Source of the DNA: Candidatus Iainarchaeum sp.
GTDB taxonomy: Archaea; Iainarchaeota; Iainarchaeia; Iainarchaeales; VGJJ01
Length of the DNA stretch: 64,000 nt
Assembly (NCBI GenBank): GCA_016198125.1
Contig: JACQJG010000018.1
Coordinates: forward strand, 2,843 to 66,842
Direction: 5' to 3'
Part shown: positions 1 to 64,000 of the stretch, piece by piece
Layout: every line of letters begins with the position of its first letter
Position numbering within the stretch: position 1 is the first letter of the stretch
Notes under the pieces: generated by a model
Told to the model about the DNA's origin: nothing
The model's database searches: none
Seen by the model: the letters and a program-made list of their open reading frames with translations, nothing else
Made by a program: the position numbers and the translations under genes

Positions 1-570
1 CGCGCTTCTCCCTGCGCTGTCGCAAAGGATGAGATTTACTTTCTTTTTTTCCAATTCCTGCAGTCCTGCACGAATGACCTTGGCCGCGTTTTTTTCGTTG
101 GGCGTTGAGAAAAATTCAGTGCCTTCTACTTTGGCGGTTACTTGTTTCAATTGATCTACTGCGCCTGCACGGAAGGTATCTCCTGCAATAACCCCTATTT
201 TAAGTCCGCGTTTCTTGTAATAGTTTGCCAGTTTTCCTATTGCAGTGCTTTTTCCGCTTCCAAAAAGGCCGACCAGTAAAATGCGTTGAGGGTTTTCGGG
301 TATTTTGGGCGTGCCTCCAAGCAATTCTGCCAAATATTCATAGGTGATGGTTGCAAGGTGTTCTCTTCTTGTGAGTCCTTTTGGCAGGTCTTCTTTGAAG
401 GCTTCGCGTTCAATGCGCCTGCTTAATTCCAGTACAAGGTTCACTTCTACATCTGCTGAGATGAGCGCGCGCTGGATTTCTTTTACTATTTCTTTGATGG
501 CGTCCTTGTCCACTACACGCAGGTTCTGAACGGCTTCCATGGCCTTGCGCAGGCGTTCTCCTAATGACAT
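1..570 (-). CDS. srp54: Signal recognition particle protein SRP54, N-terminal part; C-terminus lies beyond the window start
   Basis: Minus-strand translation from the ATG (cat at 568-570) gives MSLGERLRKAMEAV..., then the P-loop GLFGSGKST and DTFRAGA typical of the SRP54/Ffh NG domain. The ORF is truncated at the window edge. Confidence 0.85.
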   Translation of the reverse strand, partial: MSLGERLRKAMEAVQNLRVVDKDAIKEIVKEIQRALISADVEVNLVLELSRRIEREAFKEDLPKGLTRREHLATITYEYLAELLGGTPKIPENPQRILLVGLFGSGKSTAIGKLANYYKKRGLKIGVIAGDTFRAGAVDQLKQVTAKVEGTEFFSTPNEKNAAKVIRAGLQELEKKKVNLILCDSAGRSA

Positions 571-635
571 GCAAAACTCCTTGGTAGTTTTACCCTGCAA
601 AACCCATTTAATGGGTGGGGGCTTGGCGTGGGACT

Positions 636-1691
636 TTACCCAAGTATGTTGTCTAATATGAATGTCGGGGTGAACGGTTTAAGGTCTCCGTATCCTTGCC
701 CCGTGCCCACAAATAAAATGGGTTTTTTGAGTTGATGCAATAAAGAGATGGCTGTGCCTCCTTTGGCGTCTGTGTCGATTTTTGTCAGAATGAACGCATC
801 AATTCCCACTTCTTTTTCGAGTGTTTGGGCTTGGTGCAGGAGGGCTTGCCCTGTGTATGCTTCTCCAACATAAATCTTCAAATCCGGTTTGGCCACGCGT
901 ACGATTTTTTTCAATTCTTCCATGAGGTTTTTGTTTGTTTCCTGTCTTCCGGCACAGTCAATGAGCACAGCGTCTGCGCGTTCAGCGTTTGCGGCTTTTA
1001 CAGCGTCGAATGCAACCGCGGCAGGGTCTGCGCCATACCGGTGTTTTACCAGTCTTGCATTGAGTTTTTGCGCATGCACTTCCAATTGTTCAATGCTTCC
1101 TGCCCTGAAAGTGTCCGCGCTTGCGAGGATGGCTTTTTTTCCTTTTGCTTGAAGATAGTGTGTTAGTTTGGCGATGGTGGTTGTCTTTCCTGCGCCATTG
1201 GGTCCCATGACTAAGATGACAAATGGTTTTTTGCGTTCCATTTCATCAAACAGGTTCACCTGGCGTGTTTGCATTATTTTTTCCAGTGCTGCGCGTACTT
1301 TTTCTTTCAGGAAACTGTTCACGTTTTCTTTGGATGGAATTTTTTGCCCTGCCAACTGCATTTGAAGTTCTTTTGTGAGGGCCTGCGCGGTTTCCTGTTC
1401 CACGTCCCCTTCAAGGAGCGCCAATTCCAGTTCATCCAGGAAGGGTTCCAATTCTTTTTGGGTTAATTCAATGCTTCCCGTGAGCGCGCCTGCCACTTTT
1501 TTTGCCACCCCCACGTCTGCTTCGAGCCTGCGCGCGGGTGATTCTTCTTTCAGGCCTTTCTTTTTTTCTTGAGGGGGTTTTTGGGGATCCGGGATTTTTA
1601 TGGCTTCCAATTGTTGGGTGCCGGCTTTTTGGCTGAGTCGCTGGGTAAAATCGTTTAGTTTTTTTTTCAGAAAATCAAACATGGGTTTCAC
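636..1691 (-). CDS. ftsY: SRP receptor FtsY
   Basis: 351-aa ORF with a charged N-terminus and an SRP-GTPase NG domain: GPNGAGKTTT P-loop, DTFRAG, and a TKIDTDAKGG-type G4/G5. Confidence 0.9.
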   Translation of the reverse strand: MKPMFDFLKKKLNDFTQRLSQKAGTQQLEAIKIPDPQKPPQEKKKGLKEESPARRLEADVGVAKKVAGALTGSIELTQKELEPFLDELELALLEGDVEQETAQALTKELQMQLAGQKIPSKENVNSFLKEKVRAALEKIMQTRQVNLFDEMERKKPFVILVMGPNGAGKTTTIAKLTHYLQAKGKKAILASADTFRAGSIEQLEVHAQKLNARLVKHRYGADPAAVAFDAVKAANAERADAVLIDCAGRQETNKNLMEELKKIVRVAKPDLKIYVGEAYTGQALLHQAQTLEKEVGIDAFILTKIDTDAKGGTAISLLHQLKKPILFVGTGQGYGDLKPFTPTFILDNILG

Positions 1692-2137
1692 TTTTTTTGC
1701 GCGGTTGCGTGCTGGGCGCGTTCAGCGGCTTGGAGAATTTGTTCGATTTCGCGCAGGTTTTGCACGGTTTTATTGTGTTCGGCTTGTACGCGCGTGAGTT
1801 CCTCTTGAAATAGCTTTTTGTTTGCCTCCAGGTTCTTTTGGATTTCTTCCAGGGTTGTGTTCACGATTACATTGGTTCCAATCATGCGCTTGACTTGAAC
1901 GTTCTTTGTAGTGCATTCCACATATGCCCCGGCTCCCAACGGAATGAGGGCCTGGCTTTCTTTTTCGTTTTTGAGCGCGTTTATGGCCAGCTGGGCATTT
2001 TCTGCCTGCATTAAAAGGACTTCAACTTCTCTTGCCCGCTGGTCAATGGCCGCGAGTTTCATTCGTTCGGCTTCATGGGCTTCCAGTACCTGCTGCCGCG
2101 TAAGTGTGATTTCTTTTTTTTGCTTTTTTTCAGCCAT
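1688..2137 (-). CDS. pfdA: Prefoldin alpha subunit
   Basis: 149 aa with coiled-coil N and C termini and a central beta-hairpin region. It lies in the conserved archaeal position between ftsY and rplX, with a 4-nt overlap with ftsY. Confidence 0.75.
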   Translation of the reverse strand: MAEKKQKKEITLTRQQVLEAHEAERMKLAAIDQRAREVEVLLMQAENAQLAINALKNEKESQALIPLGAGAYVECTTKNVQVKRMIGTNVIVNTTLEEIQKNLEANKKLFQEELTRVQAEHNKTVQNLREIEQILQAAERAQHATAQKK

Positions 2138-2158
2138 AGAGCATTCCTTCCTTTTTTT

Positions 2159-2350
2159 TCATTTCTTGTCTTCTTCGGAATGAGTAATGGTAATGTTGGT
2201 TCTTTTTAACCTGTGCCTGCTTCCCAGCGTTGAAAAGGCTTTTTCCACGGCGCTTCGCTCACTGAGGGCTTTTACACGGGTTGAAAACAGTTGCATTCCC
2301 TTCTTTGTTTTTAAACTGCCTTTAACGCTGAATGTTTTTTCTTGTGTCAT
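2159..2350 (-). CDS. rplX: Ribosomal protein LX (L18Ae/eL20 family)
   Basis: 63-aa basic protein located between eIF6 and pfdA in the conserved archaeal cluster. Confidence 0.6.
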   Translation of the reverse strand: MTQEKTFSVKGSLKTKKGMQLFSTRVKALSERSAVEKAFSTLGSRHRLKRTNITITHSEEDKK

Positions 2351-3021
2351 GTTCCTCCTCCGCTCAATCCGTCGTCAATGCGAATCATTTCAGGGCCCGA
2401 AGTCATTTCCCCCACAAGCGCTCCTTGGCTTGTTGCCACAAGGGAGTTTCCGACGAAAGGGTCTCCGTAATTTGCCGTGGTTGGAATGCCGTCAACTTTG
2501 AATAATGCTTCCAGTTTTTTTATTTCTTCAGGTGCTGCTCGGGGGTGTACAAGGAATCCTTGCTGATTTACCACTAAACTGCTTCCCACAAGTTCGGTGC
2601 CGGCAAGATTTGCGTGTATGATGGGGACTTTGAGAAAACCTTCCATTTCCTTTACTGCCTGAACGGGAATGCTTTTGCTTGCAAGTAATCCAAACGCATT
2701 GCCTGCCACCAGGTTTCCAATAGCAGTTACTTCTTTGACTTTATGGACTTCAATTCCAAGTCTTTGGAGGTGGGTTTCTTCGCGCGCTTCAATGGTTTGG
2801 GGTACGAGGAATTTGCTTCCAATTCCGCGGGCCATGACCCCCAATAGAGAAGTGCTTGCAATGCTGGTTGGAATGGTTTCCACCCCCAGCACATCTTCAA
2901 AGTGCTTGGCTTTTTTGCGTTCCGTGTTCAGTGGGATCAAGGACATTTTTTCTGTTACCGTGGAAAAAACCCCGATGAACGGGCTTCCATTCAGGGTTTG
3001 TTTTTCAATGTTCATCGCCAA
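2347..3021 (-). CDS. eif6: Translation initiation factor 6 (eIF6)
   Basis: 224 aa with the repeated eIF6 pentein pattern (GVFSTVTE, NLVAGNAFGLL, SLVATSQGALVG). Confidence 0.85.
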   Translation of the reverse strand: MAMNIEKQTLNGSPFIGVFSTVTEKMSLIPLNTERKKAKHFEDVLGVETIPTSIASTSLLGVMARGIGSKFLVPQTIEAREETHLQRLGIEVHKVKEVTAIGNLVAGNAFGLLASKSIPVQAVKEMEGFLKVPIIHANLAGTELVGSSLVVNQQGFLVHPRAAPEEIKKLEALFKVDGIPTTANYGDPFVGNSLVATSQGALVGEMTSGPEMIRIDDGLSGGGT

Positions 3022-3041
3022 ACCCCCTCTGCTTGTTGTCT

Positions 3042-3473
3042 CTATTCAATCCCGCGTTTGATGGCTTCTTTTTGGGCCTGTTCTTCCATGCGTTTTTTTT
3101 CTTCAAGTTTTTTTCCTGCTTCAACTTGCTCCGGGGATTTTTCGTCCTTCTTTTCAGGGGTTATTTCTTCCTTTTTTTTCTCTGCCTTTTGGGCTTTGCG
3201 CTTGTTTTCGAATTCCTGCAATTGAGTGCCTTCTTTCAGGAATACGTGCACGTTTTCCCCGTCTTCTTTTAATTGAATGGTGAACTTTTTTGGCTTTTTT
3301 TGCTTGCTTCGGCTCCAAATGTACTCGTTTACTTCGTTGCTTACTTTGATGTTTTCAGGTTCTTTTCTGGTGTGCTTTTGAACGAATTTTTTTAGGAATG
3401 TAACGCTTTTGTTTGCGATTCTCCCCCTGGGTTTGCGTACTTCGTTCAATGAAACCATGTATTCGTTGTTCAT
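3042..3473 (-). CDS. rpl31e: Ribosomal protein eL31 with Lys/Glu-rich C-terminal extension
   Basis: N-terminal 90 aa match the eL31 core (VSLNEVRKPRG...VTFLKKFVQKHTRKEP...WSRS). The C-terminal ~50 aa are K/E-rich low complexity. Confidence 0.8.
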   Translation of the reverse strand: MNNEYMVSLNEVRKPRGRIANKSVTFLKKFVQKHTRKEPENIKVSNEVNEYIWSRSKQKKPKKFTIQLKEDGENVHVFLKEGTQLQEFENKRKAQKAEKKKEEITPEKKDEKSPEQVEAGKKLEEKKRMEEQAQKEAIKRGIE

Positions 3474-3487
3474 GTTTTATTCCTCTT

Positions 3488-3769
3488 TTAGTAGCTGCCC
3501 TCGTACTTTCTTTTTTCGCTGCGTGGAACCTTGTTGTGGTAATGTTTTCCGCTTTTGACTTTGAATGCGCGCTGGTATTCTTCTTTTTCGCGTTTTCTGT
3601 ATTCTTTGCCCAGCGTGGTGTGCCGCCAGTGCCTTTTTTGCTTGGGGTTGAAAATCCTGCGCCCGGCTTTCTGCAGCACCCATACAGGGGCATTGGTGAT
3701 GCTTGCGGATATTTTTTTTCGCGTTGTAATGAGGAATTCCTTTAATTCCGGGTCCTTGTTTCGTGCCAT
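3488..3769 (-). CDS. rpl39e: Ribosomal protein eL39 with ~40-aa basic C-terminal extension
   Basis: From the ATG at 3767-3769: MARNKDPELKEF...NAPVWVLQKAGRRIFNPKQKRHWRHTTLG matches the eL39 core (about 51 aa). The frame then continues with KEYRKREKEEYQ...RKYEGSY before the stop. Confidence 0.7.
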   Translation of the reverse strand: MARNKDPELKEFLITTRKKISASITNAPVWVLQKAGRRIFNPKQKRHWRHTTLGKEYRKREKEEYQRAFKVKSGKHYHNKVPRSEKRKYEGSY

Positions 3770-3770
3770 T

Positions 3771-4091
3771 TTATTTTCTCCTGATGCTGATTTCCTTCTT
3801 ATGCGATAATTTTGCGAGCAGGCCAACCAATTCCTGTTCTGATAAGCGTTGCTGGATTCTCCCGGCTTGGGCCGCGTACAAGAGGTATTGCACTGTTTGG
3901 GCGTACCGCTCTGGGTTTACCAGTCGTACATTGGAAAGCCGGTTCTTGGCTTCGGGGGACAGGATTTTGCGCAGCACTCCTTCCATTTGTTGCTGGGCGT
4001 GGAGTTCTTGTTCTTCTTGTTGCCGCTCCATGAATTTTTTCTTTAACTCTTGGAGTTTTTTTTCCCGTGCCTCTTCGTGCGCGTCTTCCAT
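3771..4091 (-). CDS. PDCD5/TFAR19-like DNA-binding protein (COG2118)
   Basis: Start taken at MEDAHEE (cat at 4089-4091) to avoid overlap with rps19e. The conserved C-terminal block is LRKILSPEAKNRLSNVRLVNPERYAQTVQYLLYAAQAG, and the gene sits in the usual archaeal position beside rpl39e. The longer ORF to 4301 overlaps rps19e. Confidence 0.6.
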   Translation of the reverse strand: MEDAHEEAREKKLQELKKKFMERQQEEQELHAQQQMEGVLRKILSPEAKNRLSNVRLVNPERYAQTVQYLLYAAQAGRIQQRLSEQELVGLLAKLSHKKEISIRRK

Positions 4092-4104
4092 TCTCTTCCC
4101 CTTT

Positions 4105-4701
4105 TTATGCGTTTTGTGCTTGGGTTCCCTCCTTGAGTTTTTGCTTTTTCTTGTCGTCGCGTGACGCTGCGTCTTCTTTTGGTTTTCCGCCTTCGCTTTG
4201 CCTGCGCAGGGCTTCGCGGATGGTCTTTTCTTCTGCGCTGACCGTTGTTTTTTCTTCGCGTTTGACTTTTTTTTCAGGTCCTTCGCGTTGAATGCGTTCA
4301 AGGGTTTTTTTGCTGATTGTGTTCAAGTACTTTTGCCCGGCGGGCGTGAGAATTCTTCCTTTTTTTTCTTTTTTTACGAACTGGTTTTTTTCCAGGGCTT
4401 GAAGGCACGTGCGAATGACTTTTCCGCCTGCTTTTGTGAACCGGTGGGGTCTTACTCCGCGTGCTTTTTTGCCTCCGTAATACGTACGCAGGCTTTCAGT
4501 CCCCAAGGGGCCTTCGCGGTAAATGCGGTATAAAATGCTTGCGCACCGCATGAACCACCAGTCGCGTTGCAGGGGCGCGCGTTCGGCATGGGCTCCGCTT
4601 TTCACGTAGTCTATAAAGCGCGGCTGGTTTAATCCCTTGGTTTTAAGGTCTTCTTTTAGGTCTTGAATGAGTTCGCTTGCCGGAACATCCAATATTCCCA
4701 T
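4105..4701 (-). CDS. rps19e: Ribosomal protein eS19 with K-rich C-terminal extension
   Basis: The N-terminal 150 aa match eS19 (DVPASELIQDLKEDLK...HAERAPLQRDWWFMRCASILYRIYREGPLG...YGGKKARGVRPHRF). About 45 aa of K/E-rich tail follow. Confidence 0.8.
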   Translation of the reverse strand: MGILDVPASELIQDLKEDLKTKGLNQPRFIDYVKSGAHAERAPLQRDWWFMRCASILYRIYREGPLGTESLRTYYGGKKARGVRPHRFTKAGGKVIRTCLQALEKNQFVKKEKKGRILTPAGQKYLNTISKKTLERIQREGPEKKVKREEKTTVSAEEKTIREALRRQSEGGKPKEDAASRDDKKKQKLKEGTQAQNA

Positions 4702-4801
4702 AACGCTTCCTCCCCTTGCGGGGCCGTCAAAGAGGGTTTTTACCCTTCTGCAGGTTGAAAACCCGATTGAAGTGGTTTAAAGGAATTCCCCTGCTAATGG
4801 T

Positions 4802-5125
4802 TTAAAAACGTTTGCCGGGGGGTGTGCCCAGCCGGTAGCGTTTTGTTGTTTTGCATTCCTTGCACGTGGCGTTGAGCATGCTTCCTTTAACACGTTTCAC
4901 TATGTTGAACCCTTCTTTCCACGGGGTTTTGCAGTGCTTGCAATACGCAGTTTTAATGTCCAACGGCATTCGCATTCTATACCGCGTGGAAATGCGTTCC
5001 AGCAGTTGAATGTACCGTTTGCTTCGTTCAGGGTGTTTTGAATGGGCTTCTTGTGCGAGTTCAAGCAGGCGGTACATGCGTTCCAATGCAATGTGTTGAA
5101 CGAAGTTTTTTTTGGGTGCCGGCAT
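4802..5125 (-). CDS. rnp4: RNase P protein subunit Rpp21 (Rnp4)
   Basis: 107 aa with a helical N-terminus (IALERMYRLLELAQEA) and a C-terminal zinc ribbon (CKHCKT...CKECKT). Confidence 0.7.
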   Translation of the reverse strand: MPAPKKNFVQHIALERMYRLLELAQEAHSKHPERSKRYIQLLERISTRYRMRMPLDIKTAYCKHCKTPWKEGFNIVKRVKGSMLNATCKECKTTKRYRLGTPPGKRF

Positions 5126-5138
5126 GTTTTTTCCTTTG

Positions 5139-6215
5139 TTAAAGTGTTTTTTGTTCTTTTTGTATTTCTCTTATTTTTTGCGTTGCAAGCCGTATCCCTT
5201 CGCGCAGCGTGCCTTCGCGGAACCCGGAAAGGGTAGTGCCATATCTCTTGAGGGATTTGAAGCACAAGGTCATGAGTGTTTTGTACGCCGTCCAGTGTTT
5301 GATACGCGCGTGGAGTAGCCGTGCGCGAAGGGTCTTAAGTTCTTGAGGGGTTAATGCGGCAAGCCCGGATTTTTCTTTTGCTTCTGTGTATTCCCTGAAC
5401 AGGTCCAGGGCGTTTTTTTGGATTTCTTCCAGCTCTATTTTATGGTTTTCAATGGTTTTGTGGTCTTGTAATGCTGCTTCGGGATATTGGCTGACGTATT
5501 CTACCCGTTCGCGTGCTTGGGCTGCTTTTTTTTCTGCTGTTTGCAGGCGCCACAAATTGCTTTCCATACGTTCTTTTATGATTTGAAAGTTGTGTTCGCG
5601 GATTTCAAGCGGGTCGCTGGACCAGCGCTGAAAGTATGTTTTAAGCATTACAAGTTTTTCTCCGCACGAACGGTATAATGCGGCAAGTTGCGTGTAAATC
5701 GTGTACAGTTCAAGATTGTGCGAGAAAAGGTCTGTGATGTTGGTGGAAGGATTGTTTTCTTTTGGGCGTTTCCGCAAGAGTGCGTTAACGTGTTCTTTTT
5801 GTTTATATATGCGGTCGTCTAATTTTTCCAGGTATTTTTGAAACACGCGGCCATAACGTGCGCCGATCTCCCTATAATAATCATCTGATTTCAATGGCCG
5901 CGGTTTTCTTTGGCGCCATTCATACAGCGTTTTTAAGCGCTTGTTTTTTTCTTTCCTTGCTGCCCAATCCAATGCACTGTCAATGTCCTGCAGAACATAT
6001 TCTTTTTTTGTGCGCTTGAATATTTTTCCGCGGGAGGCTTTGGTGCGCAGGCGTTCAGGGTTAAAAACGTATTTTACGCTGCGGCGCAGCGCGCGTAATT
6101 GCGCATCCACTGGCAGGGCATGGAATGTCCTGGACCCGGGAATAGGCTTTTTTTTTCTTTGCATGTACTGCTCATGCGTGCGGCCTATTTTAACGCGTGG
6201 GGCTTGGATTGGCAT
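5139..6215 (-). CDS. Hypothetical alpha-helical protein, co-operonic with the PEP-utilizer domain gene
   Basis: 358-aa ORF predicted to be helical with coiled-coil-like segments. It overlaps the upstream gene by 26 nt on the same strand. No recognisable motif. Confidence 0.5.
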   Translation of the reverse strand: MPIQAPRVKIGRTHEQYMQRKKKPIPGSRTFHALPVDAQLRALRRSVKYVFNPERLRTKASRGKIFKRTKKEYVLQDIDSALDWAARKEKNKRLKTLYEWRQRKPRPLKSDDYYREIGARYGRVFQKYLEKLDDRIYKQKEHVNALLRKRPKENNPSTNITDLFSHNLELYTIYTQLAALYRSCGEKLVMLKTYFQRWSSDPLEIREHNFQIIKERMESNLWRLQTAEKKAAQARERVEYVSQYPEAALQDHKTIENHKIELEEIQKNALDLFREYTEAKEKSGLAALTPQELKTLRARLLHARIKHWTAYKTLMTLCFKSLKRYGTTLSGFREGTLREGIRLATQKIREIQKEQKTL

Positions 6216-7527
6216 TTAAACGCTTTACAATTCCATTACGGGCGTCCACCTCAACCAGGTCCCAGTCGTGAAGGGCCTTGGTGGCCTGGGGCACTCCCAC
6301 AAGGGTTGGGATTTTGAATTCCCGTGCAAAGATTGCACTGTGCGTTAGCAATCCCCCCATTTCTATGATCATACCGTGGGCTTTGTGCATCCACGGCTCG
6401 TATTGTACAAGGGTTTCAGCAGCCACTAAAATATCCCCCGGGTTTACTTTTGAAATGTCTTCCAGGGAATGCACTACTTTTACAGGCCCAATGGCTTTTC
6501 CGGGGCATGCAATTTGGCCCGTAAACGTTTCCTGGTTGCTGGGTTTAAACGCGAAGCGTTCTTTGAGCGCATGATACTCTTCAATGGAAAGCGGTCGGAC
6601 TCCTTGAGGGGTTTTTACAAGTCCTTTGAATGTAAAGCGTTCTCCTAGTTTTTCAGGGCCTTGTCCTGTTTTCAGGGCGTATTCTATTTCTTTTGGCAGC
6701 AGTACTTCCCAGTACTTTTCATGCAACCCTATACGTTTCAATGCCTCTGTGAATAAAGGCCGCATGCAGTACAACGCGTAATTGTACGCATCAATGCGCT
6801 CGAACTTCAACCACAAAAACAGCTGTAATTCTTTTAACAAGGCATTCCGGCTTACTTTTATTTTTTTGGGCAGTGTAGCCGTTTTTCTTAATTGCATTAA
6901 ATCCGCTGGAGTAAGGGCCTTGCCGCGCAGCAGGCTGAGCCCATACCAGCCAAATGCGCGCGCCAGTCGCTTCAATGCATGTTCATCGCCTGGTCGCATC
7001 TTCAAGAGTTTTTCGTTGAGTCGTTCGGCTGACACCTTTCTCAAGGGACGGATTTCCTGGAAGTTTATTTTGGGTATTTTTTTAACGATGTAGGGTTCTA
7101 CTGCGTTCGCGGTTGGCAAGTAGGTCCACAGGAATCCAAGCGTTTCACGCATTCTTTCGTGAAATCGTTCCACTTCTCTTGAAAGCCGTTCATTGGAGTA
7201 CTTTTCAAAGGGTTTATGCCTGTTCTTATCGGAATAATCTTTTAGTTTTTTGATTGCTTTTTGGCATTTGGCATTCCATTTTTTCAGGAACCCTGCCGGG
7301 TTTTTTTCAATGAGGAGTTGGAGTTTCTTGCCTTTTTCTTTTTGGAAGTGGAATTCATCGTCAATGACCAGCATGAATTCTTGCGAGAATGCTATTCCAA
7401 AGTTTTTCTTGTAATTGGCAGTGTTTTCTGCTTCAAAAGATAATGCATTGAAATAAGTGCTGTTGGGCCAAGCCCCTAATTTTGGAAACTCTTCGGGGTT
7501 GAAACGTTGCAGGTCTTCTCCAGGCAT
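6190..7527 (-). CDS. PEP-utilizing enzyme mobile (phosphohistidine) domain protein with an unknown ~330-aa N-terminal domain
   Basis: The C-terminal ~90 aa carry the PEP-utilizer signature (ACPGKAIGPVKVV...GDILVAAETLVQYEPWMHKAHGMIIEMGGLLTHSAIFAREFKIPTLVGV). No ATP-grasp/PPDK_N motifs are visible upstream of it. Confidence 0.65.
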   Translation of the reverse strand: MPGEDLQRFNPEEFPKLGAWPNSTYFNALSFEAENTANYKKNFGIAFSQEFMLVIDDEFHFQKEKGKKLQLLIEKNPAGFLKKWNAKCQKAIKKLKDYSDKNRHKPFEKYSNERLSREVERFHERMRETLGFLWTYLPTANAVEPYIVKKIPKINFQEIRPLRKVSAERLNEKLLKMRPGDEHALKRLARAFGWYGLSLLRGKALTPADLMQLRKTATLPKKIKVSRNALLKELQLFLWLKFERIDAYNYALYCMRPLFTEALKRIGLHEKYWEVLLPKEIEYALKTGQGPEKLGERFTFKGLVKTPQGVRPLSIEEYHALKERFAFKPSNQETFTGQIACPGKAIGPVKVVHSLEDISKVNPGDILVAAETLVQYEPWMHKAHGMIIEMGGLLTHSAIFAREFKIPTLVGVPQATKALHDWDLVEVDARNGIVKRLNANPSPTR

Positions 7528-7552
7528 GTCAATTACTTGTGAGTTTGTGGAT

Positions 7553-8382
7553 TTAAATGGTGGCGATAGCCCCGTCTTGAGTGTTTATCCAAATCCTTTC
7601 CAGCACGCGTTCTTCATCAGGGTTATTTCCATGGATGGCGTGCAGGTATTGGTGGTTGTCGAACACAAGCAAATCGTTTTCTTTCCAATAATGCGTGAGT
7701 ACAAGGGATTGGTCTAATGCATAGTAAGGTTTTGAATGGCTTTGGCAGTGGTGCGTAAATCCGGCACAGGGGGCAAATCATTTTCCGCTGTAATGCGCGG
7801 AAAAATAATGGAGCGTCTAGGGAGCGTTATAACGTGGCTTTCTTTCCACGGGTGCTTTCTAATCAAGGGGGTGGGTTGGAGTTCCAGCGGTTTTCCAGCC
7901 GGGATCGTGTCCAGTTTGGACAGCGTGTCCATAAATGGGCTCAGCATGTTGAGTGCGTGCGTAGTGTCAGTTAATAGCGTTGGATTTTCACTTTTCCCGG
8001 GGTTAACACAATATAGTAAGACAAGGTGCGGGGGCAGCGCATGATGACTACCGTCCGTGTGCCAGTCAAAGAGAGGCTGGGCTGATGTGCCCTTACAAGA
8101 GGGGTATTCTTCTCGTACAAAGGAAAGGTATCCTCCACTGCTTCGTACAAGGGAAAAGGTTTTGGACTGCGCTGCATACTCAAAAAAGTCTTTGGGTTTG
8201 AAGTCCACTTTTAAAAGGTCAAACCCTTGTTTGTGCCAATCGTGTTTGCATAACCAGTCAAAAAATTCACGGGTTGAAAGAAGCGTGGAGTTGGGTGAAG
8301 GAATTGTTTCTCGGAGGGTGGTCTGGGTTTCTGTCCACATGAATTGCATTATTGTTTTATTTTTAAAGGCTTTTAGTTTCAT
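7553..8382 (-). pseudogene. TauD/TfdA-family Fe(II)/2-oxoglutarate dioxygenase, interrupted by a -1 frameshift at a C5 run (G5 on plus strand, 7768-7772)
   Basis: The frame from M (cat 8380-8382) carries WHTDGSHHALPPHLVLLYCVNPG...SENPTLL, which is TauD-like, and ends at a TAG at 7714-7716. The conserved C-terminus (HYWKENDLLVFDNHQYLHAIHG...ERIWINT) continues in another frame down to the TAA at 7553-7555. Adding one C at the C5 run joins the two frames. Confidence 0.55.
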
Positions 8383-8410
8383 TTTTATAGTACATTGTTT
8401 TATTTTTACC
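8383..8410. promoter_or_regulatory. Compact AT-rich divergent promoter region, with TATA-like elements on both strands about 25 bp from two divergent ATGs
   Basis: 28-bp spacer atttttatagtacattgttttatttttacc lies between the ATG at 8382 (minus) and the ATG at 8411 (plus). tttttata is centred about 25 bp upstream of the 8411 ATG, and taaaaata on the other strand about 23 bp upstream of 8382. This would fit leaderless archaeal transcripts. Confidence 0.3.
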
Positions 8411-8887
8411 ATGAAGCTTTCGGAGGCAGAGGTTAAGGCCATTGTGGACGCGGTAAAGAAGGAACCGCGCACCGTGCAGGACATTTCCCTGCTTATTGAC
8501 AAAAGCTGGGTGACTACTGAGAAGTACTTACAGGAACTTCACAATCAAACAGGCGCGATTAACCTTAAAACGTTCAGGCCTGGGACGCAGGCCGCGTTGA
8601 AAGTCGTGTATTATGTAAGCACAGAGGGGGGGCCTGGGGATGAAGTAAAGCAGGGCTTGGCCCAGCGCATTCTTCAAGGTAAATTCAAGCAGGACTTTGA
8701 CTTTTTGGACGTGTTTCAATTCATTCCGGATGCGCAGAAGAAAGCGTTCACGCGCGAGTCAGGGGGAAGAAGAACACATGACATTGGAAGAATTGGTCAA
8801 GAAAAAGGCTTCCAAGAGCCTGTATTATTTTTCTGGCAACCTGAGTTTTTTGTCCTTGGCCTACAAGGGCAGGAAATCAGTGGTTGA
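8411..8887 (+). CDS. Winged-helix (wHTH) regulator-like N-terminal domain protein; possibly the 5' part of a longer gene split by a frameshift
   Basis: From the ATG at 8411: MKLSEAEVKAIVDAVKKEPRTVQDISLLIDKSWVTTEKYLQELHNQTGAIN, which looks like a wHTH. The tail of this frame after about 8760 is low-complexity. Confidence 0.45.
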   Translation: MKLSEAEVKAIVDAVKKEPRTVQDISLLIDKSWVTTEKYLQELHNQTGAINLKTFRPGTQAALKVVYYVSTEGGPGDEVKQGLAQRILQGKFKQDFDFLDVFQFIPDAQKKAFTRESGGRRTHDIGRIGQEKGFQEPVLFFWQPEFFVLGLQGQEISG

Positions 8888-9260
8888 CTTTATTGAAGAG
8901 CAGTTGGAGGCAGGAGTATATGTTAAAGTCTTGTGCCGGGTAAACATTTCTTCGCTGGCCAACATTGAAAAAATGTCTCACTTGCTTGTAAAATACCCAA
9001 ATCAAGTGGAAGTCCGCCATCGTTATCAGCCCTTGCGCGGGTTCATCATTGATGATGATTTTGCGCGTTTTAAAACATGGGAAAATAAAGACGATTACAA
9101 GCTGGGCGAATTGCACAAGAGCACGCGCGTGTACTATGAAGTGTACTCCCCAGAATGGATTGCGTGGCTGCAAAACGTTTTTTGGTCCATGTGGCGTTCT
9201 TCCATTTCGTATGAAAAAAGAATCAAGGAAGTCCAACGAATTGTGGCCAGTACGGGTTAA
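8778..9260 (+). CDS. Hypothetical protein, probably the C-terminal continuation of the 8411 gene in the +1 frame
   Basis: This frame is protein-like from HMTLEELVKKK onward (GVYVKVLCRVNISSLANIEK...FIIDDDFARFKTWENKDD). It overlaps the previous ORF by about 110 nt. Removing one G from the G5 run at 8762-8766 fuses the two. Confidence 0.4.
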   Translation: MTLEELVKKKASKSLYYFSGNLSFLSLAYKGRKSVVDFIEEQLEAGVYVKVLCRVNISSLANIEKMSHLLVKYPNQVEVRHRYQPLRGFIIDDDFARFKTWENKDDYKLGELHKSTRVYYEVYSPEWIAWLQNVFWSMWRSSISYEKRIKEVQRIVASTG

Positions 9261-9446
9261 CATTTCAAAGCAAGTCTTGGCGCGGTAGTATTATTTTAAT
9301 TCGAAGGCCTGTAAGGGTCCCGGAGGGATCCCTTACTGTCCGCGGACCACCCCTACGCAATGGCATAGGCCAGTCGTGTTGGACCGCAGGGGTTCCAATA
9401 GGAATCCCCTGCTGAACTTCGCAGCAGCCACAGCCGAAACTGGCTA

Positions 9447-9517
9447 TGCAGTCGCCGGGAATCGAACCCGGGCCTCGACCTTGGAAGGGTCGAACGCTAC
9501 CTCTACGCTACGACTGC
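9447..9517 (-). tRNA. tRNA-Gly (anticodon UCC)
   Basis: Minus-strand RNA GCAGUCG...CGACC-CUUCCAA-GGUCG...GGGUUCGAUUCCC...CGACUGCA, with a 7-bp acceptor stem, T-loop and anticodon loop. The D-stem is short. No CCA is encoded. Confidence 0.8.
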
Positions 9518-9617
9518 GTTATTCATTTTTGCCGGGCGAGGCTTTTTAACGCTTGAGGCTTTTTTTGGGTTTTCAACGGGTTCATGGTTTTTTAAGCAGT
9601 TCGGGTTCAAGTATTTT

Positions 9618-10265
9618 TTGCATGAGGTGGTTTTTTTGAAGGTTGGAGTTCTTGGAACAGGCAACATGGGCAGTGCGCTGGCAAAGCAGTTGGCGCGTGC
9701 AAAACACGAAGTCATTGTGGGTTCAAGAGACGTTGAAAAGGCGCGCAGGATGGCCAAGCCATTGGGCAAAAAGTGTTGCGGGGCTTCCTATGAAGAGGCC
9801 GTAGCGCAGGCCGATGTTGTGGTGCTGGCAGTTCCTTACGCGCAAGCGGAAAGCGTGCTTATGCCTTTGCAGGGAGCGTTGAATGGAAAAGTGGTAGTGG
9901 ATATTACCAATCCCTTGAATGCAGATTTTTCTGGCCTGGTGGTGGGCCATACAAGTTCGGCCGCAGAGGAAATCCAAAAACGCGTTCCCAATGCGCGCGT
10001 GGTAAAAGCCTTTAACCATGTTTTCGCTCCAGTGCTTGCAAATGCGCACAAGTGGAAGTCCAAAAAGCCCAGCGTGTTCATTTGCGGTAACGATTTGGAA
10101 GCAAAGCAAACCGTGCAAAAACTCGTAAAAGACATTGGTTTTGTTCCGGTGGACGCAGGGCCTTTGCAGGCCGCGCGTTACATTGAGCCTGCCGCGTTTT
10201 TGATGGTGGCCTTGGCGTATGGCCAGAAAATGGGCCCCAAGTACGCGTTGAAACTCGTGAAATAA
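9618..10265 (+). CDS. NADP oxidoreductase, F420-dependent NADP reductase (NpdG/Fno)-like Rossmann protein
   Basis: 215 aa: VGVLGTGNMGSALAKQLARAKHEVIVGSRD, then conserved FNHV and CGND...GFVPVDAGPL motifs typical of the NADP_oxidored_F420 family. The true start may be the internal LKVGVLG. Confidence 0.65.
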   Translation: MHEVVFLKVGVLGTGNMGSALAKQLARAKHEVIVGSRDVEKARRMAKPLGKKCCGASYEEAVAQADVVVLAVPYAQAESVLMPLQGALNGKVVVDITNPLNADFSGLVVGHTSSAAEEIQKRVPNARVVKAFNHVFAPVLANAHKWKSKKPSVFICGNDLEAKQTVQKLVKDIGFVPVDAGPLQAARYIEPAAFLMVALAYGQKMGPKYALKLVK

Positions 10266-10292
10266 GCACAGGCATTCCAACACGAGTGGGCA

Positions 10293-10363
10293 TGCAGCGA
10301 CCGGGAATCGAACCCGGGTCACGACCTTGGGAAGGTCGTAGAATGCCATTATCCCATCGCTGC
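10293..10363 (-). tRNA. tRNA-Gly (anticodon CCC)
   Basis: Minus-strand RNA GCAGCGA...CGACC-UUCCCAA-GGUCG...GGGUUCGAUUCCC...UCGCUGCA. Confidence 0.8.
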
Positions 10364-10411
10364 CTTGTTTAGTTTTTTTGTGCGCGTGGTTTTTAAGGCG
10401 TTGTATGGGAA

Positions 10412-11008
10412 TTAGTTGTCTTCATGGCGCGCGTCGAAGCGAATGACCCTGTTATTGTCCCGGCGCTCGGCTTTTCTTCTGTCGTCTTTTCTGCGCGTGG
10501 ACGCCCAGTAAAAGTGTTGTTTGGACGGGTCATATCCAATGAGGTAGTCTCTCTTGCCAGTCGTAAAACGTGCGCCGGGCATTTTTTCAGGCCCTATTTT
10601 TAGATGTGCAATGGCTTGGGCGCGCGTGCAGGAATGTTCTTTTGCAATCATTCTTACGCGGTGTTCGACTGCTTGGCGTGTTTTTGTAAACCATTCTTTA
10701 GGTAATGCCTTGTCTGCCGCGTATTTGGTTGGAATGTATTCCCTCCAAGCCATTGCTTCGCGCCTGCCTTTGAAGGGGGGCTTAACGCTCTGGTTTTCGC
10801 GCCATTCCTTGCGTAAATCGTTTTCATGGGTTCTGTTTTCAAACCCGCTTCTGCGTTCTCTTCCGGTGTACACGCCCTTTTGCGGTGCGTATTGTAAGGC
10901 AGGTTCGCCTTCGTTTAGAGTTCCCAATTGCATGTGCGCAGGCTTTATCACCCGAATGGACAAACCTTTAATGGGCGCATGCGGGGTGGTGGAGCGTTTC
11001 TTGGGCAT
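10412..11008 (-). CDS. Hypothetical basic (R/K-rich) protein
   Basis: 198-aa ORF with balanced composition and no recognisable motif. Confidence 0.4.
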   Translation of the reverse strand: MPKKRSTTPHAPIKGLSIRVIKPAHMQLGTLNEGEPALQYAPQKGVYTGRERRSGFENRTHENDLRKEWRENQSVKPPFKGRREAMAWREYIPTKYAADKALPKEWFTKTRQAVEHRVRMIAKEHSCTRAQAIAHLKIGPEKMPGARFTTGKRDYLIGYDPSKQHFYWASTRRKDDRRKAERRDNNRVIRFDARHEDN

Positions 11009-11053
11009 TGAATGACTGAACCTTTTTTTGGCTTATTATGGTTTTGCTTTTTT

Positions 11054-13579
11054 TCATGATTGAGCAAGGACTTGGACTTCTTTTTGCAGGGCTTGAACCT
11101 TGTCTGTTTTTTCCCACGTGAATTCAGGTTCATTTCTTCCAAAGTGTCCATACGCTGCCGTTTTTTTGTAAATGGGCCTGCGCAGGTCAAGGGCTTCAAT
11201 GATTCCTTTGGGGGTTAAGGGAAATATGTTGCGCACGGCTTCGGATAAAACTTCTTCGCTTACCTTTCCAGTGCCAAACGCGTTCACGTATACACTTACC
11301 GGTTGTGCCACTCCAATGGCGTAAGCCAATTGTATTTCGCATTTATCCGCGAGCTTGGCCGCTACAATGTTTTTGGCAATGTAGCGCGCCATGTAGCACG
11401 CGCTGCGGTCCACTTTGTTGGGCTCTTTTCCGGAATTGTGGCAAACAAATCCGTTGGCCGTATAAGTGTGTGAAAATGGAATATTCAAATCATATGTATG
11501 GGAAAAAGAGGGTATTCTATTTTGTAGTTTCGAATAATAGTGCCCCATATAATAGAGTTCTTGAAGTTTGAGGAATTCTGGTTCATTTTTAAAAAATTCT
11601 TCATACGTTTCTGTGAATTCTTTCAATTTTTCATAGGTTAATTCTTTTGTAGCTTTGCCTTCATTGCTTCTTGTAAATCGTGCAATTTTACATTTATCCA
11701 ATTTCTGTTCTTTTAGTGGGAGCTTTTTGAATAGATGAATAATTCTGTTTCGTTGGTTTGGAATGATTAACCAATCTTTTTTTCCAATGGACTTTCCTTC
11801 TAATATTTTTTGCTTTCGTGAAAGTTTGAATCCAATGTTTTCTAAAAATAAGTTACCACCTTTGCTTCCTTTGATGGTTAAGTCGTAGCGGTCATGTTTG
11901 GAGTTAATCAGCCTTCCTTTTATGTAAGCGGGTTTTTTTCCAACTTTAACAGTTCTTAGCACAGAAATGATGCCAAAGTTAAGCAAAAGTAACTGAGTTT
12001 GCTCAGCTAACTTTTTGCTTGTGGTGGTCAAATGGATTCTCTTTGTGTTCTTATTTCGTCCATCGATTCGAATGCTGCCATCCGTATCAAATAATCCGCG
12101 TAAAAACGCGGCGCAATTATTTTTACTGGCATTAAATATGGCTGTTGGAACGACTTTTTCATACGATTTTGCGTAATTGAGGCCCAAATTTTTCAAATAC
12201 GCCCTAAGCTCTACTCCTCCAATATAGGCCCAATGACCATAAACGTTGCCTTTATCGTTAAAGAGCCTAAAGAATACGTTTTGAACAATCGTTTTCATTT
12301 CGTTTTCGCATACGCATATTTTGAGGTGTCCTTTATCTGTGCAATCTCCGTCGCCGACCGATAAGCCCAGTAAGTAAGCATAATCTTCAGTTAATTTCTT
12401 TGGAAAAATATATTTTTTCTTTCTTCCTTCCGCTGTTCCTTCCCTATATGCATATTTAAACTTTGGAATTTCGTTGTCGCCAAAGAATCGGTTTTTTGTT
12501 TGAATAGCGAGCCAGTCGTTAGATACGAGTTTTTCAACCGGTTTCCAAACATAGTTTCCTGCGGGGTCTATGACCCGTATATTGTGATTGGGGGTTGCTT
12601 CTAATGAATACCCGTCATACGTTTGAATGATCTCGGTTTGCTTAATTCCGTTATCATACCAGTCTCCTGCTGGCATGGGGTGTACATCTGTTTTTACAAG
12701 CAAACTGTTTTCTCCAACTCTTTTACATTCGTCAAGTTTGATTAACCCTTTTTCAGTGTTAACAAGTGAATCGCCTGCCAGGCAAAACGCGCCTCCTCCG
12801 TGGGGCGCGTACCCTCCATACGTGTCCACAATGATTTTTCTTCCGGTTAAACCCGAGTCTGCCACAGGGCCTCCAATTTCAAATTTTCCTGTAGGGTTTA
12901 CAAAAATTTTTGTTTGCCCATCCATCATATTCCCGCAAACGGGTTCAATGACCTTCTCAATAAGGGTGTTTCGGATTTCCTCATGGTTTAACCCTTTTCG
13001 GTGGTGGGCGCTGACTACAACAGTGTCAATGCGTTTGGGTTTCCCGTTTTCGTATTCAATGGTGACTTGGCTTTTGCCATCCGGGTAAAGCCATTCAATT
13101 TCACCGCTTTTGCGTGCATGGGATAGTTTTTGCGTGAGTTTGTGTGCGAGGGTAATGGGTAATGGCATTAATTCAGGGGTTTCATTGCATGCAAATCCAA
13201 ACATCATGCCCTGGTCTCCCGCCCCTTCTTCTTTGTGCAGGCCTTCTCCTTCGTTGACTCCTTGTGCAATGTCAGGGGATTGTTCGGACACGGAAATCAG
13301 AACGGCACACGTGTCCGCGTCAAAGCCCATGTCCGTGTGAGTGTATCCTATTTCACGGATTGTATCGCGCACTACTTTCTGGAAGTCGATTCTGGCTTTT
13401 GTGGTGAGCTCTCCTGCCACCATTACAAAACCCGTTTTAATCAGGGTTTCAATTCCTGTACGCGAATAAGGGTCTTGTTTCAACACTGCGTCTACAATGG
13501 CATCGGATATTTGGTCGCACGTTTTGTCCGGATGGCCTTCGGTTACGGATTCGGATGTGAAATAGTATTTTCCCCTCAT
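11054..13579 (-). CDS. metK: S-adenosylmethionine synthetase, bacterial/eukaryotic type (MetK), with an in-frame ~450-aa intein
   Basis: From M (cat 13577-13579): [33 protein letters not shown]... and the MetK signatures. The P-loop GGGAF|[11 protein letters not shown] is split by a Cys...HN insertion. The exteins total about 391 aa. The longer ORF to 13783 adds a non-conserved basic leader. Confidence 0.9.
11435..12784 (-). mobile_element. Intein (Hint domain plus LAGLIDADG homing endonuclease) inserted in the metK P-loop
   Basis: It begins with CLAGDSLV after GGGAF and ends with FVCHN, directly followed by S ([11 protein letters not shown]). Block B is TPNHNIRV. There are two LAGLIDADG-type motifs, [12 protein letters not shown] and [14 protein letters not shown]. 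Confidence 0.85.
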
Positions 13580-13851
13580 GTTTGTCACAGGATCACCTTG
13601 TAAGGATGAACGCTGGAATGTTTTTAAGTTGATTTTGGTGCATCCAACGTTTTGATTTTTTTTTATACCGGCGCGCAAAGGAATTTTTTTTCCAACCCGC
13701 ATTCGGCTCTTAGGAATCGAACGGGTTCTCTGCTTTGGCGTTTTTTTCCTTTTTCGCGTTGTTCTTTGGCGTGGGCCATTCAAATGGCCCGCGCGCGTTG
13801 GACGCGTGCTTTCAAGCGTGCGTTTTGCCGGGCTTTTGGATCAATGATTTG

Positions 13852-13893
13852 AAAAATAAAAAAGGGGTTAAAGTGCCCAAGATTTTTGGGCAC
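13852..13893 (-). terminator. Hairpin plus T-tract terminator downstream of the 13909-14454 gene
   Basis: Perfect 8-bp stem gtgcccaa/ttgggcac (13873-13893), followed on the minus strand by ccccttttttatttttcaaa. Confidence 0.45.
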
Positions 13894-13908
13894 GTTTAAC
13901 GTTAAAAC

Positions 13909-14454
13909 TTATTGGCAAGGCCAATTTTCTGGGGTGTAAACGTCATAGACGTACACCCATTCCTGGTGGGTATCCTGGGAGTTGAAGATTAACGCTCCTG
14001 ATTCCACTGCGTTTGTTGTTGGGAACTGGAATGGAATCATTTTTCCTGCAAACGGAAGGGCGTCCTTGGCGCTTCCCCCAGAAGAAACCAGGTTGGCTGT
14101 TAGATTGGTTTGCGTGCCTGCGTTGGACCACGCGCCAAAGCCCCATGCCAAGTTTTCTTCAAAGGGTTGTTCCCGGCCATACCAAATGTCAGAATGCTTG
14201 AAGGTTGCAATGGCTCCAACAGGCACTTTAACATACCCGGGGCCGATGGCATACACTTGGGCCAGGGTTGAAACTGTGGGGGCTGAATCAAACAACCAGG
14301 AAGCCCATGATGCAAAATCCTGGGCCGTGGTACAACCAATAGGGGTGGGCGGAACGAGTAATTGTCCTTTCACTTGGGGGCCTTCCCGCGCAGAAGTTGT
14401 TCCTGCAATTCCAATCAAAAGAATGAACGATACTAGGAGCAGTGCATAACGCAT
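13909..14454 (-). CDS. Secreted hypothetical protein with signal peptide
   Basis: 181 aa with N-terminal MRYALLLVSFILLIGIAGTTSA, followed by a Gly/Thr/Ser/aromatic-rich domain. Confidence 0.5.
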   Translation of the reverse strand: MRYALLLVSFILLIGIAGTTSAREGPQVKGQLLVPPTPIGCTTAQDFASWASWLFDSAPTVSTLAQVYAIGPGYVKVPVGAIATFKHSDIWYGREQPFEENLAWGFGAWSNAGTQTNLTANLVSSGGSAKDALPFAGKMIPFQFPTTNAVESGALIFNSQDTHQEWVYVYDVYTPENWPCQ

Positions 14455-14535
14455 AAACTCACCTCGTGAATGCCATTCCTTTCACGTATTTAAGGATAGC
14501 GCCTTGACAGAGGTTTTTATCCCAAAATACTAAAA

Positions 14536-15216
14536 CTAAAGGTTTTTCACGTAAAATCCAGGCTCTTCATGGTAGCCCATGGCTTGCGCGGCTTTTTCAT
14601 ATAATGCGCGCATGCGTGCTTGTACGCGTTCGATCACAGGGCCCGGGGCTTCGCCTGTTTTCACAGGAACTGCAGGATGCTTGTAATAATACAATGTTTC
14701 CGGCTTGCGTATTTTGACTTTTTTAAACCCGCACGCGCGTGCATGCTTTTCGGTTTCCTGTAAAAGGTAATTGGGCCAGGGCATTCCCAGGGCCGCATTC
14801 ATGCGCTGAACGTCTTTCACGTTTCCGCGCTTGCCTTGAAGGGCTTCTATGATCACTGCCTTTCGCTCGAATCCGAGCTTGGCTTGGACCAGCGCGCTGT
14901 CCCTGCGGACAGGAATTGGTTCTTCGGTTGAGCGGCCAGGGTAAATGCCCACACCTACACTTGACTCGTACGTGCTTCTTCCAATTCCCACTTCCCATTT
15001 CCCATACGCCAATGGATGCAAGGCAAACGTTTCAATGAACGGTTTTCCATGGGATAAAAGGGCTTCGCCTGCGGCAGTTTTAAAGTAATCTCGGATGAAC
15101 GCGCGCATGTACAGGTTTTTCATGCGGGGCAACAGCAAGCGGGGAGTAAGTTTTATGCGCGCGCGCTTGAGCCAAGATATGCGTTTGTGGATGTCCTCCT
15201 TTAATCTTGGTTTCAT
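14536..15216 (-). CDS. Hypothetical protein, GNAT-like fold suspected; paralog of 18992-19735
   Basis: 226 aa. It shares a clear block with the 18992 ORF (LGFERKAVIIEALQGKRG...ALGMPWPNYLLQETEKHARACGFKKVKIRKPETLYYYKHP). The Q/R-x-x-G-x-G/A and ...GFK arrangement resembles GNAT motif A. Confidence 0.5.
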   Translation of the reverse strand: MKPRLKEDIHKRISWLKRARIKLTPRLLLPRMKNLYMRAFIRDYFKTAAGEALLSHGKPFIETFALHPLAYGKWEVGIGRSTYESSVGVGIYPGRSTEEPIPVRRDSALVQAKLGFERKAVIIEALQGKRGNVKDVQRMNAALGMPWPNYLLQETEKHARACGFKKVKIRKPETLYYYKHPAVPVKTGEAPGPVIERVQARMRALYEKAAQAMGYHEEPGFYVKNL

Positions 15217-15314
15217 GCATGTTTTTTAATCAGACTAGAATTAAAGCAATTCCTTTTTGTCTTGGTGAAGTGTGCCAGTATGAGACTGCCATAGGTTCAG
15301 TATTCTTTGCAAGG

Positions 15315-16016
15315 TCATTTTGGGCGTCTGAGGAGAATGGTTTTCTTAAACCCCCGTGTTTCGTACGCTCCCTTTCGCCCACGTAGAGTTAGCTTGATTC
15401 GCTCGCCAAATTTGGTTTTTTGTTTTCCAAGCATGGCTTGGCGGCGTGTAATTTGTTCGCGAAGTACGCCCATTAAATCGCCGTGTGTGACGATTACGAT
15501 GTGAACTTCCACTGGTCGGCCAGTATATTGCCCGGAAACGCGAACTCCAAATTCTTCAGCGTTTCTTCTAATGCGTGCCAGGACTTCAGCCGGCTGTTCT
15601 ACGATTGAGGTGTGCGTTTTTCCTTGGATCCAGCGTTGATTGAATTCTTCCAGGGATAAGTCTCCGTATAGGGCGTCGAACCATTTTTGGTCTCGTATTT
15701 TTCCGTACTTGAATTTTTCTTCTGCTCTTGAGGCTAGGACTTTGACGGGTAGTTTTTGGGTGCGAACGGCACGCATGAGCGAGCCGCGAATAAGGCTCTG
15801 GAACTGCATGTTACGGCCAACAGGGCTTGCATAAAATTTGACAATTTTTTGAGTTTTTGTTTTTCCCAATTCGTTAGCCAACGTTTTTCCAATCGCAGTT
15901 CCTTGGGTCCTGCCGCGTACTGTTAAATTACCGCTCGTAATACTGTCAAGGGGGCGTTCTCCGTGTCGAAAAATGTGAATTACAACTTTGGCGGGTTGTT
16001 CCGAGTTTTTAACCAT
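15315..16016 (-). CDS. Histidine phosphatase superfamily (phosphoglycerate mutase-like) protein
   Basis: VVIHIFRHGERP carries the RHG catalytic motif, and a conserved THGDLMG sits near the C-terminus. Confidence 0.6.
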   Translation of the reverse strand: MVKNSEQPAKVVIHIFRHGERPLDSITSGNLTVRGRTQGTAIGKTLANELGKTKTQKIVKFYASPVGRNMQFQSLIRGSLMRAVRTQKLPVKVLASRAEEKFKYGKIRDQKWFDALYGDLSLEEFNQRWIQGKTHTSIVEQPAEVLARIRRNAEEFGVRVSGQYTGRPVEVHIVIVTHGDLMGVLREQITRRQAMLGKQKTKFGERIKLTLRGRKGAYETRGFKKTILLRRPK

Positions 16017-16025
16017 TCGAAAACC

Positions 16026-17426
16026 TTAACTTAATTTTCGGATGACCCCTTTTTCAGCATCCACTTCAATGCGTTCTCCGCTTTTAAGAATGGAGGTCGC
16101 GTTGTTGGTCCCGGTAATACATGCAATTCCGATTTCGCGGCTGACAATGGCCGCATGCGAGGTGATTCCTCCACGGTCTGTAATAATGGCTTTTGCTTTT
16201 TTCATTAAAGGAACAAAATCTGGAGTTGTTTCAGGGGCAACCAAAATGTCTCCTTCTTCGAAATGCTTAAAATCATCTGGTGAAATGATCACCTTTGCGG
16301 TTCCTTGTATAATTCCACCTTTGGAAGCAACCGTTCCTTTTAGTTCGCTGGCCTGAATTGTTTGCGTTCCAACTATTTCATTTAGTAATTCTTGAAGTTC
16401 TTCGCCTGAAAAAAGGTGTTCTGTTCCGCTTTCATCCAAGAAACTACCCCACTTGGGTTTTCGTTCGGGCAGTTTATTGGGAAGTTTTCTTCCTTGTTTT
16501 AAAAATGAAAGAATTTCTCGGCTGGAAAGATAGCAAAACTCTTCGTAGGTTAAACCGTTTTCTTTGGCGATTTCTTCCATTCTTGGACGGGACAAAAAAC
16601 GACTTTGGCGGTTACTTCGGCGCAGTGCGTCCGCCAAAACGATAAAACCGCCATCAAGCGAAAAAGGGGTAAGGTTTTTTTGGGTTTTGGAACTTTTTTT
16701 TGTGCAATCCTTCCTTTTTCAAGGATTTTTTGTATTTCTTCCAAGCATTTTTCCTCGGAATACGCTTCTCCGCCCCAATGGTGGGTTCCAAACCATTCAA
16801 ACGTATTCACGTGTTTTTTTATCGCTGTTGCAATGGATTTATTCTCTTTGACAAAATGAGCGGTTACATTGGATGGCTGAATTTTTGGAAAATTTTTTTG
16901 AATCAACCGCGCAATTTTTTTAACGCCAAACGATTGTTCTTCAAGCCAAGTTGGTTTTCGCAGTGCTTCAACTTGTCTAACAATTTCCTTTGAGTCAAGT
17001 GTTGGATACTTTTTGAAAATATATGCTTCCAGTTCATCTGCCAATTGAAGGCTTAGCCACCAAAAACCCGCCAAGTCTTGATAGGTGTCAAATAAAGCTT
17101 CCAAGTAATCGATTTTTCCGTATTTTTTCTTTAAAATATTCAAGTGCCTCTGCTTGGTTTCTGCACCTATTTCTTCAACTTTTTTTTATGAATTCTTTGA
17201 TGTGATTGTTGTTGTCCATTTCTTTTATGGCGTTTTTCATGGCTTCCTTGTCAGTCATCTTTGTCAGGCTGTTTCCGTCCAAAAACAGCATGGAGTTAAA
17301 ACGCACATTAGAAAAAGTGGTTTTCACGCTTTTAACCGTATTCCAAGGCGACCAAAAACAACCCGAAAGTACTGGTTGAACCCAGCGGCCATAATTAATC
17401 CATTCGTTTTTGTTGAAGCGAGGCAT
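16026..17426 (-). pseudogene. Degraded paralog of the 6190-7527 PEP-utilizer domain gene, in three ORF fragments
   Basis: Fragment 17175-17426 (MPRFNKNEW...) aligns with the N-terminus of the 445-aa paralog. Fragment 16550-17143 aligns with its middle (HWGGEAYS vs FGWYGLSLL). Fragment 16026-16637 carries the PEP-utilizer mobile domain (GDILVAPETTPDFVPLMKKAKAIITDRGGITSHAAIVSREIGIACI). The frame breaks coincide with a T8 run (17181-17188) and an A6 run (16594-16599). Confidence 0.55.
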
Positions 17427-17583
17427 ATCTATTGGCTCTTTTGAAGTCTTAAAGAATTGTGCAAGGGGGCTATTAAACTGTTATGTGACAAGGGCTTTGC
17501 GGGCTTCCTCTCAACACTTGCAAGGCATTATTGCAATGCCCTTGTTCGTAGCAACCAGCCGAAACGGGTTCTACGCAATGCGA

Positions 17584-17655
17584 TGCGATCGCCGGGAATC
17601 GGACCCGGGTCCCGACCTTGGCAAGGTCGGATCATAGCCACTAGACCACGATCGC
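17584..17655 (-). tRNA. tRNA-Gly (anticodon GCC)
   Basis: Minus-strand RNA GCGAUCG...CCGACC-UUGCCAA-GGUCGG...CCGGGUCCGAUUCCCGG...CGAUCGCA. Confidence 0.8.
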
Positions 17656-17706
17656 GGTTTTGCAAAACATCTTCCATGAAATCAGGTTTTTAAAGGCGTG
17701 CGTGCC

Positions 17707-17907
17707 CTATGAAGAGTTTTTTTTCTTCTTGAGGGCTTCCAATTCTTTTTCCAGGTTGTGCTTGATTACAGAGTTCTTGGTGGCTTTTATGAGTTCTTCC
17801 AAGTGTTCCGGCGTTGCCTGCACGGGTTGAAAGTACAATTCTCCTCCAGGGCCTTCCATGAGCACGTCAATGGTGACGGGTTCTTCTTTTTTCTTTTTTT
17901 CCTGCAT
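17707..17907 (-). CDS. Small hypothetical acidic protein (66 aa)
   Basis: ORF with a charged N-terminus and K-rich C-terminus, lying in an otherwise empty interval. Confidence 0.35.
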   Translation of the reverse strand: MQEKKKKEEPVTIDVLMEGPGGELYFQPVQATPEHLEELIKATKNSVIKHNLEKELEALKKKKNSS

Positions 17908-17988
17908 GCACTCCCAAAAGGCTTTTCTTGGATTTAAGGGTTTTTGTATTTTTTTTGACGCAAGGTTAATACATTCTTTGGGTGTATT

Positions 17989-18210
17989 TTGCTACGGAAG
18001 TGGTTTTTCTTGAACCGCATGCTTATACTGGTATTAGTGGCTGGTTTGGTTCTTGTGCTCGGAGGAAGCGCAGTATACGCAGTTTCTCCCACACCGCAGG
18101 CTTTGCCGTCCGATGGAATAATCTTTGGGAAGGCCCTTCAGTCTTTGGACCCGGGCACCGGCCAAATATACCCGGATGGTCATTGGGCGTCAAAAAAACG
18201 CGCGCACTAG
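17989..18210 (+). CDS. Possible small membrane or secreted protein (73 aa)
   Basis: An N-terminal hydrophobic helix LILVLVAGLVLVLGG. It overlaps the alternative long ORF 17982-18971 in another frame, so it is uncertain. Confidence 0.25.
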   Translation: MLRKWFFLNRMLILVLVAGLVLVLGGSAVYAVSPTPQALPSDGIIFGKALQSLDPGTGQIYPDGHWASKKRAH

Positions 18211-18227
18211 AGTATAGGGCTAAATAC

Positions 18228-18971
18228 ATGGGGCCCGTTTTTCATTACATGCCAGCGCGCTTTTTTCCATGGAAGCGTTTTTTTAACGTGGTCTTGTTGC
18301 CAGCGCGCACTGTGCGCGAGTATGCGCGCGCTCAAAAACTCATTGCCCAGCAAGAAAAAGTATTGAACCTTTTACGCACAAAAAAGTCTGTTTCTTTTTT
18401 TCGCGTGAAGGCCCGTAAAATGGAATTGATGGAAATCATTGAACGTAGGAAAAAGGCAGAGCACGCATTTAGATCTGCGGCCAAAAGACTGCATGACCAC
18501 TTGGTGTCCAAGGGCGTTCCGCGTTTTTTTATTCCTGCAGGACTTTTTGTGCCGTTCACGCTTCCGGAAGCCGTGCTGCACTTGGCATTTTTGTATAATA
18601 GGCACCCAAGAAAGCAGGAAGAACCGCTTTACATTAGAAGGAAGATACTGAAGGGGCTTTCTGCGCACGACCGTCATTTTGAAGGAAAGAAAGCCGTTGG
18701 GTGGTGTGCACTGCGCGTGACCAACGCGCGCTATGAGGTTGAGTTGCACTGGAATTCTTGGCCTGAATTCAAGGATTACGTGAAATACTTTGAAAACATA
18801 CGGGCATCTCAGGTTGTGGTCAGGGAAGGAAAAGAGGTCTACATCAAAATTTCAGGAAGGTTTCCGGCAAATGGCATTAAGGAATATGCCGCCGCCGTGG
18901 ACGTAGTTGGCGCTATTCCAGTTCGGGTGGGGCAGTACATGGACAAGTATGGCAAAAGGCACAGGTATTAA
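18228..18971 (+). CDS. Hypothetical protein
   Basis: 247 aa from the internal M (MGPVFHY...) of the 329-aa ORF. The upstream 82 codons overlap the small ORF above and look non-coding. Confidence 0.4.
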   Translation: MGPVFHYMPARFFPWKRFFNVVLLPARTVREYARAQKLIAQQEKVLNLLRTKKSVSFFRVKARKMELMEIIERRKKAEHAFRSAAKRLHDHLVSKGVPRFFIPAGLFVPFTLPEAVLHLAFLYNRHPRKQEEPLYIRRKILKGLSAHDRHFEGKKAVGWCALRVTNARYEVELHWNSWPEFKDYVKYFENIRASQVVVREGKEVYIKISGRFPANGIKEYAAAVDVVGAIPVRVGQYMDKYGKRHRY

Positions 18972-18991
18972 GAGGTTGGAAAGGTTTAGTG

Positions 18992-19735
18992 TTAGAGCGT
19001 TCTGATAAAGAACGCGCCTTTCTTTTTGTATCCCATGGTTTTTGCAACCAACCCATAAAGGGCGTGCATGCTGGCGCGGATGGCTTTGACTTTTCTTTCT
19101 TTTTCTTCTTTGTCCTTTGCAGAAGCAAGCGGCCACTGGTAATAGTGCAAGGATTCAGGCGTGCGGATTTTTATTGTTTTAAACCCGTTTTTTCGTGCGT
19201 GTTCTTCAAGTTCGCGCAGCAATCTGTTTGCACAGGGTTCTCCGAGTGCATGGTTGAGGGCTCTTATTTCATTTTGGGGGCGCTGGCCTTGCATGGCTTC
19301 TACAATGATTGTTTTGCGTTCAAAGCCCAATTGCAGTACGAAGTGAGGGAAGCTGTGATTTTCGTGCGTGATGCGCAGTCCCACTAAAGACTCGTTTCCA
19401 GAAGCCCCTAACGCAATTTCATACGAGGGGCCTTCTTTTGTGTGGAGGGTCTTTTTTTGGTGGGTGGCCAAAAACGTTGCACCATAGCGAATAATGTTCT
19501 CAATATCTGCAGTTCGGTACGCGGAAGGCGGTGTAACATGCCTTAAACGTGGAGCTCCCACTTCCAATGCTTTAGCCCGGCCATATTCCAGAAAGTAGTG
19601 TAAAACGCTTCCAGGGTGTTTGTGTGCAAGGAAGTCTGCGCGCTTCCATGCAATGGATTCTGCAGCTTCTCTGGGGGAAAATGGTTTTCCCTGGCGGCTT
19701 GAGTGGCGGTAGATTGCAAGGGGCCTGCGCGGCAT
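18992..19735 (-). CDS. Hypothetical protein, GNAT-like fold suspected; paralog of 14536-15216
   Basis: Conserved block LGFERKTIIVEAMQGQRPQNEIRALNHALGEPCANRLLRELEEHARKNGFKTIKIRTPESLHYYQWP. Confidence 0.5.
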   Translation of the reverse strand: MPRRPLAIYRHSSRQGKPFSPREAAESIAWKRADFLAHKHPGSVLHYFLEYGRAKALEVGAPRLRHVTPPSAYRTADIENIIRYGATFLATHQKKTLHTKEGPSYEIALGASGNESLVGLRITHENHSFPHFVLQLGFERKTIIVEAMQGQRPQNEIRALNHALGEPCANRLLRELEEHARKNGFKTIKIRTPESLHYYQWPLASAKDKEEKERKVKAIRASMHALYGLVAKTMGYKKKGAFFIRTL

Positions 19736-19797
19736 GAATGCAGTACTGTGTGCAGGGTAATAAACGTTCCTTTTCCGCGTTTCATTAAAATAGGAGA

Positions 19798-20694
19798 ATG
19801 TCTTTTCACACGTGCATGCCTTCGGTGATGAAACCTGGGTGGTTGAAAATCCGTCCGCCGGATTTGAAACCGTTTGAGGAAACGCGTTCGGTTATTTCTT
19901 CTTTGAATTTGCACACGATTTGTGTGGAAGGCCATTGCCCCAATCAAAGCGAGTGCTGGTCCAATAAGACTGCGTCATTCATGGTGTTGGGGAAAACGTG
20001 CACGCGGGGATGCAAGTTTTGTGCAGTAAGCACTGCGTTGAAGGGCGATGTCCTTGATTCGCTGGAACCTGCGCGTTTGGGAGCGGCAGTAAAACGGTTG
20101 GGCTTGGAGTATGTGGTGATTACTTCCGTGGACCGCGATGACTTGGAAGACCAGGGGGCTGGACACATTGCACAGTGCATTCGTGAAGTGCGCCGCCAGT
20201 CTTCAAGCACGGTAGTGGAAGCATTGATCCCGGATTTTAGGGGCAGTGAAGAATGCCTGCAAACCGTGCTTCAATCCAACCCCCACGTGCTTTCCCATAA
20301 CCTTGAAACAGTAAAGCGCTTGCAGTCGTATGCCCGGGACCGCCGGGCTTCGTACGAGCAGTCTTTGGGGGTTTTAAAAAATGCAAAAAAACAGTGCCCA
20401 TCAATGTACACCAAGTCCGCGCTCATGTTGGGCTTGGGCGAAACGCAGGAGGAAGTAATACAGTCCATGAAAGACTTGCGGGTCATGAACGTGGATTTTT
20501 TGTCTTTGGGGCAATACTTGCGTCCTTCTGAATGGCATGTGCCTGTTCATGAATACGTGTCTCCGGATCAGTTCAAATGGTATGAAGAGAAGGGGTTTGA
20601 GTTGGGTTTCAAGTTTGTGGCCGCAGGGCCTTTTGTGCGTTCTTCTTATCGTGCAGGAGAATACTTTGTTGGCAACATGGTTTCGCGTGTTTGA
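19798..20694 (+). CDS. lipA: Lipoyl synthase
   Basis: WLKIRPP...CVEGHCPNQSECW plus the radical-SAM CTRGCKFC motif, and a conserved C-terminal RSSY. Confidence 0.85.
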   Translation: MSFHTCMPSVMKPGWLKIRPPDLKPFEETRSVISSLNLHTICVEGHCPNQSECWSNKTASFMVLGKTCTRGCKFCAVSTALKGDVLDSLEPARLGAAVKRLGLEYVVITSVDRDDLEDQGAGHIAQCIREVRRQSSSTVVEALIPDFRGSEECLQTVLQSNPHVLSHNLETVKRLQSYARDRRASYEQSLGVLKNAKKQCPSMYTKSALMLGLGETQEEVIQSMKDLRVMNVDFLSLGQYLRPSEWHVPVHEYVSPDQFKWYEEKGFELGFKFVAAGPFVRSSYRAGEYFVGNMVSRV

Positions 20695-20721
20695 GCGCAT
20701 TCTTTTAAATGCGTAAATGCT

Positions 20722-21936
20722 TTGGATGAGGGTATGCCTTTCAAGTCTGCTGCGTCGTTTGAAGTGAAATTCTTGCAAGTGTTAAATGAGAAGGGCGAAG
20801 TGGATTCAAAGTTGGAGCCCAGGATTTCTGGGGAGCGCTTGAAACAGTTTTATGAGTGGATGGTGCTTGCCCGTGTTTTTGATGAAAAGGCCATTGCCTT
20901 GCAGAGGCAGGGGCGCATTGGAACGTATGCTTCCGTAAGAGGCCAGGAGGCATGCCAGGTGGGTTCTGCGTGCCTGTTGAACGATTTGGATTGGGTGTTT
21001 CCTGCATTCAGGGAGAATGCCGCGCTCATTGTGCGCAAAACTCCGTTGAAAAATCTTTTGTTGTACTGGGGGGGCGATGAACGCGGCAGTGTTCCCCCGC
21101 TCGGAGTAAGGAATTTTCCGGTGGCCATTCCGGTTTCCTCGCAAATTCCTCATGCGGTTGGAGCAGCGTGGGCATGCAGGCTGCGCAATGAGAAAAATGT
21201 TTCATTGGTGTACTTTGGAGATGGAGCCACTTCAAGGGGCGATTTTCACGAGGCATTGAATTTTGCCGGCGTGTTCAAGATTCCAGTCATTTTCCTGTGC
21301 CAGAATAACCAGTACGCAATTTCGGTTCCGCGTTCAAGGCAATCGGCAGCGCAAACGCTGGCCCAAAAGGCGGTTGCGTATGGAATAGAGGGCATTCAAG
21401 TGGATGGAAATGACCTTCTTGCAGTGTATGTGAGTGTGCAGGAGGCCTTGGAGCGTGCGCGTGCAGGTAAAGGTCCAACGCTGATTGAGTGTTTTACGTA
21501 TCGTTTGGGGGATCATACCACTTCGGATGATGCCAAGCGCTACCGTACTGAAAGTGAAGTGGAGGAATGGAAGAAGAAGGACCCCCTTGCGCGTTTTGAA
21601 CTGTACTTGGCTTCCAAGAAGCTTTTTTCAAAGGAGTATCAGTCAGAGGTGTTGGAGCGTGCCCAGGCGTTGGTAGACCAGGCAGTACAGGAATACGAGT
21701 CTGTTCCGCTTCCTGCGGTAAGCGATTTGTTCAACTATGTTGCGGCACAATTGGATGCAAATGTTTCCATGCAAAAAGCCCGCTATTTGGAAGGGGTGGG
21801 CGCCCAGGATGTAGTACCTGTAACTCCGGTAGTTGCACCCCTCGTGAAAGGCCCAGCGAATCAATCTTCAAAGCCAGGCAAGAAGCGTGTTTCGCTTGAG
21901 GGATCTTCGAAGGCAGACGAGGTGCCGGACTTTTAG
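20722..21936 (+). CDS. pdhA: 2-oxoacid dehydrogenase E1 component alpha subunit (TPP-dependent)
   Basis: 404 aa with an E1-alpha TPP-binding fold, including YRLGDHTTSDD and GDGATSRGDFHEALNFA. Confidence 0.85.
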   Translation: MDEGMPFKSAASFEVKFLQVLNEKGEVDSKLEPRISGERLKQFYEWMVLARVFDEKAIALQRQGRIGTYASVRGQEACQVGSACLLNDLDWVFPAFRENAALIVRKTPLKNLLLYWGGDERGSVPPLGVRNFPVAIPVSSQIPHAVGAAWACRLRNEKNVSLVYFGDGATSRGDFHEALNFAGVFKIPVIFLCQNNQYAISVPRSRQSAAQTLAQKAVAYGIEGIQVDGNDLLAVYVSVQEALERARAGKGPTLIECFTYRLGDHTTSDDAKRYRTESEVEEWKKKDPLARFELYLASKKLFSKEYQSEVLERAQALVDQAVQEYESVPLPAVSDLFNYVAAQLDANVSMQKARYLEGVGAQDVVPVTPVVAPLVKGPANQSSKPGKKRVSLEGSSKADEVPDF

Positions 21937-21941
21937 GGGTT

Positions 21942-22925
21942 TTGCTTATGAGTGTCATGAACATGGTGCAGGCCATTAATGCAGCGTTGGGGCAGGAAAT
22001 GCAGGCGGATGCCCGTGTCATTGTGCTGGGAGAGGATGTTGGAAGGGATGGGGGCGTGTTCCGCGTTACAGAGGGATTGTTGGAAAAGTTTGGCGAGAAC
22101 AGGGTTATTGACACTCCGCTTTCAGAGTTGGGCATTGTGGGGGCTTCCATTGGCCTTGCAGTGAACGGCATGCGTCCAATTGCAGAAATTCAATTTGATG
22201 GTTTCACGTATGCAGGTTTGGACCAGCTCATTGACCATGCTTCAAGGATTCGCACGCGTTCCAGGGGCGCGTACTCTTGTCCGTTGGTAGTGCGTTTTCC
22301 CTGCGGGGGAGGCATTCACGCGCCCGAACATCATTCTGAATCTCCTGAAACATACTTTGTTCACACTCCTGGGTTGAAAGTGGTGTGCCCTTCCACTCCC
22401 GGCGATGCAAAAGGATTGCTTGCTTCTTGCGTTCAGGACCCGGACCCTTGTATTTTCATGGAACCCAAGCGCATTTACCGTGCCGTTAAAGAGGAAGTGA
22501 ACGAGGAGCGTTACACGATTCCTTTTGGAGTTGCAAAGGGCGTGCGCGAAGGAGAAGATGTTACATTAATTGCGTGGGGGGCCATGGTGCGCGAGTGCGT
22601 GAAAGCCGCAGACCAATTGGAAGCAGAACACGTTTCGTGTGAAGTATTGGATGTGCGCTCGCTTAAACCCTTGGACGTGAATGCCATTGTAAACAGCGTG
22701 AAGAAAACCGGCCGCGTGCTGGTGGTACATGAGGCTCCAAAAACCCTTGGGTTGGGCGCGGAAATTGTTGCACTCATCCAGGAACATGCATTTCTTTCCT
22801 TGGAAGCCCCGGTTGGGCGCGTGACAGGGTTTGACGTGGCCATGCCCTTGTACAAACTGGAAGAGGCCTACCTTCCCAATGTGAATCGCATTGTGGAAGG
22901 CGTGCGCAGAACGGTTTTGTTTTAA
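21942..22925 (+). CDS. pdhB: 2-oxoacid dehydrogenase E1 component beta subunit
   Basis: 327 aa with a transketolase-like pyrimidine-binding and C-terminal domain (VIVLGEDVGRDGGVFRVT, IDTPLSELGIVG). Confidence 0.85.
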   Translation: MLMSVMNMVQAINAALGQEMQADARVIVLGEDVGRDGGVFRVTEGLLEKFGENRVIDTPLSELGIVGASIGLAVNGMRPIAEIQFDGFTYAGLDQLIDHASRIRTRSRGAYSCPLVVRFPCGGGIHAPEHHSESPETYFVHTPGLKVVCPSTPGDAKGLLASCVQDPDPCIFMEPKRIYRAVKEEVNEERYTIPFGVAKGVREGEDVTLIAWGAMVRECVKAADQLEAEHVSCEVLDVRSLKPLDVNAIVNSVKKTGRVLVVHEAPKTLGLGAEIVALIQEHAFLSLEAPVGRVTGFDVAMPLYKLEEAYLPNVNRIVEGVRRTVLF

Positions 22926-22988
22926 TGCGCGCAGGCATTGGTTTTAAATGGATTGGGGGTGTTATTTTTTGGTTTTGAGGGACCGTGC

Positions 22989-23864
22989 ATGCGCGTGCAA
23001 ACCTTTTTAATTTTGTTTTTAATGGGAATCCTGCTTGCCCCTTTTGTGTTTGGCCATGAAACAGGCGAGGAGGAGCCTGTGGATGTTCACGCGGAAAACG
23101 TGCCCGTGGAAGCTTCTTTCACGGATTCCGCGCAGTTGGCTGAATTTCTTTCCGCTCAATCCTTGAATGTAGCTGGCATTGCAGCCCTTATCCTGTTGGG
23201 CGCGGTTGCATATGCCGTTCGCGTGCGCCCCCTTGGGGGGCATGCAAAGAAAATGCTTTTTTTAGTCATCCTGGTCACGTCCCTGTTGACCACTGCATAT
23301 TTGGCGGGTTCCACGCTGTACTTGAATGCCGCGTCCTTTACCCAGGGGCCCGTGCACTGGCACGCGGACTTTGAGGTGTGGAATTGCAGTGAAAAGTTGG
23401 ATTTGAAGGACCCTGAAGGGTTTTCCAACAAGGAAGGGGAAGAGCTCGTGCACGAGCATGGAGATGACCGCGTGCACGTGGAGGGCGCGTTGTTGGATGA
23501 AACCCAGGGCCAGCTTGGTTACTTTTTTAAGGCCGTGGGCGCTGAATGGAATGACGAAAGATTCGGGTATCCAACAAACCAGGGGGACGTGGTGCTTCCT
23601 GCAAAGGGAACGTGCAATGGGAGGCCCGCAGAACTCCAATTCTTCTTGTACCGCATTGTAAACCCGGGAAATGCAAGGCAATGGGTGTACAAGCAGTACA
23701 AGCTTTCCCCGCATGACGCGTATGAAACGGTCATGGCGCCTTATGGAAACGTTCCTCCAGGGGACTGCTTGATCGTTGAATTTGATGCTGTCAAGGAGCG
23801 TTCCGAACACGTGTGCTCGTCGTACGCGCATGCCATTCAAAGGGGGGAGTTAAATGGCCGTTGA
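22989..23864 (+). CDS. Membrane protein with a His/Cys-rich extracytoplasmic domain, embedded in the dehydrogenase cluster
   Basis: A signal-peptide-like start (MRVQTFLILFLMGILLAPFVFG) and two hydrophobic helices. A soluble domain follows with HWHADFEVWNC, EHGDDRVH and several Cys. The longer ORF begins at 22938. Confidence 0.45.
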   Translation: MRVQTFLILFLMGILLAPFVFGHETGEEEPVDVHAENVPVEASFTDSAQLAEFLSAQSLNVAGIAALILLGAVAYAVRVRPLGGHAKKMLFLVILVTSLLTTAYLAGSTLYLNAASFTQGPVHWHADFEVWNCSEKLDLKDPEGFSNKEGEELVHEHGDDRVHVEGALLDETQGQLGYFFKAVGAEWNDERFGYPTNQGDVVLPAKGTCNGRPAELQFFLYRIVNPGNARQWVYKQYKLSPHDAYETVMAPYGNVPPGDCLIVEFDAVKERSEHVCSSYAHAIQRGELNGR

Positions 23865-24564
23865 AGCGTATCTTCCCACCATTGCAACGGTTGTTGTAAC
23901 CGCGCTCATCGATTCCATTAACCCGTGCGCGATTGGCGTGCTCATCCTCATGATCTCCATCCTCCTTGGAAAGCGCAAGTCCATGCACGACATGCTCTTA
24001 TACGGGGGGCTGTACATTTTCGCGGTTTTCCTGACCTACCTGCTGGCAGGCATTGGCCTTACATACGCGTTGAGCACCATTCCATTGTTTGTAACCGAGT
24101 ACTTGTCCATTGGGGTGGGGCTGCTCATTGTTTTTGCCGGCCTGTTGGAGGTAAAGGATTTTTTCTGGTATGGAAAAGGCTTTTCCCTGCAAATCCCTGC
24201 AAGGTTTGCAGCCAAGATCGACCGGTACGCGCAGAACGTGACCATTCCCGGGGTCATTTTGGTGGGCATGTTCGTGGCAGCCGTGGAATTGCCGTGCACG
24301 GGCGCCCCTTATCTTGCAATCATAACGTTGCTGTCCCAGTACTTTGACTTTACCGCGCTCTTGTTATTGGTCTTGTACAACGTCATATTCGTTTTGCCGC
24401 TCATATTCATTTTGCTGGCCGTGGCCGCGGGGAAAAGACTTTCAACGTTCAAGAAGTGGAAGCAGGATAATCGGGGAACGATGCGCTTGTTTATCGGGTT
24501 GATGTTGATTGGCATGGGGTGGTTGTTGATGTTGATTGCCAACGGAACCATTAACTTTGGGTGA
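23854..24564 (+). CDS. ccdA: CcdA/DsbD-family thiol-disulfide transporter (cytochrome c biogenesis transmembrane protein)
   Basis: Six predicted TM segments. The two conserved cysteines sit in INPCAIGVL (TM1) and ELPCTGAPY (TM4), typical of DsbD-beta/CcdA. Confidence 0.75.
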   Translation: MAVEAYLPTIATVVVTALIDSINPCAIGVLILMISILLGKRKSMHDMLLYGGLYIFAVFLTYLLAGIGLTYALSTIPLFVTEYLSIGVGLLIVFAGLLEVKDFFWYGKGFSLQIPARFAAKIDRYAQNVTIPGVILVGMFVAAVELPCTGAPYLAIITLLSQYFDFTALLLLVLYNVIFVLPLIFILLAVAAGKRLSTFKKWKQDNRGTMRLFIGLMLIGMGWLLMLIANGTINFG

Positions 24565-24578
24565 GGCGTTAAAACAGC

Positions 24579-24920
24579 ATGCAGGAAAAAAAAGGCCGTA
24601 AAAAGGGGCAGGTGCGAATGCCCGCCCGCGCACGCGGTGCAGGGAATGTGAACGTGCACATCGTTAAACGCAAAGGCCATTTGGAAAGGTTTGATGAACG
24701 CAAGGTGTATGCTTCCTGTTATGAAGCGTGCCTTTCCGCGCAAATCCCCAATTCCACAGCTGAACACATTTGCGGGCTTGCCTCGGACGACGTTAAAAAG
24801 TGGGTGTTGACCCAGCGCCAAGTGAATTCACACCAAATTTTCCTGCGCGTAGCAGAATTCTTGCGCAAACACCACAAGGATGTGGCGTTCATGTATGAAA
24901 CCCACCGCGACGTTTCATGA
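24579..24920 (+). CDS. ATP-cone domain protein
   Basis: VHIVKRKGHLERFDERKVYASCYEA matches the ATP-cone start (V-x-KRDG-x-x-E-x-FD). The gene ends 4 nt inside the E2 gene start. The true start may be the internal M (24618). Confidence 0.55.
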   Translation: MQEKKGRKKGQVRMPARARGAGNVNVHIVKRKGHLERFDERKVYASCYEACLSAQIPNSTAEHICGLASDDVKKWVLTQRQVNSHQIFLRVAEFLRKHHKDVAFMYETHRDVS

Positions 24921-26293
24921 AAACAGGGATGGTCATGGCATTGGATTTCAAATTCCCGGATGTAGGGGAAGGGATTACGGAAGGCGAGCTTATTCGCTGG
25001 CTGGTGCGTGAAGGCGATTCTGTAAAACAAGACCAGCCCTTGGCCGAAGTTGAAACCGACAAAGCGGTGGTTGAGATTCCTTCTCCGCGTGCAGGCACTG
25101 TACTCAAATTGTATTTCAAGGAAGGCCAAACCGTTAAAGTGGGTGAAGTAATGATAACCATTGGAGAGAAAGGTGAAAGCGTTTCAAGTGTGCCTGCCAA
25201 AGAAAAGCCTGCACAGCCTTCTCTGGAGTCCAAGCCCAATACGTCTTCCGTGGTGGGGGTTCTTGAAGAAGCTGCAGAACCTGTTCCTGTGCAAAAGCGT
25301 TCCGGAGTCTTTCCAGGGGCTATTCCTGCGTCTCCCAAGCCAGGCGGGTTGCCCGTGCTTGCGGCTCCATCCACGCGTCGTATGGCCAGAGAGTTTGGAG
25401 TGGATATTTCAAAGGTGCGCGGTTCTGGAGAGCAGGGGCGCGTGCTGGAAGAAGATGTGGTGCGCGCTTCCCACACCCAGCAGGCAGTAAAAGACTTGCA
25501 CGCCCAAGTCAAAGCAGTTTCATCAGAGGAATCCTTTTCGCGCATTCCGCTTTCAAAGGCCGCGTATGCAGAAGGCGAGGCCCTTGAGCGCGTGCCTGTG
25601 AAAGGCATTCGAAAGGCCACGTGGAAGCACATGGCGGAGGCTTTTACTCACACGGTGCCGGTCACTCACATGGACGAAGCCGATGTCACTGCATTATGGG
25701 ACGTGCGCGAAAAGGAAAAAATTCTCACACAAGAAAAAGGAATTAAGCTTACGTTCCTGCCGTTCATTGTTAAATCTGTTGTGGCCGCGTTAAAGGAACA
25801 CCCGTATTTGAATGCTTCATTGGATGAAGAGGCAAGCGAAATTGTGTTGAAAAAGTTTTATCATATTGGAATGGCCGTGGATGCAGGCGAAGGATTGCTC
25901 GTTCCGGTGATCCGAAACGCGGACAAGAAAAGCATTCTGCAAATCGCCAGGGAAATGAATGCATTGGCTGAAAAAGCAAAAAGCCGTTCGCTGGACTTGA
26001 GTGAACTCAAAGGTGGCACGTTCACTCTCACCAATGTGGGTTCTATTGGCGGTCAATTTGCAACGCCTGTCATTAATTTTCCTGAAGCCGCCATTTTGGC
26101 TACCGGGCGCATTTACGAAAAGCCGGTCGTTGAAAAGGGTTTTTTGTCCCATAAGGTTTTGGTGCGCAAGGTCCTGCCGCTTTCCCTGACATTTGATCAC
26201 CGCATTCTGGACGGAGCAGAAGCCGCACGCTTTACCAATGACATAATCAAGCGCCTTGAAGACCCGGATTTGTTGCTGGTGGAAATGGAGTAG
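24917..26293 (+). CDS. pdhC: Dihydrolipoamide acyltransferase (E2) of a 2-oxoacid dehydrogenase complex
   Basis: N-terminal lipoyl domain (EVETDKAVVEIPSP), an E3/E1-binding segment, and a C-terminal catalytic domain with DHRILDGAEAARF. Confidence 0.85.
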   Translation: MKTGMVMALDFKFPDVGEGITEGELIRWLVREGDSVKQDQPLAEVETDKAVVEIPSPRAGTVLKLYFKEGQTVKVGEVMITIGEKGESVSSVPAKEKPAQPSLESKPNTSSVVGVLEEAAEPVPVQKRSGVFPGAIPASPKPGGLPVLAAPSTRRMAREFGVDISKVRGSGEQGRVLEEDVVRASHTQQAVKDLHAQVKAVSSEESFSRIPLSKAAYAEGEALERVPVKGIRKATWKHMAEAFTHTVPVTHMDEADVTALWDVREKEKILTQEKGIKLTFLPFIVKSVVAALKEHPYLNASLDEEASEIVLKKFYHIGMAVDAGEGLLVPVIRNADKKSILQIAREMNALAEKAKSRSLDLSELKGGTFTLTNVGSIGGQFATPVINFPEAAILATGRIYEKPVVEKGFLSHKVLVRKVLPLSLTFDHRILDGAEAARFTNDIIKRLEDPDLLLVEME

Positions 26294-26299
26294 TTTTTC

Positions 26300-27040
26300 A
26301 TGCCGGTTTTTGGAAAAGGCCGTGTCCGAAGGCCAAAGTTCTATGGAAAACCCGAACTTGAAGGGGTAAAGATTGAACTCTACAGGGAAAGCGTAAAGGC
26401 CGGCGCGGCTTCTGGCAGAAGGTACAGGCGAAGCAGAGGGTACAAGTATGAGATCACTCCCTTGTCGGGGGTTGAAAGATTCCTGCATTTCAATGTCACA
26501 CACTGGGTTTTAAAACGCTACAAGAAGGTAAAACGTCCTGTGAACGTGCTTGACTGGGGGTGCGGCCAAGGCACAGCTATCACTGAGTTGGTGAAAAGGC
26601 TTCCAAGCAAGGTTAACGCGTACGGGTATTCAAAAGATTTTTACCCTTCGTGGACTGAAAACCCGCATGTTAAATTCATCCAGGAAACCCACGACCAAGT
26701 GCCGAGGTTTTTTAAAAAAATTCCATTGGATCTTATCCTTTCGCTTGCAGGCCTGCACCATTTGCAGGCAAGCATGAGCCGCGGGGTTTCTCTTGCCGTG
26801 ATAGAGAATAGAAGGAGATGGTTGAAGGAATACAAAAAATACATTTTGAGGCTTGCAGAGCGGCTGGCTCCCGGGGGTGTGCTGGTGACAAGTTTTATTG
26901 GCCTGCCCAGCCATGTGGACGAATTCGCGTCTTCGTTCAATCCCAAAAAAGACAGGGTTCGGGCACGCGTCTTGCATTGTTCTTATTATCCAGGCGCCCC
27001 TGCGGGCGTGGACAATATTTTCATGCTTGAAAAGATTTAA
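26300..27040 (+). CDS. Class I SAM-dependent methyltransferase
   Basis: Motif I is VLDWGCGQGTAITELV. Confidence 0.55.
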   Translation: MPVFGKGRVRRPKFYGKPELEGVKIELYRESVKAGAASGRRYRRSRGYKYEITPLSGVERFLHFNVTHWVLKRYKKVKRPVNVLDWGCGQGTAITELVKRLPSKVNAYGYSKDFYPSWTENPHVKFIQETHDQVPRFFKKIPLDLILSLAGLHHLQASMSRGVSLAVIENRRRWLKEYKKYILRLAERLAPGGVLVTSFIGLPSHVDEFASSFNPKKDRVRARVLHCSYYPGAPAGVDNIFMLEKI

Positions 27041-27057
27041 ATTTTTTTTTGAAAGCA

Positions 27058-27816
27058 TTACCGCATCCAATTCCATTCCTTGGTGCAATAGCGTTGGCTT
27101 ACCAGTACATGGGCATCGTCCAATTCCGCGTTGGACCATTTTCCAAATGAGTAGAATTTGCCCTGCGTGAATCCTTTCAACAGTGCGTGTGCAACGTCTT
27201 CCCGGCTTACCTTTTTGTGGTCTAAGATGCGTGTTACGCGTTCTTCCACGCTTTGAATCATTTTGTCGCTTATTTTTTCCTTGCTCACTTTGAGCACGGA
27301 AAACATTTTTCTTACATCCAAATCGTACAAGATGGTTCCGTGTTGGGTGAGGATTCCGTTTCTCCTTGTTTGCGCGTTCCCGCTTATTTTTTTTCCATTC
27401 AAGGTAATGTCATTTATGGGTTTGAATTCTGCATGCAACCCCAGTTCTTTTAACCCGTTGGTAATCCACCCGCAAATCAAATGATAGGATTCTGTAATGC
27501 CTTTTGGAAAGTATTGTTCCGGGGCAATGACACTGTACGTGACTTCTCCTTCATAGTCGTGGTATACGGCTCCTCCGCCGGTCCTGCGCCGGACAAGGTC
27601 TATTCCAAGTTCCTTGCATTGTTCCACGTTGACTTCTTCTTCCATGCTTTGAAAGTATCCGATTGAAACTGCGCTGGGCTTCCACCGGTAAAACCGAATG
27701 GTCGGGTTCGCGTCTCCGTCTGTAAGGCTTTGCGCGCACGCCTCATCCAATGCCATGTTCAGGTACGCATCATGTTCTTCCAAGGGTATGACGCGCCATT
27801 CAGGGGTTTTGTCCAT
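27058..27816 (-). CDS. lplA: Lipoate-protein ligase A, catalytic subunit (LplA N-terminal domain)
   Basis: 252 aa with the BPL/LPL catalytic domain (RRTGGGAVYHD, the lipoyl-AMP-binding K in GKKISGNAQ). Confidence 0.85.
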   Translation of the reverse strand: MDKTPEWRVIPLEEHDAYLNMALDEACAQSLTDGDANPTIRFYRWKPSAVSIGYFQSMEEEVNVEQCKELGIDLVRRRTGGGAVYHDYEGEVTYSVIAPEQYFPKGITESYHLICGWITNGLKELGLHAEFKPINDITLNGKKISGNAQTRRNGILTQHGTILYDLDVRKMFSVLKVSKEKISDKMIQSVEERVTRILDHKKVSREDVAHALLKGFTQGKFYSFGKWSNAELDDAHVLVSQRYCTKEWNWMR

Positions 27817-28111
27817 TTCCCTTCCTCCCGTTTTCCACGGCCATTTGTACTGCGCGTGCCAGGCTTTCCGCGTCCACTCCCACCAATTCCATTTGGTTTA
27901 ACAGCACTGCGCGTTGAATGGCTTTTTCAAGTTCTCCGCTTGTTGAATTGGCTTTGAGTCCGTTCAATGCCTGTTCGATGTTGGCAATGCCTTCTTCCGG
28001 GTGCATGAAAAAATCGCCTGTGATTTGCACGCGTTCCAACCGCTCCACAAAGTCAACGCGCGCTTTGACCAGTTTTCCGTTTGGCACTTTGAGTACGCTG
28101 GCGCCTTGCAT
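27800..28111 (-). CDS. lplB: Lipoate-protein ligase accessory subunit (LplA C-terminal domain, LplB-like)
   Basis: 103 aa lying immediately downstream of lplA with a 17-nt overlap. It resembles the separate LplA C-terminal domain encoded as LplB in Thermoplasma. Confidence 0.55.
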   Translation of the reverse strand: MQGASVLKVPNGKLVKARVDFVERLERVQITGDFFMHPEEGIANIEQALNGLKANSTSGELEKAIQRAVLLNQMELVGVDAESLARAVQMAVENGRKGNGQNP

Positions 28112-28159
28112 AATATCATATACTTTGAATAAGCGGTTGAATTAAAAACAAAATGGAAG

Positions 28160-28231
28160 TGGGCCCGGGCGGAGTCGAACCGCCAATGTATTCCGTGTAA
28201 GGGAATCGTCTTTCCGATAGACCACGGGCCC
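28160..28231 (-). tRNA. tRNA-Val (anticodon UAC)
   Basis: Minus-strand RNA GGGCCCG-UG-GUCU-AUCGGAA-AGAC-G-AUUCC-CUUACAC-GGAAU-ACAUU-GGCGG-UUCGACU-CCGCC-CGGGCCC-A folds as a cloverleaf. Confidence 0.8.
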
Positions 28232-28300
28232 TTTTGGAAGGGGCTTTTTAATTTGTGCCTTACAATGCCTTAAAAATGATCGCATGCCTTTGTTCATAAA

Positions 28301-29389
28301 ATGAAGCCGCGCTTGAACGAATGGGTTACCTTTACCCCCAACAAGGGCCTTCCCATTCACAACTGGTTTTATTACAAGGAAGGTTTTTCTGCGCCCTTGG
28401 TGGAGTGGGCGGTTAAAGGGTTCAAACTGGAAGGGCCCATACTGGACCCTTTTTGCGGGGTTGGAACCACTTTGTTGTCGTGCAAGTTGCTGGGCTTGGA
28501 AGCATACGGGTTTGACGTGTCTCCGCTGGCCGTTTTCGTGTCCCGCGCAAAAACGCGCAATTACAATGTTGAATTGCTTCGCGAAGAGTTTTCACGGGTA
28601 CAGTCCTTTGAACCCGCATGGGAGAAACCTTTTCCAAAGGAGTTGTGGTTTGCGTCTCGTTTTAACCGTTCTGTGCTGCGCGAGATTCTTGCATTCAAAG
28701 AGTTTTTCGTTAATGCCTTTTCTTCTCCTGTGAGCGGGTTTTTCCTGTTGGCGTTGATTGATTCAGCGTTGCGTGTTTCAAACGTTGAACGGCAAGGGGC
28801 TTCGCTTCGTGCTGTGAAGAAAAGCGCTCAAGCGTTGAAGCCCATTTTGCTGGAAAAAATTGAGCGCATGATGGGGGACGTGAGACGTGTGCCTCAGACA
28901 GGGGCGGAACCTTTTGTGGAGGAAGGGGATGCGCGCTGGCTGAAGGCCCTTTCAGGGGAAAGCGTTGGTTCAATTGTCACTTCCCCCCCGTACTTGAACA
29001 AGGTTGAATATGCGTCTGCATACAAGCTTGAGCTTGCATTGTTTTTTCGCGCGCCCACCACTCAATTGAGAAGTTTTTTGGGTTCCGAGGGCGTGCGCAT
29101 GTCCTCGCAGGTGCCCATCATTGATGCGTACTTTGAGGACATGGCGCGTGTGTTGAAGGAAATGAACCGCGTTTTAATTCCAGGAGGAAAAGCAGTCATT
29201 GTAGTGGGCGGAGGCTGTTTTCCCGATCGTGCAGTTGAAAGCGATGACCGCTTGGTGGAGTTGGGTTTGAATGCAGGTTTTGAATTGGTGAAACTTTTAA
29301 AGGCGCGTGAAATTCCATGCGGTGCCCACGGGGGTTTGAAGGGCCGAACGGTCAGGGAAAGCATTATTGTGTTAAAAAAGCAGGTGTAA
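28301..29389 (+). CDS. SAM-dependent (DNA N6-adenine/N4-cytosine-type) methyltransferase-like protein
   Basis: Motif I DPFCGVGTTL is near the N-terminus. The catalytic motif IV SPPY is about 170 aa downstream, suggesting alpha-class order with a target-recognition region between them. Confidence 0.55.
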   Translation: MKPRLNEWVTFTPNKGLPIHNWFYYKEGFSAPLVEWAVKGFKLEGPILDPFCGVGTTLLSCKLLGLEAYGFDVSPLAVFVSRAKTRNYNVELLREEFSRVQSFEPAWEKPFPKELWFASRFNRSVLREILAFKEFFVNAFSSPVSGFFLLALIDSALRVSNVERQGASLRAVKKSAQALKPILLEKIERMMGDVRRVPQTGAEPFVEEGDARWLKALSGESVGSIVTSPPYLNKVEYASAYKLELALFFRAPTTQLRSFLGSEGVRMSSQVPIIDAYFEDMARVLKEMNRVLIPGGKAVIVVGGGCFPDRAVESDDRLVELGLNAGFELVKLLKAREIPCGAHGGLKGRTVRESIIVLKKQV

Positions 29390-29450
29390 GCGTGTTTTAA
29401 CGCCTCGCGCGCGCCAGCAACATTTAAATATGCTTGGGGTCTATTGGTGA

Positions 29451-29981
29451 TTGGTTTTGTTCATGCGCAAAATGATGTGGTTTCGCATTGCGGGCAGGGA
29501 CGTGCACTTGCCAAAGCTTATTGGCAGTTTTGTCTTGTTTGCCGCGTTGTTAATGTTCTTTCAAGCCGGTGCAGTCATGTTTGACTCCTGGGACAATTTG
29601 AAGGACATTCAAAACTGCTTGGATGCCGTTCAAACCAATTCCACTACCATTGATGTTTGCCAGCGTTCAGCGTATTATGCGTTTGACGACATGTACATTC
29701 GTGCCAATCAAACCGAGCTTACTTCCCGGCAGGTTGGCGCAGCGTTGTTGAAGCCTATTGCATGGTTGTTCTTTTGGGCGGTCGTATTCATTTTAGGCAT
29801 CATGTTTTACAGGTCTGGAACGATTGTAATTCCCATTGAAGAGTCCATAAAGGAAATTCCGGATCGATGGCCTAAGCGCAAACCAGGCGCTTCTTCAAGC
29901 GCTCCTCTGCGTGCAGGTTCTTCTTCCATGGAACCGCGCGTGGTTATACCAGACCATGCAAAAAAGAAAGCGCCAAAGTGA
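29451..29981 (+). CDS. Hypothetical membrane protein (two TM helices)
   Basis: 176 aa with hydrophobic segments FVLFAALLMFF and WLFFWAVVFILGIMF. Confidence 0.4.
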   Translation: MVLFMRKMMWFRIAGRDVHLPKLIGSFVLFAALLMFFQAGAVMFDSWDNLKDIQNCLDAVQTNSTTIDVCQRSAYYAFDDMYIRANQTELTSRQVGAALLKPIAWLFFWAVVFILGIMFYRSGTIVIPIEESIKEIPDRWPKRKPGASSSAPLRAGSSSMEPRVVIPDHAKKKAPK

Positions 29982-29985
29982 GCTT

Positions 29986-30795
29986 TTATTTTTCAAACGC
30001 GTCCAAGAGTTTTTCAATGCCTTTTTTTATTCGTGGGTTTTGCCTGTCCTGGTAGAATCCCCTTGCCATCCAGTGTGCGGCGTGCGGGGATATTTTGTAC
30101 TGTTCTTGTATGTGGCGCGTGATTTCGTTCAGGCTTTTGGCACGTGCAATGGCTTGGAGGAAGGGGCGCAAACGGGTTGTCAGTTGAAGGTATGCATCCA
30201 ATGGGGTTTGACCGGGGGCCATTCTTTCTGTAAGAAAAAGCGGGGCCTGTACGTGTCCTGTAACAAATTTTGCCGCGTACACGAATTCTTTCATGCGCTG
30301 GCTTGCTTCTGCGTGGCGCACTACTTCGTTGAACAGGGTTTCTGGAAGGGGGTATGTTTGGGTGTACACGTGAGACAGGGCTTCAATGGGTTTCCAGTTT
30401 TCATTAACGTGAGTGGAAGGAATGTTGAGTATTTCCCTGGACTGCATGGCATGGGAGTGTGCATGTGCCTGCCCTTGTTCCCAGTCTTTTGGGGAGAGGT
30501 GGACGCCGTACATGTTTGGGTATATGCTAAGTCGTGGGAGAATGGTGGTTCCTTTTGGAGTGAGAATGGTGAATGCTTCCACGTTAAGGTAGAATACCTG
30601 TCCTGGGTTTTTTATGTTGGCGAATCGGATCCACCCGCTTGTTCTGGCGGGGGATTTTAAGGGCAAGTGAACCCCGGACGGAACGTTTTTTATGGGAGAC
30701 ACGCGGCCGGCGCGGAGCGCGCGCAGGAGGAATTTTTTCACGAATGCTTCAGGCGTTTTGTGCTTGCGCAGTGCGGTTAAAACCGTGCGGGACAT
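29986..30795 (-). CDS. Hypothetical protein
   Basis: 269-aa ORF with ordinary composition. The antisense ORF 29911-30660 is Cys/Phe/Trp-rich and was rejected. Confidence 0.45.
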   Translation of the reverse strand: MSRTVLTALRKHKTPEAFVKKFLLRALRAGRVSPIKNVPSGVHLPLKSPARTSGWIRFANIKNPGQVFYLNVEAFTILTPKGTTILPRLSIYPNMYGVHLSPKDWEQGQAHAHSHAMQSREILNIPSTHVNENWKPIEALSHVYTQTYPLPETLFNEVVRHAEASQRMKEFVYAAKFVTGHVQAPLFLTERMAPGQTPLDAYLQLTTRLRPFLQAIARAKSLNEITRHIQEQYKISPHAAHWMARGFYQDRQNPRIKKGIEKLLDAFEK

Positions 30796-30838
30796 GGGAA
30801 ATGAAATAGTAAAAGAAGGTTATTAACCTTCCTTTTTT

Positions 30839-32329
30839 TCATTCGTCCAGTGCAATGGTTTTCGTGGTGGAACTGCCTTGGAGTTTTCCTTTTTTTACTC
30901 CCACCAGGTACTTGACATTGTTTTTTTCGGCTTCTTCGAGCAGGCGTTTGGTGATAATCCCGTCAAAGACAATGGCGTGCACGTTTTGCATGCCTTGAAT
31001 TTTTTTAACCAGTTCTTTGACGTTTACGCTTGCCAGTTCGTTGAGGCTTGAATCCAAAAGCTTGGCTTTCAAGGTTCCTTTCAGGGTTTCCATGAAGGGC
31101 TTGAATGCCTGTTGTTCTTCCGGGGTTGCGCGTGCCTCTTCCATGAACAGGGGGGCATTGCTTGCCTCTTCAAACGCGATTTCGCTTCCAAATCCCGGGC
31201 GTTCAAAACCAGGTTCGCCCATTGGTCTTGGCCCGCGTTTAAACCCTTGGTTGCCAAAACGGGGATTTCTCCCGCGCATGCCGCGTGAATCTCTGCGCGG
31301 GCTCCTGCGATCGCGTCCCATTCTGTTCAAGGGACGCTCTCGGTAGGTGGACGCAGGCGTTCCTGCAATGAACGCGTTTTCAACGGGCATTTCTTCGAAG
31401 GATTTTTGAGCGTCGTAAGAGTGCAGGGGACCGCGTTTCGTGAATGCCTTTTGATAGGATTTTTCACGGGGCGCACCTGCCTGTTCCAAGTACGCTGGTG
31501 TTTCCATTTTTCGGCGCAGGCTTTGAATGATTTCTTTTTGGGTGAGCTCTTCCACTTCTTTTCCATCCGGGGCTTGTGCTACAAAATCCACTTTGGCCAC
31601 TTGGTTGAACTTGCGCGCGTTCAACTGCCCACCCCGGTCTCCGTCCACAAAGAGTACAACGGTTTTTCGTTTGGACAGGTCAATGATTTCCTGCTGTATT
31701 TTGCTTCCATCCATTCCTACTACGTTTTTAATGCCGTGCTTGAGCAGGTTTACTACATCTGCCCGGCCTTCCACAACAATGATGGACTCTGATTCTCCCA
31801 CTTCGGGGCCGGCAGGCAGTTTTCCTTTTCCAAACTCCTGGATTTCGGATGCGCGTGCCTGGTGGCGCACTTCTTGGGCGATTTCCTGGGTTTCCGGCAT
31901 TTGACTGGTCATGAATTTGGACAAAATGTCTTTGGCTCTTTCTGTTATTTCCTTGCGTTTTTCAACCCGCGTGTCTTCAATTTTAATGGTTTTGAACACG
32001 CTTTCGCAGGGTCCAACCTTGTCTACGGTTTCAATTGCGGCCGCGAGAATGCTGGTTTGCACCATGTCCATGGAGCTTGGAACAAGCAGTTCTCCGCGGG
32101 TAGTGCCATTGGACTGCTGAACGTTGACTTCGATGCGTCCAATGCGCCCGTTTTTCTGCAATTCTCTTAAATCCATTTCTTCTCCAAGCAACCCTTCGGA
32201 TTGCCCGAAGATTGCCCCCACGATGTCGGGTTTTTCCACGACTCCTTTGATTTCAAAGTCCAAGTGGATAACGTATTTTACTGTGTCAATGTATGTTTTT
32301 GCCATAAAGTATTCCTCTTTTTTTTGCAA
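30839..32329 (-). CDS. dnaG: Archaeal DnaG primase (Toprim domain)
   Basis: N-terminal AKTYIDTVKYVIHLDFEIKGVVEKPDIVGAIFGQSEGLL is the archaeal DnaG signature. Toprim motifs are IIVVEGRADV and LFVDGDRGG. The tail is G/R-rich. Confidence 0.85.
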   Translation of the reverse strand: MQKKEEYFMAKTYIDTVKYVIHLDFEIKGVVEKPDIVGAIFGQSEGLLGEEMDLRELQKNGRIGRIEVNVQQSNGTTRGELLVPSSMDMVQTSILAAAIETVDKVGPCESVFKTIKIEDTRVEKRKEITERAKDILSKFMTSQMPETQEIAQEVRHQARASEIQEFGKGKLPAGPEVGESESIIVVEGRADVVNLLKHGIKNVVGMDGSKIQQEIIDLSKRKTVVLFVDGDRGGQLNARKFNQVAKVDFVAQAPDGKEVEELTQKEIIQSLRRKMETPAYLEQAGAPREKSYQKAFTKRGPLHSYDAQKSFEEMPVENAFIAGTPASTYRERPLNRMGRDRRSPRRDSRGMRGRNPRFGNQGFKRGPRPMGEPGFERPGFGSEIAFEEASNAPLFMEEARATPEEQQAFKPFMETLKGTLKAKLLDSSLNELASVNVKELVKKIQGMQNVHAIVFDGIITKRLLEEAEKNNVKYLVGVKKGKLQGSSTTKTIALDE

Positions 32330-32343
32330 TTCTTTTTACAGAA

Positions 32344-32649
32344 TCAGAGTTCAAGTTGTTGGTGCAAAGCGCGCAAAACATTTTCAGGGCTTGTTGAAAC
32401 AAGCACTTTTTTGCGCGTGTTCGTTTTTCCGCTCAAAATTTTTACCTTGGCGGAAAACATTTTTCCCAATTCTTTTTCAATTTCTTTATTGGCCTTTCCG
32501 TTGCGCGCAGGTTGGGTCACATTTAATTTAATCGTGTGATTCCATTCATTGAATGCCTTGAACGCGAAACCGCGTTGCAAGGCGCTTACCTGCAATTCCA
32601 ATAGGACTCCTTGCGGGGTTTCTTGGATTGCGCGTTGAAAGTCCTTCAT
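32344..32649 (-). CDS. DUF167 (YggU/UPF0235) family protein
   Basis: Conserved GKANKEIEKELGK...SGKTNTRKKVLV, matching the GKAN...SG-x-TSR-x-K pattern. Confidence 0.65.
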   Translation of the reverse strand: MKDFQRAIQETPQGVLLELQVSALQRGFAFKAFNEWNHTIKLNVTQPARNGKANKEIEKELGKMFSAKVKILSGKTNTRKKVLVSTSPENVLRALHQQLEL

Positions 32650-32813
32650 TGCGAATGTGATTAATGAAACGTGAATTCAAAGCACCAACAGGGAACTCCA
32701 ATTCACTTGCATTAATTGGGTGGGGCATGGGTATATTAACCTTTGCCGGAGTAGGGGTCTTTCCTGGTTTTTGAGGGGAGTTAATTAAGGGGTTTTGGCA
32801 TTGTTTTTCTTGC

Positions 32814-33224
32814 ATGTCCCATTACAATAAGGGCGCGAATGCCGAGCGCGAGCTGATTGCCTTGTTATTGCAGGCCAATGTGGCCGCGTTGAGGGCCGCT
32901 GGAAGCGGGGTTGCTCCAAGTGCCGGGCCAGACGTGGTTGCGTTAACCCCTGGGAGAGTGCTGGCCATTGAGTGCAAGGCGTGGAAGGCTTCCACGCTGT
33001 CCATTTCACATGTTCAGGTAAAAGACTTGCAGGGCTGGTGTGCGCGTTCTGGCGCTGAACTGGTGGTTGCATGGAAAATCCCGCACAAGGGCTGGAGGTT
33101 CTTGGGCTTGGAACATTTTTCAAAAACCCCCAAGTTTTACTCGGTTTCACGCGACACAGCGTTAAGAAAGGGGCTTGAATTGAACCGCTTGCTGGGCCTT
33201 CAAACGCCTTTGCTTTTTCAATAG
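32814..33224 (+). CDS. hjc: Holliday junction resolvase Hjc
   Basis: 136 aa with GANAERELIALL...GSG...PDVVALT...AIECKA, the Hjc nuclease catalytic motifs. Confidence 0.8.
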   Translation: MSHYNKGANAERELIALLLQANVAALRAAGSGVAPSAGPDVVALTPGRVLAIECKAWKASTLSISHVQVKDLQGWCARSGAELVVAWKIPHKGWRFLGLEHFSKTPKFYSVSRDTALRKGLELNRLLGLQTPLLFQ

Positions 33225-33451
33225 GCATTGGTTTTAAACCCTTTTGAAGGCAGTATTATTACTGAGAGTGTTGGATTTTGGAGCCCTTGGAGTTGACTAT
33301 TAGTGAGTTGGAGCGCTTGCACGCCAAGCAGGATTCCATGCGCGCGCGCATTCACCTGGAAACCGCCATTGAAAACCTGCGCAAATTCTTGTCCCTGCAG
33401 GGAGAAGGCGCAGTGGATTTGACAAAAAAACGCTGACCTCTTTTTAGCGCA

Positions 33452-34141
33452 TCAAATAAGCGTGGCCAGGAATACAAGGGTAATGCCAATGATGGCAGTT
33501 ACCACAAACAATACAATCGTGTCAATCGTAGTGGAGCCTCCAAGTTGGGTTGCAAATACATACAAGTCCGCAACAATGAACAGCAGTCCAAGCGCGAGCA
33601 TGGTGTTTCCAATCCACTTGTTGCGCGTTCCTATTCCGCGCACTTTTAACTCGTCCATATCTAAGCGTACCTGTTCTACGCGTGCCCCCAGTTCGTTCAT
33701 TTGCCCGCGCACGCGCTCGCTTAACTCTGCAAACGTTGAAACGGTTTCAGACATTTCCTGCTGGAATGTTTTGCTTTGCCCGGTGATTTGCTTTTCGTAT
33801 TTTCCAAGGTCTTCTCGTATCTGTAATTCCAGGTTTTGCTTGGCTTGAATGACTGATTCAACCGCGCGCTGTTCTATGAAGTGTTGGAGTTCCGGTTTTT
33901 CTTTTTCAATGTCGCTTTTAACGATTTTGGATATTTCGTTGCGCAGTAATGCGAACGTGTCTGCCTGCCCCAGTAATAGGAGGCGCTGGGCTTTTTGGGG
34001 TTCCACGCCCAAGGACTTGAGTGTTTCAAGAATGGTTTCCTCGCTTTCGCCTTCTTTGACCATGGTTTGAATGATGTCAATGATGCTGGGCTCGGTTTTG
34101 GATTCCTTGGACATTTTTTCACACCACGTTTCATGGTTCAA
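33452..34141 (-). CDS. Coiled-coil protein with C-terminal membrane anchor
   Basis: 229 aa with a long helical, charged region and a C-terminal hydrophobic tail LALGLLFIVADLYVF...VLFVVTAIIGITLVFLATLI. Confidence 0.45.
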   Translation of the reverse strand: MNHETWCEKMSKESKTEPSIIDIIQTMVKEGESEETILETLKSLGVEPQKAQRLLLLGQADTFALLRNEISKIVKSDIEKEKPELQHFIEQRAVESVIQAKQNLELQIREDLGKYEKQITGQSKTFQQEMSETVSTFAELSERVRGQMNELGARVEQVRLDMDELKVRGIGTRNKWIGNTMLALGLLFIVADLYVFATQLGGSTTIDTIVLFVVTAIIGITLVFLATLI

Positions 34142-34808
34142 TGACTATTTCCTGCTGGTAGGCGCTTGTAGTGTCATTTACTTTGAGGTTAAAAAGGATT
34201 TGCGTGGTGCCTGGCCGGAGGGGGGTTAAGTGAATGTTTTGAATCGTGCATTCCTGCGCGTTCAATGCAAGCGTGGTTGTAAATGGGTTTTCTTGGAAGA
34301 ACTCGGGCGCATGATTTTGCGTAAATTCTGCAAGAATTAATTCCAGTGTCGGGTTGCACAATTGGGCGTTGAAATCAAAGGCTTTTCCAAGGGCAATTTG
34401 ATTGGAGAGCTGCAGTTTTAACTGTATGGGCGCTGGACTCGAACCTTCAATGGAATTGAATGCAATGGTTTTTTTCTTGGATTCATGGTAGGGGGCTTCT
34501 GCAATGAACTGGTACTTTTCTTCGTGCCCGTATTCCGGTTGAATGGCAATGGAATGGGCTTGCTTGGGTTCCAGGCGCTGGATGAATGCAATTTGGGTTT
34601 TCGTGCCTGTTTTTTCCGCGTAAATGGTCAGGTCTTCAATGGTGTGACTGGAATCGTTTTTTACCACCAGGTACGCTTTTCTTGCTTCTTCATAGTAGTC
34701 CATTGCAATTCCAGGAGTGTAAAAAAAATAGTAGGCGAGTGCAAGGCCAAGGAATCCATACAATCCAATCATGACTTTTACAATGCGCATTCTCCTTGCA
34801 TCAAGCAT
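34131..34808 (-). CDS. Membrane-anchored protein with extracytoplasmic domain
   Basis: 225 aa with the N-terminal TM segment IVKVMIGLYGFLGLALAYYFF. It overlaps the downstream gene by 11 nt. Confidence 0.45.
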   Translation of the reverse strand: MLDARRMRIVKVMIGLYGFLGLALAYYFFYTPGIAMDYYEEARKAYLVVKNDSSHTIEDLTIYAEKTGTKTQIAFIQRLEPKQAHSIAIQPEYGHEEKYQFIAEAPYHESKKKTIAFNSIEGSSPAPIQLKLQLSNQIALGKAFDFNAQLCNPTLELILAEFTQNHAPEFFQENPFTTTLALNAQECTIQNIHLTPLRPGTTQILFNLKVNDTTSAYQQEIVIEP

Positions 34809-34851
34809 GCAATGTTTTAAGAGTTAAAGGGAATAAAATGGTTATTGCTTG

Positions 34852-35610
34852 TCAGGCCAGTTTTCCTTTTTGCCAGTCCAACAGTATTTTTCGCGCCATT
34901 ACGCTGGTGTCGGGTTCCCCGCCTTTGCGCAACCGGTTTTGGTTTCGTGCAATGCTTTCCAGCCATTCTTCCGGGCTTGCATTTTCAGGCGCACGCGTGT
35001 GATACGTTTTTTCAATGCGTTTTCTTGTTTCTTTGTTGTGCCATGCGCTTTCAAGGAGTTTGAGGCACGCGCCTTCAGGGTCTTTGGAGGTGAACGCGTT
35101 TTTTGCTCCGACCATGATTAACTGGGCTTCATTTTTTTGATTGAATGGAATGACTCCAGGAGAGTCAATGAGGTACGTGTCCTGGTTTAATTTTATGAGC
35201 TGTTCCCCCCGCGTAAAGCCTGCGGTAATGCTTGTGCGTGCGGCTTTTCTTCCTGCCAGGGCGTTGATTAAACTGCTCTTGCCCGTATTGGGGTAGCCGA
35301 TCATGGCAATTTTTCCGCCCTTTGGAAGGGTTTTTCCAATGTGGGCGCGCATGCGGGTAATGCCCGTGTGTTCCTTGCACGATACAAAAAAGCAGGGCGT
35401 GTGAGGGGGGACTTCTTTTCGGATGATGTTTTGCTGTTTTTTTGAAATTAAATCGGATTTGTTGTACACAAGGGCAAGTTTTTTTTCATAGGCTTTTATT
35501 TTTTCTTCTATGGCATGATTGCGCGTGAGCGTGTGAAAACGTGCATCCACCACTTCAAACACAAGGTCTGCCTGTTCGATGGCGCGCATGGCCCGGTCAT
35601 ACAGTCCCAT
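34852..35610 (-). CDS. Circularly permuted GTPase (YlqF/RbgA-like ribosome-biogenesis GTPase family)
   Basis: The order is G4 (YNKSDL), then G1 (GYPNTGKSSLINAL), then G3 (DSPG). Confidence 0.7.
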   Translation of the reverse strand: MGLYDRAMRAIEQADLVFEVVDARFHTLTRNHAIEEKIKAYEKKLALVYNKSDLISKKQQNIIRKEVPPHTPCFFVSCKEHTGITRMRAHIGKTLPKGGKIAMIGYPNTGKSSLINALAGRKAARTSITAGFTRGEQLIKLNQDTYLIDSPGVIPFNQKNEAQLIMVGAKNAFTSKDPEGACLKLLESAWHNKETRKRIEKTYHTRAPENASPEEWLESIARNQNRLRKGGEPDTSVMARKILLDWQKGKLA

Positions 35611-35715
35611 ATGCTTTCACATGGAATGAGGGAGAATGCCCTATTAATCTTATGGGGGTGCTTGTTGCCTTTCCTGTTAAGGGGTCAAACAGGGCCTTGT
35701 GACCTCCGATTGGGT

Positions 35716-36072
35716 TTACACGAGCTTTAAGTGCCGGGTGAATGTGTCCAATTCGTTTTCTGGTGCCGGGCCCATTCCAAGGCACGTAAGGGTTCCGGGT
35801 TCTATTTGCGTGTGCCCTGCGTCTTTGATGAGTGCGCATGGGATTTTTTTCTTTGCTTTTTCAAAGAGTTCAAGCAATTCTTTTTCGCTTGAAACTTTTA
35901 CCACGATTTTGGGCATGCCCTGGTTCAGCCATGCGCTTGTCCATTCAGGTTTTTTTGCCTGCGTGTTCAAAAATGCTTGTACTGCGGCGTGCGCGCATTG
36001 TGCGGCAGTCTTGCCTTTGCCCATTTTGAGGTCTGCGCGAAGGATAATGACTTGTTTGTGGGCGTAATGCAT
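35716..36072 (-). CDS. pth2: Peptidyl-tRNA hydrolase PTH2
   Basis: 118 aa with VIILRADLKMGKGKTAAQCAHAAV, the PTH2 signature. Confidence 0.8.
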   Translation of the reverse strand: MHYAHKQVIILRADLKMGKGKTAAQCAHAAVQAFLNTQAKKPEWTSAWLNQGMPKIVVKVSSEKELLELFEKAKKKIPCALIKDAGHTQIEPGTLTCLGMGPAPENELDTFTRHLKLV

Positions 36073-36136
36073 GTAATCCAGTACGGTTGGGGGGTTTTTG
36101 AATTTAATTGTTTTGCGTGCGGTCCTTGAAAGAGTT

Positions 36137-36457
36137 TTAGGCGTTAATGGCTTTTACGGTGAGCGTTTTGGTGGTGCCATTATCGTTCCATAGCGCGGAA
36201 AAGCTTTTGCTTTCGTTCAACCCGATCCACACGCTCCTGTTTTGGGGTTGTTCGTAGCCCTTCACCGTGTACGCGCGGTTGTATTCCACCAATACTTTGT
36301 CTCCTGCAATGCGGTGGACTTTGAATAAATGCCCTTTGTCTTTAAGGGGGTCGAATTCCGTGTTTTCTTGTACGGTGATTTCTTCGGCTTTGGTGTTTTT
36401 CTTGAATGGCGGTCGCCAGTCCTGGCTTGTTTCCTTTATTTCTATAACGGCTTTCAT
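36137..36457 (-). CDS. Hypothetical protein
   Basis: 106-aa ORF with no recognisable motif. Confidence 0.4.
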   Translation of the reverse strand: MKAVIEIKETSQDWRPPFKKNTKAEEITVQENTEFDPLKDKGHLFKVHRIAGDKVLVEYNRAYTVKGYEQPQNRSVWIGLNESKSFSALWNDNGTTKTLTVKAINA

Positions 36458-36537
36458 TCCTTGTTCCCCCTTGCTTTTTGGTTAGTAGAATTACGCGGGC
36501 AAGGTTTTTAACCTTTCACTGGATGGGCAGGGGTTTA

Positions 36538-37035
36538 TTAAGCGTTTTTTGGGTTTTGAATGGAAACCACTACCAGGGGTTCGTTAAGCGTTGGGGTGTG
36601 CGTTTTGTGGGCGTGGGCCAGTTGTTCTTCTGCTACTTCGAGTTTGCGCAGTTCGACTCCAATTTGATGGAATTGAAGGGTTGCCATGAGCGTTAGAACC
36701 GTGCCTCCAAGGATGAATGCCACTTCCACAAGGGTGTAGTACACATGGGCGGATTCAATGAATTTGAGTAAGGTGAATCCTGTGGCGAACAAGCCCAACC
36801 CAATGCCGATTATGTTTAATTGGACGCGTTGGTGGGCCAACAGCGTGCGCTGCTTGGCCAGGGTGGTGCGTTGGTCTACCGAGTAATCTTCCGGGTCAAA
36901 TGCATTCATGCGTGGGCCTATTACGCGTTCAATGTATTTTAATCTTTCAGCAGGCCTTTCCGCTTCCATCGGATTACCTTTAAAGCGTGGTTTGTTCTCT
37001 TGTAGAGTATGGAATTGGATGGTTGGATTGCCCAT
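36538..37035 (-). CDS. DUF202 (YidH-like) membrane protein
   Basis: ERTTLAKQRTLLAHQR plus two or three TM helices. The start may be the internal MEAERP. Confidence 0.5.
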   Translation of the reverse strand: MGNPTIQFHTLQENKPRFKGNPMEAERPAERLKYIERVIGPRMNAFDPEDYSVDQRTTLAKQRTLLAHQRVQLNIIGIGLGLFATGFTLLKFIESAHVYYTLVEVAFILGGTVLTLMATLQFHQIGVELRKLEVAEEQLAHAHKTHTPTLNEPLVVVSIQNPKNA

Positions 37036-38103
37036 GCCGTGGAGCGTTTAAAGGATTCGGATGCGCGCTTGCGGGAACTTTCAATGCACGTGGGTAAAGT
37101 CTCCCGCACGGGTTTAAGGGCCTTAAACAGCCCGTTTGTATTGGAGGACGCGCTTATTCAAGCAGTGCCATCCGTGTCCTTTACAGGCAAAGTGGCTGGA
37201 GTTGACTCCGGTTTTTTGGACCGTGCACTGTACGTGTTGGACATCCTGCTGGTCAAGTCTGTGGGCGTGGTGTTTGAGTACCAGGGCAATCGTTTGGTGA
37301 AATCCGTGTACTACCCGCGTTTTTTTCAGTTTCCAAAACCCGAGGTGAGCGCGGAGGGCTTGGAACGGGATGAGGTGCACTGCAGTGTTTCGCTCACGCG
37401 TTTGCGCGAGGAAGTGCGCGTGGCCAGGGAAATCATTGAACGCCATTCTCCCCAATTTCTTTTCCTGGATGGTTCTCTGGTGCCCCAGTTCATGGACAAG
37501 CCGGGGAAGGATTCCAAGGTAAAAGTATTCTACCATGAAGTGTTGAACGACTTTCAACTGTTATTTCAAACCGCATTCGATCATGAGTGCACGCTGGTGG
37601 GCGCCGTTGAGGACTCCCGGGGAAACCGTTTTCGGGCGCTGATGGAAGAAACCATTTTTCCAGGTCTTGGCGTTCATGCGGATTTGGGTTCGTGCAAGGA
37701 TGCAAGCCTATTGGAATATGTGCTCAGTCCAGGAGAGCGCACGCTTGCATTTTCTTATGCCCAGGACGTTTCCAAGCACCCTGTACTTGCGGACATGAAT
37801 GAGAAATGGGCGCGCGCCCTGCATGCCCTGTATGTGAAGCCTTCAGCATACGACCGGCCATTGCGGGTGGAATTCCTTTGCCATGATTTAACTCAAATGC
37901 CTGCGTGCGCCGGCGAAGTGGCGGGGATTGCGCTGAACCAGTCTTCACTGCACAAGGAATACGCGTTTCCTGCAGTGTTGATTGAAGCGGATTTGCGTGC
38001 CAGGCTGAAACCGGAGGAAGTGGACTGGGTGTTTGAGCGCATCATGCAAAAACTTGGGCGTAAAAACTTTTGGCTGCAGCGCAGGGATAAGAGGCCGTTT
38101 TAG
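37009..38103 (+). CDS. nurA: NurA 5'-3' nuclease
   Basis: 364 aa with the NurA-domain acidic motifs GVDSGF, FLDGSL and AVEDSRGNRF. Confidence 0.75.
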   Translation: MELDGWIAHAVERLKDSDARLRELSMHVGKVSRTGLRALNSPFVLEDALIQAVPSVSFTGKVAGVDSGFLDRALYVLDILLVKSVGVVFEYQGNRLVKSVYYPRFFQFPKPEVSAEGLERDEVHCSVSLTRLREEVRVAREIIERHSPQFLFLDGSLVPQFMDKPGKDSKVKVFYHEVLNDFQLLFQTAFDHECTLVGAVEDSRGNRFRALMEETIFPGLGVHADLGSCKDASLLEYVLSPGERTLAFSYAQDVSKHPVLADMNEKWARALHALYVKPSAYDRPLRVEFLCHDLTQMPACAGEVAGIALNQSSLHKEYAFPAVLIEADLRARLKPEEVDWVFERIMQKLGRKNFWLQRRDKRPF

Positions 38104-38149
38104 CCAAAAAGTTAAATATTACTGGGGTAATACTATTAATGGTGGTTTT

Positions 38150-38335
38150 ATGGAGACAGTGCCGGCTAAGATAACTCCAAAGCTTGTGCAGGAAATGGAT
38201 GACTTGGTCAAAGATGGGTGGTATGCCTCGCGCAGCGAAGTCATCAGGGATGGCGTTCGGGAGCTTGTTAAAAAGCTTCGAAGTGAACGCATTATGCGCG
38301 CAATCAAAGAGGATGTGGAATGGGGCCTAAAGTGA
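38150..38335 (+). CDS. Ribbon-helix-helix (CopG/Arc-type) antitoxin-like protein
   Basis: From the internal M: METVPAKITPKLVQEMDDLVKDGWYASRSEVIRDGVRELV, an RHH pattern. It overlaps the PIN gene start by 16 nt. Confidence 0.5.
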   Translation: METVPAKITPKLVQEMDDLVKDGWYASRSEVIRDGVRELVKKLRSERIMRAIKEDVEWGLK

Positions 38336-38793
38336 GGGCAGTCATTGACGCAGGTCCTATTATTCACTTGCGCGAGTTGGGCCTTCTCAGAGCCTTTAAT
38401 CCGTTTGAGCTTTTTACAGTTCCACTGGTTTTTAATGAAGTTAAAGTCCTGCCTTCTTTCATTTCAGTTGAAGCTGCGTTTGATGGAATGAAAGCCGATC
38501 TTATTGCCGCAGAGTGCGGGCTGGGTTTGGCGGAAAGCCAGTGCATGGCTTTGGCCAAGAAAAAGGAAATTTTGTTGTTTTTGACAGATGACCTGGACGC
38601 GCGTACAACAGCGGAGGCTTTGGGATTGGAACCCCACGGAACAATTGGAATTTTGTTGAAAGCATATCGCAAAGGCCTTTTTTCGCGTAAAGAAGTTGTG
38701 AGGCATATTCAAAGTATTCCACGAAAATCCACCCTGTATATTACACAGGAAATTATAGAGTATGTTGTCCGTGAGATCAAGCGTAAGAGGTAA
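38320..38793 (+). CDS. PIN-domain protein (toxin-like nucleic-acid-binding protein)
   Basis: AVIDAGPIIHL (N-terminal Asp) and FLTDDLDARTTAEALG with further acidic residues, consistent with PIN. Confidence 0.55.
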   Translation: MGPKVRAVIDAGPIIHLRELGLLRAFNPFELFTVPLVFNEVKVLPSFISVEAAFDGMKADLIAAECGLGLAESQCMALAKKKEILLFLTDDLDARTTAEALGLEPHGTIGILLKAYRKGLFSRKEVVRHIQSIPRKSTLYITQEIIEYVVREIKRKR

Positions 38794-38800
38794 TGTTGAA

Positions 38801-39010
38801 ATGAAACCGTTTCCAAAGCCAAATCCAAAATCAAAGCAAGAACCTGAATATCCTTCCAGGCACGTGCGCGTGTGCCCTCAATGCGGTTCTATGCATGTTA
38901 AAGAGTACATGGGGGGCGTGTTGGGCCAAAAGTTTCAGTGCATGGAATGCGGGTACATTGGCCCGGTATTGGAATCTTTGAAGGGTTTTTTTAGGGAAGG
39001 GAAAAAGTGA
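38801..39010 (+). CDS. Small zinc-ribbon protein
   Basis: CPQCGS...CMECGY four-Cys ribbon. The start is chosen at MKPFPKP. Confidence 0.35.
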   Translation: MKPFPKPNPKSKQEPEYPSRHVRVCPQCGSMHVKEYMGGVLGQKFQCMECGYIGPVLESLKGFFREGKK

Positions 39011-39019
39011 GGGCGTGCA

Positions 39020-39904
39020 ATGCCGGTCGTTGAATGCTTGGATGTTGGGGGCACGCACACCCGGTATGCGTTGATTGAAAATGAAAAGGTGCTGGTCAAA
39101 GAACGTGTTGAAACACGCTGTGAAAACGCGCAGGGTTTGCTGGACTTCATTCAGGAAGTGTGCGTGCGCAACCGTTCGCGCGCAGGCGTTTCTGGAGTGA
39201 ATGTTTCATGTGCGGTGCTTCCAGGGCCTGTCCGGAAAGGAGTGTTGCTGAACGCGCCTCCCTTGGGTTTGCAGTACCCGCTTGATTTTTCCTGTTTGGA
39301 AGGCGTGCTGGGCAATGCAGTGATAATTGAGAATGACTTGAATGCAGCCGTGCGCACGGAATTAGAGAAAGGGGTTGGAAGAACCGTGGATTCGTTTTAC
39401 CTGTTGGCGTTGAGTACAGGGATTGGTGCGGGGATTGTGTTGAATGGAAAGGCTGTGAAAGGTCTGGCCGGGGAGTTTGGGCACTGTGTGTTGGACGCGT
39501 CCTCCAATGCCTTTTTGTGTGCGTGCACGCGCAGGGGGTGTTGGAGCGCGTACAGCAGCGGGAAAGGGCTTGAAATGCAGGCACGCGCGAATGGCTTTGA
39601 ATGGAGTGCCAGCGGGGTGTTTGATCATGCCTTGAACGGCCATGAAATTGCGTGTGAAATTGTAAAGCGTGCGCGTGCGTTCAATGCGCGTGGATTGGGG
39701 GTTATGGTGAATGCCTTGGAAGTGCAGGCCATTGTGGTGATGGGTTCCCTGGGCTTGAACCGGTTTAAGGAAGTTGTTCCGCTCCCTGGGGAAGTGGGTT
39801 GTTTTACCGTTAATCCAGTGCCGCGCATCGTAAAAACAGCGTTGGCCGACGACCTGGGATGGGAGGGCGCGTATTTTCTTGGAATGGACTTTCTTGACAG
39901 GTAA
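39020..39904 (+). CDS. ROK-family sugar kinase (glucokinase-like)
   Basis: LDVGGTHTRYAL, LALSTGIGAGIVLNG, GEFGHC and a CxCxxxGC zinc motif. Confidence 0.7.
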   Translation: MPVVECLDVGGTHTRYALIENEKVLVKERVETRCENAQGLLDFIQEVCVRNRSRAGVSGVNVSCAVLPGPVRKGVLLNAPPLGLQYPLDFSCLEGVLGNAVIIENDLNAAVRTELEKGVGRTVDSFYLLALSTGIGAGIVLNGKAVKGLAGEFGHCVLDASSNAFLCACTRRGCWSAYSSGKGLEMQARANGFEWSASGVFDHALNGHEIACEIVKRARAFNARGLGVMVNALEVQAIVVMGSLGLNRFKEVVPLPGEVGCFTVNPVPRIVKTALADDLGWEGAYFLGMDFLDR

Positions 39905-39941
39905 GGGGAAACATGCAAACGTTAAAATGCTTTAACATTCA

Positions 39942-41504
39942 TTGTTTTTGTACAGGTTTTTCTTCATGGCGTTGGACAAGGAACTGGGAACAATTGTTTC
40001 AACCCCTGAAAGCCCTTCCCCTTCTGCATTGGATTTTGTAGTCACAAAGGGGGTGGTTCACCGGGGGCAATTTGTGGAATTGGAGTACCCGGAAGGGATT
40101 ATGATTGCGTGGGTATTGGACGTGTTCAAAACCAACAAGTACTTTGAACGCGCGGATGCAGTGAAGGAATTTGAATCCAATGGCTCCAAGTTGAATGACC
40201 AGTTCCCGGTTTCCGAGTGGGAGTTTTTAATGGCCAAAGCCAAGCCTTTGGGCGTTTTTCTTGGAAAGCAGTTTAAGCGGCCTTCCATTCCGCCTTCTCC
40301 CGGCACCAAAGTTTTTGTTGCCTCTGACGAGCATTTGATTTCCTTTTTGGGCTTGGACATGGAGAACGGGTTGCTGGTAGGCAGCATGGAATTTCATGAT
40401 GTTCCTGTAAAACTGAATTTGACGCGGCTCCTGCAAAAGCATTGCGCGGTTTTAGCCATGTCGGGTGCAGGAAAATCGATTTTCTGCACGGATTTGCTTG
40501 AGGAACTCCTTTTTCGCAAACGGGAAGCTGGCCGATTAGCCGCATTCGTATTCGATGTTCATGGCGAATACTCTTCCTTGGCCGAGCCTGCGGAAAAGCC
40601 TTTCAGGGATTTTTCAAATCAGACGCGCTGGGTTAAGGCGCGCGACATTAAGATTGCAGTTTCAAAGCTTTCTCCGTATGTCCTGGCAGGGTTCATGCCC
40701 AACATGTCTTCCGTTCAAAAGCGCGAGCTTGCGCGCGTATTTGAATCCCTGCACAAGTCCATGCGCGATGGCAATGGCCCTTTTGATTTGCGGGACGTGC
40801 GTTCATTGTTGGTGGAAGACAAGGAGTTGAAGGACAATGTAAAAACGTCTTTGCTGGGGTGGTTGCATGAGTTGGAAGAACTCAAGTTGTTTGACAAAAT
40901 CGACCGGCCTTCAATAGTTGACCTTGCCAAGCCCGGCACGCTTTCAGTCATTGACTTGTCCGATATTACGAATTTGAAAAAAAAGCAGGTGATTGTATCC
41001 TACTTTTCCGGGGCATTGTTTTACCTGCGCCGGGATAAAAAAGTCCCCCCCGTGGTGTTGGTGGTGGAGGAATCCCATCAGTTCATTCCGGAGGGCACTT
41101 CAAAGGAAGGCGCGTTGTCCAAGTCCATGCTGCGCACGATTGCGCGCGAGGGAAGAAAATTCGGGTGCTCGTTGTGCCTTGTTTCCCAGCGTCCCATTCA
41201 ATTGGACACCACTACATTGTCCCAGTGCAATACGCATGTGTACTTGCGCATCACCAATCCTTATGACTTGGACCACATTGCCAAGACCAGCGAGGGCTTT
41301 GACTCGCGGAGCACGGACATTATTTCCTCGCTTAAAGTGGGGGAAGCGTTGATTGCAGGCGAAGCGTTGAATTTTCCCGTGTTCCTGCGCGTGCGCCAGC
41401 GCCTTTCCCAGCCATCAAAGCATGAACGCTCATTGGAGCAGGCCGCGCGCGAGTTTGAAGAATCCAGTGAAAAGGCGCGCGCGGAAGCAAAAGAATTTCT
41501 TTGA
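39942..41504 (+). CDS. herA: HerA-family (FtsK/HerA superfamily) DNA helicase/ATPase
   Basis: Walker A AVLAMSGAGKS and Walker B VVLVVEESHQFIP, plus a conserved C-terminal GEALIAGEALNFP. Confidence 0.8.
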   Translation: MFLYRFFFMALDKELGTIVSTPESPSPSALDFVVTKGVVHRGQFVELEYPEGIMIAWVLDVFKTNKYFERADAVKEFESNGSKLNDQFPVSEWEFLMAKAKPLGVFLGKQFKRPSIPPSPGTKVFVASDEHLISFLGLDMENGLLVGSMEFHDVPVKLNLTRLLQKHCAVLAMSGAGKSIFCTDLLEELLFRKREAGRLAAFVFDVHGEYSSLAEPAEKPFRDFSNQTRWVKARDIKIAVSKLSPYVLAGFMPNMSSVQKRELARVFESLHKSMRDGNGPFDLRDVRSLLVEDKELKDNVKTSLLGWLHELEELKLFDKIDRPSIVDLAKPGTLSVIDLSDITNLKKKQVIVSYFSGALFYLRRDKKVPPVVLVVEESHQFIPEGTSKEGALSKSMLRTIAREGRKFGCSLCLVSQRPIQLDTTTLSQCNTHVYLRITNPYDLDHIAKTSEGFDSRSTDIISSLKVGEALIAGEALNFPVFLRVRQRLSQPSKHERSLEQAAREFEESSEKARAEAKEFL

Positions 41505-41673
41505 CTCGGCCTTTTTGGGAAAAAGGCCTGCGAAAAGCCTTTTTGCTTTGGCAAAAAGCCTTGGGAAAAAAGCGGGATATTGTGTTGCAATACCCCTCTA
41601 ATATCAACACCCTTCAAGGCGCGCTTTCCTCAATGAAGACACCCCTGCCTTTAGTCGGGGGGGGATGTCCTTT

Positions 41674-42048
41674 TTATTTTGTAGTAAGGTACGCGATTGG
41701 AATGAGCCCAAGCACGGCGCCTCCTAGAAGGATAAGCAATGCGCTCAGAAGCACAAAGCCAATGCTTTTGAGGTCGTTAAATCTTTTTTTTGCCTTTAGG
41801 ATTATTGTGCCAAGGGCGATGACAAAAATCGCGGCCACTCCCGCACCATACCGCGTGCCTGTTTGAAATGCGTTTTCGAAGTTTTCCAGGGGGGTGAATG
41901 CCCCCAGCACGCCCCCAACGACTCCCCCTGCAAGAGCCACGAGTACCAGATATGCAAAATAGAACCCAACTCCTTGCACGGGCGTTCTTTTTAATTTGAA
42001 TGTTGTAAGCCCGTAAAACATTCCCTGACCGGCTTTTTTCCTGACCAT
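41674..42048 (-). CDS. Small membrane protein (3-4 TM)
   Basis: 124 aa, highly hydrophobic (GFYFAYLVLVALAGGVVGGVLGAF, VAAIFVIALGTIIL). Confidence 0.4.
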   Translation of the reverse strand: MVRKKAGQGMFYGLTTFKLKRTPVQGVGFYFAYLVLVALAGGVVGGVLGAFTPLENFENAFQTGTRYGAGVAAIFVIALGTIILKAKKRFNDLKSIGFVLLSALLILLGGAVLGLIPIAYLTTK

Positions 42049-42079
42049 GGCTGAAATACAATGCCCGGCTTATTAACCT

Positions 42080-43681
42080 TTGTTTTGGCCCTCCAAGCCA
42101 TATGCTATGAGATTCACCGGCAATGCACGCCCTCACGGCGTATTTAAACCATTAAAACGAGGGTTGTGCATGTCCGCTCCCAATACGTTTGCCTTGTCCA
42201 AGGTAACCTATTTTCCTGAGAAGCGTTCAGTTCACGTGGAGTTTTGCAATTCCCTTCACCGCGTTTCGCGTGCGTTCCCGTTCTTTCCCTCTTTTTTTGT
42301 TTCCAATGCTGTTTCAAGGGAATTGTTGGACAACGTGTTAAGCTTGTATGACCGCAAGCGGTTCAAGGTAGTGCAACACCCGTATTCCTTTGAGGTGCAG
42401 GCCGCTACTTTTGAGCATTTAAAAGAGTTGGCGCGCTTAGTGGAAGAATGCACTGCGCAACCGGTTTCCATCATGGAATCCGAACGCCAGTTCTTGTGTG
42501 CACAGAATTGGAGTTACTGGGATGTTTTTGCCCAAAGCCCCGAGGGAACGCTTTCTCCAAGTTCTTCCCTGTTGGAGGATTGCCGGTTGGATTTCTTTTC
42601 AGATGGGTTGTTTGAAACCCTTTCAAGGCTTTCCAGGAGCGACCCTGAAAGGGAAAAAGCGCTTTCACATTCCCTTGCATTGTCCAACGTGTTGCGCGTT
42701 CCAGTGCCCTTTGTTCCCATGCACCGTTCCGGGCAGGCCGCGTTGTGGCTTGAAAATACCTGTTTTTCGCATGCCTTTGCTTTTCCTTCAATGGAAAACC
42801 TCCAGGGCCTGGTTTCTAAACGCGTCCGCATGCCCCGGTGGGAGCGAAACATTACCCAAGTGCGTTTTAACGCGTTGTGGAGCAGTTTGTGTTCGCTGAA
42901 TTTTTACAATTTAGGTTTGGAAACCGTGGATTGTCCTTGTTGTGTCCCCCTAAGCGTGCGTTCATTCAACGTGCTTCCGCATTCCCTTGTAAAAGTGCGC
43001 TTTTTGGAGGACGCATTCTTTTTTGTTACCCGCCTGGCTTCGTGGGGGGATTATTTTCATGGCAGGCTCCCGGCAAGGTACGCGCGTGAACGCTTCCAGC
43101 AGGAACAAGGGCTTTCATCGCCTGCCATGGGGCCCTTTTACAGGAATCAAGTGGAGTCCATTCCATGGGTGGATGCCCAGGAATTGGAACGCGAAGGAGT
43201 GGTGCGGGTAGTGGATGAACGCGCGGAATGGCATTGGCATTGTGTGAAGAAAGAATCTTTTTTTGCTTTGGACTTAAGTCGTTTGAATGTCCTTGCCGGG
43301 AAAGCGCGTGCGCTTGCTTCCAAGATGGAAGAAGCAGGTATTCAATCCAATGGCCTGCGTGCTTCCCTGGTATTGCAGGGTAATGGACGTTTTCTGGCAT
43401 TGCGTGCCCTGGAAAGAGAAGCCCGTGCCCTGTGGGTTTTTTTGCCTGGTTTTTTAAAGCACGTTCCTTGTTTTGGGCGTGCACTTGAAGGCATTCAAGC
43501 CCGTGTGCTTGAACAGTTTTCCAATGCCTCGTTAAAGGAGGGAGTGCGGCCTGTACAGGTGAGTGCCCAGCAGGCGTGGGTGCAGGGATCCAATGTACTG
43601 GGCGTATTGCAGGGTTTTGCGCGTTCCGAGCGCATGCCTGTTCCCGAGGTTGGAAACAAATATCCCTGGCGAAGGGTTTGA
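42080..43681 (+). CDS. Large hypothetical protein located between herA and rpoK
   Basis: 533-aa ORF. The probable start is the internal MSAPNT at about 42170. It lacks Mre11 phosphoesterase motifs. A CPCC motif is present. Confidence 0.45.
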   Translation: MFWPSKPYAMRFTGNARPHGVFKPLKRGLCMSAPNTFALSKVTYFPEKRSVHVEFCNSLHRVSRAFPFFPSFFVSNAVSRELLDNVLSLYDRKRFKVVQHPYSFEVQAATFEHLKELARLVEECTAQPVSIMESERQFLCAQNWSYWDVFAQSPEGTLSPSSSLLEDCRLDFFSDGLFETLSRLSRSDPEREKALSHSLALSNVLRVPVPFVPMHRSGQAALWLENTCFSHAFAFPSMENLQGLVSKRVRMPRWERNITQVRFNALWSSLCSLNFYNLGLETVDCPCCVPLSVRSFNVLPHSLVKVRFLEDAFFFVTRLASWGDYFHGRLPARYARERFQQEQGLSSPAMGPFYRNQVESIPWVDAQELEREGVVRVVDERAEWHWHCVKKESFFALDLSRLNVLAGKARALASKMEEAGIQSNGLRASLVLQGNGRFLALRALEREARALWVFLPGFLKHVPCFGRALEGIQARVLEQFSNASLKEGVRPVQVSAQQAWVQGSNVLGVLQGFARSERMPVPEVGNKYPWRRV

Positions 43682-43795
43682 AGAATGCCTTTTTAAAGCT
43701 TTTGGGGGCTGTTTTCTTTTACGTTTTTGGAATCCTTTTTTTGGGTTTATTAGTGATTGCATTCTTGGAATGTAAGGGAAAGGAGTTTTTTTGAC

Positions 43796-44002
43796 ATGGA
43801 GCGTTTGACGCGGTTTGAATACACGCGGTTGGTTAGCGCGCGTGCCCTGCAATTGTCTTTGGGGGCTTCTCCCTTGGTTAAACACGAAAAGGGTTTGACG
43901 GTGTATGAGATTGCCAAAAAGGAATTGGATGACAAGGTCATTCCGTTGGCTGTAATCCGAACGTATCCTACAGGAACCATTCAACGCGTGGAAGTGGTAT
44001 GA
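43796..44002 (+). CDS. rpoK: DNA-directed RNA polymerase subunit Rpo6/RpoK (RPB6/omega family)
   Basis: MERLTRFEYTRLVSARALQLSLGASPLV, the RPB6 signature. Confidence 0.75.
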   Translation: MERLTRFEYTRLVSARALQLSLGASPLVKHEKGLTVYEIAKKELDDKVIPLAVIRTYPTGTIQRVEVV

Positions 44003-44003
44003 G

Positions 44004-44306
44004 ATGGGGAAAGCAGTGCCCAAAGGGGTAAAGCGAAAGGCCGCGTTGTTGATGACTGAGTTTCCAAAGGAGTTTGGGGATTTTGAAAAAAACAAGGTTT
44101 TTTTGTCTTCGTTGAAAATTCCGTTTGACAAGATTACTCGAAACCTGGTGGCTGGTTTTATTGCCAGGGAAAACCGTAAAGCCCATGAAAAGGCCCGGGC
44201 AGAGGAAGCTTCAAGGAAAAAGGCATTGGAAGCAGCCATGGCGCCAAAGCCCAAGCCTGTGATTTCCACTCAAACGCCAGAAACTCTTCCCACTCCAAGC
44301 TCTTGA
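44004..44306 (+). CDS. rps17e: Ribosomal protein eS17
   Basis: MGKAVPKGVKRKAALLMTEFPKEFGDFEKNKVFL...ITRNLVAGFIAR matches the eS17 N-terminal domain. The C-terminus is a K/A/P-rich tail. Confidence 0.8.
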   Translation: MGKAVPKGVKRKAALLMTEFPKEFGDFEKNKVFLSSLKIPFDKITRNLVAGFIARENRKAHEKARAEEASRKKALEAAMAPKPKPVISTQTPETLPTPSS

Positions 44307-44327
44307 TTCTTTTTCAGGGTCTTTTTA

Positions 44328-46694
44328 TTATTCCATTTCACGCATTTCAATGGGAATTTCTCTTTTTTCGGGTTTTGTCAACCCGTCAACGTTTTTGTCG
44401 CGTTGTAACACGTAAAGAGTGCTGGTTGCAGCCTTTTCCACTTCGGGGTTGTGCGTGATGATAAAAATTTGTTCTACAAGCCCGGGCAAATGGGTTTTCA
44501 TGAGGCGTGAAAGCCTGTCCACTGTTTTAACATCCAAATTATGCGTGGGTTCATCCAGGATGATCCAGCTCAACTGCCGGGTTAAAACAAGGGCAATGGC
44601 CATGCGCAGGGTCAATGCAACGGCGCTTCGTTCTCCGCCCGAGAGAATGCCTTCTGCCCGCACCCATTCTCCGGAGCGTTCGCGTACTTTTACTTCATAG
44701 TTTCCTTCTTCGATTTGAATGCGCGCGCACGTGTAATCCTCGTAGGGATACAAGTGCGGCCACAGGTTTTCCATTCCCTGGTTGATGGCCGTTAGCATGG
44801 TTTCGCGCAATTGTATTTGGGTTTCCTTTAGCGCGTTCACAAAGAACCCCATTTTTTGCGCGCTGTTTTCCAGGCGTTGAATGCGCTGGCCTTCTCCTTC
44901 AAGTTGGGCTTGGATTTTTTGAAGGCGTTCCAGGGCCTGTCTTGTTTCGCGCGCGTTTTCCTTTAATCCAAGCAGTTCCTTTTCCAGGGCCGCGTGTTGC
45001 GCGTTCATGCGTGCAGCGTGCGCGCGCGTGCGCGTTGCCTCTTCCTCGTTGTACGCCAGTGCTTCGAGTTTGAATGCGAGTTCGTGCACGCGCTGACCGC
45101 ACTGGCCTGCTTCTTTTTGAATGCCGATCAGTTCCACGGCCATTCGTATGCGTTCAAGGTCTTTTTCTATTTTTTCGCGCGTTCCTTTCCACGCGTTTTC
45201 ATTCCATTCTTTGGCGCGTGCTTCCAGGTTTTGGGCTTTTTCTTCGCAGTCAAGCACTCGTTTTTTGAGTTCTTCGACTTCCTCGAGTGTTCGGCCTGCC
45301 GCTTTGAGGTCCAGCTGCTCGCCTTTTTTTCTTTCAAGCGTTGCTTCCAGGTTTTCAAGTTTTTCTTCCAGTGCGCGTGCTCTTTTCTTAATGGCCTGGT
45401 GGCCGTGCCGTGCATCCTCCAATTCCTTTTCAGCGGTCTTTTTGAGTTCGTGTATTTCCTTTTCTTTGAGTGGCTTGCTGCACACTGGGCACTGGGGGCC
45501 GGTTTCATCGAGTTTTTCAACGCGTTCTTTCATGATTTCAATTTTTTCGTTCAATGCGCTTTCCTCTTTGCTTGCGTGTTGAAACTCCTGTTTTCCGGTT
45601 GAGCGTTCTTTTTCGAGTTCTTCAAGTGCTTTGGCGATTAAATTTTTTTGTTCCTGTAATTCCTCTTTTGATTGCGCGGGCATGCTTTTTGCACGGACTC
45701 CGGCCTGTTTTCTTGCATCGTGTGCGCGTTCCCGGAATGACTGGGCTTCGAGTGCGGTTTTTTGTGCTTTCAGGCGCTGGTCTTCCAGTTCTTTTCGTTG
45801 GCGTTCAAGTTCTTCCTGGGCATGTCGGGCTTCTTGTTCTGTCTGAAAGGGGTGTCCTGCAAGGTTTTTTTCAAGTTCTTTTACCCGGTCTTCCAGTGAT
45901 TCCCTGCGCCCGCGCGTCCTGTGCAATTCCTCTTTGAGTCTGGAATACTCCTTTTCAATCGCGTTGAGTGCTCGCAGGGTTTCCTGTAGTTTTGCGTCTT
46001 CTGCTTTCAGGCGTTCCAGGTCCGATTGCACGTCCAATGCCTGTTTTTCCTTTCTTGCCAGGCGCTCGTGCAATTCGGTTAAATCGTTCACGTTGAATTG
46101 CGTGGAAAGGTCTTCAAGCCATTTTCTCTTTTCTTCGGCTTCTTTTTTCAGGCGGTTTTGCACGTTTACGCTGTTGGACCGCACTTCTTCGTATTTGTCG
46201 AGGCCCAGTAATTCATCGAATTTGGCTTTGCGCTGGCCGGGGTTTAATTTCAGGAAGTAATCCACTTGGTTTTGTTCTGCGTACACGGCGCGTGCAAACA
46301 GGTCATAATTCATTTCAAGAATGCTTTGAATGCGTGCGTTGACTTCCTGCACTTTGGGGCCTGCGAGGAGGCGCTGGTTTTCCCACACCTTGGCTTCATT
46401 GGTTCCGTTGGCTTTAATTACGCGTTCTACCAGGTACTGTTTTTTTTCGTACTCGAACTCCAGTTTTATGCGCGCGCTTTCGGCTTTGAAGGGCTTGCGC
46501 GTGAGCACTTCTTTTAACGCCACTTCTCTTCCCTGCAGTGCAGGAAACGTTCCAAACAATGCAAAGCAAATAGCATCCATTACGCTGGACTTGCCGCTTC
46601 CCAGCACTCCAATCAATACGTTTGTTCCCGGTCCAAACTCCATGCGCGTTTTGTGGTGGGTTTTCCAGTTTTCAAGTTCAATGCACGTGATCAT
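44328..46694 (-). CDS. rad50: Rad50 ATPase (SMC-like, zinc hook)
   Basis: N-terminal Walker A GVLGSGKSS, a long coiled coil, the central hook CPVC, and C-terminal LSGGERSAVALTL...ILDEPTHNLD (ABC signature, Walker B, D-loop). Confidence 0.85.
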   Translation of the reverse strand: MITCIELENWKTHHKTRMEFGPGTNVLIGVLGSGKSSVMDAICFALFGTFPALQGREVALKEVLTRKPFKAESARIKLEFEYEKKQYLVERVIKANGTNEAKVWENQRLLAGPKVQEVNARIQSILEMNYDLFARAVYAEQNQVDYFLKLNPGQRKAKFDELLGLDKYEEVRSNSVNVQNRLKKEAEEKRKWLEDLSTQFNVNDLTELHERLARKEKQALDVQSDLERLKAEDAKLQETLRALNAIEKEYSRLKEELHRTRGRRESLEDRVKELEKNLAGHPFQTEQEARHAQEELERQRKELEDQRLKAQKTALEAQSFRERAHDARKQAGVRAKSMPAQSKEELQEQKNLIAKALEELEKERSTGKQEFQHASKEESALNEKIEIMKERVEKLDETGPQCPVCSKPLKEKEIHELKKTAEKELEDARHGHQAIKKRARALEEKLENLEATLERKKGEQLDLKAAGRTLEEVEELKKRVLDCEEKAQNLEARAKEWNENAWKGTREKIEKDLERIRMAVELIGIQKEAGQCGQRVHELAFKLEALAYNEEEATRTRAHAARMNAQHAALEKELLGLKENARETRQALERLQKIQAQLEGEGQRIQRLENSAQKMGFFVNALKETQIQLRETMLTAINQGMENLWPHLYPYEDYTCARIQIEEGNYEVKVRERSGEWVRAEGILSGGERSAVALTLRMAIALVLTRQLSWIILDEPTHNLDVKTVDRLSRLMKTHLPGLVEQIFIITHNPEVEKAATSTLYVLQRDKNVDGLTKPEKREIPIEMREME

Positions 46695-46768
46695 TCAATT
46701 AGACTTATTCCGGGTGAAATGGTTTTAAGGCCCTCGGACAAGCAAAAAAGAAAAATGCGTTATGTATA

Positions 46769-47155
46769 TTATGGGTGTTTGTATTTCATGCGCGTGCCTG
46801 GCTTGTTTGCAGGCCCGTAGGGGTGCATGCGATTACGGATTTTTGTGGTGCGCATGCGTTTTCTTCCCAGGCCTGGGATGAGCGTGGGCATATGGGTTCC
46901 AACCAAATTGCCGTGCTTGTCTATGTACACAAACGTGAACTGTTCCAGGAACGTTTTCAGCTTTTTATTGCGCCGTGATTCCTCTCCCAAGGCCTTTCCC
47001 ACGTCAATGGTGTGGGACTTGATTTTTTTGAGAATTCCTCTATACGTTGCCGGGTATTGGGCGCTGAGCGCGCGGTTCTTGCGCATGTCCAATAAGTAGG
47101 TTATGCGCTTGTGCGATTCCGCGTTCAGCTTTTCCGGGTATTTGGGTCGTGCCAT
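46769..47155 (-). CDS. Hypothetical basic protein (128 aa)
   Basis: ORF with an R/K-rich C-terminus (GRKRMRTTKIRNRMHPYGP). It could be a small RNA-binding or ribosomal-type protein, but no family could be assigned. Confidence 0.4.
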   Translation of the reverse strand: MARPKYPEKLNAESHKRITYLLDMRKNRALSAQYPATYRGILKKIKSHTIDVGKALGEESRRNKKLKTFLEQFTFVYIDKHGNLVGTHMPTLIPGLGRKRMRTTKIRNRMHPYGPANKPGTRMKYKHP

Positions 47156-47210
47156 GGTAAGTCAGGGAATTGGAAGGAGTTGGGTCTTTAAATGTTTTTT
47201 GCATGGTTGC

Positions 47211-47471
47211 CTATAAAAGGTCCATGCGTTCCACTTCAACTTGTTCCACGCCTTGCACGCGTTTAAGTGCCATAGTAAGCCTTTCAATGGCCCCAGCGTC
47301 CTTGTCTTCTATTACATAGGCTGCTTTTACAATGCTGGCTCCAAATCCAATGGGAACCAGCTGGCAGTCTTTGAATCCTTCCAATGCCAGGCCTTTAACA
47401 CTTTCCATGATTTTAGGGGATTCTTCCACGTCCACAGGGCTGATGCGAAATACGACCAATGCTTTTCCCAT
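47211..47471 (-). CDS. ef1b: Translation elongation factor aEF-1 beta
   Basis: 86 aa: VVFRISPVD...PIGFGASIVKAAYVIEDKDAGA...VEVERMD matches the aEF1B fold. Confidence 0.8.
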   Translation of the reverse strand: MGKALVVFRISPVDVEESPKIMESVKGLALEGFKDCQLVPIGFGASIVKAAYVIEDKDAGAIERLTMALKRVQGVEQVEVERMDLL

Positions 47472-47487
47472 GTCTTAAAACCCCTGT

Positions 47488-47643
47488 TTATGGACCTGTA
47501 AACCCGCATTCCGGGCATGTATAGGTTTTCGCGGTTTGCCGGCAGTGCTTGCACCGTAAAATGGTGTGCTTGGCGCACTTGGGGCACTTGAATTCCACGA
47601 AGTCTTTTAACACGAGCGTATTGCAACTTGAACAAACCGCCAT
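47488..47643 (-). CDS. Zn-ribbon protein (COG2888-like), usually found next to aEF-1 beta
   Basis: 51-aa ORF MAVCSSCNTLVLKDFVEFKCPKCAKHTILRCKHCRQTAKTYTCPECGFTGP with four CxxC pairs. It is too short for the ORF track. Confidence 0.6.
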   Translation of the reverse strand: MAVCSSCNTLVLKDFVEFKCPKCAKHTILRCKHCRQTAKTYTCPECGFTGP

Positions 47644-47717
47644 TTCATTCAAACTCCTTTTTTTTGGCTTTAAAGTACGTACTTTTAATAGGTGCTTGGT
47701 TTAAAAACGTTTATAAT

Positions 47718-47792
47718 GGCCCCGTAGCTTAGTCTGGATAGAGTGTCGGGCTTCGGACCCGAAGGTCGGGGGTTCAAATCCCTCCGGGGTCG
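47718..47792 (+). tRNA. tRNA-Arg (anticodon UCG)
   Basis: GGCCCCG...UCGGG-CUUCGGA-CCCGA...GGGGG-UUCAAAU-CCCUC-CGGGGUC-G. Acceptor and T arms with GGUUCAAAUCC. Confidence 0.8.
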
Positions 47793-47799
47793 CTAGAAT

Positions 47800-48408
47800 A
47801 TGAGCAATATCGAAGAAAGTACCCGTCAATCGGCCAAAGAAGAAGCTGTCAAGCTTGCGTTAACGCGCGGAATGGCCCTCATCCGAAGAGATTTGGAAAT
47901 TCATGGAATGTTTGCCAATGGAGAAACCCGGTTTATCAGCCGATCAACCGATTATGATTCCCTATGGAAGGATGCATTGAACGTCCTCCAAAAGGGAAAT
48001 GAGAATCAAAAAATGAAAAAGAACGTCCTTTCCATTGAAATCAAAGCCCCGGTCGAAGCCGTCTTTGAGTTCACACGCAATCCCAACAATTCCCCAAAAT
48101 GGGTCCCCAATATTCTGGAGGAAAAGATTGACACGCCCAGCACAGAAATTGGAACGATTTACCGGCAAAAAATAAAAGAGGGGGGTAAAGTCAGGGACTC
48201 CGCCATTGTAGTTACAGGGTACGTGGAAAACGAGCGGTTGGACTTTCACGCGGTGAACGGGGCGTATTCATGTTCATATATGTATCAGAAGACGCCAAGT
48301 GGGACGCGGTTAACTTATTCCGAAGAGAATGGGGTGGATGGCGAAATTGATGGGCCGTTTTCCATGGCAATTTTAGAAAAACTCAAACAATTAATAGAAG
48401 AAGGCTAA
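47800..48408 (+). CDS. SRPBCC (Bet v1-like/polyketide cyclase) domain protein
   Basis: 202 aa. The C-terminal half has the SRPBCC-like pattern (IKAPVEAVFEFTRNPNNSPKWVPNI...). Confidence 0.45.
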   Translation: MSNIEESTRQSAKEEAVKLALTRGMALIRRDLEIHGMFANGETRFISRSTDYDSLWKDALNVLQKGNENQKMKKNVLSIEIKAPVEAVFEFTRNPNNSPKWVPNILEEKIDTPSTEIGTIYRQKIKEGGKVRDSAIVVTGYVENERLDFHAVNGAYSCSYMYQKTPSGTRLTYSEENGVDGEIDGPFSMAILEKLKQLIEEG

Positions 48409-48474
48409 TGTTCGATATATGTATATATCCCGTCACTTAACAAAAAATAAGCAGCAATTCTGTGGGGGTTGTGA

Positions 48475-49122
48475 ATGAAAGGAAAGCCAAAACCATTGCG
48501 AAAGGCCTTTGCGCGGTTGAGGAATCAACTGGTGCGCGCCACTCGCATGCCCATGCACCCGCGCCTTGTCGTGCGGGAAAAAGTCCCGGTCAGATTCGGT
48601 GTTGAGACTACCCTTGGCCAGTCAGAATTCAAGATGAAGGGAAACAAGCCCAGGAGCCGGGTTTACTTGAAAAAAGGGCTTTCGCACGAAAAAGGAAAAC
48701 AGGTGATGGTCCATGAATTGGGGCATCTTGTTCCAGATCATTCACTTAAGAAGGATTCAGGGGGAGCCACAGTCTTTTTTTCGGTGTGGGCTGAAATGGA
48801 ATATGCCAAACGCCACCAGCGGCCACGCTTTTTTGATTTTGTGATTGGAAACCCCTCTGCGCATATAGAGGCTGACGTGCTTATTTCCCTGCTATTTGAG
48901 CATTTTCCTACCGCCAAATCGCGGAATAAAGTCATGCGCGCCCTTTTGCGCGAACACAAGCCCCAATCGATATTTGATGTTTACCATTTTCTTTGGACGA
49001 AAGGCCTTCGCTTTGGAGGAATAGACGCCCAATCTCCGCTTACCATCGGAAAATTCGTTGAGGTTTACGAGAAACTTTCTCGCATCCGGTCTGAGCAATG
49101 GCATGGCCGGGGATTGCTATGA
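48475..49122 (+). CDS. HExxH-motif protein (putative zinc metallopeptidase, ImmA/IrrE-like)
   Basis: QVMVHELGHLVPDH carries an HExxH motif. Confidence 0.45.
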   Translation: MKGKPKPLRKAFARLRNQLVRATRMPMHPRLVVREKVPVRFGVETTLGQSEFKMKGNKPRSRVYLKKGLSHEKGKQVMVHELGHLVPDHSLKKDSGGATVFFSVWAEMEYAKRHQRPRFFDFVIGNPSAHIEADVLISLLFEHFPTAKSRNKVMRALLREHKPQSIFDVYHFLWTKGLRFGGIDAQSPLTIGKFVEVYEKLSRIRSEQWHGRGLL

Positions 49123-49130
49123 AACCCTTT

Positions 49131-49550
49131 TCATCTCAACGGGTTCACTGCTTTGATTCCCGGGATTCGTTCAAAGTCCTTTGTGTTTTCCGTGTAAATG
49201 GTTTGGATTCCATTTCGTTGGGCAGTCATGCTTAACAAAGTGTCATAAAAATCGTGCTCTTTTTCAACATTCAGGTATACGGCCTTTTGTACATCTGACA
49301 CTGTATCTATTATTATTTCTTGAAATAGGTGTGCGAATAAGAAAACATATTCATTGATTTCTGAGATTGGAAGTATTGATTTTTTGTGCATTACATTGGC
49401 AAATTCTCGTATGTTTTGAAGTGCGATAGTAAAAAAATAAGGATTTTCTTGGGCTAATTTCATAAGTTTTCGTGATTTTTCATGCTTTTCAACTTCCTTG
49501 GCGCTGGCATAGTATACGAGTATGTTGGTGTCTATGAGTGCTTTTTCCAT
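49131..49550 (-). CDS. vapC: PIN-domain ribonuclease (VapC-like toxin)
   Basis: ALIDTNILVYY (N-terminal Asp), conserved acidic residues (FFTIALQNIREF, DTLLSMTAQRNG) and YTENTKDFERI. Confidence 0.7.
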   Translation of the reverse strand: MEKALIDTNILVYYASAKEVEKHEKSRKLMKLAQENPYFFTIALQNIREFANVMHKKSILPISEINEYVFLFAHLFQEIIIDTVSDVQKAVYLNVEKEHDFYDTLLSMTAQRNGIQTIYTENTKDFERIPGIKAVNPLR

Positions 49551-49563
49551 TCAATCCCTCCAG

Positions 49564-49869
49564 TTATTCAGAATTTGAATCGTTGACCTGTTTCATGAGC
49601 CGCTCAAAACGTTTACCTGTATAAGCGTCTTCCCGTTTGAATGTTCCAATCCCCAAGTCCTGATGCCTGTCTGACAGTTCCCATGCCCGCTTCCATGCCA
49701 TTCTTCGTTTTGCTTCTTTTGCAAGCAAATCCAATGCCTCTTCCACAGTCTCTGATAGCGCGCCTTTTTTCCCGCCTTTGAGTTCCTTGGCGAGGCGCCT
49801 GAGCTTTTGCTCGGTTTCAGTCTTCAATGAAAGCAAAATTTGACCCATGCAATACATATGGTTGTCCAT
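49564..49869 (-). CDS. Putative antitoxin (VapB-like) upstream of vapC
   Basis: 101-aa ORF directly upstream of the PIN gene on the same strand, with a charged helical character. Confidence 0.4.
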   Translation of the reverse strand: MDNHMYCMGQILLSLKTETEQKLRRLAKELKGGKKGALSETVEEALDLLAKEAKRRMAWKRAWELSDRHQDLGIGTFKREDAYTGKRFERLMKQVNDSNSE

Positions 49870-49916
49870 ATATATATCTTTTGGGGCTGAAAGTGCCAGT
49901 GAAAAGCAAGGGGGAT

Positions 49917-51233
49917 TTAAATGAATTTTTTTTCTCGTAGTATTTTTTCCAGCGTTTCCTTTCCTTTTTCTTTCAACTCGTATTGCACGTGCAGAACAGG
50001 TTTGTTTGTTTTGAGTACAAAGTTTAAGTCAATGGGCGTGCCTGTGACAACGTAGTCGCATGGCGTGGCGTTGATGGTTTGCTCGAGTTCGCGTATTTGC
50101 TGTTTTGAATACCCCATGGCTGGCAACACGTGTTCCAGGTGCGGGTATTTTTCAAATGTTTCCTTGATGCTTCCCACTGCATGTGTTTTTGGGTTCACAA
50201 TGTGCGCGCCTTCTTGTAGTGCGAGTTTGTATCCTGCCCCAAAACCCATGCCCCCGTGTGTTACGGTGGGCCCGTCTTCAACCACGAGCACTTTTTTTCC
50301 GCGCAAGTCTCTTACAGGTTTTAGGGAAAGCATGGAATCCGCATGCACAAGGAGTGCGCGCGGGTTCAGTTTTTTTGCGTTTTCTTCAACCGTTTTTATT
50401 TCTTGGAGGGTGGCACTGTTTTCCTTGTTGATTATTATGACATCGGCCATGCGGAAATTGGTTTCCCCGGGGTGGTAAAGCAATTCATGCCCTGCGCGCA
50501 AAGGGTCTGCCACTACAAAAAGCAGGTCCGGTTGGTAGAAGGGGTAATCGTTGTTGCCTCCGTCCCATAGAATAACGTTTGATTCTTTTTCTGCTTGGCG
50601 GAGTATTTTTTCGTAGTCCACTCCCGCGTATACAAGTATTCCTTGGCGTATGGGTTCCTCGTATTCTTCTCTTTCTTCAATGGTGGTTTTGTACGTGATG
50701 AGGTCTTCCAGTTTTGAGAAGCGTTCCACTTCCTGTTCTTCCAGGTTTCCATAGGGCATGGGGTGCCGTATGAGTGCCACGCGTTTTCCGTGTCTTTGCA
50801 GGATTTCGGCTATTTTTCGCGTGGTTTGGCTTTTTCCTGCTCCGGTACGTACTGCGCACACGGCAATGACTTTCTTTTTGGATTTTATCATAGTGGCTTG
50901 CGGGCCTAACAGGCGGAAATTGGCTCCGCTTGCAAGCGTCCTGGACGCAAGGTGCATGACTTGCTCGTGGCTTACATCCGAGTAAGAGAACACCACGTCA
51001 TCTGCGTGGAATTTTTTTATGAGTTTTTCAAGGGCTTCTTCCGGGTAGATGGGGATTCCTTTTTTGTACTGTTTTCCGGCGAGGCGTGCAGGGTACCTGC
51101 GCCGTTCAATGCCTGGTATTTGGGTGGCGGTAAAGCATGCTACCTTGTAATAGGGGTTGTTTCGGAAGTACGTGTTGAAGTTGTGGAAGTCTCTTCCCGC
51201 GGCGCCTACAATGATAACAATGCGTGGTTTCAT
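49917..51233 (-). CDS. P-loop NTPase of the cyclic 2,3-diphosphoglycerate synthetase-like (COG2403) family
   Basis: N-terminal IVIIVGAAGRDFHNFN and a central P-loop AVCAVRTGAGKSQT. The 438-aa size matches archaeal cDPGS-like proteins. Confidence 0.5.
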   Translation of the reverse strand: MKPRIVIIVGAAGRDFHNFNTYFRNNPYYKVACFTATQIPGIERRRYPARLAGKQYKKGIPIYPEEALEKLIKKFHADDVVFSYSDVSHEQVMHLASRTLASGANFRLLGPQATMIKSKKKVIAVCAVRTGAGKSQTTRKIAEILQRHGKRVALIRHPMPYGNLEEQEVERFSKLEDLITYKTTIEEREEYEEPIRQGILVYAGVDYEKILRQAEKESNVILWDGGNNDYPFYQPDLLFVVADPLRAGHELLYHPGETNFRMADVIIINKENSATLQEIKTVEENAKKLNPRALLVHADSMLSLKPVRDLRGKKVLVVEDGPTVTHGGMGFGAGYKLALQEGAHIVNPKTHAVGSIKETFEKYPHLEHVLPAMGYSKQQIRELEQTINATPCDYVVTGTPIDLNFVLKTNKPVLHVQYELKEKGKETLEKILREKKFI

Positions 51234-51814
51234 GGGTTTCTCCTTGGGGGTTGTTTGCGCAGGGTTTCGATGAGCTTCTCCACTTTGCTGTGCTGTCTTT
51301 CATGTTGTTTGATTCTTTTTTCCACGTGGCGCAGCATGGCTTTTCTTAAGTGGTTGAACGTGTGCACAAAAACGTGTGTAAGCGGCTTTCCCAGTGTGTA
51401 AACCAGTTCGTCTGTCAAATCTTTCTGGGCTTTTTCAATGAGGCTTCTCGCAAGCAAGCGGTCTTCCAAGGCATCAAATTCCTGGAGTATTTCCATGGCG
51501 CGTTTTCTTTTGCGCAAAGGCAAAAGGACAACGCGGGATGCGCGTTCAGCCGCAGTCCAAAGGATTTTTTCGTCTATTCTGGTTAAGATGCGGTTCAAGT
51601 TGTTTTTGAGTCTTTGTCTTTCTGCAGGGCTCAATTCTTTTTGGGCCGCGGCTTCAGCCGTGGAGTGATAAACGTTCAAATCTTCTTCCACCAAGCGGTC
51701 CATTTGTGCGTTGGACGGTCTTTTTGCTGATACCAGTGCCCTTTTTGTTCGCAGGGAAAAAAGCATGGCGCGTTTTTTTGCATGCTTGATTTTTCGGTAA
51801 AGGGGCACGCGCAT
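51230..51814 (-). CDS. Hypothetical helical protein downstream of cca
   Basis: Start chosen at MRVPLYRK (cat 51812-51814), which overlaps the cca stop. The longer ORF to 51916 would overlap cca. Confidence 0.4.
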   Translation of the reverse strand: MRVPLYRKIKHAKKRAMLFSLRTKRALVSAKRPSNAQMDRLVEEDLNVYHSTAEAAAQKELSPAERQRLKNNLNRILTRIDEKILWTAAERASRVVLLPLRKRKRAMEILQEFDALEDRLLARSLIEKAQKDLTDELVYTLGKPLTHVFVHTFNHLRKAMLRHVEKRIKQHERQHSKVEKLIETLRKQPPRRNP

Positions 51815-51815
51815 A

Positions 51816-53210
51816 TTAGTACTCCAGGAATTTTTCTTTTCCGTCCAGGTAGTGGGTGAAAAAGGGCTGGAAGGCCTTGCTTTTTTTGTACAGTCTTTGG
51901 AGCGCGGGTTCATCAAGTATTCTTGCGTGTTGGAGGGCTTTTTTCATTTCCGGTTTCTCGGTTGCTTTGAGCGCGGGCAGGTAGTGTTCCATGAACGTGC
52001 GTGCGTGGGTGTGAGCCCGTGGGGTTTCAATGACCCACCGCCCTTCTTCGATGCGCGGTCCCCCAAGGGGTTTTTTGTGGGCGTTTAAAAAGCGTTGGGT
52101 GCTTGCAGGGTCTGTTACAAAGGGGCCTTTGCGAATGCGGGTTTTTTCCAGTTCAAGGCTTTCAAGTTCAAATAAAAGGACAATCATTTTTTTTTCGTCA
52201 GTCCATTCTGCGTTGCGCACCGGCCTGAAATCGTTTTGTTCAAGGGCCGTGCGTATTTTTTTTCCCATGCGCCTGGTTTGCCCCCATACAATGTCGGGCA
52301 GTACATTTTTCGGGTATTGCAATTGCAGGGCAATGAGTTCTTTTGTGTTAAGGGCGTTTTGCACGCGTCGTAGAGGCCATGGTTTTTCTTTTTTTCCGAA
52401 GAAGAATGCCTTGCTTGGTTTTTTCATGAATGCGTGCGCTGCGGCAATCATGCGGCAGTACTGGTTGAATGACAATGCCGCTGCCACGTTTCTATTGGCA
52501 TCGGTGGGGTCTACAATGACAAGGGGTGCGTTGAATTTTTTTAAGGCTTCTCCCGGATTCTTGTAGTGGTTTTTAATGTCAATGCATTCCTGCATGCGCC
52601 ACGCGCGCATGCCCTCTAACAATGCGTTAAAGCTTCCATAGTGGATGATGAGCAGTTCCGTGGCATACCCTGGGAGTGAGTTGAATTTGGTGTCAGCCCC
52701 GTACGCGTTTATTCCTTTCAGGAATTGCTTGAATAACCGTACTTCATCGCATTTTTTTGAATTTAACGCGCCCAAGAGGTATTGCACGTGCAAGGGGCTG
52801 CGGTCCACGGCTGATTTTAACTCGTTCGCGTTTTCAACGTGGTAGCTTGGAACGATTTCCACTTCATACCCTTGAATGATTCCCCGCACATAGGGGTGTT
52901 CAGAGTACGCGATTTCGTATTTATTCTTTGCAAATATTTTTTTTCCAAGTTGGAGGCCCTCTTTTTCAAATGCGCTCCGTTCCAGGTTTTTAGGATACAA
53001 TACGAACAGGTCGATGTCCCGGTCGTTTTTGAGGTGGGTGTTGCGTGCCAGGCTTCCTGCAAGCACAGTATGAATGTGGGGTCCTTTGGTTTTGCGTATT
53101 TGGTCCAAGAGGGCGTTTGCAAACGCCAATTCGCTTTCCACTTCTCTTTCCGAGGGTTTTATTTTTTCAAGGACTTGCACGTAAAGGTCTTGTAATTTTG
53201 CATGCGGCAT
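51816..53210 (-). CDS. cca: tRNA CCA-adding enzyme (archaeal class I nucleotidyltransferase)
   Basis: Nucleotidyltransferase motif LAGSLARNTHLKNDRDIDLFVLYP, and the archaeal CCA-enzyme architecture at 464 aa. Confidence 0.85.
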   Translation of the reverse strand: MPHAKLQDLYVQVLEKIKPSEREVESELAFANALLDQIRKTKGPHIHTVLAGSLARNTHLKNDRDIDLFVLYPKNLERSAFEKEGLQLGKKIFAKNKYEIAYSEHPYVRGIIQGYEVEIVPSYHVENANELKSAVDRSPLHVQYLLGALNSKKCDEVRLFKQFLKGINAYGADTKFNSLPGYATELLIIHYGSFNALLEGMRAWRMQECIDIKNHYKNPGEALKKFNAPLVIVDPTDANRNVAAALSFNQYCRMIAAAHAFMKKPSKAFFFGKKEKPWPLRRVQNALNTKELIALQLQYPKNVLPDIVWGQTRRMGKKIRTALEQNDFRPVRNAEWTDEKKMIVLLFELESLELEKTRIRKGPFVTDPASTQRFLNAHKKPLGGPRIEEGRWVIETPRAHTHARTFMEHYLPALKATEKPEMKKALQHARILDEPALQRLYKKSKAFQPFFTHYLDGKEKFLEY

Positions 53211-53272
53211 GGAAAAATCCTATGCATTAACATAACACATAAATATATTGTTATTGTAATGGCACGTGGGCG

Positions 53273-54862
53273 TTGGCATTGGTTGAATTTGATTTTAATC
53301 GCAAGGGTCCAAAGTTGGAAGCGTATGGGAATGTTTCTGTTTTCAAGGGCATTCCGCATAACTTTTATGAGATATCGTTTCCGGTTTGGGAGGATAACGA
53401 GAAGCGTTTGGGGGAATTGCTGGTTAAAGTCCTGTTGGGCAGAATGTCGTTGGTTGAATTTGGGCGTTCTCTTCCCCCCGGGGTTTCCGCGTCTTTTTCG
53501 GCTTTGATAGGGGGGCGCTTGGTTGGAGTCTTGGAGGCCCAGAATGGGGTGAACAGGATTCCTTCTCCGGAAGAATTTGAGTTATTTAAGCACGTTCTGA
53601 GCGATTTGATTAAAGCCCATGCGCCTTTTGTGCGGGACCCTGAAAAGTTTTCCGTTTTTGTGCTGGATTTTTCTTTGGGGTATGGACTGCTTGGAGAGCT
53701 TATGCGCGATGACGCGTTGGAAGAGATCATGGTGAACGGGTTTGAAAAGAACGTTTTTATCTATCATAAACGCCACGGGTTTTGCGTGTGCAATGCCATG
53801 TTCAGGAAAGCCGATCATGAATTGTTGAACCTTGTGAATCGCATTGCTTTTACCGCGGGCAGGCAATTTGGTCCTGACGAAGCCTTGTTGGACGCGCGCA
53901 TGCCGGATGGGAGCAGGGCCAATGCGACTTTTAATACAGTATCTCCTTTTGGGCATTCGTTGACCATTCGGAAATTCAACAAAGACTTTGTTTCAATTGT
54001 GGAAATGGTGCAGGGAAAAATGTTGTCTGCAGAGCTTGGCGCGTTTTTGTGGCTGATGGTGGAAGGCCTCCAGGTGGAGCCTATGAACATTATCATTGCA
54101 GGGGGCAGTGGTTCCGGTAAGACAACGCTTTTGAATGCCTTGGCTTCGTTTGTGCGTTACACGGAACGCATTGTTTCCATCGAAGATACACTGGAATTGC
54201 AGTTGGGCTTGCATGGGAACTGGGTGCAATTGGAAGCCCGGCCTGCAATTGGCGGGAACGGGAAAGGCGTTTCAATGGATGACTTGTTGAAGAACTCTTT
54301 GCGCATGCGTCCTGACAGGATTGTGGTGGGGGAAGTGCGGGGTCCTGAAGCCCAAACCCTTTTCATTGCCATGGATACTGGGCATAAAGGGTGCGCGGGG
54401 ACATTGCATGCGAATACTGCAAGGGAAATGATGATTCGCCTTACCTCAGAGCCCATGAATGTCCCGGAGCCTTTATTGCCCTTGTTGGATATCGTGGTAG
54501 TGCTTTCACGGTTTTACTCGCATGATCAGGGGGTCATTCGGCGTGTGCAACAGGTTGCCGAGGTAACGCGCATGGCGGATAAAGTGTTGTTGAGCAACTT
54601 GTTTGAACGCGATTCGGCCAAGGATGAATTGCGTAAGACAGACACCCCTTCCCACGTCATTCAGGTGTTGTCTGACCGTACGGGTAAATCCAAAAAGGAA
54701 TTGGCAAAAGAACTTTTGGTTCGCCAGCGCATTTTGGAGTGGATGTTGGACCAGAAGATCTTTGCGCCGCTGGAGTGCGAGAAGATCGTTCAAGAATATT
54801 ATGTAAATCCCACTGCGCTGCTGGAACAAATTTCAAGGGACTTGGGTTTTAACCTGGGTTAA
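53273..54862 (+). CDS. Type II/IV secretion-system ATPase (FlaI/VirB11/PilB family)
   Basis: Walker A IIAGGSGSGKTTLLNAL, a Walker B/Asp box IVSIEDTLEL, and a His box RIVVGEVRG...TLHAN. Confidence 0.75.
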   Translation: MALVEFDFNRKGPKLEAYGNVSVFKGIPHNFYEISFPVWEDNEKRLGELLVKVLLGRMSLVEFGRSLPPGVSASFSALIGGRLVGVLEAQNGVNRIPSPEEFELFKHVLSDLIKAHAPFVRDPEKFSVFVLDFSLGYGLLGELMRDDALEEIMVNGFEKNVFIYHKRHGFCVCNAMFRKADHELLNLVNRIAFTAGRQFGPDEALLDARMPDGSRANATFNTVSPFGHSLTIRKFNKDFVSIVEMVQGKMLSAELGAFLWLMVEGLQVEPMNIIIAGGSGSGKTTLLNALASFVRYTERIVSIEDTLELQLGLHGNWVQLEARPAIGGNGKGVSMDDLLKNSLRMRPDRIVVGEVRGPEAQTLFIAMDTGHKGCAGTLHANTAREMMIRLTSEPMNVPEPLLPLLDIVVVLSRFYSHDQGVIRRVQQVAEVTRMADKVLLSNLFERDSAKDELRKTDTPSHVIQVLSDRTGKSKKELAKELLVRQRILEWMLDQKIFAPLECEKIVQEYYVNPTALLEQISRDLGFNLG

Positions 54863-55449
54863 CATTCTGCAGGCAGTTCTTTGAATGGAATGAACGTGCA
54901 TTCCGCGTACGTGGACCCGGTAGGGGTGAGGGTGGATTCCATGAGGTTTATTCCTTTGGCTTGAAAGGCCTGATTGAATTCTTTTTCAGAGAGGCGTTCT
55001 ACGGTTTCTTTGAATGCCTTTTGGGCAAGGTGCCTGTTGCGTGCAAGGGTGAGGTGCGCGTGGAATTTCTTAACACGCAGGTTGAGTGCACGGCATGTGT
55101 TTTCGTGGAGGGCATGAAGTTCTTCTGTTCCTTGGCTTACGCCCATCCAGATTACGCGTGTGGAGAAAGCGCCCATGCCCTGAAGGGTAATGTTAAACGC
55201 CTGCGTTTCGCGTAAAACCTGCAGTTTTTTTATGATTCCAGGTACCTTTTTTCTTGGGATTTTTCCAAGGAATGCCAGGGTAATGTGGAATTGGCCTTTT
55301 TGAGGCCGCTTGAGGGCGAAGGGATCAAGTAAGGGCCCATACGTGTGTTCAATGCCCGCTTGTATGAGGGGCGGAGGGGTTATGGCAAGGAATGTGCGCA
55401 ACGTGTTTTGCTGGGTTAAAGGGGGCATGAAAGAGGGTTGGGCCACCAC
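54859..55449 (-). CDS. thpR: 2'-5' RNA ligase / RNA 2',3'-cyclic phosphodiesterase (LigT/ThpR, 2H family)
   Basis: Two H-x-T/S-x motifs, HITLAFLG and HAHLTLAR, in a ~190-aa protein. Confidence 0.75.
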   Translation of the reverse strand: MVAQPSFMPPLTQQNTLRTFLAITPPPLIQAGIEHTYGPLLDPFALKRPQKGQFHITLAFLGKIPRKKVPGIIKKLQVLRETQAFNITLQGMGAFSTRVIWMGVSQGTEELHALHENTCRALNLRVKKFHAHLTLARNRHLAQKAFKETVERLSEKEFNQAFQAKGINLMESTLTPTGSTYAECTFIPFKELPAEC

Positions 55450-56313
55450 CTCTTTTTAATCTTCTCGTGCAAGATTATATTGTTTTTTTGGGGTGAGTGT
55501 TTTTTGGTCGCAGGAAGGCTTTTCCTTGTTGTTGCGTGCATAGGCCTGTTTTTTTCCGGGTTTGCTTTTGCAGATATTTTTATGGTCAACCCAGTGAGTC
55601 AGCGCGTGGTTTCTGGAACAGAATTGGACGTGGGGGCTATTCAGCCAGGCCAGGAATTGGAATTGATTATCTCAAAGGACAGTTTTTATGGCAAGGCTTC
55701 CGGTTGGATTCAGGCGTTTGTGGTTCCAGAGAGTTTGCCCGCAGGTTGGGTGAAAAAGGATTCAGAGTTGCGTGGGGAAACCCTGATCGTGCGCGTTCTG
55801 CCTCCTTTGAATGCGCCTGAACAGGTATACGTGTTTGACGTTCGGGTTCTTAGCAGTTCGCCGGGGGTAGGAGATGAAAGGGTGCGCGTTTCTTTGGGCG
55901 TTCGCAGGGACTTGTTGAAGGCGGTAATGCCTGAACTCAAAAAGTCCACGTCCGTAGATGCCCCTGCGCAGTTTCCCTTGAACATTATCAACAATTCTGT
56001 TTCCCGTGAGCGCGTGTTCATTTCTTCCAATATTCCCCGTTCCTGGTTTAAGCCCTTGGAGGCTGAATTGGAATCCAATTCGCTGCGCGAACTTGAATTG
56101 GAAGTTTCTCCCAAAGTGCATGGGGTAAAGGACTTTGTTTTTACCGTTCAGCCTGCGTCCAATCCATCGGTTTCCCATGTTTTTAATGCAACGGTGGAGG
56201 TGCACCCGACCCTTAAGAACAAGTATTCTACTTCGTTGTATGCCTTTCCGTTTTACACCATTTCCATTCTTCCCTATTACCTGGTGAACTCTTTTTTGAG
56301 CCTCCTGTTGTGA
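55438..56313 (+). CDS. Secreted or membrane-anchored hypothetical protein
   Basis: An N-terminal hydrophobic region (LVVACIGLFFSGFAFA), then a beta-rich domain, then a C-terminal hydrophobic tail. Confidence 0.4.
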   Translation: MGHHLFLIFSCKIILFFWGECFLVAGRLFLVVACIGLFFSGFAFADIFMVNPVSQRVVSGTELDVGAIQPGQELELIISKDSFYGKASGWIQAFVVPESLPAGWVKKDSELRGETLIVRVLPPLNAPEQVYVFDVRVLSSSPGVGDERVRVSLGVRRDLLKAVMPELKKSTSVDAPAQFPLNIINNSVSRERVFISSNIPRSWFKPLEAELESNSLRELELEVSPKVHGVKDFVFTVQPASNPSVSHVFNATVEVHPTLKNKYSTSLYAFPFYTISILPYYLVNSFLSLLL

Positions 56314-56320
56314 GGTTTTC

Positions 56321-58066
56321 ATGATGACGTTTTCGGAGAAGCGCTTGGCGCGTTTTTCGCAGGAAATCGCGCGCCTTATTCAGTCCAGGGAAATAAGAAC
56401 GGCTTCTGAGTTGAACGTGGCCAAGCTGCGCGTGGCCAGGCATACACAGGTTTTGGATTTGCCCACAAACCCGGATATTCTTTCCATGCTTGAAAACCCT
56501 TCGCCGCAGGTAAAGGCATTTCTTTCAATAAAACCGGTGCGCACTTTGAGCGGGGTGTCTCCTCTTGCCATCATGGGTGCGCCCATTGCGTGTGCCCATG
56601 GCAAGTGCACGTTTTGCCCGGGAGGCCCTGGAAGCGTTTTTGGGGACGTGCCTCAGAGTTACACTGGAAACGAGCCGGCTTCCATGCGTGCTGTACGCAA
56701 TGACTTTGACCCGTACCTTCAAACGTTCAATCGTTTGGCCCAGTACATTGTTTTGGGGCATTGCCCTGAAAAAGTGGAATTCATTTTCATGGGCGGCACG
56801 TTTCCCTCGTTTCCAGGAGAATATCGCTGCTCATTTGCAGGATTTGCATTCAAGGCCTTGAACGATTTTTCGGATGCATTTTTTTTCAACAATGAATTAA
56901 ACTGGCGTTCGTTTAACGAGTTTTTTGAATTTCCCCACCCGTTTGGAGAAAAGCCATTCCAGGAGCGCGTGCGCGCACGCATTCTTGCCTTGAAGGGTTT
57001 TGATTCCCCTTCCCTTGAACGCGAGCACGCACGCAACGAGTCTTCCATTATCCGCGGGGTTGGGTTGTGCATTGAAACAAAGCCTGACTGGTGCTTGCAG
57101 GCCCAGGTCAATGACATGCTTTTTTTGGGATGTACACGGATTGAGTTGGGCGTGCAGTGCCTGGATGATGAAATCCTGCGCAAAACCAATCGCGGGCACT
57201 CATTGGAGCAATCCATTGAAGCCACTCAACTGGCAAAAGACGCATTTCTAAAAGTGGGGTATCACATGATGCCCGGCCTTCCAGGTTCATCGTTGGAATC
57301 GGATATGAAAATGTTTGAAGAACTGTTTTCCAACCCTTCATTCAAGCCGGATGCGCTTAAAATTTACCCGTGCACGGTTGTGAAAGGCACGCCGCTGTAT
57401 GAACAATGGGTTCAAGGGGCGTTTACTCCTATTTCAGTGGAGGACGCTGTGCGTGTAATTGTACATGCAAAAAAGTTCATTCCTGAGTGGTGCCGTATTC
57501 ACCGTATTCAAAGGGACATTCCTTCCCCCCTTATTTCTGCAGGCGTGAACCGCACGAACCTGCGGCAATACGTGGAAGCAGCCCTGCGCGCGCAACGCAT
57601 GGAGTGCCGTTGCCTGCGCTGCCGGGAAGCCGGGTTGGCCGCAAAATCCAATCCCGTTGAAATTCTTTCAGGGGATCTGGAACTGCGTGTACGCTATTAC
57701 TCTGCAAGCAAGGGCTTGGAAGCATTCATTTCATTGGAGGATTCTTTGAATGACGTGGTGCTGGGTTTTTGCAGGGTGCGCCTGCCTTTCCAATGCGTGC
57801 GCCCTGAGATAACGCCTCGTTCAGCGGGCGTGCGCGAACTTCATACGTTTGGCCGCGCGCTTTCAATTGACGGTGTTTCCGAGAAAAGGTCTTTTCAGCA
57901 CAAGGGCGTTGGAAAGATGCTTATGGCCGAGGCTGAGCGTTTGGCCAAAGAGGAATGGGATTGCAGGAAGCTCGTTGTCATCAGCGGCGTGGGAGTGAGG
58001 CCCTATTACATTCAAAAACTGGGTTATTCCAGGGATGGCGTGTACGTGTCCAAGCGCCTTGAGTAA
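56321..58066 (+). CDS. elp3: Elongator complex protein 3 homolog (radical-SAM plus GNAT tRNA-modification enzyme)
   Basis: Radical-SAM cluster motif CAHGKCTFCPGG (C-x4-C-x2-C) and a C-terminal acetyltransferase motif QHKGVGKMLMAEAERLA. Confidence 0.85.
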   Translation: MMTFSEKRLARFSQEIARLIQSREIRTASELNVAKLRVARHTQVLDLPTNPDILSMLENPSPQVKAFLSIKPVRTLSGVSPLAIMGAPIACAHGKCTFCPGGPGSVFGDVPQSYTGNEPASMRAVRNDFDPYLQTFNRLAQYIVLGHCPEKVEFIFMGGTFPSFPGEYRCSFAGFAFKALNDFSDAFFFNNELNWRSFNEFFEFPHPFGEKPFQERVRARILALKGFDSPSLEREHARNESSIIRGVGLCIETKPDWCLQAQVNDMLFLGCTRIELGVQCLDDEILRKTNRGHSLEQSIEATQLAKDAFLKVGYHMMPGLPGSSLESDMKMFEELFSNPSFKPDALKIYPCTVVKGTPLYEQWVQGAFTPISVEDAVRVIVHAKKFIPEWCRIHRIQRDIPSPLISAGVNRTNLRQYVEAALRAQRMECRCLRCREAGLAAKSNPVEILSGDLELRVRYYSASKGLEAFISLEDSLNDVVLGFCRVRLPFQCVRPEITPRSAGVRELHTFGRALSIDGVSEKRSFQHKGVGKMLMAEAERLAKEEWDCRKLVVISGVGVRPYYIQKLGYSRDGVYVSKRLE

Positions 58067-58110
58067 GCCTGACGGCACAGGGGCACGTTGCTTAATATTA
58101 TATAGTAGAG

Positions 58111-58476
58111 TTGTGCAATGGCTTAGACATGCCAAAGCACTTGGTCGCGTTTTTGGGGATTGGGAAGGGCAGTTGGGGTCATGTGGCGCGGTTAATTGCC
58201 GAGGAGTCTTTTGATGCCATTACGCTTATTTCCAATGAATGGGGCAGGCAGAATTTTACGCCCAAGAAGCCTGTGAACTGGTTGATGGTCAACACGCGTG
58301 CAAGTTTTGAATTGCTGAAAAGCGAGTTGAGTGAAAAGCTTCCATCCGGGGAACTGGTAGTGTCGCTTATTTCAGGTTCTGGAAAAGAGCACATTGCCTT
58401 GTTGGCCGCGCTCAAGGAGCGCAAGCAGGAATACCAGTTGGTGGTTCTTACTGGAGAGGGCACCAAATACTTTTAA
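58111..58476 (+). CDS. Hypothetical protein
   Basis: 121-aa ORF. The likely start is MPKHLVAF (58129). Confidence 0.35.
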   Translation: MCNGLDMPKHLVAFLGIGKGSWGHVARLIAEESFDAITLISNEWGRQNFTPKKPVNWLMVNTRASFELLKSELSEKLPSGELVVSLISGSGKEHIALLAALKERKQEYQLVVLTGEGTKYF

Positions 58477-58497
58477 TGGGCTTGAGTTGATTGACCC

Positions 58498-58860
58498 ATG
58501 GACTTTTTTTTCCTTGTGTTTTTGGCCGCGCTTGTTTTTGGCATTGGGTTTTTCTTGGCGCTTGCATATGCCTTTCACGTGCGCAACGCGTTGAGCGAAG
58601 TGTCTTTTGCCAAGGACAGCCAGTCCGTAAAGTATGGGAAGCTGTCCGAGCAGTGGATTCCGTTTTCGGAGCGCTTCCCTTATTCCAGGGAAAATTTTCG
58701 TTTCATTGGTTCTCCCATTGACGGCATTGCATTTGAGGATGAAAAAATTGTTTTCGTTGAATTCAAGTCAAATTCCTCTCCATTGTCCCGGCGCCAGGAA
58801 AATGTTAAACGTTTGGTAAACGAAAAACGCGTGGAATGGTTTGAATTGCGCGCCAAGTGA
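58498..58860 (+). CDS. Membrane-anchored endonuclease distantly related to Hjc (COG4741-like)
   Basis: An N-terminal TM (FFLVFLAALVFGIGFFLALAYAF), then an Hjc-like core (GSPIDGIAFEDEKIVFVEFKSNSS...QENVKRL). Confidence 0.55.
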   Translation: MDFFFLVFLAALVFGIGFFLALAYAFHVRNALSEVSFAKDSQSVKYGKLSEQWIPFSERFPYSRENFRFIGSPIDGIAFEDEKIVFVEFKSNSSPLSRRQENVKRLVNEKRVEWFELRAK

Positions 58861-58874
58861 AGTTGGCGCTAACT

Positions 58875-59933
58875 TTACCTTATTTTGAACCGGAGCAGTG
58901 CCCCAACCCCGCTTAGCCCGTCCAATTGTTTTCCAGGGTCGTGTTCGCTTGCAAGAATGTGCGCGTTTGCGTGCGTGGACTCTGCAAGGTCCAATAATGC
59001 TTCGGCTTCTTTCTTGTTTTCTGCAAGGAGTTTGTCGGTTAACAGGAGTTCTTCTACAGCGCCCATTTCAAGGGCTTCGCGCACATCTTGTATTCCATAT
59101 GCAATCAGCCCCCTGTTTTTTCCAAGTTCTTCCAGTATTTTTTCAATGAGTTTTGCGTCTTTGGCTATTTCCATTTCGTGAATGGTGCGTTCAATAATTC
59201 CCTGGGTTAACAGTTCATGCATGCCCGTGGTTCCGGTGGAGTTCAACGATTCGAATACGAGTGTTTTTTCGCGTTGCAGTTGTTCCATTTTGTGGGTTTT
59301 TTCAAGCCATTTTTGAAGGTTGTTTTTCGTGAACCCTGGGCCTGCAACCACGGTTTTTTTCAGGGGGCTTTCTTTTATTTTTTCAAAGAGTTCCTGGTAG
59401 TATTTTTCAACGCTTCCTTCTCCGTGCATGCGTTTTCCTGTTTTGAATCCTTGCACGCGGAATTTTTCCTGCAACCCGTAATCGGATAGTTCTGCGAAAT
59501 CCGCTTGTTCGTCGTCCAAAACGCACAACAGGACTTTTGGTTTTTTCATGGACTGTTCTGCTTTTCTCAAACGGTCAACTTGGTAGGCCTTCCATTGTTC
59601 TTTTTTTACGCGTAATGGTTTTCCAAGTTCTGCTTCCAGGGAATGAAAGGCGTGCAATTCAACCAGTTCTGCCGGGCTTCCATATTCAATGGTTCCATTG
59701 ATGCGCAGGCTTTCCGAGTGGCGCTGGAATTCAACGTTTTGCACGCGGATTTGCAGGTTCATGGCAATGCGTTTGGCTTTTTCGCCTTCTTCTTTTCCCT
59801 TGATTTTCCGGTCCGTGCTGCCGCTCACCAGGTCTCCTTTTTCAATGACTTTTTCCAGGTGCCATAAGTCATCCAATACCTGGGGCACAAGCGTCATTTC
59901 TTGTTCTTTCATGTTCACGCGCGCGATTTTCAT
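58875..59933 (-). CDS. pelA: Pelota (Dom34) mRNA surveillance factor
   Basis: MKI...LVPQVLDDLWHLEKVIEKGDLVSGSTDRK at the N-terminus, then the central and eRF1-like C-terminal domains. Confidence 0.8.
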   Translation of the reverse strand: MKIARVNMKEQEMTLVPQVLDDLWHLEKVIEKGDLVSGSTDRKIKGKEEGEKAKRIAMNLQIRVQNVEFQRHSESLRINGTIEYGSPAELVELHAFHSLEAELGKPLRVKKEQWKAYQVDRLRKAEQSMKKPKVLLCVLDDEQADFAELSDYGLQEKFRVQGFKTGKRMHGEGSVEKYYQELFEKIKESPLKKTVVAGPGFTKNNLQKWLEKTHKMEQLQREKTLVFESLNSTGTTGMHELLTQGIIERTIHEMEIAKDAKLIEKILEELGKNRGLIAYGIQDVREALEMGAVEELLLTDKLLAENKKEAEALLDLAESTHANAHILASEHDPGKQLDGLSGVGALLRFKIR

Positions 59934-60198
59934 ATGAACCCAACACTTAACCTTTTTAAGGCCTTTTAACCCTTTTCCTTTTTATGGTTGCGCGCATGGG
60001 CCTTGGATTGGTGGGAGTGGGATTGATCCTGCTTTTGGGCGTTTTTTCATGGCTTGGCGGTTTTGCGAATCCCTTGAATGCCGTGCTGGGCATGGTGAGT
60101 GCAGTGGTGTTGGGTATAGTGGTGTTGGTGGGCGCTTCCCTTGTTTTTGTGGGATGGTTTTTTCTTTCAGGCTGAATTTTTTTGCAGGTTGAACGTTT

Positions 60199-61995
60199 AT
60201 GGGTTCCATTATTCCGCAGGGGCGCGTGCGCATTGCAGTGTTGGACAAGGCCGTGTGCATTAACGGCCAGGGGTGTGACTTGTTGTGCCAGCGCGTGTGC
60301 CCGGTCAACAAGGTTGGAAAGGATTGCATTACGGTTGGTTCAGACAATAAACCTGTGATTTCAGAGGAGTTGTGCATTGGGTGCAAGATTTGCGAGCACA
60401 AGTGTCCGGTGAAATGTATTTCCATTGTGAATCTTTCCATGGACCTTGGAAGGCCCTTGCACTCGTTTGGCGAGAACAGTTTTCGCCTGCACCGCCTGCC
60501 GGTTCCAAAGCAGGGGCAGGTAGTGGGTTTGATTGGCCGCAATGGCATTGGGAAGTCCACTGCATTTAAAGTGCTTTCAAACCACCTTGTGCCCAACTTG
60601 GGAGCGTTTTCAAATGAAGCTCCCGCGCGTGAGGCCGTGCTTTCCGCGTTCAAGGGCAAGGAGTTGTACCCGTGGTTTTTCCTGTTGTACAACAAGGGAT
60701 TGAAGACTGCGTTCAAGCCCCAGCAAGTGGACGTGTTAGGCCGGGCGTTGAAGGGTTCGGTGCAGGATGTGTTACGGAAAGCAGACGAAACCAACCGTTT
60801 TGATGCAGTGGTGAAGGCATTGCATTTGGAGGCATTGCTTGAACGTGAAGTGTCTCACTTGTCTGGAGGCGAACTTCAAAAGCTTGCCATTGGCATTGCC
60901 GGGTTGAGAAAAGCCGGGGTTTACTTTTTTGATGAACCTTCTTCTTACTTGGATATTCGCGAGCGTTTGCGCAGTGCAACGTTTATTCGAAGCCTGGCCC
61001 GGGACGCGGCAGTGTTCGTGGTAGAGCATGACCTCATTCTGTTAGACTATTTGAGTGAGTACGTGCACTTGTTGTATGGAAAACCGAGCGTGTTTGGCGT
61101 GGTATCCCAAGTGAAGGGGGTGAGGGAGGGGTTGAATACGTACCTGGAAGGATATTCCAGGGAAGAGAATTACCGTTTTCGTGCTTTTCCCATTGAATTT
61201 GAAGTAAGAGACGCTCGAACGTATGCACAGGGCGTTAAAAAAGTGGAATGGCCTGGGCTTTTCAAGCGCCTGGATTCTTTTTCACTGGAAGTGGAGCCCA
61301 ACGGGTTGAATGCAGGAGAAGTGGTTGGAGTAGTGGGCCCCAACGGCATTGGAAAAACCACGTTTGTGAAAATGCTTGCAGGCGTTTTAACTCCTGATAA
61401 AGGAACGGTTCCAGCGCATGTATCCGTGGCCTACAAGCCGCAGTATGTGGAAGGCCATTCTCCTGAAAGCGTTGAAAGCGTTTTGCGGTCCAAAATTCCT
61501 GGGTTTGATTCCAAGGAATTTCACAATGGAATCGGTATTCCATTGGAGTTAAACGCATTGCTTGACCGTCCTTTGAACGTGCTTTCAGGGGGGGAATTGC
61601 AGCGCGTGGCCCTTGCCTTGTGTTTGGGTTTGGAGGCTGAATTGTATGTATTGGATGAGCCTTCTGCCCACTTGGATGTGGAACAGCGGTTGGCGGTTGT
61701 GAAAGCATTGCGTGGCGTTGCAGACCAGCGCAAGGCTTCCATGCTGGTAGTAGACCATGATTTATTGTTCTTGGATTACGCGGCAGACCGTTTAATGGTG
61801 TTTTCAGGCGAGCCTGCGGTTCAAGGCAAAGGCGTTGGGCCTTTACCCATGGAGGAGGGCATGAACGTGTTGTTGAAAGAGTTGGGCATTACTCTTAGAA
61901 GAGACTCTTCTTCTCACAGGCCGCGCATCAACAAACCAGGGTCTCAAAAGGACGAAGAACAAAAAGCCAGCGGGCACTATTATTATACAAACTGA
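60199..61995 (+). CDS. abcE1: ABCE1 (RNase L inhibitor) ribosome-recycling ATPase
   Basis: N-terminal 4Fe-4S ferredoxin cysteines (CINGQGCDLLCQRVCP, CIGCKICEHKCP), and two ABC cassettes with GRNGIGKST / GPNGIGKTT and LSGGELQ signatures. Confidence 0.9.
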   Translation: MGSIIPQGRVRIAVLDKAVCINGQGCDLLCQRVCPVNKVGKDCITVGSDNKPVISEELCIGCKICEHKCPVKCISIVNLSMDLGRPLHSFGENSFRLHRLPVPKQGQVVGLIGRNGIGKSTAFKVLSNHLVPNLGAFSNEAPAREAVLSAFKGKELYPWFFLLYNKGLKTAFKPQQVDVLGRALKGSVQDVLRKADETNRFDAVVKALHLEALLEREVSHLSGGELQKLAIGIAGLRKAGVYFFDEPSSYLDIRERLRSATFIRSLARDAAVFVVEHDLILLDYLSEYVHLLYGKPSVFGVVSQVKGVREGLNTYLEGYSREENYRFRAFPIEFEVRDARTYAQGVKKVEWPGLFKRLDSFSLEVEPNGLNAGEVVGVVGPNGIGKTTFVKMLAGVLTPDKGTVPAHVSVAYKPQYVEGHSPESVESVLRSKIPGFDSKEFHNGIGIPLELNALLDRPLNVLSGGELQRVALALCLGLEAELYVLDEPSAHLDVEQRLAVVKALRGVADQRKASMLVVDHDLLFLDYAADRLMVFSGEPAVQGKGVGPLPMEEGMNVLLKELGITLRRDSSSHRPRINKPGSQKDEEQKASGHYYYTN

Positions 61996-62193
61996 CGCTA
62001 CCTGCCAACCACCAGTCCAACGGATTGTTGGGCGATGACATAGGCAATTCCCAGGAGTAGTGCAAGGGTTAAAACGAGCATGATTTTTTCAAATAATTTG
62101 AAGGACAGCTCGCCCATAAGCAAACAACTAAGGGCGGGTGATATTTATACGTTTCTATTTTGCGTTTGAATGCATGCATAAGGCAGTCGGGCA

Positions 62194-63720
62194 TCACGTG
62201 TAACACGCTTTAATGCTGTATGTGAGTGTTTCTTTGGAGTGGGGTTTTACGTGCGCCGTGAACTCGTAATCAAGCGTGTTTCCATAATTTGGAGGGGTGC
62301 TTCCGATTTTTTCGTAGGGGTGCGTGGACTCGCTTATTACAACGTCTCCATACGCGTGCTCAAGGACTTTTACGGTGACTTCCTGGTCTTTGCTGTTTGT
62401 GAGTGTGGTTTCATACTTTGAAAGCGTGCACTTCAGGGAAGTGTTTTCCTGGCTGGTGAGTTTGCGTTCTCCTTTCAGGTCAAACGCGTTTCCAAGGGTG
62501 AGTGTGACTTCATTGTCCTGCCCGGTGTTGGCAATCAAGTCTTCTCCTGCAAACTGAATCGCAGAATCTTTTCCTGTTTGGTAGAAGCGTGCAATTCCGC
62601 TTGGAAGAGGAATGCCCAACCCGTTCTCTTTTGTATTCTTGAATTTAATGGTGTTCGTAACCTTTTCTCCGTTGTACTGCCCGTCATACGCGTATTCCTG
62701 CGTGTAACTTACATTGCTGGACTTGAACAAAGTAATGTCTGTAGAAGACTGGTCTTGAATGCTTACAGGGGCTGTGAGCGCGTATTCATAGTATTCTCCC
62801 AATTCCGTGGGGGCATTGAATCCTTCAATGCCTGCAGTTGCAGGTGCTCCGGCTGCATCAAAGGCTTTTTGGAATGTCCTGGGATAGCCTTGGCTTACTG
62901 TTCGAAGGTCTCCTGCCACAATTTTAAGCTGTACATTTTCATAGGATGCTCCCGCGTTGTTAGTCAGGTGCGCATTGGCAGTAAGGTCCAGCGTATTGTT
63001 TTCCTTCAATTGAAGAGTATAGGCTCCACTCCAGGTCATTCCGGTTGTGAGGTATGCGAGTTGCGTGTCATACGTGTTTGGCGCAGGCGCGTTCACTACC
63101 AGGGTTAACGTGGGCTGCGTGGAAAGCGTTCCTGAAACGTCAGGAAAGGTAATGCTTTGCACGTTGTAAATGCTTACAATTCCATTGCCTGTTTCAAGTC
63201 CAATGGGATTGGTGAAAATGAGTTTTCCTGTAATGGTTTTGTTTTCATTCTTTGAATCGGTTTCTACGGTAATGGTTTGATTCAGGTATTTTTCCAGTAA
63301 TTTTTCCTGGCTTGCCACGTCATAGGAATACGTGTGCTGCACCAATTGGGCCTTGTTTCCTGAAAGGTCTTGGAACAGCACGGTTTCCGCGTTTAATTGC
63401 TTGGCCACGGAATCCCATGCAATTGTATTTATTCCCTGAACCAGCGTGAGAGGCCTTTTTTCTTTTACGAGTGCAAGGTTTTGCTGGTAAACCGTTAATT
63501 CCACGTTTTGGTTCTGGGTTTGCTGGAAATTCGCGGTTGGAGTGTTGGGTTGTTGCACATGCACTCCTTGCAGGGCGCTGTATTCCATGGACGCTTGGGG
63601 TTTAAGCGTGTCACTGTTTGAAGTTTCTTGAAGGGTAAGTGCAAGGCCCAAGGCAATGATTCCAATGACAAGCGCAATTCCAAGCGTTCTCATGTACTCC
63701 ATTTTCATACCCCTATTCAA
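62194..63720 (-). CDS. Secreted DUF4139-family protein
   Basis: 508 aa with an N-terminal TM/signal (LGIALVIGIIALGLALTL) and beta-rich repeats. The general look matches the DUF4139/DUF4140 family of exported proteins. Confidence 0.5.
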   Translation of the reverse strand: MNRGMKMEYMRTLGIALVIGIIALGLALTLQETSNSDTLKPQASMEYSALQGVHVQQPNTPTANFQQTQNQNVELTVYQQNLALVKEKRPLTLVQGINTIAWDSVAKQLNAETVLFQDLSGNKAQLVQHTYSYDVASQEKLLEKYLNQTITVETDSKNENKTITGKLIFTNPIGLETGNGIVSIYNVQSITFPDVSGTLSTQPTLTLVVNAPAPNTYDTQLAYLTTGMTWSGAYTLQLKENNTLDLTANAHLTNNAGASYENVQLKIVAGDLRTVSQGYPRTFQKAFDAAGAPATAGIEGFNAPTELGEYYEYALTAPVSIQDQSSTDITLFKSSNVSYTQEYAYDGQYNGEKVTNTIKFKNTKENGLGIPLPSGIARFYQTGKDSAIQFAGEDLIANTGQDNEVTLTLGNAFDLKGERKLTSQENTSLKCTLSKYETTLTNSKDQEVTVKVLEHAYGDVVISESTHPYEKIGSTPPNYGNTLDYEFTAHVKPHSKETLTYSIKACYT

Positions 63721-63805
63721 TAGTAGTATGCAGGCGCCGCCTATTTAATCCTTTTTATTTTTAACGGGAAAACCCTTTTCATGGTTTTCGTTTAATATAC
63801 CTCAT

Positions 63806-64000
63806 ATGAGCGAGCGCACCGTTTTATGGTTGAATGACCTGCAGAAGGCATGGGAGTCTGCAGTGGAACGCTTAACCGTATCATATATGCGTCCCTGTGT
63901 GTTTTTTTCAGGGGGGTTGGATTCATCCTGGATTGCCTTTTCGCTTAAACGCCTTTTTCCTTCAATGCCGTTGGTGGTTGTGGGCTTGAAGGGCTGTTTG
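63806..64000 (+). CDS. PP-loop ATP pyrophosphatase family protein (partial, continues past window end)
   Basis: MSERTVLWLNDLQKAWESAVERL...VFFSGGLDSS carries the SGGxDS PP-loop. Confidence 0.5.
   Translation, partial: MSERTVLWLNDLQKAWESAVERLTVSYMRPCVFFSGGLDSSWIAFSLKRLFPSMPLVVVGLKGCL

Follow-up and report, generated by a model that had tools for sequence, protein, structure and literature searches.

In Candidatus Iainarchaeum sp., the ribosomal proteins eS19, eL39 and eL31 continue past their conserved cores into long, charged C-terminal tails, and tails on the same three proteins recur across the phylum Iainarchaeota (Diapherotrites). Judged from sequence comparison, these tails are very probably genuine, lineage-wide and selected. 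The full explanation that we favor, i.e., that they are translated C-terminal extensions, a shared derived trait of this DPANN phylum, and kept by selection, we put at a probability of roughly 0.6; that they work by a contact or anchor mechanism is a more tentative proposal. Ribosomal-protein extensions that are specific to a lineage tend to be discussed as something elaborated by eukaryotes, and streamlining is the usual description of DPANN archaea. On the favored reading, a whole DPANN phylum has extended three archaea/eukaryote-specific ribosomal proteins, each by 40–180 residues; one of the three is eL31, which in known ribosomes has been described without an extension.

The window, by which we mean the whole 64,000-nucleotide stretch of DNA that was analyzed, contains the following features:

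3042–3473, minus strand: eL31 gene, 143 aa, core at residues 1–85
3045–3218, minus strand: C-terminal tail of eL31, 58 aa (QEFENKRK...AIKRGIE), a Lys/Glu-rich linker followed by a terminal module
3051–3125, minus strand: terminal module (VEAGKKLEEKKRMEEQAQKEAIKRG) conserved in eL31 tails
3488–3769, minus strand: eL39 gene, 93 aa from the ATG at 3769, core at residues 1–55
3491–3604, minus strand: basic C-terminal tail of eL39, 38 aa (EYRKREKEEYQRAFKVKSGKHYHNKVPRSEKRKYEGSY), net charge +7, from the translation
3771–4091, minus strand: PDCD5-like dsDNA_bind gene, 106 aa (Pfam PF01984, E = 8.9e-21), which separates eL39 from eS19
4105–4701, minus strand: eS19 gene, 198 aa, core at residues 1–136 by Pfam and to about residue 146 in comparison with Pyrococcus eS19
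4108–4293, minus strand: C-terminal tail of eS19, 62 aa, Lys/Glu/Arg-rich, net charge +5, from the translation
4198–4221, minus strand: motif IREALRRQ within the eS19 tail, recurring in homologues
44004–44306, plus strand: eS17 gene, 100 aa, with a tail of about 35 aa at 44199–44303 (AEEASRKKALEAAMAPKPKPVISTQTPETLPTPSS)

The core of eS19 matches Pfam PF01090 at 152.8 bits (cut-off 29.4), with residues 4–134 covering positions 3–135 of the 137-position profile, and aligns with the solved chain 2v7f_A at E = 1.3e-36 (phmmer); the whole protein is 100% identical to the NCBI entry 'MAG: 30S ribosomal protein S19e [Candidatus Diapherotrites archaeon]'. eL39, the ATG of which overlaps the stop codon of the PDCD5-like gene, matches PF00832 over residues 27–53 (26.0 bits, cut-off 21.6) and solved archaeal eL39 chains at E = 1.2e-4 (phmmer), sharing the N-terminus MARNK with the latter. 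eL31, named 'hypothetical protein HY393_03660' by NCBI, scores 23.3 bits against PF01198, slightly below the 25-bit cut-off, and aligns over residues 2–80 with solved eL31 (9e6q_Aa, E = 9.8e-9, phmmer); it holds its conserved operon position in 80 loci, and it lies between eL39 and eIF6 both here and in each of the 78 loci that have these two neighbours. The original prediction had the identities and coordinates of these three genes right; it had also called them "three adjacent" genes, which does not hold for eL39 and eS19, separated as they are by the PDCD5-like gene. The gene order eS19–PDCD5–eL39–eL31–eIF6–LX–prefoldin–FtsY is that of canonical archaea, in which eS19, eL31 and eL39 (PF01090, PF01198 and PF00832; Pyrococcus/Thermococcus structures 4V6U and 6SKF) have the same cores and presumably the same binding sites as in Iainarchaeota.

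The canonical solved proteins end where the Iainarchaeota tails start, and the window proteins add 38–62 residues. For eS19, the alignment stops at query residue 143–145, which leaves approximately 51–62 extra residues; solved eS19 chains measure 126–174 aa overall and 144–158 aa in archaea. In eL31, alignments stop at about query residue 80 and approximately 58–62 residues are extra, with solved archaeal chains of 82–95 aa; eL39 has 38 extra residues, its solved counterparts measuring 49–51 aa. For eL31, the 45–50 extra residues of the original prediction were too few. Eukaryotic eS19 (139–174 aa) and eukaryotic eL39 (about 51 aa) are likewise without such tails; among solved eS19 and eL39 chains, only a fusion and a database form of 102 aa depart from this. 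The 102-aa form, the eL39 chain 9i1w_Ll from a Chaetomium thermophilum ribosome entry, was considered as a precedent and rejected, since the other depositions for this entry give 51 aa. Tails of this kind are indeed atypical for archaea, as had been suggested: none is present on solved archaeal eS19 or eL39, and the eL31 tail is unmatched in solved eL31. Their description as eukaryote-like did not survive comparison, in that alignments to eukaryotic eS19, eL31, eL39 and eS17 chains all end at the core, none of the tails resembled a eukaryotic extension in sequence, and eL31 in known ribosomes has neither extensions nor protein partners (PMC9932298).

One conceivable origin of the tails is gene fusion, by which a further small ribosomal protein or domain would have left remnants joined to the cores. 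We consider this very improbable. Although eL39 tails equal small ribosomal proteins in how basic they are, and their motif HRMHKK is conserved in some clades, a search of the four tail sequences against Pfam at E ≤ 1 yielded only a chance-level match to COX7a (E = 0.065), phmmer against the solved chains found no match for the tails, and the eL31 module matched nothing in Pfam and, as an HMM, no PDB chain at E ≤ 10. In addition, the standard archaeal operon offers no intervening gene between the cores to absorb.

The tail-coding DNA contains A-runs of 5–8 nt, and an indel in such a run might have masked the true stop codon, making the tails out-of-frame read-through; this was the test that the original prediction had set for itself. 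The chance of such an artefact is close to nil. Positions 3042–4701 of the window (1.66 kb) are matched at 100% identity and without indels by the run-level assemblies SRR12113383 and SRR12113384, and tails are present in 76 independent species genomes. Gene spacing amounts to 13–20 nt only if the tails count as coding, and conserved motifs are in frame, in eL31 at the extreme end of the tail and in eS19 and eL39 within it. Purifying selection acts on the annotated frame: pooled NG86 estimates of dN/dS in tail and core, respectively, were 0.30 and 0.10 for eS19, 0.16 and 0.07 for eL39, and 0.18 and 0.16 for eL31, values that are noisy in low-complexity sequence and come from phylogenetically non-independent pairs.

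The same operon was seen in 80 GTDB species loci. A word-index search with the window eL31 returned its own protein alone, which is why the eL31 survey was built on loci retrieved via eS19. Every one of the 76 Iainarchaeota loci, including those of Iainarchaeum andersonii and Forterrea, has tails on eS19, eL39 and eL31. Those of eS19 measure 14–176 aa (median 58; at least 20 aa in 75 of 76) and those of eL39 7–54 aa (median 31; 31% Lys and 13% Arg, with a charge of +0.39 per residue); in eL31, the tail measures 46–88 aa in each of the 75 Iainarchaeota loci where this protein is complete. The PDCD5-like protein served as an internal control and has a tail length of 0 in 71 loci; both it and eIF6 extend at most 5 residues past their cores, and an LX tail of at least 20 aa was found in only 1 of 58 loci (L069, 39 aa). 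That the same three genes are tailed in 76 species and three neighbours are not is more than chance. The Methanobrevibacter and Archaeoglobales outgroup loci showed no eL31 tail, and no eL39 tail where eL39 was found; their eS19 has 7–11 C-terminal residues past the core, as do solved archaeal eS19 chains. Named eS19 proteins from Aenigmatarchaeota, Micrarchaeota and Methanosarcinales are also without a tail. The idea that the tails might be a lineage signature, to be looked for in related MAGs, is supported, the tails on all three proteins being kept in 76 species and missing from the outgroups compared. Our literature search found no description of ribosomal-protein tails in Diapherotrites/Iainarchaeota.

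Among more distant relatives lacking an organism name, tail-bearing eS19 proteins were seen as well. All 24 eL39 relatives found library-wide measure 61–117 aa. In related lineages, among them that of GCA_053989195.1, eL31 is extended at the N-terminus instead.

The tails fall into three architectures, namely a basic one in eL39, a linker with a terminal helix in eL31, and a predicted prolongation of the last core helix in eS19. The term "basic tails", applied to all three by the original prediction, fits only that of eL39, which in the window contains 8 Lys, 5 Arg and 6 Glu in 38 residues and in which the motifs KSGK or HRMHKK are conserved within clades. The other two are of mixed charge, with 15 Lys, 15 Glu and 3 Arg in the 58 residues of eL31 (net charge +2) and 12 Lys, 10 Glu and 6 Arg in the 62 residues of eS19; across loci, both are near neutral at +0.10 per residue. 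Charged residues make up a fraction of 0.50–0.66 of the tails, and pairs of opposite charge are enriched at spacings 2–4 (z = 3.4–7.3). In eL31, the linker leads to a module of about 25 residues with the consensus EEEKKKKLEEKKEKEKAAEKAAIKRK / KKLEEKKxKEKAAEKAAIKRK, present in about 57 of 76 tails; the module HMM scores 17–40 bits in 55 of the 76 and at most 0.8 bits in 760 shuffled tails. AF2 predicts a helix at residues 85–102 of eL31, a Pro-containing break at 103–113 and a second helix at 114–142, with a pLDDT of 71–73 for the module. In eS19, the prediction from a 35-sequence alignment comprises a single helix at residues 120–170 (pLDDT ~72) and a further helix at 178–197 (pLDDT ~53), so that the last core helix would run on into the tail as a single helix of about 50 residues; all of these tail helices are predicted with moderate or low confidence (pLDDT 50–73), and K/E sequences are readily over-predicted as helical. 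An xEAL(K/R)(K/R)Q-like motif recurs in frame in many eS19 homologues; of the 77 locus tails, about 20 have it, mostly those from the window's part of the tree.

Charged single α-helix (SAH) segments, which are E/K-rich (ER/K) and occur, for instance, in myosin VI and myosin X, offer a comparison. The tails share with them a high charged fraction (57–66%), enrichment of opposite charges at spacings 3–4 (z = 3.4–7.2) and long lone helices in the predictions; they differ in that their charged fraction is below that of classic SAHs, Pro and Gly break the helices, and pairs at spacing 2 are enriched too. The likeness to SAHs is a resemblance only.

Tail DNA is 46–50% A, and 34% of weak tandem-repeat arrays fall into tails, which make up 5.8% of the locus DNA, an approximately six-fold enrichment; the linkers are poorly conserved in sequence and widely variable in length. 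The coding strand is extremely A-rich, and slippage of its purine-rich (AAG/GAA) repeats may have given rise to the linkers and may alter how long they are. Slippage could also be the whole story, with Lys/Glu codons continually added at tolerant, solvent-exposed termini and no specific function involved. The variable linkers, the repeat enrichment and a tail composition that mirrors the A-rich coding strand all suit such neutral growth, as do the N-terminal location of the eL31 appendage in other lineages and the gain and loss of the eS17 tail among relatives. However, no tail has been lost in 76 species, the shortest eS19 tail still being 14 aa, and the three neighbours in the same A-rich operon are almost never tailed. 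Tail dN/dS of 0.16–0.30 and the conservation of the eL31 module and eL39 motifs far above shuffled controls also speak against it, and we regard purely neutral growth as unlikely, though it is the alternative to be taken most seriously. The N-terminal eL31 extensions elsewhere fit a general tolerance of charged appendages as well as specific docking.

If the tails are functional extensions, as we favor, their architectures suggest what each might do. Two of the tailed proteins, eL39 and eL31, lie at the exit of the peptide tunnel. eL39 lines the peptide tunnel and extends to the tunnel exit (PMC9932298), and its basic tail could bind rRNA phosphates on the large-subunit surface beside the exit, where eL39 ends. 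The eL31 tail would act as a tether plus anchor, its charged spacer of about 45–90 Å holding out the conserved terminal helix to a fixed partner at or close to the tunnel-exit face. Candidates for this partner are rRNA, an adjacent protein and a factor associated with the ribosome. The eS19 helix would project from the head of the small subunit. In sum, the ribosome surface would be remodeled in a lineage with small genomes.

Contacts with lineage-specific rRNA expansion segments, as made by eukaryotic extensions, had also been suggested. Expansion segments co-occur with protein extensions in eukaryotes (PMC9932298), and the eL39 tail is strongly basic; the near-neutral eL31 and eS19 tails are unlike typical RNA-binding tails, and our literature search turned up no expansion segments described for Iainarchaeota or DPANN. 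rRNA was found neither in the window (Rfam) nor in any of 86 loci (conserved rRNA motifs), nor in the extension of the encoding contig. We consider this explanation rather improbable.

The eL31 module has been lost in at least three clades and is therefore dispensable. Docking of the module on LX (eL20) was considered because module and LX are co-lost; it was set aside, as the co-losses amount to only some three independent events and, in solved archaeal ribosomes, eL20 is in contact with eL14 and uL6. A bolder variant of the favored reading, which we rate as a long shot, is that the tails of eL31 and eL39 combine into a built-in platform, specific to the lineage, at the peptide-tunnel exit. 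The basic eL39 tail would lie on rRNA, and the eL31 terminal helix would be a tethered docking element that recruits or replaces a nascent-chain, targeting or membrane factor. If so, this would be a new element of ribosome architecture that arose in a genome-reduced DPANN phylum and not on the line to eukaryotes.

Related additions are known elsewhere. In eukaryotes, the C-terminal extension of eS17 contacts mRNA and the C-terminal helix of eL19 forms bridge eB12 (PMC9932298). Like the Iainarchaeota tails, these are long appendages, charged or helical, at the C-terminus of archaea/eukaryote-specific ribosomal proteins, and the principle is plausibly similar; they differ from the Iainarchaeota tails in being on other proteins and in lacking sequence similarity, and the latter originated independently within one DPANN phylum. 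In Parcubacteria (CPR), uS19 has an Ala/Lys-rich C-terminus (PMC9297842), and histone-H1-like tails of mosquito RpS6 and RpL23a are cited in PMC11764897. Both are, like the tails described here, clade-restricted, low-complexity, Lys-rich additions, and CPR is also a lineage of ultra-small cells. They concern other proteins in other domains of life; by comparison, the Iainarchaeota tails are longer, mixed in Lys and Glu and present on three proteins at once, and that of eL31 ends in a conserved module.

For practical purposes, the tails provide a simple marker by which MAGs can be assigned to Iainarchaeota from sequence, and the long forms of eL31, eL39 and eS19 should not be cut back as if they were mistakes. 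For structural work, if an Iainarchaeota ribosome becomes accessible, the face at the tunnel exit and the head of the small subunit are defined targets. The tails also account for the label 'hypothetical' that eL31 and eS17 of the window receive from annotation pipelines.

eS17 is a separate case. It scores 21.4 bits against Pfam PF00833 (cut-off 22.8), aligns with solved eS17 (9e71_BS) at E = 1.5e-5 (phmmer) and has homologues at 49–63% identity that carry PF00833. At 100 aa, it compares with 64–71 aa for solved archaeal eS17. The "K/A/P tail" predicted for it is present, with a composition that is instead A/K/E-rich and then P/T/S-rich. It is common only to two relatives at 78–80% identity, and eS17 of other Diapherotrites measures 60–94 aa; eS17 is the only one of these proteins to be extended at the same end as its eukaryotic orthologue, and this tail is limited to close relatives.

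The genes for eS19, eL39 and eL31 belong to a standard archaeal gene cluster on the minus strand of the window (636-5125), whose members are separated by 13–20 nt or overlap:

4802-5125, minus strand: Rpr2
4105-4701, minus strand: eS19
3771-4091, minus strand: PDCD5-like dsDNA_bind protein
3488-3769, minus strand: eL39
3042-3473, minus strand: eL31
2347-3021, minus strand: eIF6
2159-2350, minus strand: LX/eL20
1688-2137, minus strand: prefoldin alpha
636-1691, minus strand: FtsY

The eL39 start codon is the ATG at 3769 (MARNK...), in agreement with the N-termini of solved archaeal eL39; a longer TTG-start ORF from a mechanical ORF listing does not represent the gene. eS19 and eL39 have ordinary family cores, while the eL31 and eS17 cores score slightly under the Pfam cut-offs, with PDB matches and synteny agreeing with their assignment.

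Window proteins compared with every solved chain in the PDB
eS19: 198 aa; solved 126–174 aa (archaeal 144–158); alignment ends at query 143–145
eL31: 143 aa; solved archaeal 82–95 aa; alignment ends at query ~80
eL39: 93 aa; solved 49–51 aa; alignment ends at query 53–54
eS17: 100 aa; solved archaeal 64–71 aa; alignment ends at query ~60–69

PDB chain 9i1w_Ll, a 102-aa eL39 from Chaetomium thermophilum, is probably a database long form and no real extension, the protein of the same organism having 51 aa in other entries. The tails in the window comprise 58 aa in eL31 (residues 86–143; K15 E15 R3, net +2), 38 aa in eL39 (residues 56–93; K8 R5 E6, net +7) and, in eS19, 62 aa past the Pfam core or ~51 past the Pyrococcus C-terminus (K12 E10 R6, net +5). 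The original prediction of Lys/Glu-rich C-terminal extensions on these proteins is borne out by both lengths and composition, but needs amending in three respects: the genes are not all adjacent, as that for the PDCD5-like protein sits between eL39 and eS19; the eL31 tail exceeds the 45–50 residues claimed; and only the eL39 tail is basic, those of eL31 and eS19 being of mixed charge.

The tail DNA contains A-runs of up to 8 nt, and a stop codon missed through an indel could have produced spurious tails. However, positions 3042-4701 were found at 100% identity and without indels in two assemblies, each from a sequencing run of its own (SRR12113384 and SRR12113383), in which gene calling yields the same products of 198, 106, 93 and 143 aa, and conserved motifs downstream of the A-runs stay in frame. 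A 'Candidatus Diapherotrites archaeon' MAG encodes a protein identical to the window eS19. The 100-odd nearest relatives of this eS19 are mostly 185–270 aa long, as against 141–149 aa in named Aenigmatarchaeota, Methanosarcinales and Micrarchaeota. Nei–Gojobori analysis of 15–16 closely related locus pairs in the annotated frame gave dN/dS values for tail and core of 0.30 and 0.10 (eS19), 0.16 and 0.07 (eL39), and 0.18 and 0.16 (eL31). Together with the presence of tails at ~76 Iainarchaeota loci, these results rule out an artefact.

These loci come from a scan in which each GTDB species was represented by one genome; it yielded 80 loci, including those of Iainarchaeum andersonii and a complete Forterrea genome, with Methanobrevibacter and two Archaeoglobales as outgroups. 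Tail lengths were obtained by mapping the window cores onto stop-to-stop ORFs at every locus, and gene order was identical in all mapped loci.

C-terminal tail lengths in Iainarchaeota and outgroups
eS19: 14–176 aa, median 58, at least 20 aa in 75 of 76; outgroups 7–11 aa
eL39: 7–54 aa, median 31; outgroups 0 in the two Archaeoglobales loci (the Methanobrevibacter locus gave no eL39 ORF)
eL31: 46–88 aa, median 59, in 75 of 75 loci with complete eL31; outgroups 0
PDCD5-like, eIF6, LX: median 0; outgroups 0 except a 12-aa Methanobrevibacter LX overhang

PDCD5-like and eIF6 overhangs do not exceed 5 aa, and LX reaches at least 20 aa in 1 of 58 loci (L069, 39 aa). The tails recur in related genomes, and the data show them to be translated, selected, and specific to gene and lineage. 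We put the probability that they are real, lineage-wide and selected at about 0.9. Two loci with more distant eS19 relatives, L081 (4874-5359; GCA_053989195.1) and L084 (1594-2076; SRR22388062), encode an eL31 without C-terminal tail but with a K/E/S/A-rich N-terminal extension of ~80 residues; their eS19 tails are S/T/K/R- or P/G/T-rich, and their operons lack PDCD5-like and LX genes.

In a rough neighbor-joining tree of the concatenated cores (495 columns, without support values), all three tails occur on every ingroup branch, so the most parsimonious reading is that the common ancestor of the sampled Iainarchaeota already had the trait. The three tails differ in kind. Those of eL39 are strongly basic (K31% R13%, +0.39 net charge per residue); many lineages share a motif resembling LFKKKQxEQGKxxNxKxxKSGKK (...FKVKSGKH... 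in the window), and KGTKRNVGKxNPNxHRMHKKK is conserved in a clade of 11 species. The 24 eL39 relatives retrieved from 1.84 billion representatives by an unfiltered search are all 61–117 aa long. eL31 tails (K33% E24% A12%, slightly net positive) consist of a variable linker and a conserved terminal module with the consensus EEEKKKKLEEKKEKEKAAEKAAIKRK, present in the window as VEAGKKLEEKKRMEEQAQKEAIKRG (nt 3051-3125). A module HMM scored 17–40 bits in 55 of 76 tails versus at most 0.8 bits in 760 shuffled tails, and the module is visible by eye in two or three more. Single-sequence AF2 predicts helices at 85–102 and 114–142 (pLDDT 71–73), separated by a low-confidence, Pro-containing break at 103–113. 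For eS19, whose tails are K26% E18% A11%, AF2 with a 35-sequence alignment predicts a well-folded core (pLDDT >90), the last helix of which continues as one helix over 120–170 (pLDDT ~72), followed by a helix at 178–197 (pLDDT ~53); the short motif xEAL(K/R)(K/R)Q (IREALRRQ in the window) occurs in roughly one eS19 tail in four, chiefly among the window's neighbors in the tree. In eS19 and eL31 tails, opposite-charge pairs are enriched at spacings of 2–4 (z = 3.4–7.3) and not at 5 or 7, a pattern compatible with salt-bridged helices, though non-specific. No Pfam family or PDB chain matched any tail or the eL31 module profile.

The eL31 module is spread across the entire ingroup and is absent from the clade sharing the HRMHKK motif (the window's sister in the core tree), the Forterrea clade and a few single lineages, where the tails are K/T/A/P-rich instead. 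LX, at 2159-2350 in the window, is gone from the slot between eIF6 and prefoldin in the homologous loci L003, L008, L010, L012, L017, L022, L024, L027, L029, L041, L053, L068, L072, L075 and L079, leaving a gap of 14–126 nt versus ~201 nt with LX. These are exactly the clades with module-less eL31 tails, and no locus keeps the module without LX; with only ~3 independent events, the co-loss may be coincidental.

The coding strand is very A-rich (plus-strand AT skew −0.36 to −0.40 where genes are on the minus strand, in window 1-8000 and throughout), and tail DNA is 46–50% A, with A7–A8 runs. Tails make up 5.8% of locus DNA, yet 34% of weak tandem-repeat arrays overlap them; these arrays are mainly of AAG/GAA type with units of 6–24 nt. 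This over-representation points to slippage as the probable cause of linker lengthening and of changes in length. The main rival to a functional reading, neutral accretion of low-complexity sequence at tolerant termini, would account for this repeat signal, for tail variability and for the N-terminal eL31 extensions of the related lineage, but appears unlikely given the universal retention of the tails, their dN/dS and the conserved eL31 module.

eL31 sits at the exit rim of the tunnel, and eS19 on the head of the small subunit. The eL31 tail would resemble a tether, a charged, largely helical, hinged spacer holding a conserved helix towards a fixed partner, and the eS19 tail would be a projecting charged helix. 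In the tunnel wall, eL39 takes the place of the uL23 loop, and it extends as far as the exit (PMC9932298). Its basic tail would most likely rest on rRNA close to the exit. Such a contact or anchor mechanism is our tentative preference. Contact with rRNA expansion segments, as originally suggested, is a less probable alternative. In known archaeal and eukaryotic ribosomes eL31 has neither an extension nor a protein partner, and eukaryotic extensions mostly make surface contacts (PMC9932298). The tails are of the same general kind as the lineage-specific, charged extensions of eukaryotic ribosomal proteins, the CPR uS19 Ala/Lys tail (PMC9297842) and, as cited in PMC11764897, the H1-like tails of mosquito RpS6 and RpL23a, but are not homologous to them. 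No publication on these tails in Diapherotrites/Iainarchaeota was found; the window proteins are already in public databases. As a set they form a tidy lineage trait, the unexpected part being the predicted conserved, tethered helix on eL31.

The ~35-aa tail of eS17 (AEEASRKKALEAAMAPKPKPV...) is shared with only two relatives (78–80% identity), other Diapherotrites eS17 having 60–94 aa, and did not align to the eukaryotic eS17 extension among solved chains; it is a young local feature outside the phylum-wide set. NCBI names the identical eL31 protein (HY393_03660) 'hypothetical protein', as it does eS17 (HY393_03970, which is called from a more downstream start to give 96 aa at 99% identity), probably because divergent cores fall just below Pfam cut-offs and long tails dilute the match.

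The window has five tRNA genes and no rRNA gene. On the minus strand, three tRNA-Gly genes lie within 8 kb (9447-9517, 10293-10363 and 17584-17655; anticodons TCC, CCC and GCC); tRNA-Val (28159-28231) and tRNA-Arg (47718-47793) are found elsewhere in the window. Minus-strand ORFs without a Pfam match occur at 5139-6215 (358 aa), 10412-11008 (198 aa) and 46769-47155 (128 aa), the first being K/E/R-rich (30%) and directly flanked, in the ribosomal neighborhood, by Rpr2 on one side and a larger ORF (6190-7527) on the other. An HVO_2753-like small zinc-finger protein of 51 aa (47488-47643, minus strand; PF07754, E = 4.8e-15) is encoded beside 47211-47471, which we take from its sequence to be a putative aEF-1beta gene.

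Follow-up and report, generated by a model that had tools for sequence, protein, structure and literature searches.

A rare, short protein with a C-terminal swivel phosphohistidine domain in a DPANN archaeon, a probable substrate-binding half of a split dikinase related to rifampin phosphotransferase

The region analyzed here, a 64-kb stretch of a Candidatus Iainarchaeum sp. contig (64,000 nucleotides, hereafter the window), carries on its minus strand two adjacent genes, A and B, and a second, interrupted relative of gene A, copy 2, which is followed by a gene of the histidine phosphatase superfamily (Table 1). Locus tags on this contig are HY393_03685-03800. Gene A is recorded at NCBI as a protein-coding gene and not as a pseudogene. 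The TauD-like gene directly upstream of gene A is frameshifted.

Table 1. Features of the gene A and copy 2 loci; positions are those of the window
Feature	Position	Strand	Basis or remark
Gene B, longest ORF, 358 aa	5139-6215	minus	NCBI MBI4043883.1, HY393_03685; basic (pI ~10), all-helical
TATA-like TTAAAATA, putative gene B promoter	6186-6193	minus	Read from sequence; overlaps the gene A stop; ~26 nt upstream of ATG 6164
Gene A, 445 aa	6190-7527	minus	Longest ORF; NCBI MBI4043884.1, HY393_03690, 'hypothetical protein'
Gene A swivel phosphohistidine domain (PEP-utilizers), aa 333-445	6193-6531	minus	PF00391; beta-rich in AlphaFold model
GGLLTHSAIFAREF of the gene A swivel domain	6316-6357	minus	
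His396 codon, predicted phospho-carrier	6340-6342	minus	Invariant across the family alignment (14 sequences)
Gene A N-terminal domain, mostly helical, aa 1-332	6532-7527	minus	DSSP on AlphaFold model; Foldseek; profile alignment
WLKFERID motif, W239-D246	6790-6813	minus	Translation; profile alignment to RPH-Lm
TATA-like TTTAAAT, putative archaeal promoter of gene A	7551-7557	minus	Read from sequence; centre ~27 nt upstream of ATG
Histidine phosphatase superfamily gene (His_Phos_1, RHG motif)	15315-16016	minus	PF00300 E 3.3e-5; NCBI 'histidine phosphatase family protein'
Copy 2, gene A paralog, reconstructed 467 aa	16026-17426	minus	Three ORF pieces, two frameshifts
Copy 2, first piece	17175-17426	minus	Family profile 2-103
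Copy 2, second piece	16550-17143	minus	Family profile 83-235
Copy 2, third piece	16026-16637	minus	Family profile 249-463
A8 and T6 runs near the copy 2 frameshifts	17180-17187; 16594-16599		
GGITSHAAIVSREIG of copy 2	16128-16172	minus	
Copy 2 His codon	16155-16157	minus	Intact

The C-terminal part of gene A matched the swivel phosphohistidine domain PF00391 over aa 362-432 (E 7.2e-19; 67.6 bits against a Pfam cut-off of 23.1 bits), in agreement with the initial annotation, which had described it as the mobile His domain of PEP synthase-type enzymes. The histidine of this domain, sought in alignments as that annotation had proposed, lies in the sequence GGLLTH (a GGxxxH context), and gene A retains all the residues that are invariant among the 14 aligned sequences (H396, R244, E280, R297 and P161). 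Neither the ATP-grasp domain PPDK_N (PF01326) nor PEP-utilizers_C was matched in gene A by Pfam or NCBIfam models, so the ~330 N-terminal residues hold no ATP-grasp or PEP-binding domain, as had been claimed, and only 13 residues follow the swivel domain. PEP synthase and PPDK have a homologous swivel domain (PF00391) and presumably use the same His-mediated phosphotransfer chemistry, but they combine it with an ATP-grasp domain and a C-terminal PEP/pyruvate-binding TIM barrel, both missing in gene A, and the order of domains differs since the swivel domain of gene A is C-terminal.

The initial annotation had set an ordinary but divergent PEP synthase against its own proposal, and the top-scoring NCBIfam matches to gene A are indeed PEP synthase models (E 7e-25). 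These matches, however, are confined to the swivel region (aa 311-436) and reach 87 bits against cut-offs of 598-740, and the models of PTS enzyme I (EI) match only aa 357-435 with 24-29 bits against cut-offs above 340. With 445 aa, gene A is also about half as long as PEP synthase, PPDK or EI. Judged by its domain content, the identity of gene A with any of these three enzymes is already refuted, and we give it next to no credence.

The AlphaFold model of gene A (pLDDT 91, pTM 0.87) was compared with PDB structures using Foldseek. The best six matches were all to rifampin phosphotransferase (RPH-Lm; PDB 5HV1, 5FBS, 5FBT and 5FBU), with E values from 5.7e-13 to 1e-10 and, in the first four, a TMq of 0.48-0.51, and the match spans both the rifampin-binding and the swivel domains. 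PPDK, PEP synthase and EI, on the other hand, share only the swivel domain with the model (TMq ~0.2), and the TMq to the N-terminal domain of EI is 0.18 against 0.5 to RPH, a further argument against PPDK or EI. A profile of the gene A family aligned to RPH-Lm residues 624-864 (E 2e-32), with profile positions 221-340 corresponding to RPH 624-750. In this alignment K241 and the invariant R244 of the WLKFERID motif fall on R666 and K670 of RPH-Lm, while no acidic residue of gene A is aligned with Glu667, E243 lying one position off; R666, E667 and K670 are catalytic in the second phosphotransfer of RPH-Lm (PMC4844700). Alignments of family members to RPH, PigC and PRK06241 models also stay collinear far beyond the N-terminal limit of the swivel domain; in P0015, for instance, residues 138-502 follow positions 503-880 of the PigC model. 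A family profile restricted to the N-domain gave no meaningful match among PDB sequences and did not reach RPH; the evidence for homology of this domain comes from the predicted structure and from alignments continuing out of the swivel domain. According to the model, the N-domain, at first called unknown, corresponds to the rifampin-binding domain of RPH and to the substrate-binding domain of HpeH, and the resemblance to rifampin phosphotransferase proposed at the outset was the correct lead.

Although RPH-Lm is the best whole-protein structural match and both proteins have a C-terminal swivel histidine, RPH-Lm is a single chain of 867 aa with an N-terminal ATP-grasp domain (residues 1-314) that gene A does not have. 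The rifampin-binding domain exceeds the N-domain of gene A by about 100 aa (428 against ~330 aa), the two proteins have 13-15% sequence identity, and nothing in the likeness suggests rifamycins as the substrate of gene A. Closer in architecture are HpeH, CreH and PpsA, in which, as in gene A, an RPH-type substrate-binding domain comes first and a swivel His domain forms the C-terminus. They belong to two-component RPH homologs (HpeHI, CreHI and the phenylphosphate synthase PpsAB), which consist of an ATP-grasp component and a substrate-binding/swivel component (PMC12167813). In these systems the phosphate comes from a separate ATP-grasp polypeptide, and homologs of gene A lie beside stand-alone or fused PPDK_N genes. 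Gene A differs from this group in its length (445 aa against ~640 aa, or 71 kDa, for HpeH), in that its subfamily does not have the T/S (position -8) with which the T/SxxGGxxxH motif described for HpeH-type proteins begins, and in that the family was not seen in an aromatic-catabolism cluster. The NCBIfam PRK08296 models, which we take to represent the HpeH/CreH/PpsA group, matched gene A in the swivel region only.

The prodigiosin ligases PigC, RedH and HapC are a further point of comparison. Family members such as P0015 and P0012 are collinear with the final 340-380 positions of the PigC model, at its C-terminal end, which comprise its central and swivel domains. The NCBIfam PigC and RedH models have ~880 positions, of which the family matches only these last 340-380, far below the cut-offs, and gene A itself matches PigC in the swivel region only.

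The initial annotation had also joined gene A to gene B in a two-gene module. On such a reading B could be a new partner, for instance an adaptor or a substitute for the ATP-binding half. Genes A and B are neighbours on one strand, and the partner is, as described, an all-helical protein of 358 aa when its longest ORF is taken: its single-sequence AlphaFold model (mean pLDDT 67) contains helices only, with long ones over aa 93-340. The 26-nt overlap (6190-6215) holds for the longest ORFs, and results from taking the first ATG of gene B. Both NCBI and the Logan gene call on a 6.4-kb contig (L005) place the start at 6164, giving a protein of 341 aa and, instead of the overlap, a gap of 25 nt 3' of the gene A stop codon; the 358-aa version is recorded on another Logan contig (P0020). 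Gene B probably starts at 6164, behind the TATA-like box that we read as its own putative promoter, and it is linked just as tightly to the downstream Rpp21 gene, from which it is separated by 13 nt.

Co-occurrence of the two genes, which would have been expected of a module, was not found. No homolog of gene B other than itself was present among 5.8 billion proteins, it had no match in Pfam, NCBIfam or PDB, and tblastn did not find it in seven contigs carrying gene A relatives (L001-L004 and L009-L011). A Foldseek search with its model, as first proposed for the partner, gave nothing below E 0.09. Two other identities for gene B were considered and rejected: a hidden ATP-grasp, since the all-helical model has no ATP-binding fold and no significant structural match, and a decayed paralog of the family, since hhalign gave a probability of 0.3% against the family N-domain, compared with 77% for a positive control (the truncated L004 paralog). 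We judge gene B to be an unrelated, lineage-specific orphan outside the gene A system, which probably belongs to the downstream string of Rpp21 and ribosomal-protein genes, and consider a module of A and B very improbable. There is thus no new two-gene system at gene A, and adjacency and apparent overlap are no indicator of a module here.

The family defined by the gene A N-domain is represented by 15 cluster representatives among 1.84 billion, indicating that it is very rare; when homologs were sought a third time, with an N-domain profile of 20 sequences, only two more proteins came up. The family was found in this DPANN archaeon, in a Saccharibacteria MAG and on unassigned metagenome contigs. 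A scan of metagenomes revealed no further related loci and a scan of genomes gave only the Saccharibacteria contig (L001), and no description of the family in DPANN archaea was found in the open-access literature searched. Two kinds of neighbour recur in the nine other contig contexts: a PPDK_N gene adjoins the relatives of gene A in three of them (L001, L003 and L004), and tandem arrays of paralogs are present in four. The closest homolog of gene A (P0002) lies directly 3' of a PPDK_N-containing gene on the Saccharibacteria contig, P0005 has an adjacent, convergent PPDK_N gene, and at L004 a stand-alone PPDK_N gene of 311 aa is surrounded by paralogs, five of them with the His domain and one truncated and without it. 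Four other members of the gene A subfamily were looked up: two adjoin a PPDK_N gene, and the contigs of the remaining two are 2.3 and 4.2 kb long. Two other members of the family (L010 and L012) are single copies with no ATP-grasp gene nearby, which leaves room for a role independent of ATP-grasp.

HpeH-type split dikinases usually have an adjacent ATP-grasp gene, whereas six-frame searches of the entire 64-kb window, with the PPDK_N HMM (best E 5) and by tblastn with two PPDK_N queries, detected none. The partner of gene A would therefore be encoded elsewhere, or another phosphoryl donor would be used. The same absence is compatible with gene A being a stranded relic, whose ATP-grasp partner was lost from a reduced DPANN genome and which is now decaying towards a pseudogene, the state that copy 2 has already reached. 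The three pieces of copy 2 are collinear with the family profile and lie in two reading frames; the last of them retains an intact swivel domain (PF00391 E 6.3e-28) and His codon. Over the frameshifts, two independent Logan assemblies (SRR12113383 and SRR12113384) agree with the window at 100% identity, so the frameshifts are real, and their explanation as assembly errors was rejected. The decayed second copy described in the initial annotation was thus borne out as to its collinearity, its interruption and its retained swivel domain, but with 28% identity to gene A it is a distant paralog and not a recent duplicate; we read it from its sequence as a separate paralog inactivated by the two frameshifts.

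With copy 2 and the TauD-like gene both frameshifted near gene A, gene decay is evident in the region and, together with the missing ATP-grasp, it favours a relic. Gene A itself, on the other hand, is an uninterrupted ORF of 445 codons that has kept every invariant residue of the family, and its variant from another assembly, with the one conservative substitution A184S, is also intact. The protein has a confidently folded model, and the TTTAAAT box upstream may be the promoter of an mRNA with a short leader or none; in the window, TATA-like hexamers show enrichment between -36 and -7 relative to ORF starts. We consider a relic unlikely.

A gap of 9 nt separates copy 2 from the His_Phos_1 gene, which follows it on the same strand and is a possible functional associate; the other neighbours of copy 2, proteins of 226, 247 and 329 aa, had no Pfam or PDB sequence match. 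Two His_Phos_1 genes also lie 3' of the Saccharibacteria array, and histidine phosphatases are possibly another recurrent neighbour of the family. When the His_Phos_1 protein of the window was compared with those beside that array, a specific kinship was not supported (pairwise E 0.007 and 3).

These genes bear on a further alternative, in which gene A works without any ATP-grasp partner, either exchanging a phosphoryl group between a phospho-metabolite and an acceptor or acting as a phosphohistidine carrier or regulator that is reset by His_Phos_1. HpeH alone can transfer phosphate from 4-phosphoacetophenone to acetovanillone (PMC12167813), and the single copies at L010 and L012 as well as the His_Phos_1 genes beside copy 2 and the Saccharibacteria array are in line with such a role. 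The adjacency of His_Phos_1, however, is seen at two loci only, between genes that are not specifically related, and half of the four other subfamily members looked up adjoin a PPDK_N gene, the remainder being on the two short contigs. We regard this alternative as doubtful, to about the same degree as the relic.

The explanation that we favour, and consider probable, is that gene A is the "H-type" (HpeH/PpsA-type) half of a split RPH-like small-molecule dikinase, that is, the component comprising the substrate-binding and swivel-His domains, since its AlphaFold model best matches the rifampin-binding and swivel domains of RPH. Seen in this way, gene A represents a rare version of an enzyme type that is already known. 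Its domain homology and fold, its conserved histidine and basic motif, and the association of its homologs with ATP-grasp genes are observed; a mechanism can be added by analogy with RPH, HpeHI, CreHI and PpsAB. A separate ATP-grasp (PPDK_N) protein would pass the beta-phosphate of ATP to His396, the charged swivel domain would then dock on the helical domain of gene A, and K241 and R244 of the WLKFERID helix, together with E280 and R297, may help to pass the phosphate to a small-molecule acceptor.

A more far-reaching and rather improbable extension of this split-dikinase explanation is that, in ultra-small symbionts, one ATP-grasp "charger" serves a whole array of short H-type modules whose helical domains have diverged, giving a multiplexed phosphorylation of many different small molecules. 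Orphans like gene A would be charged in trans by an unlinked or unrelated donor, and His_Phos_1 would reset the phosphohistidine or process the product. This proposal draws on at least one Saccharibacteria MAG, the DPANN archaeon and further contigs, of unassigned origin, that carry comparable arrays. If true, such arrays could serve, for example, to detoxify metabolites of hosts or competitors, or in scavenging.

The results provide a testable role for "hypothetical" proteins of a DPANN archaeon and a Saccharibacteria genome, as substrate-specific halves of RPH-like dikinases. They extend the recently recognised group of two-component dikinases (HpeHI, CreHI and PpsAB) to a very rare form that is much shorter, whose genes either cluster in tandem about one ATP-grasp gene or stand as orphans without such a gene in the vicinity. 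If the orphans are active, they raise the question of how a swivel-His enzyme is charged without an ATP-binding domain of its own, a question that bears on small-molecule phosphorylation, detoxification and activation in reduced symbionts.

Gene A and gene B (HY393_03690 and HY393_03685) lie on a 69.8-kb contig of a Candidatus Diapherotrites (DPANN) metagenome-assembled genome, and are followed on the same strand by an archaeal gene string encoding Rpp21, S19e, a PDCD5-like dsDNA-binding protein, L39e, L31e, eIF6, LX, prefoldin and FtsY. Both ORFs were confirmed as initially annotated, and the swivel (phosphohistidine) domain at the C-terminal end of gene A was recovered by Pfam (PF00391, aa 362-432, E 7.2e-19). 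Neither PPDK_N (ATP-grasp) nor PEP-utilizers_C was found in gene A with Pfam and NCBIfam, in agreement with the earlier remark that its N-terminal part shows no ATP-grasp or PEP-binding motifs, and the PEP synthase models of NCBIfam matched only aa 311-436, scoring 87 bits where the cut-offs are about 600-740. PPDK_N was undetectable in all six frames of the 64-kb window.

Features of the window and of contigs (L) carrying relatives (P) of gene A
Feature	Position	Strand	Remarks
Gene A	6190-7527	-	445-aa ORF
GGLLTHSAIFAREF	6316-6357	-	quoted for gene A in the initial annotation
TTTAAAT	7551-7557	-	TATA-like, upstream of gene A ATG; putative promoter
TauD/TfdA-family dioxygenase gene	7556-8502	-	directly upstream of gene A
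Gene B	5139-6215	-	358-aa ORF from first ATG
TTAAAATA	6186-6193	-	~26 nt upstream of gene B ATG 6164
Copy 2	16026-17426	-	second family member
His_Phos_1 gene	15315-16016	-	9 nt downstream of copy 2
226-aa hypothetical protein	14536-15216	-	
247-aa hypothetical protein	18992-19735	-	
329-aa ORF	17982-18971	+	between the 226-aa and 247-aa genes
SAM synthetase ORF	11054-13783	-	909 aa
2-oxoacid dehydrogenase complex cluster	19798-28111		
L001 (= L008), Candidatus Saccharibacteria, 1036-aa protein	6878-9988		PPDK_N and two swivel domains; P0002 directly 3'
L001, after P0002			three further swivel-domain paralogs, then two His_Phos_1 genes
L001, His_Phos_1 genes	15234-15878, 16017-16967		
L003 (P0005)			abutted by convergent PPDK_N gene
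L004 array (P0007)	10001-17076		five swivel-domain paralogs, truncated helical-only paralog, single stand-alone 311-aa PPDK_N gene
L011 (P0008)			at least four tandem paralogs
L013 (P0016)			two paralogs in tandem
L010 (P0013)			one copy; PPDK_N absent within 8 kb
L012 (P0014)	8001-9374		one copy inside aromatic amino-acid biosynthesis operon; PPDK_N absent within 8 kb

The N-terminal domain of gene A had been described as of unknown kind, with a possible resemblance to the rifampin phosphotransferase (RPH) architecture. With aa 1-340 as query, a word-indexed search over 5.8 billion proteins returned gene A itself and a single relative (P0002, 33% identity). An N-domain profile built from two sequences, run exhaustively with HMMER against 1.84 billion cluster representatives, gave only 15 matches at E <= 1e-3 (5 at E <= 1e-30). 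Of these, 14 are 427-516 aa long and have a C-terminal swivel domain; the remaining one, P0010, is a 256-aa fragment. The conserved histidine sought in alignments, His396, is invariant in all 14 sequences of the family alignment, as are P161, R244, E280 and R297 of the N-domain. The AlphaFold2 model obtained with this alignment as input (pLDDT 91, pTM 0.87) is mostly helical over aa 1-330, followed by the beta-rich swivel domain. Its top six Foldseek matches in the PDB were all Listeria RPH (E 5.7e-13 to 1.3e-10; TMq 0.48-0.51 for the first four), and a profile search of PDB sequences aligned family positions 221-460 with residues 624-864 of this enzyme (RPH-Lm; E 2e-32), indicating that the domain is not of unknown kind and that the suggested resemblance was the right lead. 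Alignments of more distant family members to RPH, PRK06241 and PigC models stay collinear a long way upstream of the swivel domain (P0015 138-502 corresponds to PigC 503-880). PPDK, pyruvate kinase and enzyme I had only the swivel domain in common with gene A (TMq ~0.2), and it is scarcely credible that gene A is an ordinary PEP synthase, PPDK or enzyme I.

Gene B had been proposed to form a two-gene module with gene A. It has no family match in Pfam or NCBIfam, its sole match in protein databases is itself, and neither a PDB sequence match nor a significant fold match was found. The single-sequence AlphaFold model (mean pLDDT 67) contains only helices, as predicted, with long ones spanning aa 93-340; the first ~90 residues are basic and modelled with low confidence. 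The pI is ~10. A kinship with the family N-domain was ruled out (hhalign probability 0.3%). Both NCBI and the gene call for L005, a 6.4-kb Logan contig, start gene B at ATG 6164 (341 aa), so that the overlap with gene A is lost. This ATG lies behind TTAAAATA in the same geometry as that of gene A behind TTTAAAT, and ORF starts in the window show a modest excess of TATA-like hexamers between -36 and -7. Only 13 nt separate gene B from the Rpp21 gene downstream. Since tblastn detected no gene B-like sequence in seven related loci (L001-L004 and L009-L011), the expected co-occurrence failed, and a functional module of the two genes is very unlikely. We would describe gene B as a basic helical orphan, specific to its lineage.

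The decayed second copy reported earlier is real: the ORF pieces of copy 2 (17175-17426, 16550-17143 and 16026-16637), separate hypothetical proteins in NCBI, correspond in order to family profile positions 2-103, 83-235 and 249-463, and retain an intact swivel domain (GGITSH; PF00391 E 6e-28). The reading frame switches twice, close to homopolymers of A (A8, 17180-17187) and T (T6, 16594-16599). Over copy 2 the window was matched with 100% identity by two independent Logan assemblies, made from different runs, which rules out an assembly error and indicates that the frameshifts belong to the organism. The reconstructed protein (467 aa) shows 28% identity to gene A and 34% to its best match, P0011, indicating a distantly related paralog within the family, not a recent duplicate. 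The TauD-like gene is also broken by a frameshift: ORF 7714-8502 covers PF02668 positions 88-143, and the final 39 profile positions (229-267) lie in another frame (7556-7711), with the stop codon within the TTTAAAT box. These two frameshifted genes would fit gene A being a stranded relic in a decaying region, which we consider unlikely.

Family genes have His_Phos_1 genes directly beside them in this archaeon as well as in the Saccharibacteria array, although the His_Phos_1 proteins are neither specifically nor closely related; the association is a lead only. A fragment downstream of P0004 in L002 (...FVARHSKKP...ISEAGVQLAKE) may be a third case, but has no Pfam match. The region of copy 2 and its His_Phos_1 gene is flanked by paralogous 226-aa and 247-aa proteins (37% identity over 185 aa) without Pfam match, the former also without PDB sequence match; the 329-aa ORF gave no matches. 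Elsewhere in the window, the SAM synthetase ORF (PF00438, PF02772, PF02773; MetK-type) is split by an intein that carries a LAGLIDADG homing-endonuclease domain; we take the synthetase to be of the bacterial/eukaryotic type, not the usual archaeal one, and if so it is an unusual enzyme for an archaeon. The 2-oxoacid dehydrogenase cluster is notable for a reduced DPANN genome. Its E1 alpha and beta have Pfam matches in the matching Logan contig L006, where the gene corresponding to 19798-20694 codes for a radical-SAM protein; only position and sequence underlie the assignment of the putative E2, lipoyl synthase and lipoate-protein ligase. Plus-strand AT skew is strongly negative, reaching -0.40, through most of the window, the majority of genes being on the minus strand, A-rich and lysine-rich. 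When the longest ORF is taken, several housekeeping proteins, S19e and the PDCD5-like protein among them, have long extensions rich in K and E.

Stogios et al. (PMC4844700) divide RPH-Lm into three domains: ATP-grasp at 1-314, rifampin-binding at 327-754 and swivel at 767-865. In their account the second phosphotransfer depends critically on Arg666/Glu667, and even distant clades retain an Arg-Glu...Lys block. K241 and R244 of the gene A WLKFERID motif fall on RPH R666 and K670 in the profile alignment. In a two-component dikinase described in 2025, HpeI is the ATP-grasp protein and HpeH carries rifampin-binding-like and swivel domains, a build shared by CreHI and PpsAB (PMC12167813). The overall context pattern of the gene A relatives matches such dikinases. 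In L001 the 1036-aa protein has one PPDK_N ATP-grasp and swivel domains at residues ~590-690 and 961-1030, and is followed by four tandem swivel-domain paralogs; the truncated L004 paralog (265 aa) matches the family N-domain with an hhalign probability of 77%. The contigs of P0004 (L002, 2.3 kb), P0006 (4.2 kb) and P0011 (L009, 2.3 kb) were too short for context. P0014, a distant member of 457 aa (GCA_040960315.1, 679-kb contig), is flanked by aminotransferase and prephenate dehydrogenase genes; the operon also contains aroD, aroE, an aroK-aroA fusion, aroC, pheA and genes for a beta-eliminating lyase and a class-Ib aminoacyl-tRNA synthetase (Tyr or Trp). This operon gives a hint that the substrate may be aromatic or phenolic, like those of HpeH, CreH and PpsA.

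Unlike the two-component dikinases, gene A is in an orphan state in the DPANN archaeon, as judged from the 64-kb window. HpeH alone still shifts phosphate between its phospho-product and another substrate (PMC12167813), and a phospho-exchange or phospho-carrier role of gene A independent of ATP-grasp seems improbable. Best supported, and in our view reasonably probable, is a split RPH-like dikinase in which gene A supplies the acceptor-specific half: its His396 would receive phosphate from an ATP-grasp protein whose gene lies elsewhere, and would pass it on to a small molecule bound in the helical domain. The enzyme type is already known, as the RPH superfamily and its two-component subfamily. 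We found no account of the gene A family in DPANN archaea in the open-access library searched; compared with known RPH-type dikinases it has a very short substrate-binding domain, is extremely rare, and is present in one or more genomes each of DPANN archaea and Saccharibacteria, often as paralog arrays around one ATP-grasp gene.

Follow-up and report, generated by a model that had tools for sequence, protein, structure and literature searches.

A LAGLIDADG homing endonuclease-type intein predicted in the phosphate-binding loop of a bacterial-type SAM synthetase from a DPANN archaeon

Introduction

Archaeal-type methionine adenosyltransferase (MAT; PF01941) is the form of the enzyme expected in most archaea. 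The metK locus described here, part of a 64-kb stretch of DNA referred to throughout as the window, raises the questions of whether an archaeon encodes a SAM synthetase of the bacterial/eukaryotic class, of whether the large insert that splits the enzyme is an intein, and of which of the two, gene or insert, is the newcomer. A preliminary description of the locus had put forward a horizontally acquired, bacterial-type metK interrupted by an intein of unusual location. The analysis reported below indicates that a DPANN metK of the bacterial/eukaryotic class has very probably been invaded by a canonical class-1 intein with a double-motif LAGLIDADG homing endonuclease.

Results

From its start at ATG 13579, the metK reading frame runs for 2,523 nt without interruption inside a longer ORF (11054..13783, minus strand; ORF listing) and translates into a precursor with a computed mass of 94.6 kDa, the parts of which are as follows:

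11054..13579, minus strand: metK precursor gene, 841 codons plus stop codon (11054-11056), from the ORF listing and translation
12785..13579, minus strand: N-extein, 265 aa, covering the N-terminal domain of MetK, its central domain and the start of the C-terminal one, and ending in HGGGAF
11435..12784, minus strand: predicted intein, 450 aa, 51.8 kDa, pI 9.4, in which a double-motif LAGLIDADG homing endonuclease is embedded in a Hint splicing domain
11057..11434, minus strand: C-extein, 126 aa, the remainder of the MetK C-terminal domain, with the Ser+1 nucleophile first

Once joined, the exteins match PF00438, PF02772 and PF02773 contiguously across the junction (Pfam E-values of 4e-43 to 1.5e-68) and score 585 bits against the TIGR01034 metK model (cut-off 309.4) over model positions 2-375 of 377. 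Over the full length of E. coli MetK they share 59% identity with it (BLASTP), and all of the residues that we take to make up the active site of that enzyme (H14, D16, K17, D118, K165, D238, R244, K245, K265, K269 and D271) are aligned and identical in the window MetK; conserved in the same alignment are the motifs GHPDK (residues 15-19 of the window MetK) and GAGDQG. PDB sequence matches of the exteins were of the MetK type only, with bacterial MetKs at 507-526 bits and human MAT at about 418 bits. An archaeal-type MAT chain was absent among the 45 PDB matches at E<=10, PF01941 gave no Pfam match to the exteins at E<=0.01, and the window ORFs scanned included no archaeal-type MAT gene. Judged from these comparisons, the exteins are a full-length bacterial/eukaryotic-type MetK, which bears out the preliminary description both in its class assignment and in its separation of this protein from the archaeal MAT class; the motifs quoted there (GHPDK and the junctions GGGAF-C and VCHN-, hyphens marking junctions here and below) are all present in the translation. 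The window MetK departs from its homologs at one of 85 conserved MetK columns, 30% of homologs having at least as many extein deviations. A Glu occupies C-extein position +4 (SGKE instead of SGKD; E. coli Asp266), where 316 of 317 homologs have Asp, and this substitution just after the junction is a caveat that may bear on both MetK activity and splicing.

The insert lies between the positions of E. coli MetK F262 and S263, two residues before K265, such that the phosphate-binding loop is indeed interrupted, at a GGGAF-SGK(D/E) junction. Joining the exteins yields GGGAF-SGK as found in 75 of 77 bacterial MetKs and in 115 of 120 intein-free DPANN MetKs, the remaining five of which did not fit the GGGAF-SGK search pattern, and the Ser at +1 belongs natively to the GGGAFSGKD motif. 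Given that this is the most conserved phosphate-contacting motif of the enzyme, insertion at this point would provide a conserved target DNA and a host intolerant of imprecise loss.

The following elements were located within the insert:

12584..12595, minus strand: block B, T64-P-N-H67 (TxxH), aligning with ATPDH of the Mtu RecA intein
12347..12376, minus strand: LAGLIDADG motif 1, intein residues 137-146, containing LLGLSVGDG with predicted catalytic Asp145
12077..12106, minus strand: LAGLIDADG motif 2, intein residues 227-236, containing LRGLFDTDG with predicted catalytic Asp235
11435..11494, minus strand: blocks F and G, intein residues 431-450, with ANGFVCHN at the end, its last two residues being His449-Asn450

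The residues associated with class-1 splicing (C1, T64xxH67, D432, H439, H449-N450 and S+1) are all present, and alignments with solved mini-inteins cover blocks A/B and F/G. LAGLIDADG_3 (PF14528) matched residues 225-301 of the insert with 66.5 bits (cut-off 22.5) and TIGR01443 intein_Cterm scored 24.2 bits (cut-off 15.6), while two general intein profiles fell slightly under their curated cut-offs (PF14890, 32.5 vs 35.8; TIGR01445, 22.1 vs 24.5). An AlphaFold (AF2) model of the intein reached a pLDDT of 93.6 and a pTM of 0.93; its top Foldseek match was the TliVMA intein 7qss (E 4e-21, TM 0.66/0.68), followed by PI-PfuI, PI-TkoII and PI-SceI, solved inteins being matched at a probability of 1.00 and the endonuclease fold matching PI-PfuI and I-DmoI. 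Departures from the family are confined to two of 98 conserved intein columns. Residue 142 in motif 1 is Ser here and Leu in 115 of 120 relatives, a change that could weaken the predicted endonuclease. Sequence and modelled fold alike mark the insert as a canonical class-1 intein with a predicted LAGLIDADG homing endonuclease. The Cys...HN intein of ~450 aa initially reported is exactly 450 aa long, from Cys1 to His449-Asn450 followed by Ser+1; it has the two LAGLIDADG motifs ascribed to it, each with its Asp, and Hint blocks A/B/F/G, proposed as a check, were recovered in alignments to solved mini-inteins. By sequence, its nearest relatives outside MetK are 28-33% identical inteins from proteins with several inteins, viral terminases and RNR among them. 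No further intein was found in the window with a profile built from 121 MetK inteins.

Upstream of metK lies a 329-bp intergenic region (13580-13908) with the following elements:

13590..13598, minus strand: Shine-Dalgarno-like AGGTGATCC, 10 nt upstream of the ATG, read from the sequence
13633..13642, minus strand: 10-mer TGCACCAAAA, then an A/T-rich TATA-like box; candidate metK promoter or regulator site
13773..13790, no strand assigned: perfect 8-bp inverted repeat GGGCCATT-TG-AATGGCCC, about 195 nt upstream of the ATG
13852..13896, minus strand: hairpin GTGCCCAA...TTGGGCAC plus T-run (13852-13863), from the repeat search

The Shine-Dalgarno-like element would be expected to pair with the 3'-terminal sequence of archaeal 16S rRNA. 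Its position ahead of ATG 13579 and the N-termini of homologs, which begin at the same point as that of the window MetK, favoured this start over a TTG-initiated 909-aa ORF, which was rejected as the real product. The 10-mer occurs once in the window. Two syntenic contigs, L088 and L090, have it ahead of their intein-free metK, likewise with an A/T-rich box after it; in an alignment of the three upstream regions it is, near the likely promoter, the only sequence in common, and together with the A/T-rich box it is a candidate promoter or regulator site of metK. The 8-bp palindrome, which the repeat search confirmed, had no Rfam match, is not conserved upstream of metK in either contig and is probably separate from the intein/metK unit. 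The T-run of the second hairpin begins 13 nt downstream of the stop codon of the upstream ORF 13909-14454, and this hairpin is a probable terminator of that ORF rather than a metK leader element. The suggestion that the upstream region be examined for SAM riboswitches yielded none, nor did any other RNA emerge in the 329-bp leader: no Rfam match to one was obtained at gathering score in the window, and a search of 13500-13960 at E<=10 returned three chance-level matches, none from a SAM riboswitch family.

Several lines of evidence identify the host, from its gene content, as a DPANN archaeon, in line with the archaeal host named in the preliminary description. RLI/ABCE1, archaeal CCA enzyme and archaeal DnaG all exceed their NCBIfam equivalog cut-offs in the window, which also encodes Rad50 with a zinc hook, HerA, ELP3 and aRF1/Pelota, as well as S19e, L31e and eIF6, seen by synteny; a radical-SAM protein and ELP3 are SAM-consuming enzymes. 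Independent archaeal contigs carry the same metK and, a few genes further, the series Rpr2-S19e-L31e-eIF6-prefoldin-SRP54. Among the window proteins looked up for exact matches, the MetK precursor and ELP3 had none; ABCE1 has one 100% identical Logan protein, with the next best at 57% identity. Neighbours with a label belong to Diapherotrites in the case of ABCE1 and to Woese-/Nanoarchaeota in that of MetK. The DPANN relatives recovered, whether or not they have the intein, encode MetK of the bacterial type. A scan of genome contigs with the precursor returned at least 600 intein-free metK loci, almost all of them bacterial, and placed the exteins at 57-64% identity to MetK of Clostridia, Chloroflexi, Acidobacteria and CPR bacteria; extein placement rests on a neighbour-joining tree without support values, in which a few bacterial sequences nest within the DPANN MetK clade. 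No relevant paper on bacterial-type MetK in DPANN archaea was found in the literature searched. Since bacterial-type MetK occurs across DPANN relatives, extein GC is host-like and the gene neighbourhood is conserved, any inter-domain transfer of metK would be old. The horizontal acquisition initially proposed would in that case be an old event, and it is the intein that appears to be the recently acquired piece. A recent bacterial import of the metK gene into this genome was considered and rejected on the strength of the extein GC and of the synteny with archaeal contigs.

An intein was found at the same site (GGG[ACS][FY]-C...HN-SGKD) in 120 of the 120 best database relatives, with a length of 447-459 aa, which puts the number of DPANN MetK clusters with the intein at this position at 120 or more. 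Carriers among these 120 are labelled Woese-, Nano-, Aenigm- and Micrarchaeota, and six have a second intein, at GAGDQG. Cys1 is kept in 121 of 121 MetK inteins and SGK follows the intein in 120 of 120 relatives. Invariant across the 121 sequences are G140, G144, D145 and G146 of motif 1, F227, G230, D233 and G236 of motif 2 (D235 being present in 117), and D432, P436, N444, H449 and N450. The block B His is replaced by Gln in 84 of 121, the window copy having the canonical His67; Cys448, adjoining the terminal His-Asn, is conserved in 104 of 121, and a Cys is present at extein position -2 (GGGCF) in 37 of the 120 relatives. The notion that an intein in metK is unusual held for the literature searched, which yielded no published description of a MetK or SAM-synthetase intein, but not for the databases. 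Public records label these proteins of ~840 aa and 1240 aa only 'methionine adenosyltransferase', and such labels leave MetK inteins invisible to users.

The 120 MetKs closest to the window protein by extein similarity (66-78% identity), which are on archaeal-labelled contigs wherever a label exists, are all without intein. In particular, metK is uninterrupted in the syntenic contigs L088 (GC 48.1%) and L090 (GC 47.6%), to which the window alignment breaks exactly at 12785/11434, and the N- and C-exteins are 79% and 78% identical, respectively, to the L088 protein. Intein identity to the window copy reaches 73% in relatives whose exteins share no more than 55-64% with those of the window (r = -0.01), and other pairs combine 81-89% intein identity with 52-61% extein identity. 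Sporadic presence and absence at one conserved site, with a phylogeny uncoupled from that of the host gene, is a signature of homing, as read from these sequences. The intein is also compositionally foreign: at 36.7% GC and 34.9% GC3, against 48% GC and 48-50% GC3 for the exteins and window ORF averages of 49.3 +/- 2.2% GC and 53.5 +/- 4.6% GC3, it is the lowest-GC 1350-nt stretch in the window, while the contig DNA flanking its nearest relatives (65-73% identical; L081, L084 and L085) has 35-36% GC. The low GC is due in part to a Lys-rich composition, and in the relatives, too, the AT content of the intein is somewhat above that of the exteins (with GC3 differing by 2-17 points); for these reasons, the 14-point GC3 gap in the window is suggestive, not proof, of a recent arrival. 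Altogether, the intein looks like a mobile element recently acquired in this genome.

Discussion

By analogy with the class-1 splicing mechanism and the biochemistry of E. coli MetK, the locus would work as follows. Translation would yield the 94.6-kDa precursor, in which the intein parts GGGAF from SGK(E)PNKVDRS and which should be inactive since its triphosphate-binding loop is broken. An N-S acyl shift at Cys1, aided by Thr64 and His67 of block B, would generate a thioester open to attack by the native Ser+1; cyclisation of Asn450, aided by His449 and by Asp432 and His439 of block F, and an O-N shift would then restore the normal GGGAF-SGK peptide. The expected products are a scar-free MetK of 42.9 kDa and a free, basic protein of 51.8 kDa predicted to be a site-specific endonuclease. 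Its predicted cut site in intein-free metK alleles is GGNGGNGCNTT(Y)-(TCN/AGC)GGNAAAGA(Y), and cutting of an empty allele would allow the intein to be copied in by repair (homing); the uninterrupted sites of L088 and L090 are candidate targets. The metK gene itself would be resident and the intein a newcomer, passed laterally and recently from a DPANN lineage of lower GC.

That the intein is instead old, vertically inherited and possibly domesticated, being kept as a post-translational splicing switch on SAM synthesis (e.g., a redox switch operating via Cys1/Cys448 or the extein Cys at -2), strikes us as unlikely. Its constant site and near-constant length across 120 diverse DPANN proteins and the frequency of the two cysteines in the family speak in its favour, and a conditional-switch role has been argued for inteins in ATP-binding motifs in published work (PMC4760082). 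Nothing in the sequence demonstrates conditional splicing, however, and the nearest extein relatives, including the syntenic ones of the same GC, lack the intein, whose foreign composition and whose similarities uncoupled from those of the exteins point the other way. Moreover, the endonuclease catalytic residues are conserved family-wide, as ongoing homing predicts and as a domesticated switch would not need.

Less probable still is a degenerate, non-splicing insert that would make metK a pseudogene or inactive copy, with SAM obtained by other means. Host dependence is frequent among DPANN archaea, the search for a second SAM synthetase was confined to the window, and the Asp-to-Glu change at a near-invariant MetK position, the Leu-to-Ser change in motif 1 and the sub-threshold scores of PF14890 and TIGR01445 are compatible with decay; against this, the reading frame is intact, all residues required for class-1 splicing are in place, the few deviations at conserved intein and extein columns are matched on the extein side by nearly a third of homologs (30%), the AF2 model is confident, the window encodes SAM-consuming proteins, and both a good Shine-Dalgarno sequence and an upstream motif that is conserved precede metK. 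That the gene is a bacterial fragment, mis-assembled or mis-binned, is scarcely credible. The extein identity to bacterial MetKs and the few bacterial sequences nested in the DPANN clade would fit it, but the gene sits mid-way in a window of archaeal genes whose GC it shares, the same metK neighbourhood recurs on independent archaeal contigs, and closer homologs (66-78%) all come from archaeal-labelled contigs where labelled. We therefore retain the invasion of a resident DPANN metK by a mobile class-1 intein as the preferred reading.

The splicing and homing mechanism itself is ordinary. What the locus contributes is a core metabolic enzyme, SAM synthetase, added to intein hosts that are mostly replication, repair and nucleotide-metabolism proteins, with two separate intein sites (GGGAF-SGKD and the one at GAGDQG), both in active-site motifs, and inteins common across DPANN. 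It would also carry over to a non-Walker loop the rule by which the preferred targets of inteins are the nucleotide-phosphate-binding loops of highest conservation. As same-GC syntenic relatives with an empty site can be set against a compositionally foreign intein, the window offers a clean natural comparison, of use for studies of intein homing among uncultured episymbiotic archaea. More speculatively, there is a slim chance that the phosphate-binding-loop intein and the second, GAGDQG intein belong to a conditionally splicing family, as yet undescribed, that occupies a central metabolic enzyme throughout DPANN; splicing could then be tuned by a disulfide involving Cys1/Cys448 or the extein Cys(-2), or by the block B His-to-Gln variants, and SAM supply in reduced, host-dependent archaea would be gated post-translationally.

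In comparison with known systems, the window MetK resembles E. coli MetK (PDB 1fug/1rg9) and human MAT2A in its three domains and aligned active-site residues, and differs from them in being archaeal-encoded, intein-interrupted and in having Glu for the near-invariant Asp after K265. It is expected to catalyse the same reaction as archaeal-type MAT (PF01941), with which its sequence relationship is undetectable. The closest solved systems to the intein are the TliVMA and PhoVMA inteins (7qss, 7qst), PI-PfuI (1dq3), PI-TkoII (2cw7) and yeast PI-SceI (1vde), in which, as here, a double-motif LAGLIDADG endonuclease divides the Hint domain, and which have Cys1...His-Asn and a +1 nucleophile in common with it. 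They are of similar size (about 430-540 aa) and their folds match (Foldseek E 4e-21 to 3e-10, TM up to 0.68), although sequence identity is only 11-18% and PDB sequence matches are marginal (E 0.002-0.02). Their hosts are the V/A-ATPase A subunit, ribonucleotide reductase and DNA polymerase, whereas that of the window intein is the metabolic enzyme MetK. Like the inteins surveyed in the phosphate-binding loops of RecA/RadA, DnaB, VMA, RFC and others (Novikova et al. 2016, PMC4760082), a survey whose main text does not name MetK, the window intein sits in a phosphate-contacting motif of an essential ATP-using enzyme; unlike theirs, its loop, GGGAFSGKD, is not a Walker A motif, and MetK lies outside the replication, repair and nucleotide-metabolism network that dominates known intein hosts.

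Gene layout and class of the exteins

Translation of the window reproduced every coordinate and motif that the preliminary description had assigned to metK and its intein. According to the ORF listing, one minus-strand frame stays open between 13783 and 11054; within it, the MetK frame of 841 codons runs from the ATG at 13579, separated from AGGTGATCC by a 10-nt spacer, to the stop codon at 11054-11056, and is made up of three parts:

12785-13579, minus strand: N-extein, 265 aa, ending in HGGGAF
11435-12784, minus strand: insert (intein), 450 aa, starting with CLAGDSLV and ending in ANGFVCHN
11057-11434, minus strand: C-extein, 126 aa

With the insert removed, the joined exteins (391 aa) match the NCBIfam equivalog TIGR01034 (metK) from end to end with 585 bits (cut-off 309 bits), as well as the three Pfam MetK domains, with no break at the junction. 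They are 59% identical to E. coli MetK, and alignment of the two shows conservation of GHPDK, GAGDQG, K165, D238, R244/K245, K265, K269 and D271, which we take to be functional residues of the E. coli enzyme. The PDB chains matched by the exteins are exclusively of the bacterial/eukaryotic class (E. coli MetK, 507 bits; human MAT, ~418 bits), and no archaeal-type MAT chain was found among the PDB sequence matches even at E<=10. The exteins are thus those of a bacterial-type MetK and not of an archaeal MAT, as originally proposed. In the GGGAFSGKD loop, the insertion point separates F262 from S263 and falls two residues short of K265 (numbering of mature E. coli MetK).

The insert carries the residues expected of a splicing element: Cys1, block B T64-P-N-H67, block F D432/H439, block G H449-N450 and a Ser at +1. 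At both ends its blocks can be aligned with those of the Spl DnaX and Mtu RecA mini-inteins. The score of TIGR01443 (intein C-terminus) exceeds its cut-off, PF14890 and TIGR01445 each fall slightly under theirs, and Pfam LAGLIDADG_3 reaches 66.5 bits (cut-off 22.5). The two LAGLIDADG motifs occupy intein residues 137-146 and 227-236, each with a catalytic Asp; these endonuclease residues are kept across the family of MetK inteins (Asp145 in 121/121, Asp235 in 117/121).

Among 98 intein columns conserved at 95% or more in the family, the window copy deviates at two (Ser142 for Leu in the first LAGLIDADG motif, Tyr441 for Phe), and its exteins deviate at one of 85 near-invariant MetK columns, where Glu replaces the Asp of SGKD; at least one such extein deviation occurs in ~30% of homologs. 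Deviations being this few, both enzyme and intein are probably functional. The Asp in question is kept in 316 of 317 MetK homologs (DPANN with and without intein, plus bacteria). The Glu of SGKE is C-extein residue +4 (window 11423-11425; residue 269 of spliced MetK), arises by a single-base change (GAG vs GAY), adjoins the splice junction and falls within the presumed homing site. This D-to-E change is an oddity for which we have no explanation.

We note that the block B His, normally among the most conserved intein residues, is a Gln in 84 of the 121 aligned MetK inteins (motif EGTxNQ). The canonical EATxNH is retained by the window intein (His67, window 12584-12586) and by the inteins most similar to it. 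The Gln variants suggest a sub-family that may activate its N-terminal junction differently.

A family of MetK inteins in DPANN archaea

The preliminary description had regarded an intein in metK as unusual, a view that the databases do not bear out. Searching with the precursor identified at least 120 clusters of ~820-880 aa, 51-69% identical and all with MetK and intein domains; in all 120 listed relatives the insert, 447-459 aa long, occupies the same site (GGG[A/C/S][F/Y]|C...HN|SGKD). Six relatives of ~1235-1242 aa (P0029, P0032, P0037, P0039, P0045 and P0093) carry, besides this P-loop intein, a second LAGLIDADG intein of 405-406 aa at GAGDQG|C...HN|S(M/V)(F/I)G(F/Y), equivalent to G120|L121 of E. 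coli MetK. Inteins thus occupy at least two positions in MetK, each within an active-site motif, and in the window metK the P-loop position alone is occupied.

When the intein alone was searched exhaustively against 1.84 billion representatives, the MetK inteins formed a group of their own (the related proteins P0109 at 48% and P0245 at 38% identity, plus fragments), beneath which identity fell abruptly to 28-33%, for inteins of multi-intein proteins that include viral terminases and ribonucleotide reductase. Public records label the MetK-intein proteins just 'methionine adenosyltransferase'. A literature search across 8 million full texts found no description of an intein in MetK/SAM synthetase, and MetK is absent from the main text of a large intein survey (PMC4760082).

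Mobility and probable recent arrival of the intein

The 120 closest listed MetKs by extein similarity (66-78% identical) are all without intein. Among the closest are those on two contigs, L088 (GCA_964480125.1; 48.1% GC) and L090 (47.6% GC), whose GC content is close to that of the window (48.1%). On both, metK is followed at a distance of a few genes by Rpr2-S19e-dsDNA_bind-L31e-eIF6-prefoldin-SRP54, a block colinear with window 5098->790. The metK of these contigs is uninterrupted, and its alignment covers window 13576-12785 and 11434-11081, breaking off exactly at the intein ends. The intein is also the lowest-GC 1350-nt stretch of the 64 kb.

Base composition of the intein, exteins and window ORFs
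Intein: GC 36.7%; GC3 34.9%
Exteins: GC 48%; GC3 48-50%
36 window ORFs (mean +/- sd): GC 49.3 +/- 2.2%; GC3 53.5 +/- 4.6%

The most similar inteins for which DNA is available, those of contigs L081, L084 and L085, are 65-73% identical, have 32-36% GC themselves and lie in flanking DNA of 35-36% GC. Intein and extein similarities are uncoupled: inteins sharing up to 73% identity with that of the window interrupt exteins only 55-64% identical, identities to the window show no correlation across the 120 listed relatives (r = -0.01), and other pairs of relatives have inteins 81-89% identical on exteins 52-61% identical. In a neighbor-joining tree without support values, the window exteins group with intein-free sequences, and most intein-bearing exteins lie elsewhere. 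Composition by itself is not conclusive as to recency, because the inteins of relatives are also somewhat AT-richer than their exteins. Taken together, the sporadic distribution, empty syntenic sites, foreign GC, uncoupled similarity and retained endonuclease indicate homing between divergent DPANN lineages, in which a donor of low GC passed the intein to this 48%-GC lineage relatively recently. The signs of recent homing are unusually clear in this genome.

Two further observations concern the insertion site and its surroundings. The Phe(-1) codon (window 12785-12787) is TTT in 5/5 intein-containing alleles (window, L081, L084, L085, L087) and TTC in 3/3 intein-free ones (L088, L090, L001), a split that could be a footprint of co-conversion or of target specificity, in a set of eight alleles confounded by host GC. 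On L091 (contig CBCNOA010000021.1), a free-standing 304-aa LAGLIDADG_3 ORF (666-1580) lies ~1.2 kb from a metK without intein (encoding P0122, which shares 75% identity with the window exteins), placing an endonuclease gene near metK, not inside it.

Host and origin of metK

The window encodes RLI/ABCE1 (771 bits; cut-off 469), an archaeal CCA-adding enzyme (403; cut-off 281), archaeal DnaG (470; cut-off 300), Rad50 with a zinc hook, HerA, ELP3 and an aRF1/Pelota-like protein; Rpr2, S19e, L31e, eIF6, prefoldin and SRP54 were recognised by synteny. Its ABCE1 has one 100% identical Logan-assembly entry, the next best match being 57% identical; labelled ABCE1 matches are from Diapherotrites and Micrarchaeota, and labelled MetK relatives from Woese-, Nano-, Aenigm- and Micrarchaeota and Diapherotrites. 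The host belongs to the DPANN archaea. Exteins, Hint blocks and archaeal host genes together uphold the central reading of the preliminary description, that of an intein-split bacterial-type MetK in an archaeon.

MetK of Clostridia, Chloroflexi, Acidobacteria, Planctomycetes and CPR bacteria shares 57-64% identity with the exteins. The bacterial type is the form found throughout the sampled DPANN relatives. The DPANN sequences are nearly monophyletic in the neighbor-joining tree (a clade of 95 leaves, 89 of them DPANN, in which six bacterial sequences, including two from CPR, are nested). No archaeal-type MAT was found among the scanned ORFs of the 64-kb window. The horizontal acquisition of metK suggested earlier is plausible as an inter-domain transfer; it would be ancient and shared, and does not stand as a feature of this genome, since the exteins match the host in GC and their gene neighbourhood is conserved. 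Contig L065, labelled 'uncultured Methanosarcinales archaeon', encodes a MetK of the bacterial type that shares 62% identity with the window exteins; the contig is either mis-binned or represents another archaeal lineage with this enzyme.

Upstream region

The possibility of a SAM riboswitch upstream of metK, raised in the same description, found no support: no Rfam family reached threshold in the window, and the three chance-level matches of a permissive scan of 13500-13960 included no SAM riboswitch. The repeat search confirms the perfect 8-bp palindrome at 13773-13790, which the regions upstream of metK in L088 and L090 do not share. A hairpin (13870-13896) with a T-run (13852-13863) is most simply the terminator of ORF 13909-14454, given its position just past the stop of that ORF. 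The 10-mer TGCACCAAAA (13633-13642, minus strand) occurs once in the window, is shared by the metK leaders of L088 (908-917) and L090, and precedes an A/T-rich TATA-like box in all three; these features mark it as a candidate promoter or regulator element of metK.

Other features of the window

The second lowest-GC stretch (16000-17550; ~39.6-39.9% in 1350-nt windows) spans ORFs 16026-16637 (PEP-utilizers mobile domain) and 16550-17143 (no Pfam match), adjoins a tRNA-Gly(GCC) at 17584-17655 and may be another foreign segment. Region 19798-27040 encodes a radical-SAM protein followed by a 2-oxoacid dehydrogenase complex of bacterial style, here in a DPANN genome: E1 alpha (20722-21936), E1 beta (21942-22925) and a lipoyl-domain E2 acyltransferase (24917-26293). 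Within 37009-46694, HerA (39942-41504) lies near Rad50 with its zinc hook (44328-46694, opposite strand), with ORFs 42080-43681 and 43532-44269, both without assignment, between them; our scans of this region found no clear Mre11 or NurA.

Proposed mechanism and comparison with known inteins

Translation would yield a 94.6-kDa precursor whose split triphosphate loop is predicted to leave it inactive. An N-S shift by Cys1, transesterification by Ser+1, cyclisation of Asn450 and an O-N shift completing ligation would then restore the native GGGAF-SGK and release MetK (42.9 kDa) and a basic endonuclease (51.8 kDa; computed masses), the latter predicted to cut empty metK alleles of the L088/L090 kind. 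The splicing steps are inferred from the established class-1 intein mechanism.

An AlphaFold2 model of the intein built with 49 homologs (pLDDT 93.6, pTM 0.93) was compared with the PDB using Foldseek. Full-length endonuclease-bearing inteins ranked ahead of all else, namely TliVMA (7qss; E 4e-21, TM 0.66/0.68), PI-PfuI, PI-TkoII, PhoVMA and PI-SceI; mini-inteins and I-DmoI, each matching one of the two sub-domains, ranked lower. With Hint blocks A, B, F and G all present and the predicted fold that of an intein, the insert is very unlikely to be the unspliced domain insertion considered initially. It is a textbook bifunctional intein, new in its host protein and its insertion site, and a member of a large DPANN family.
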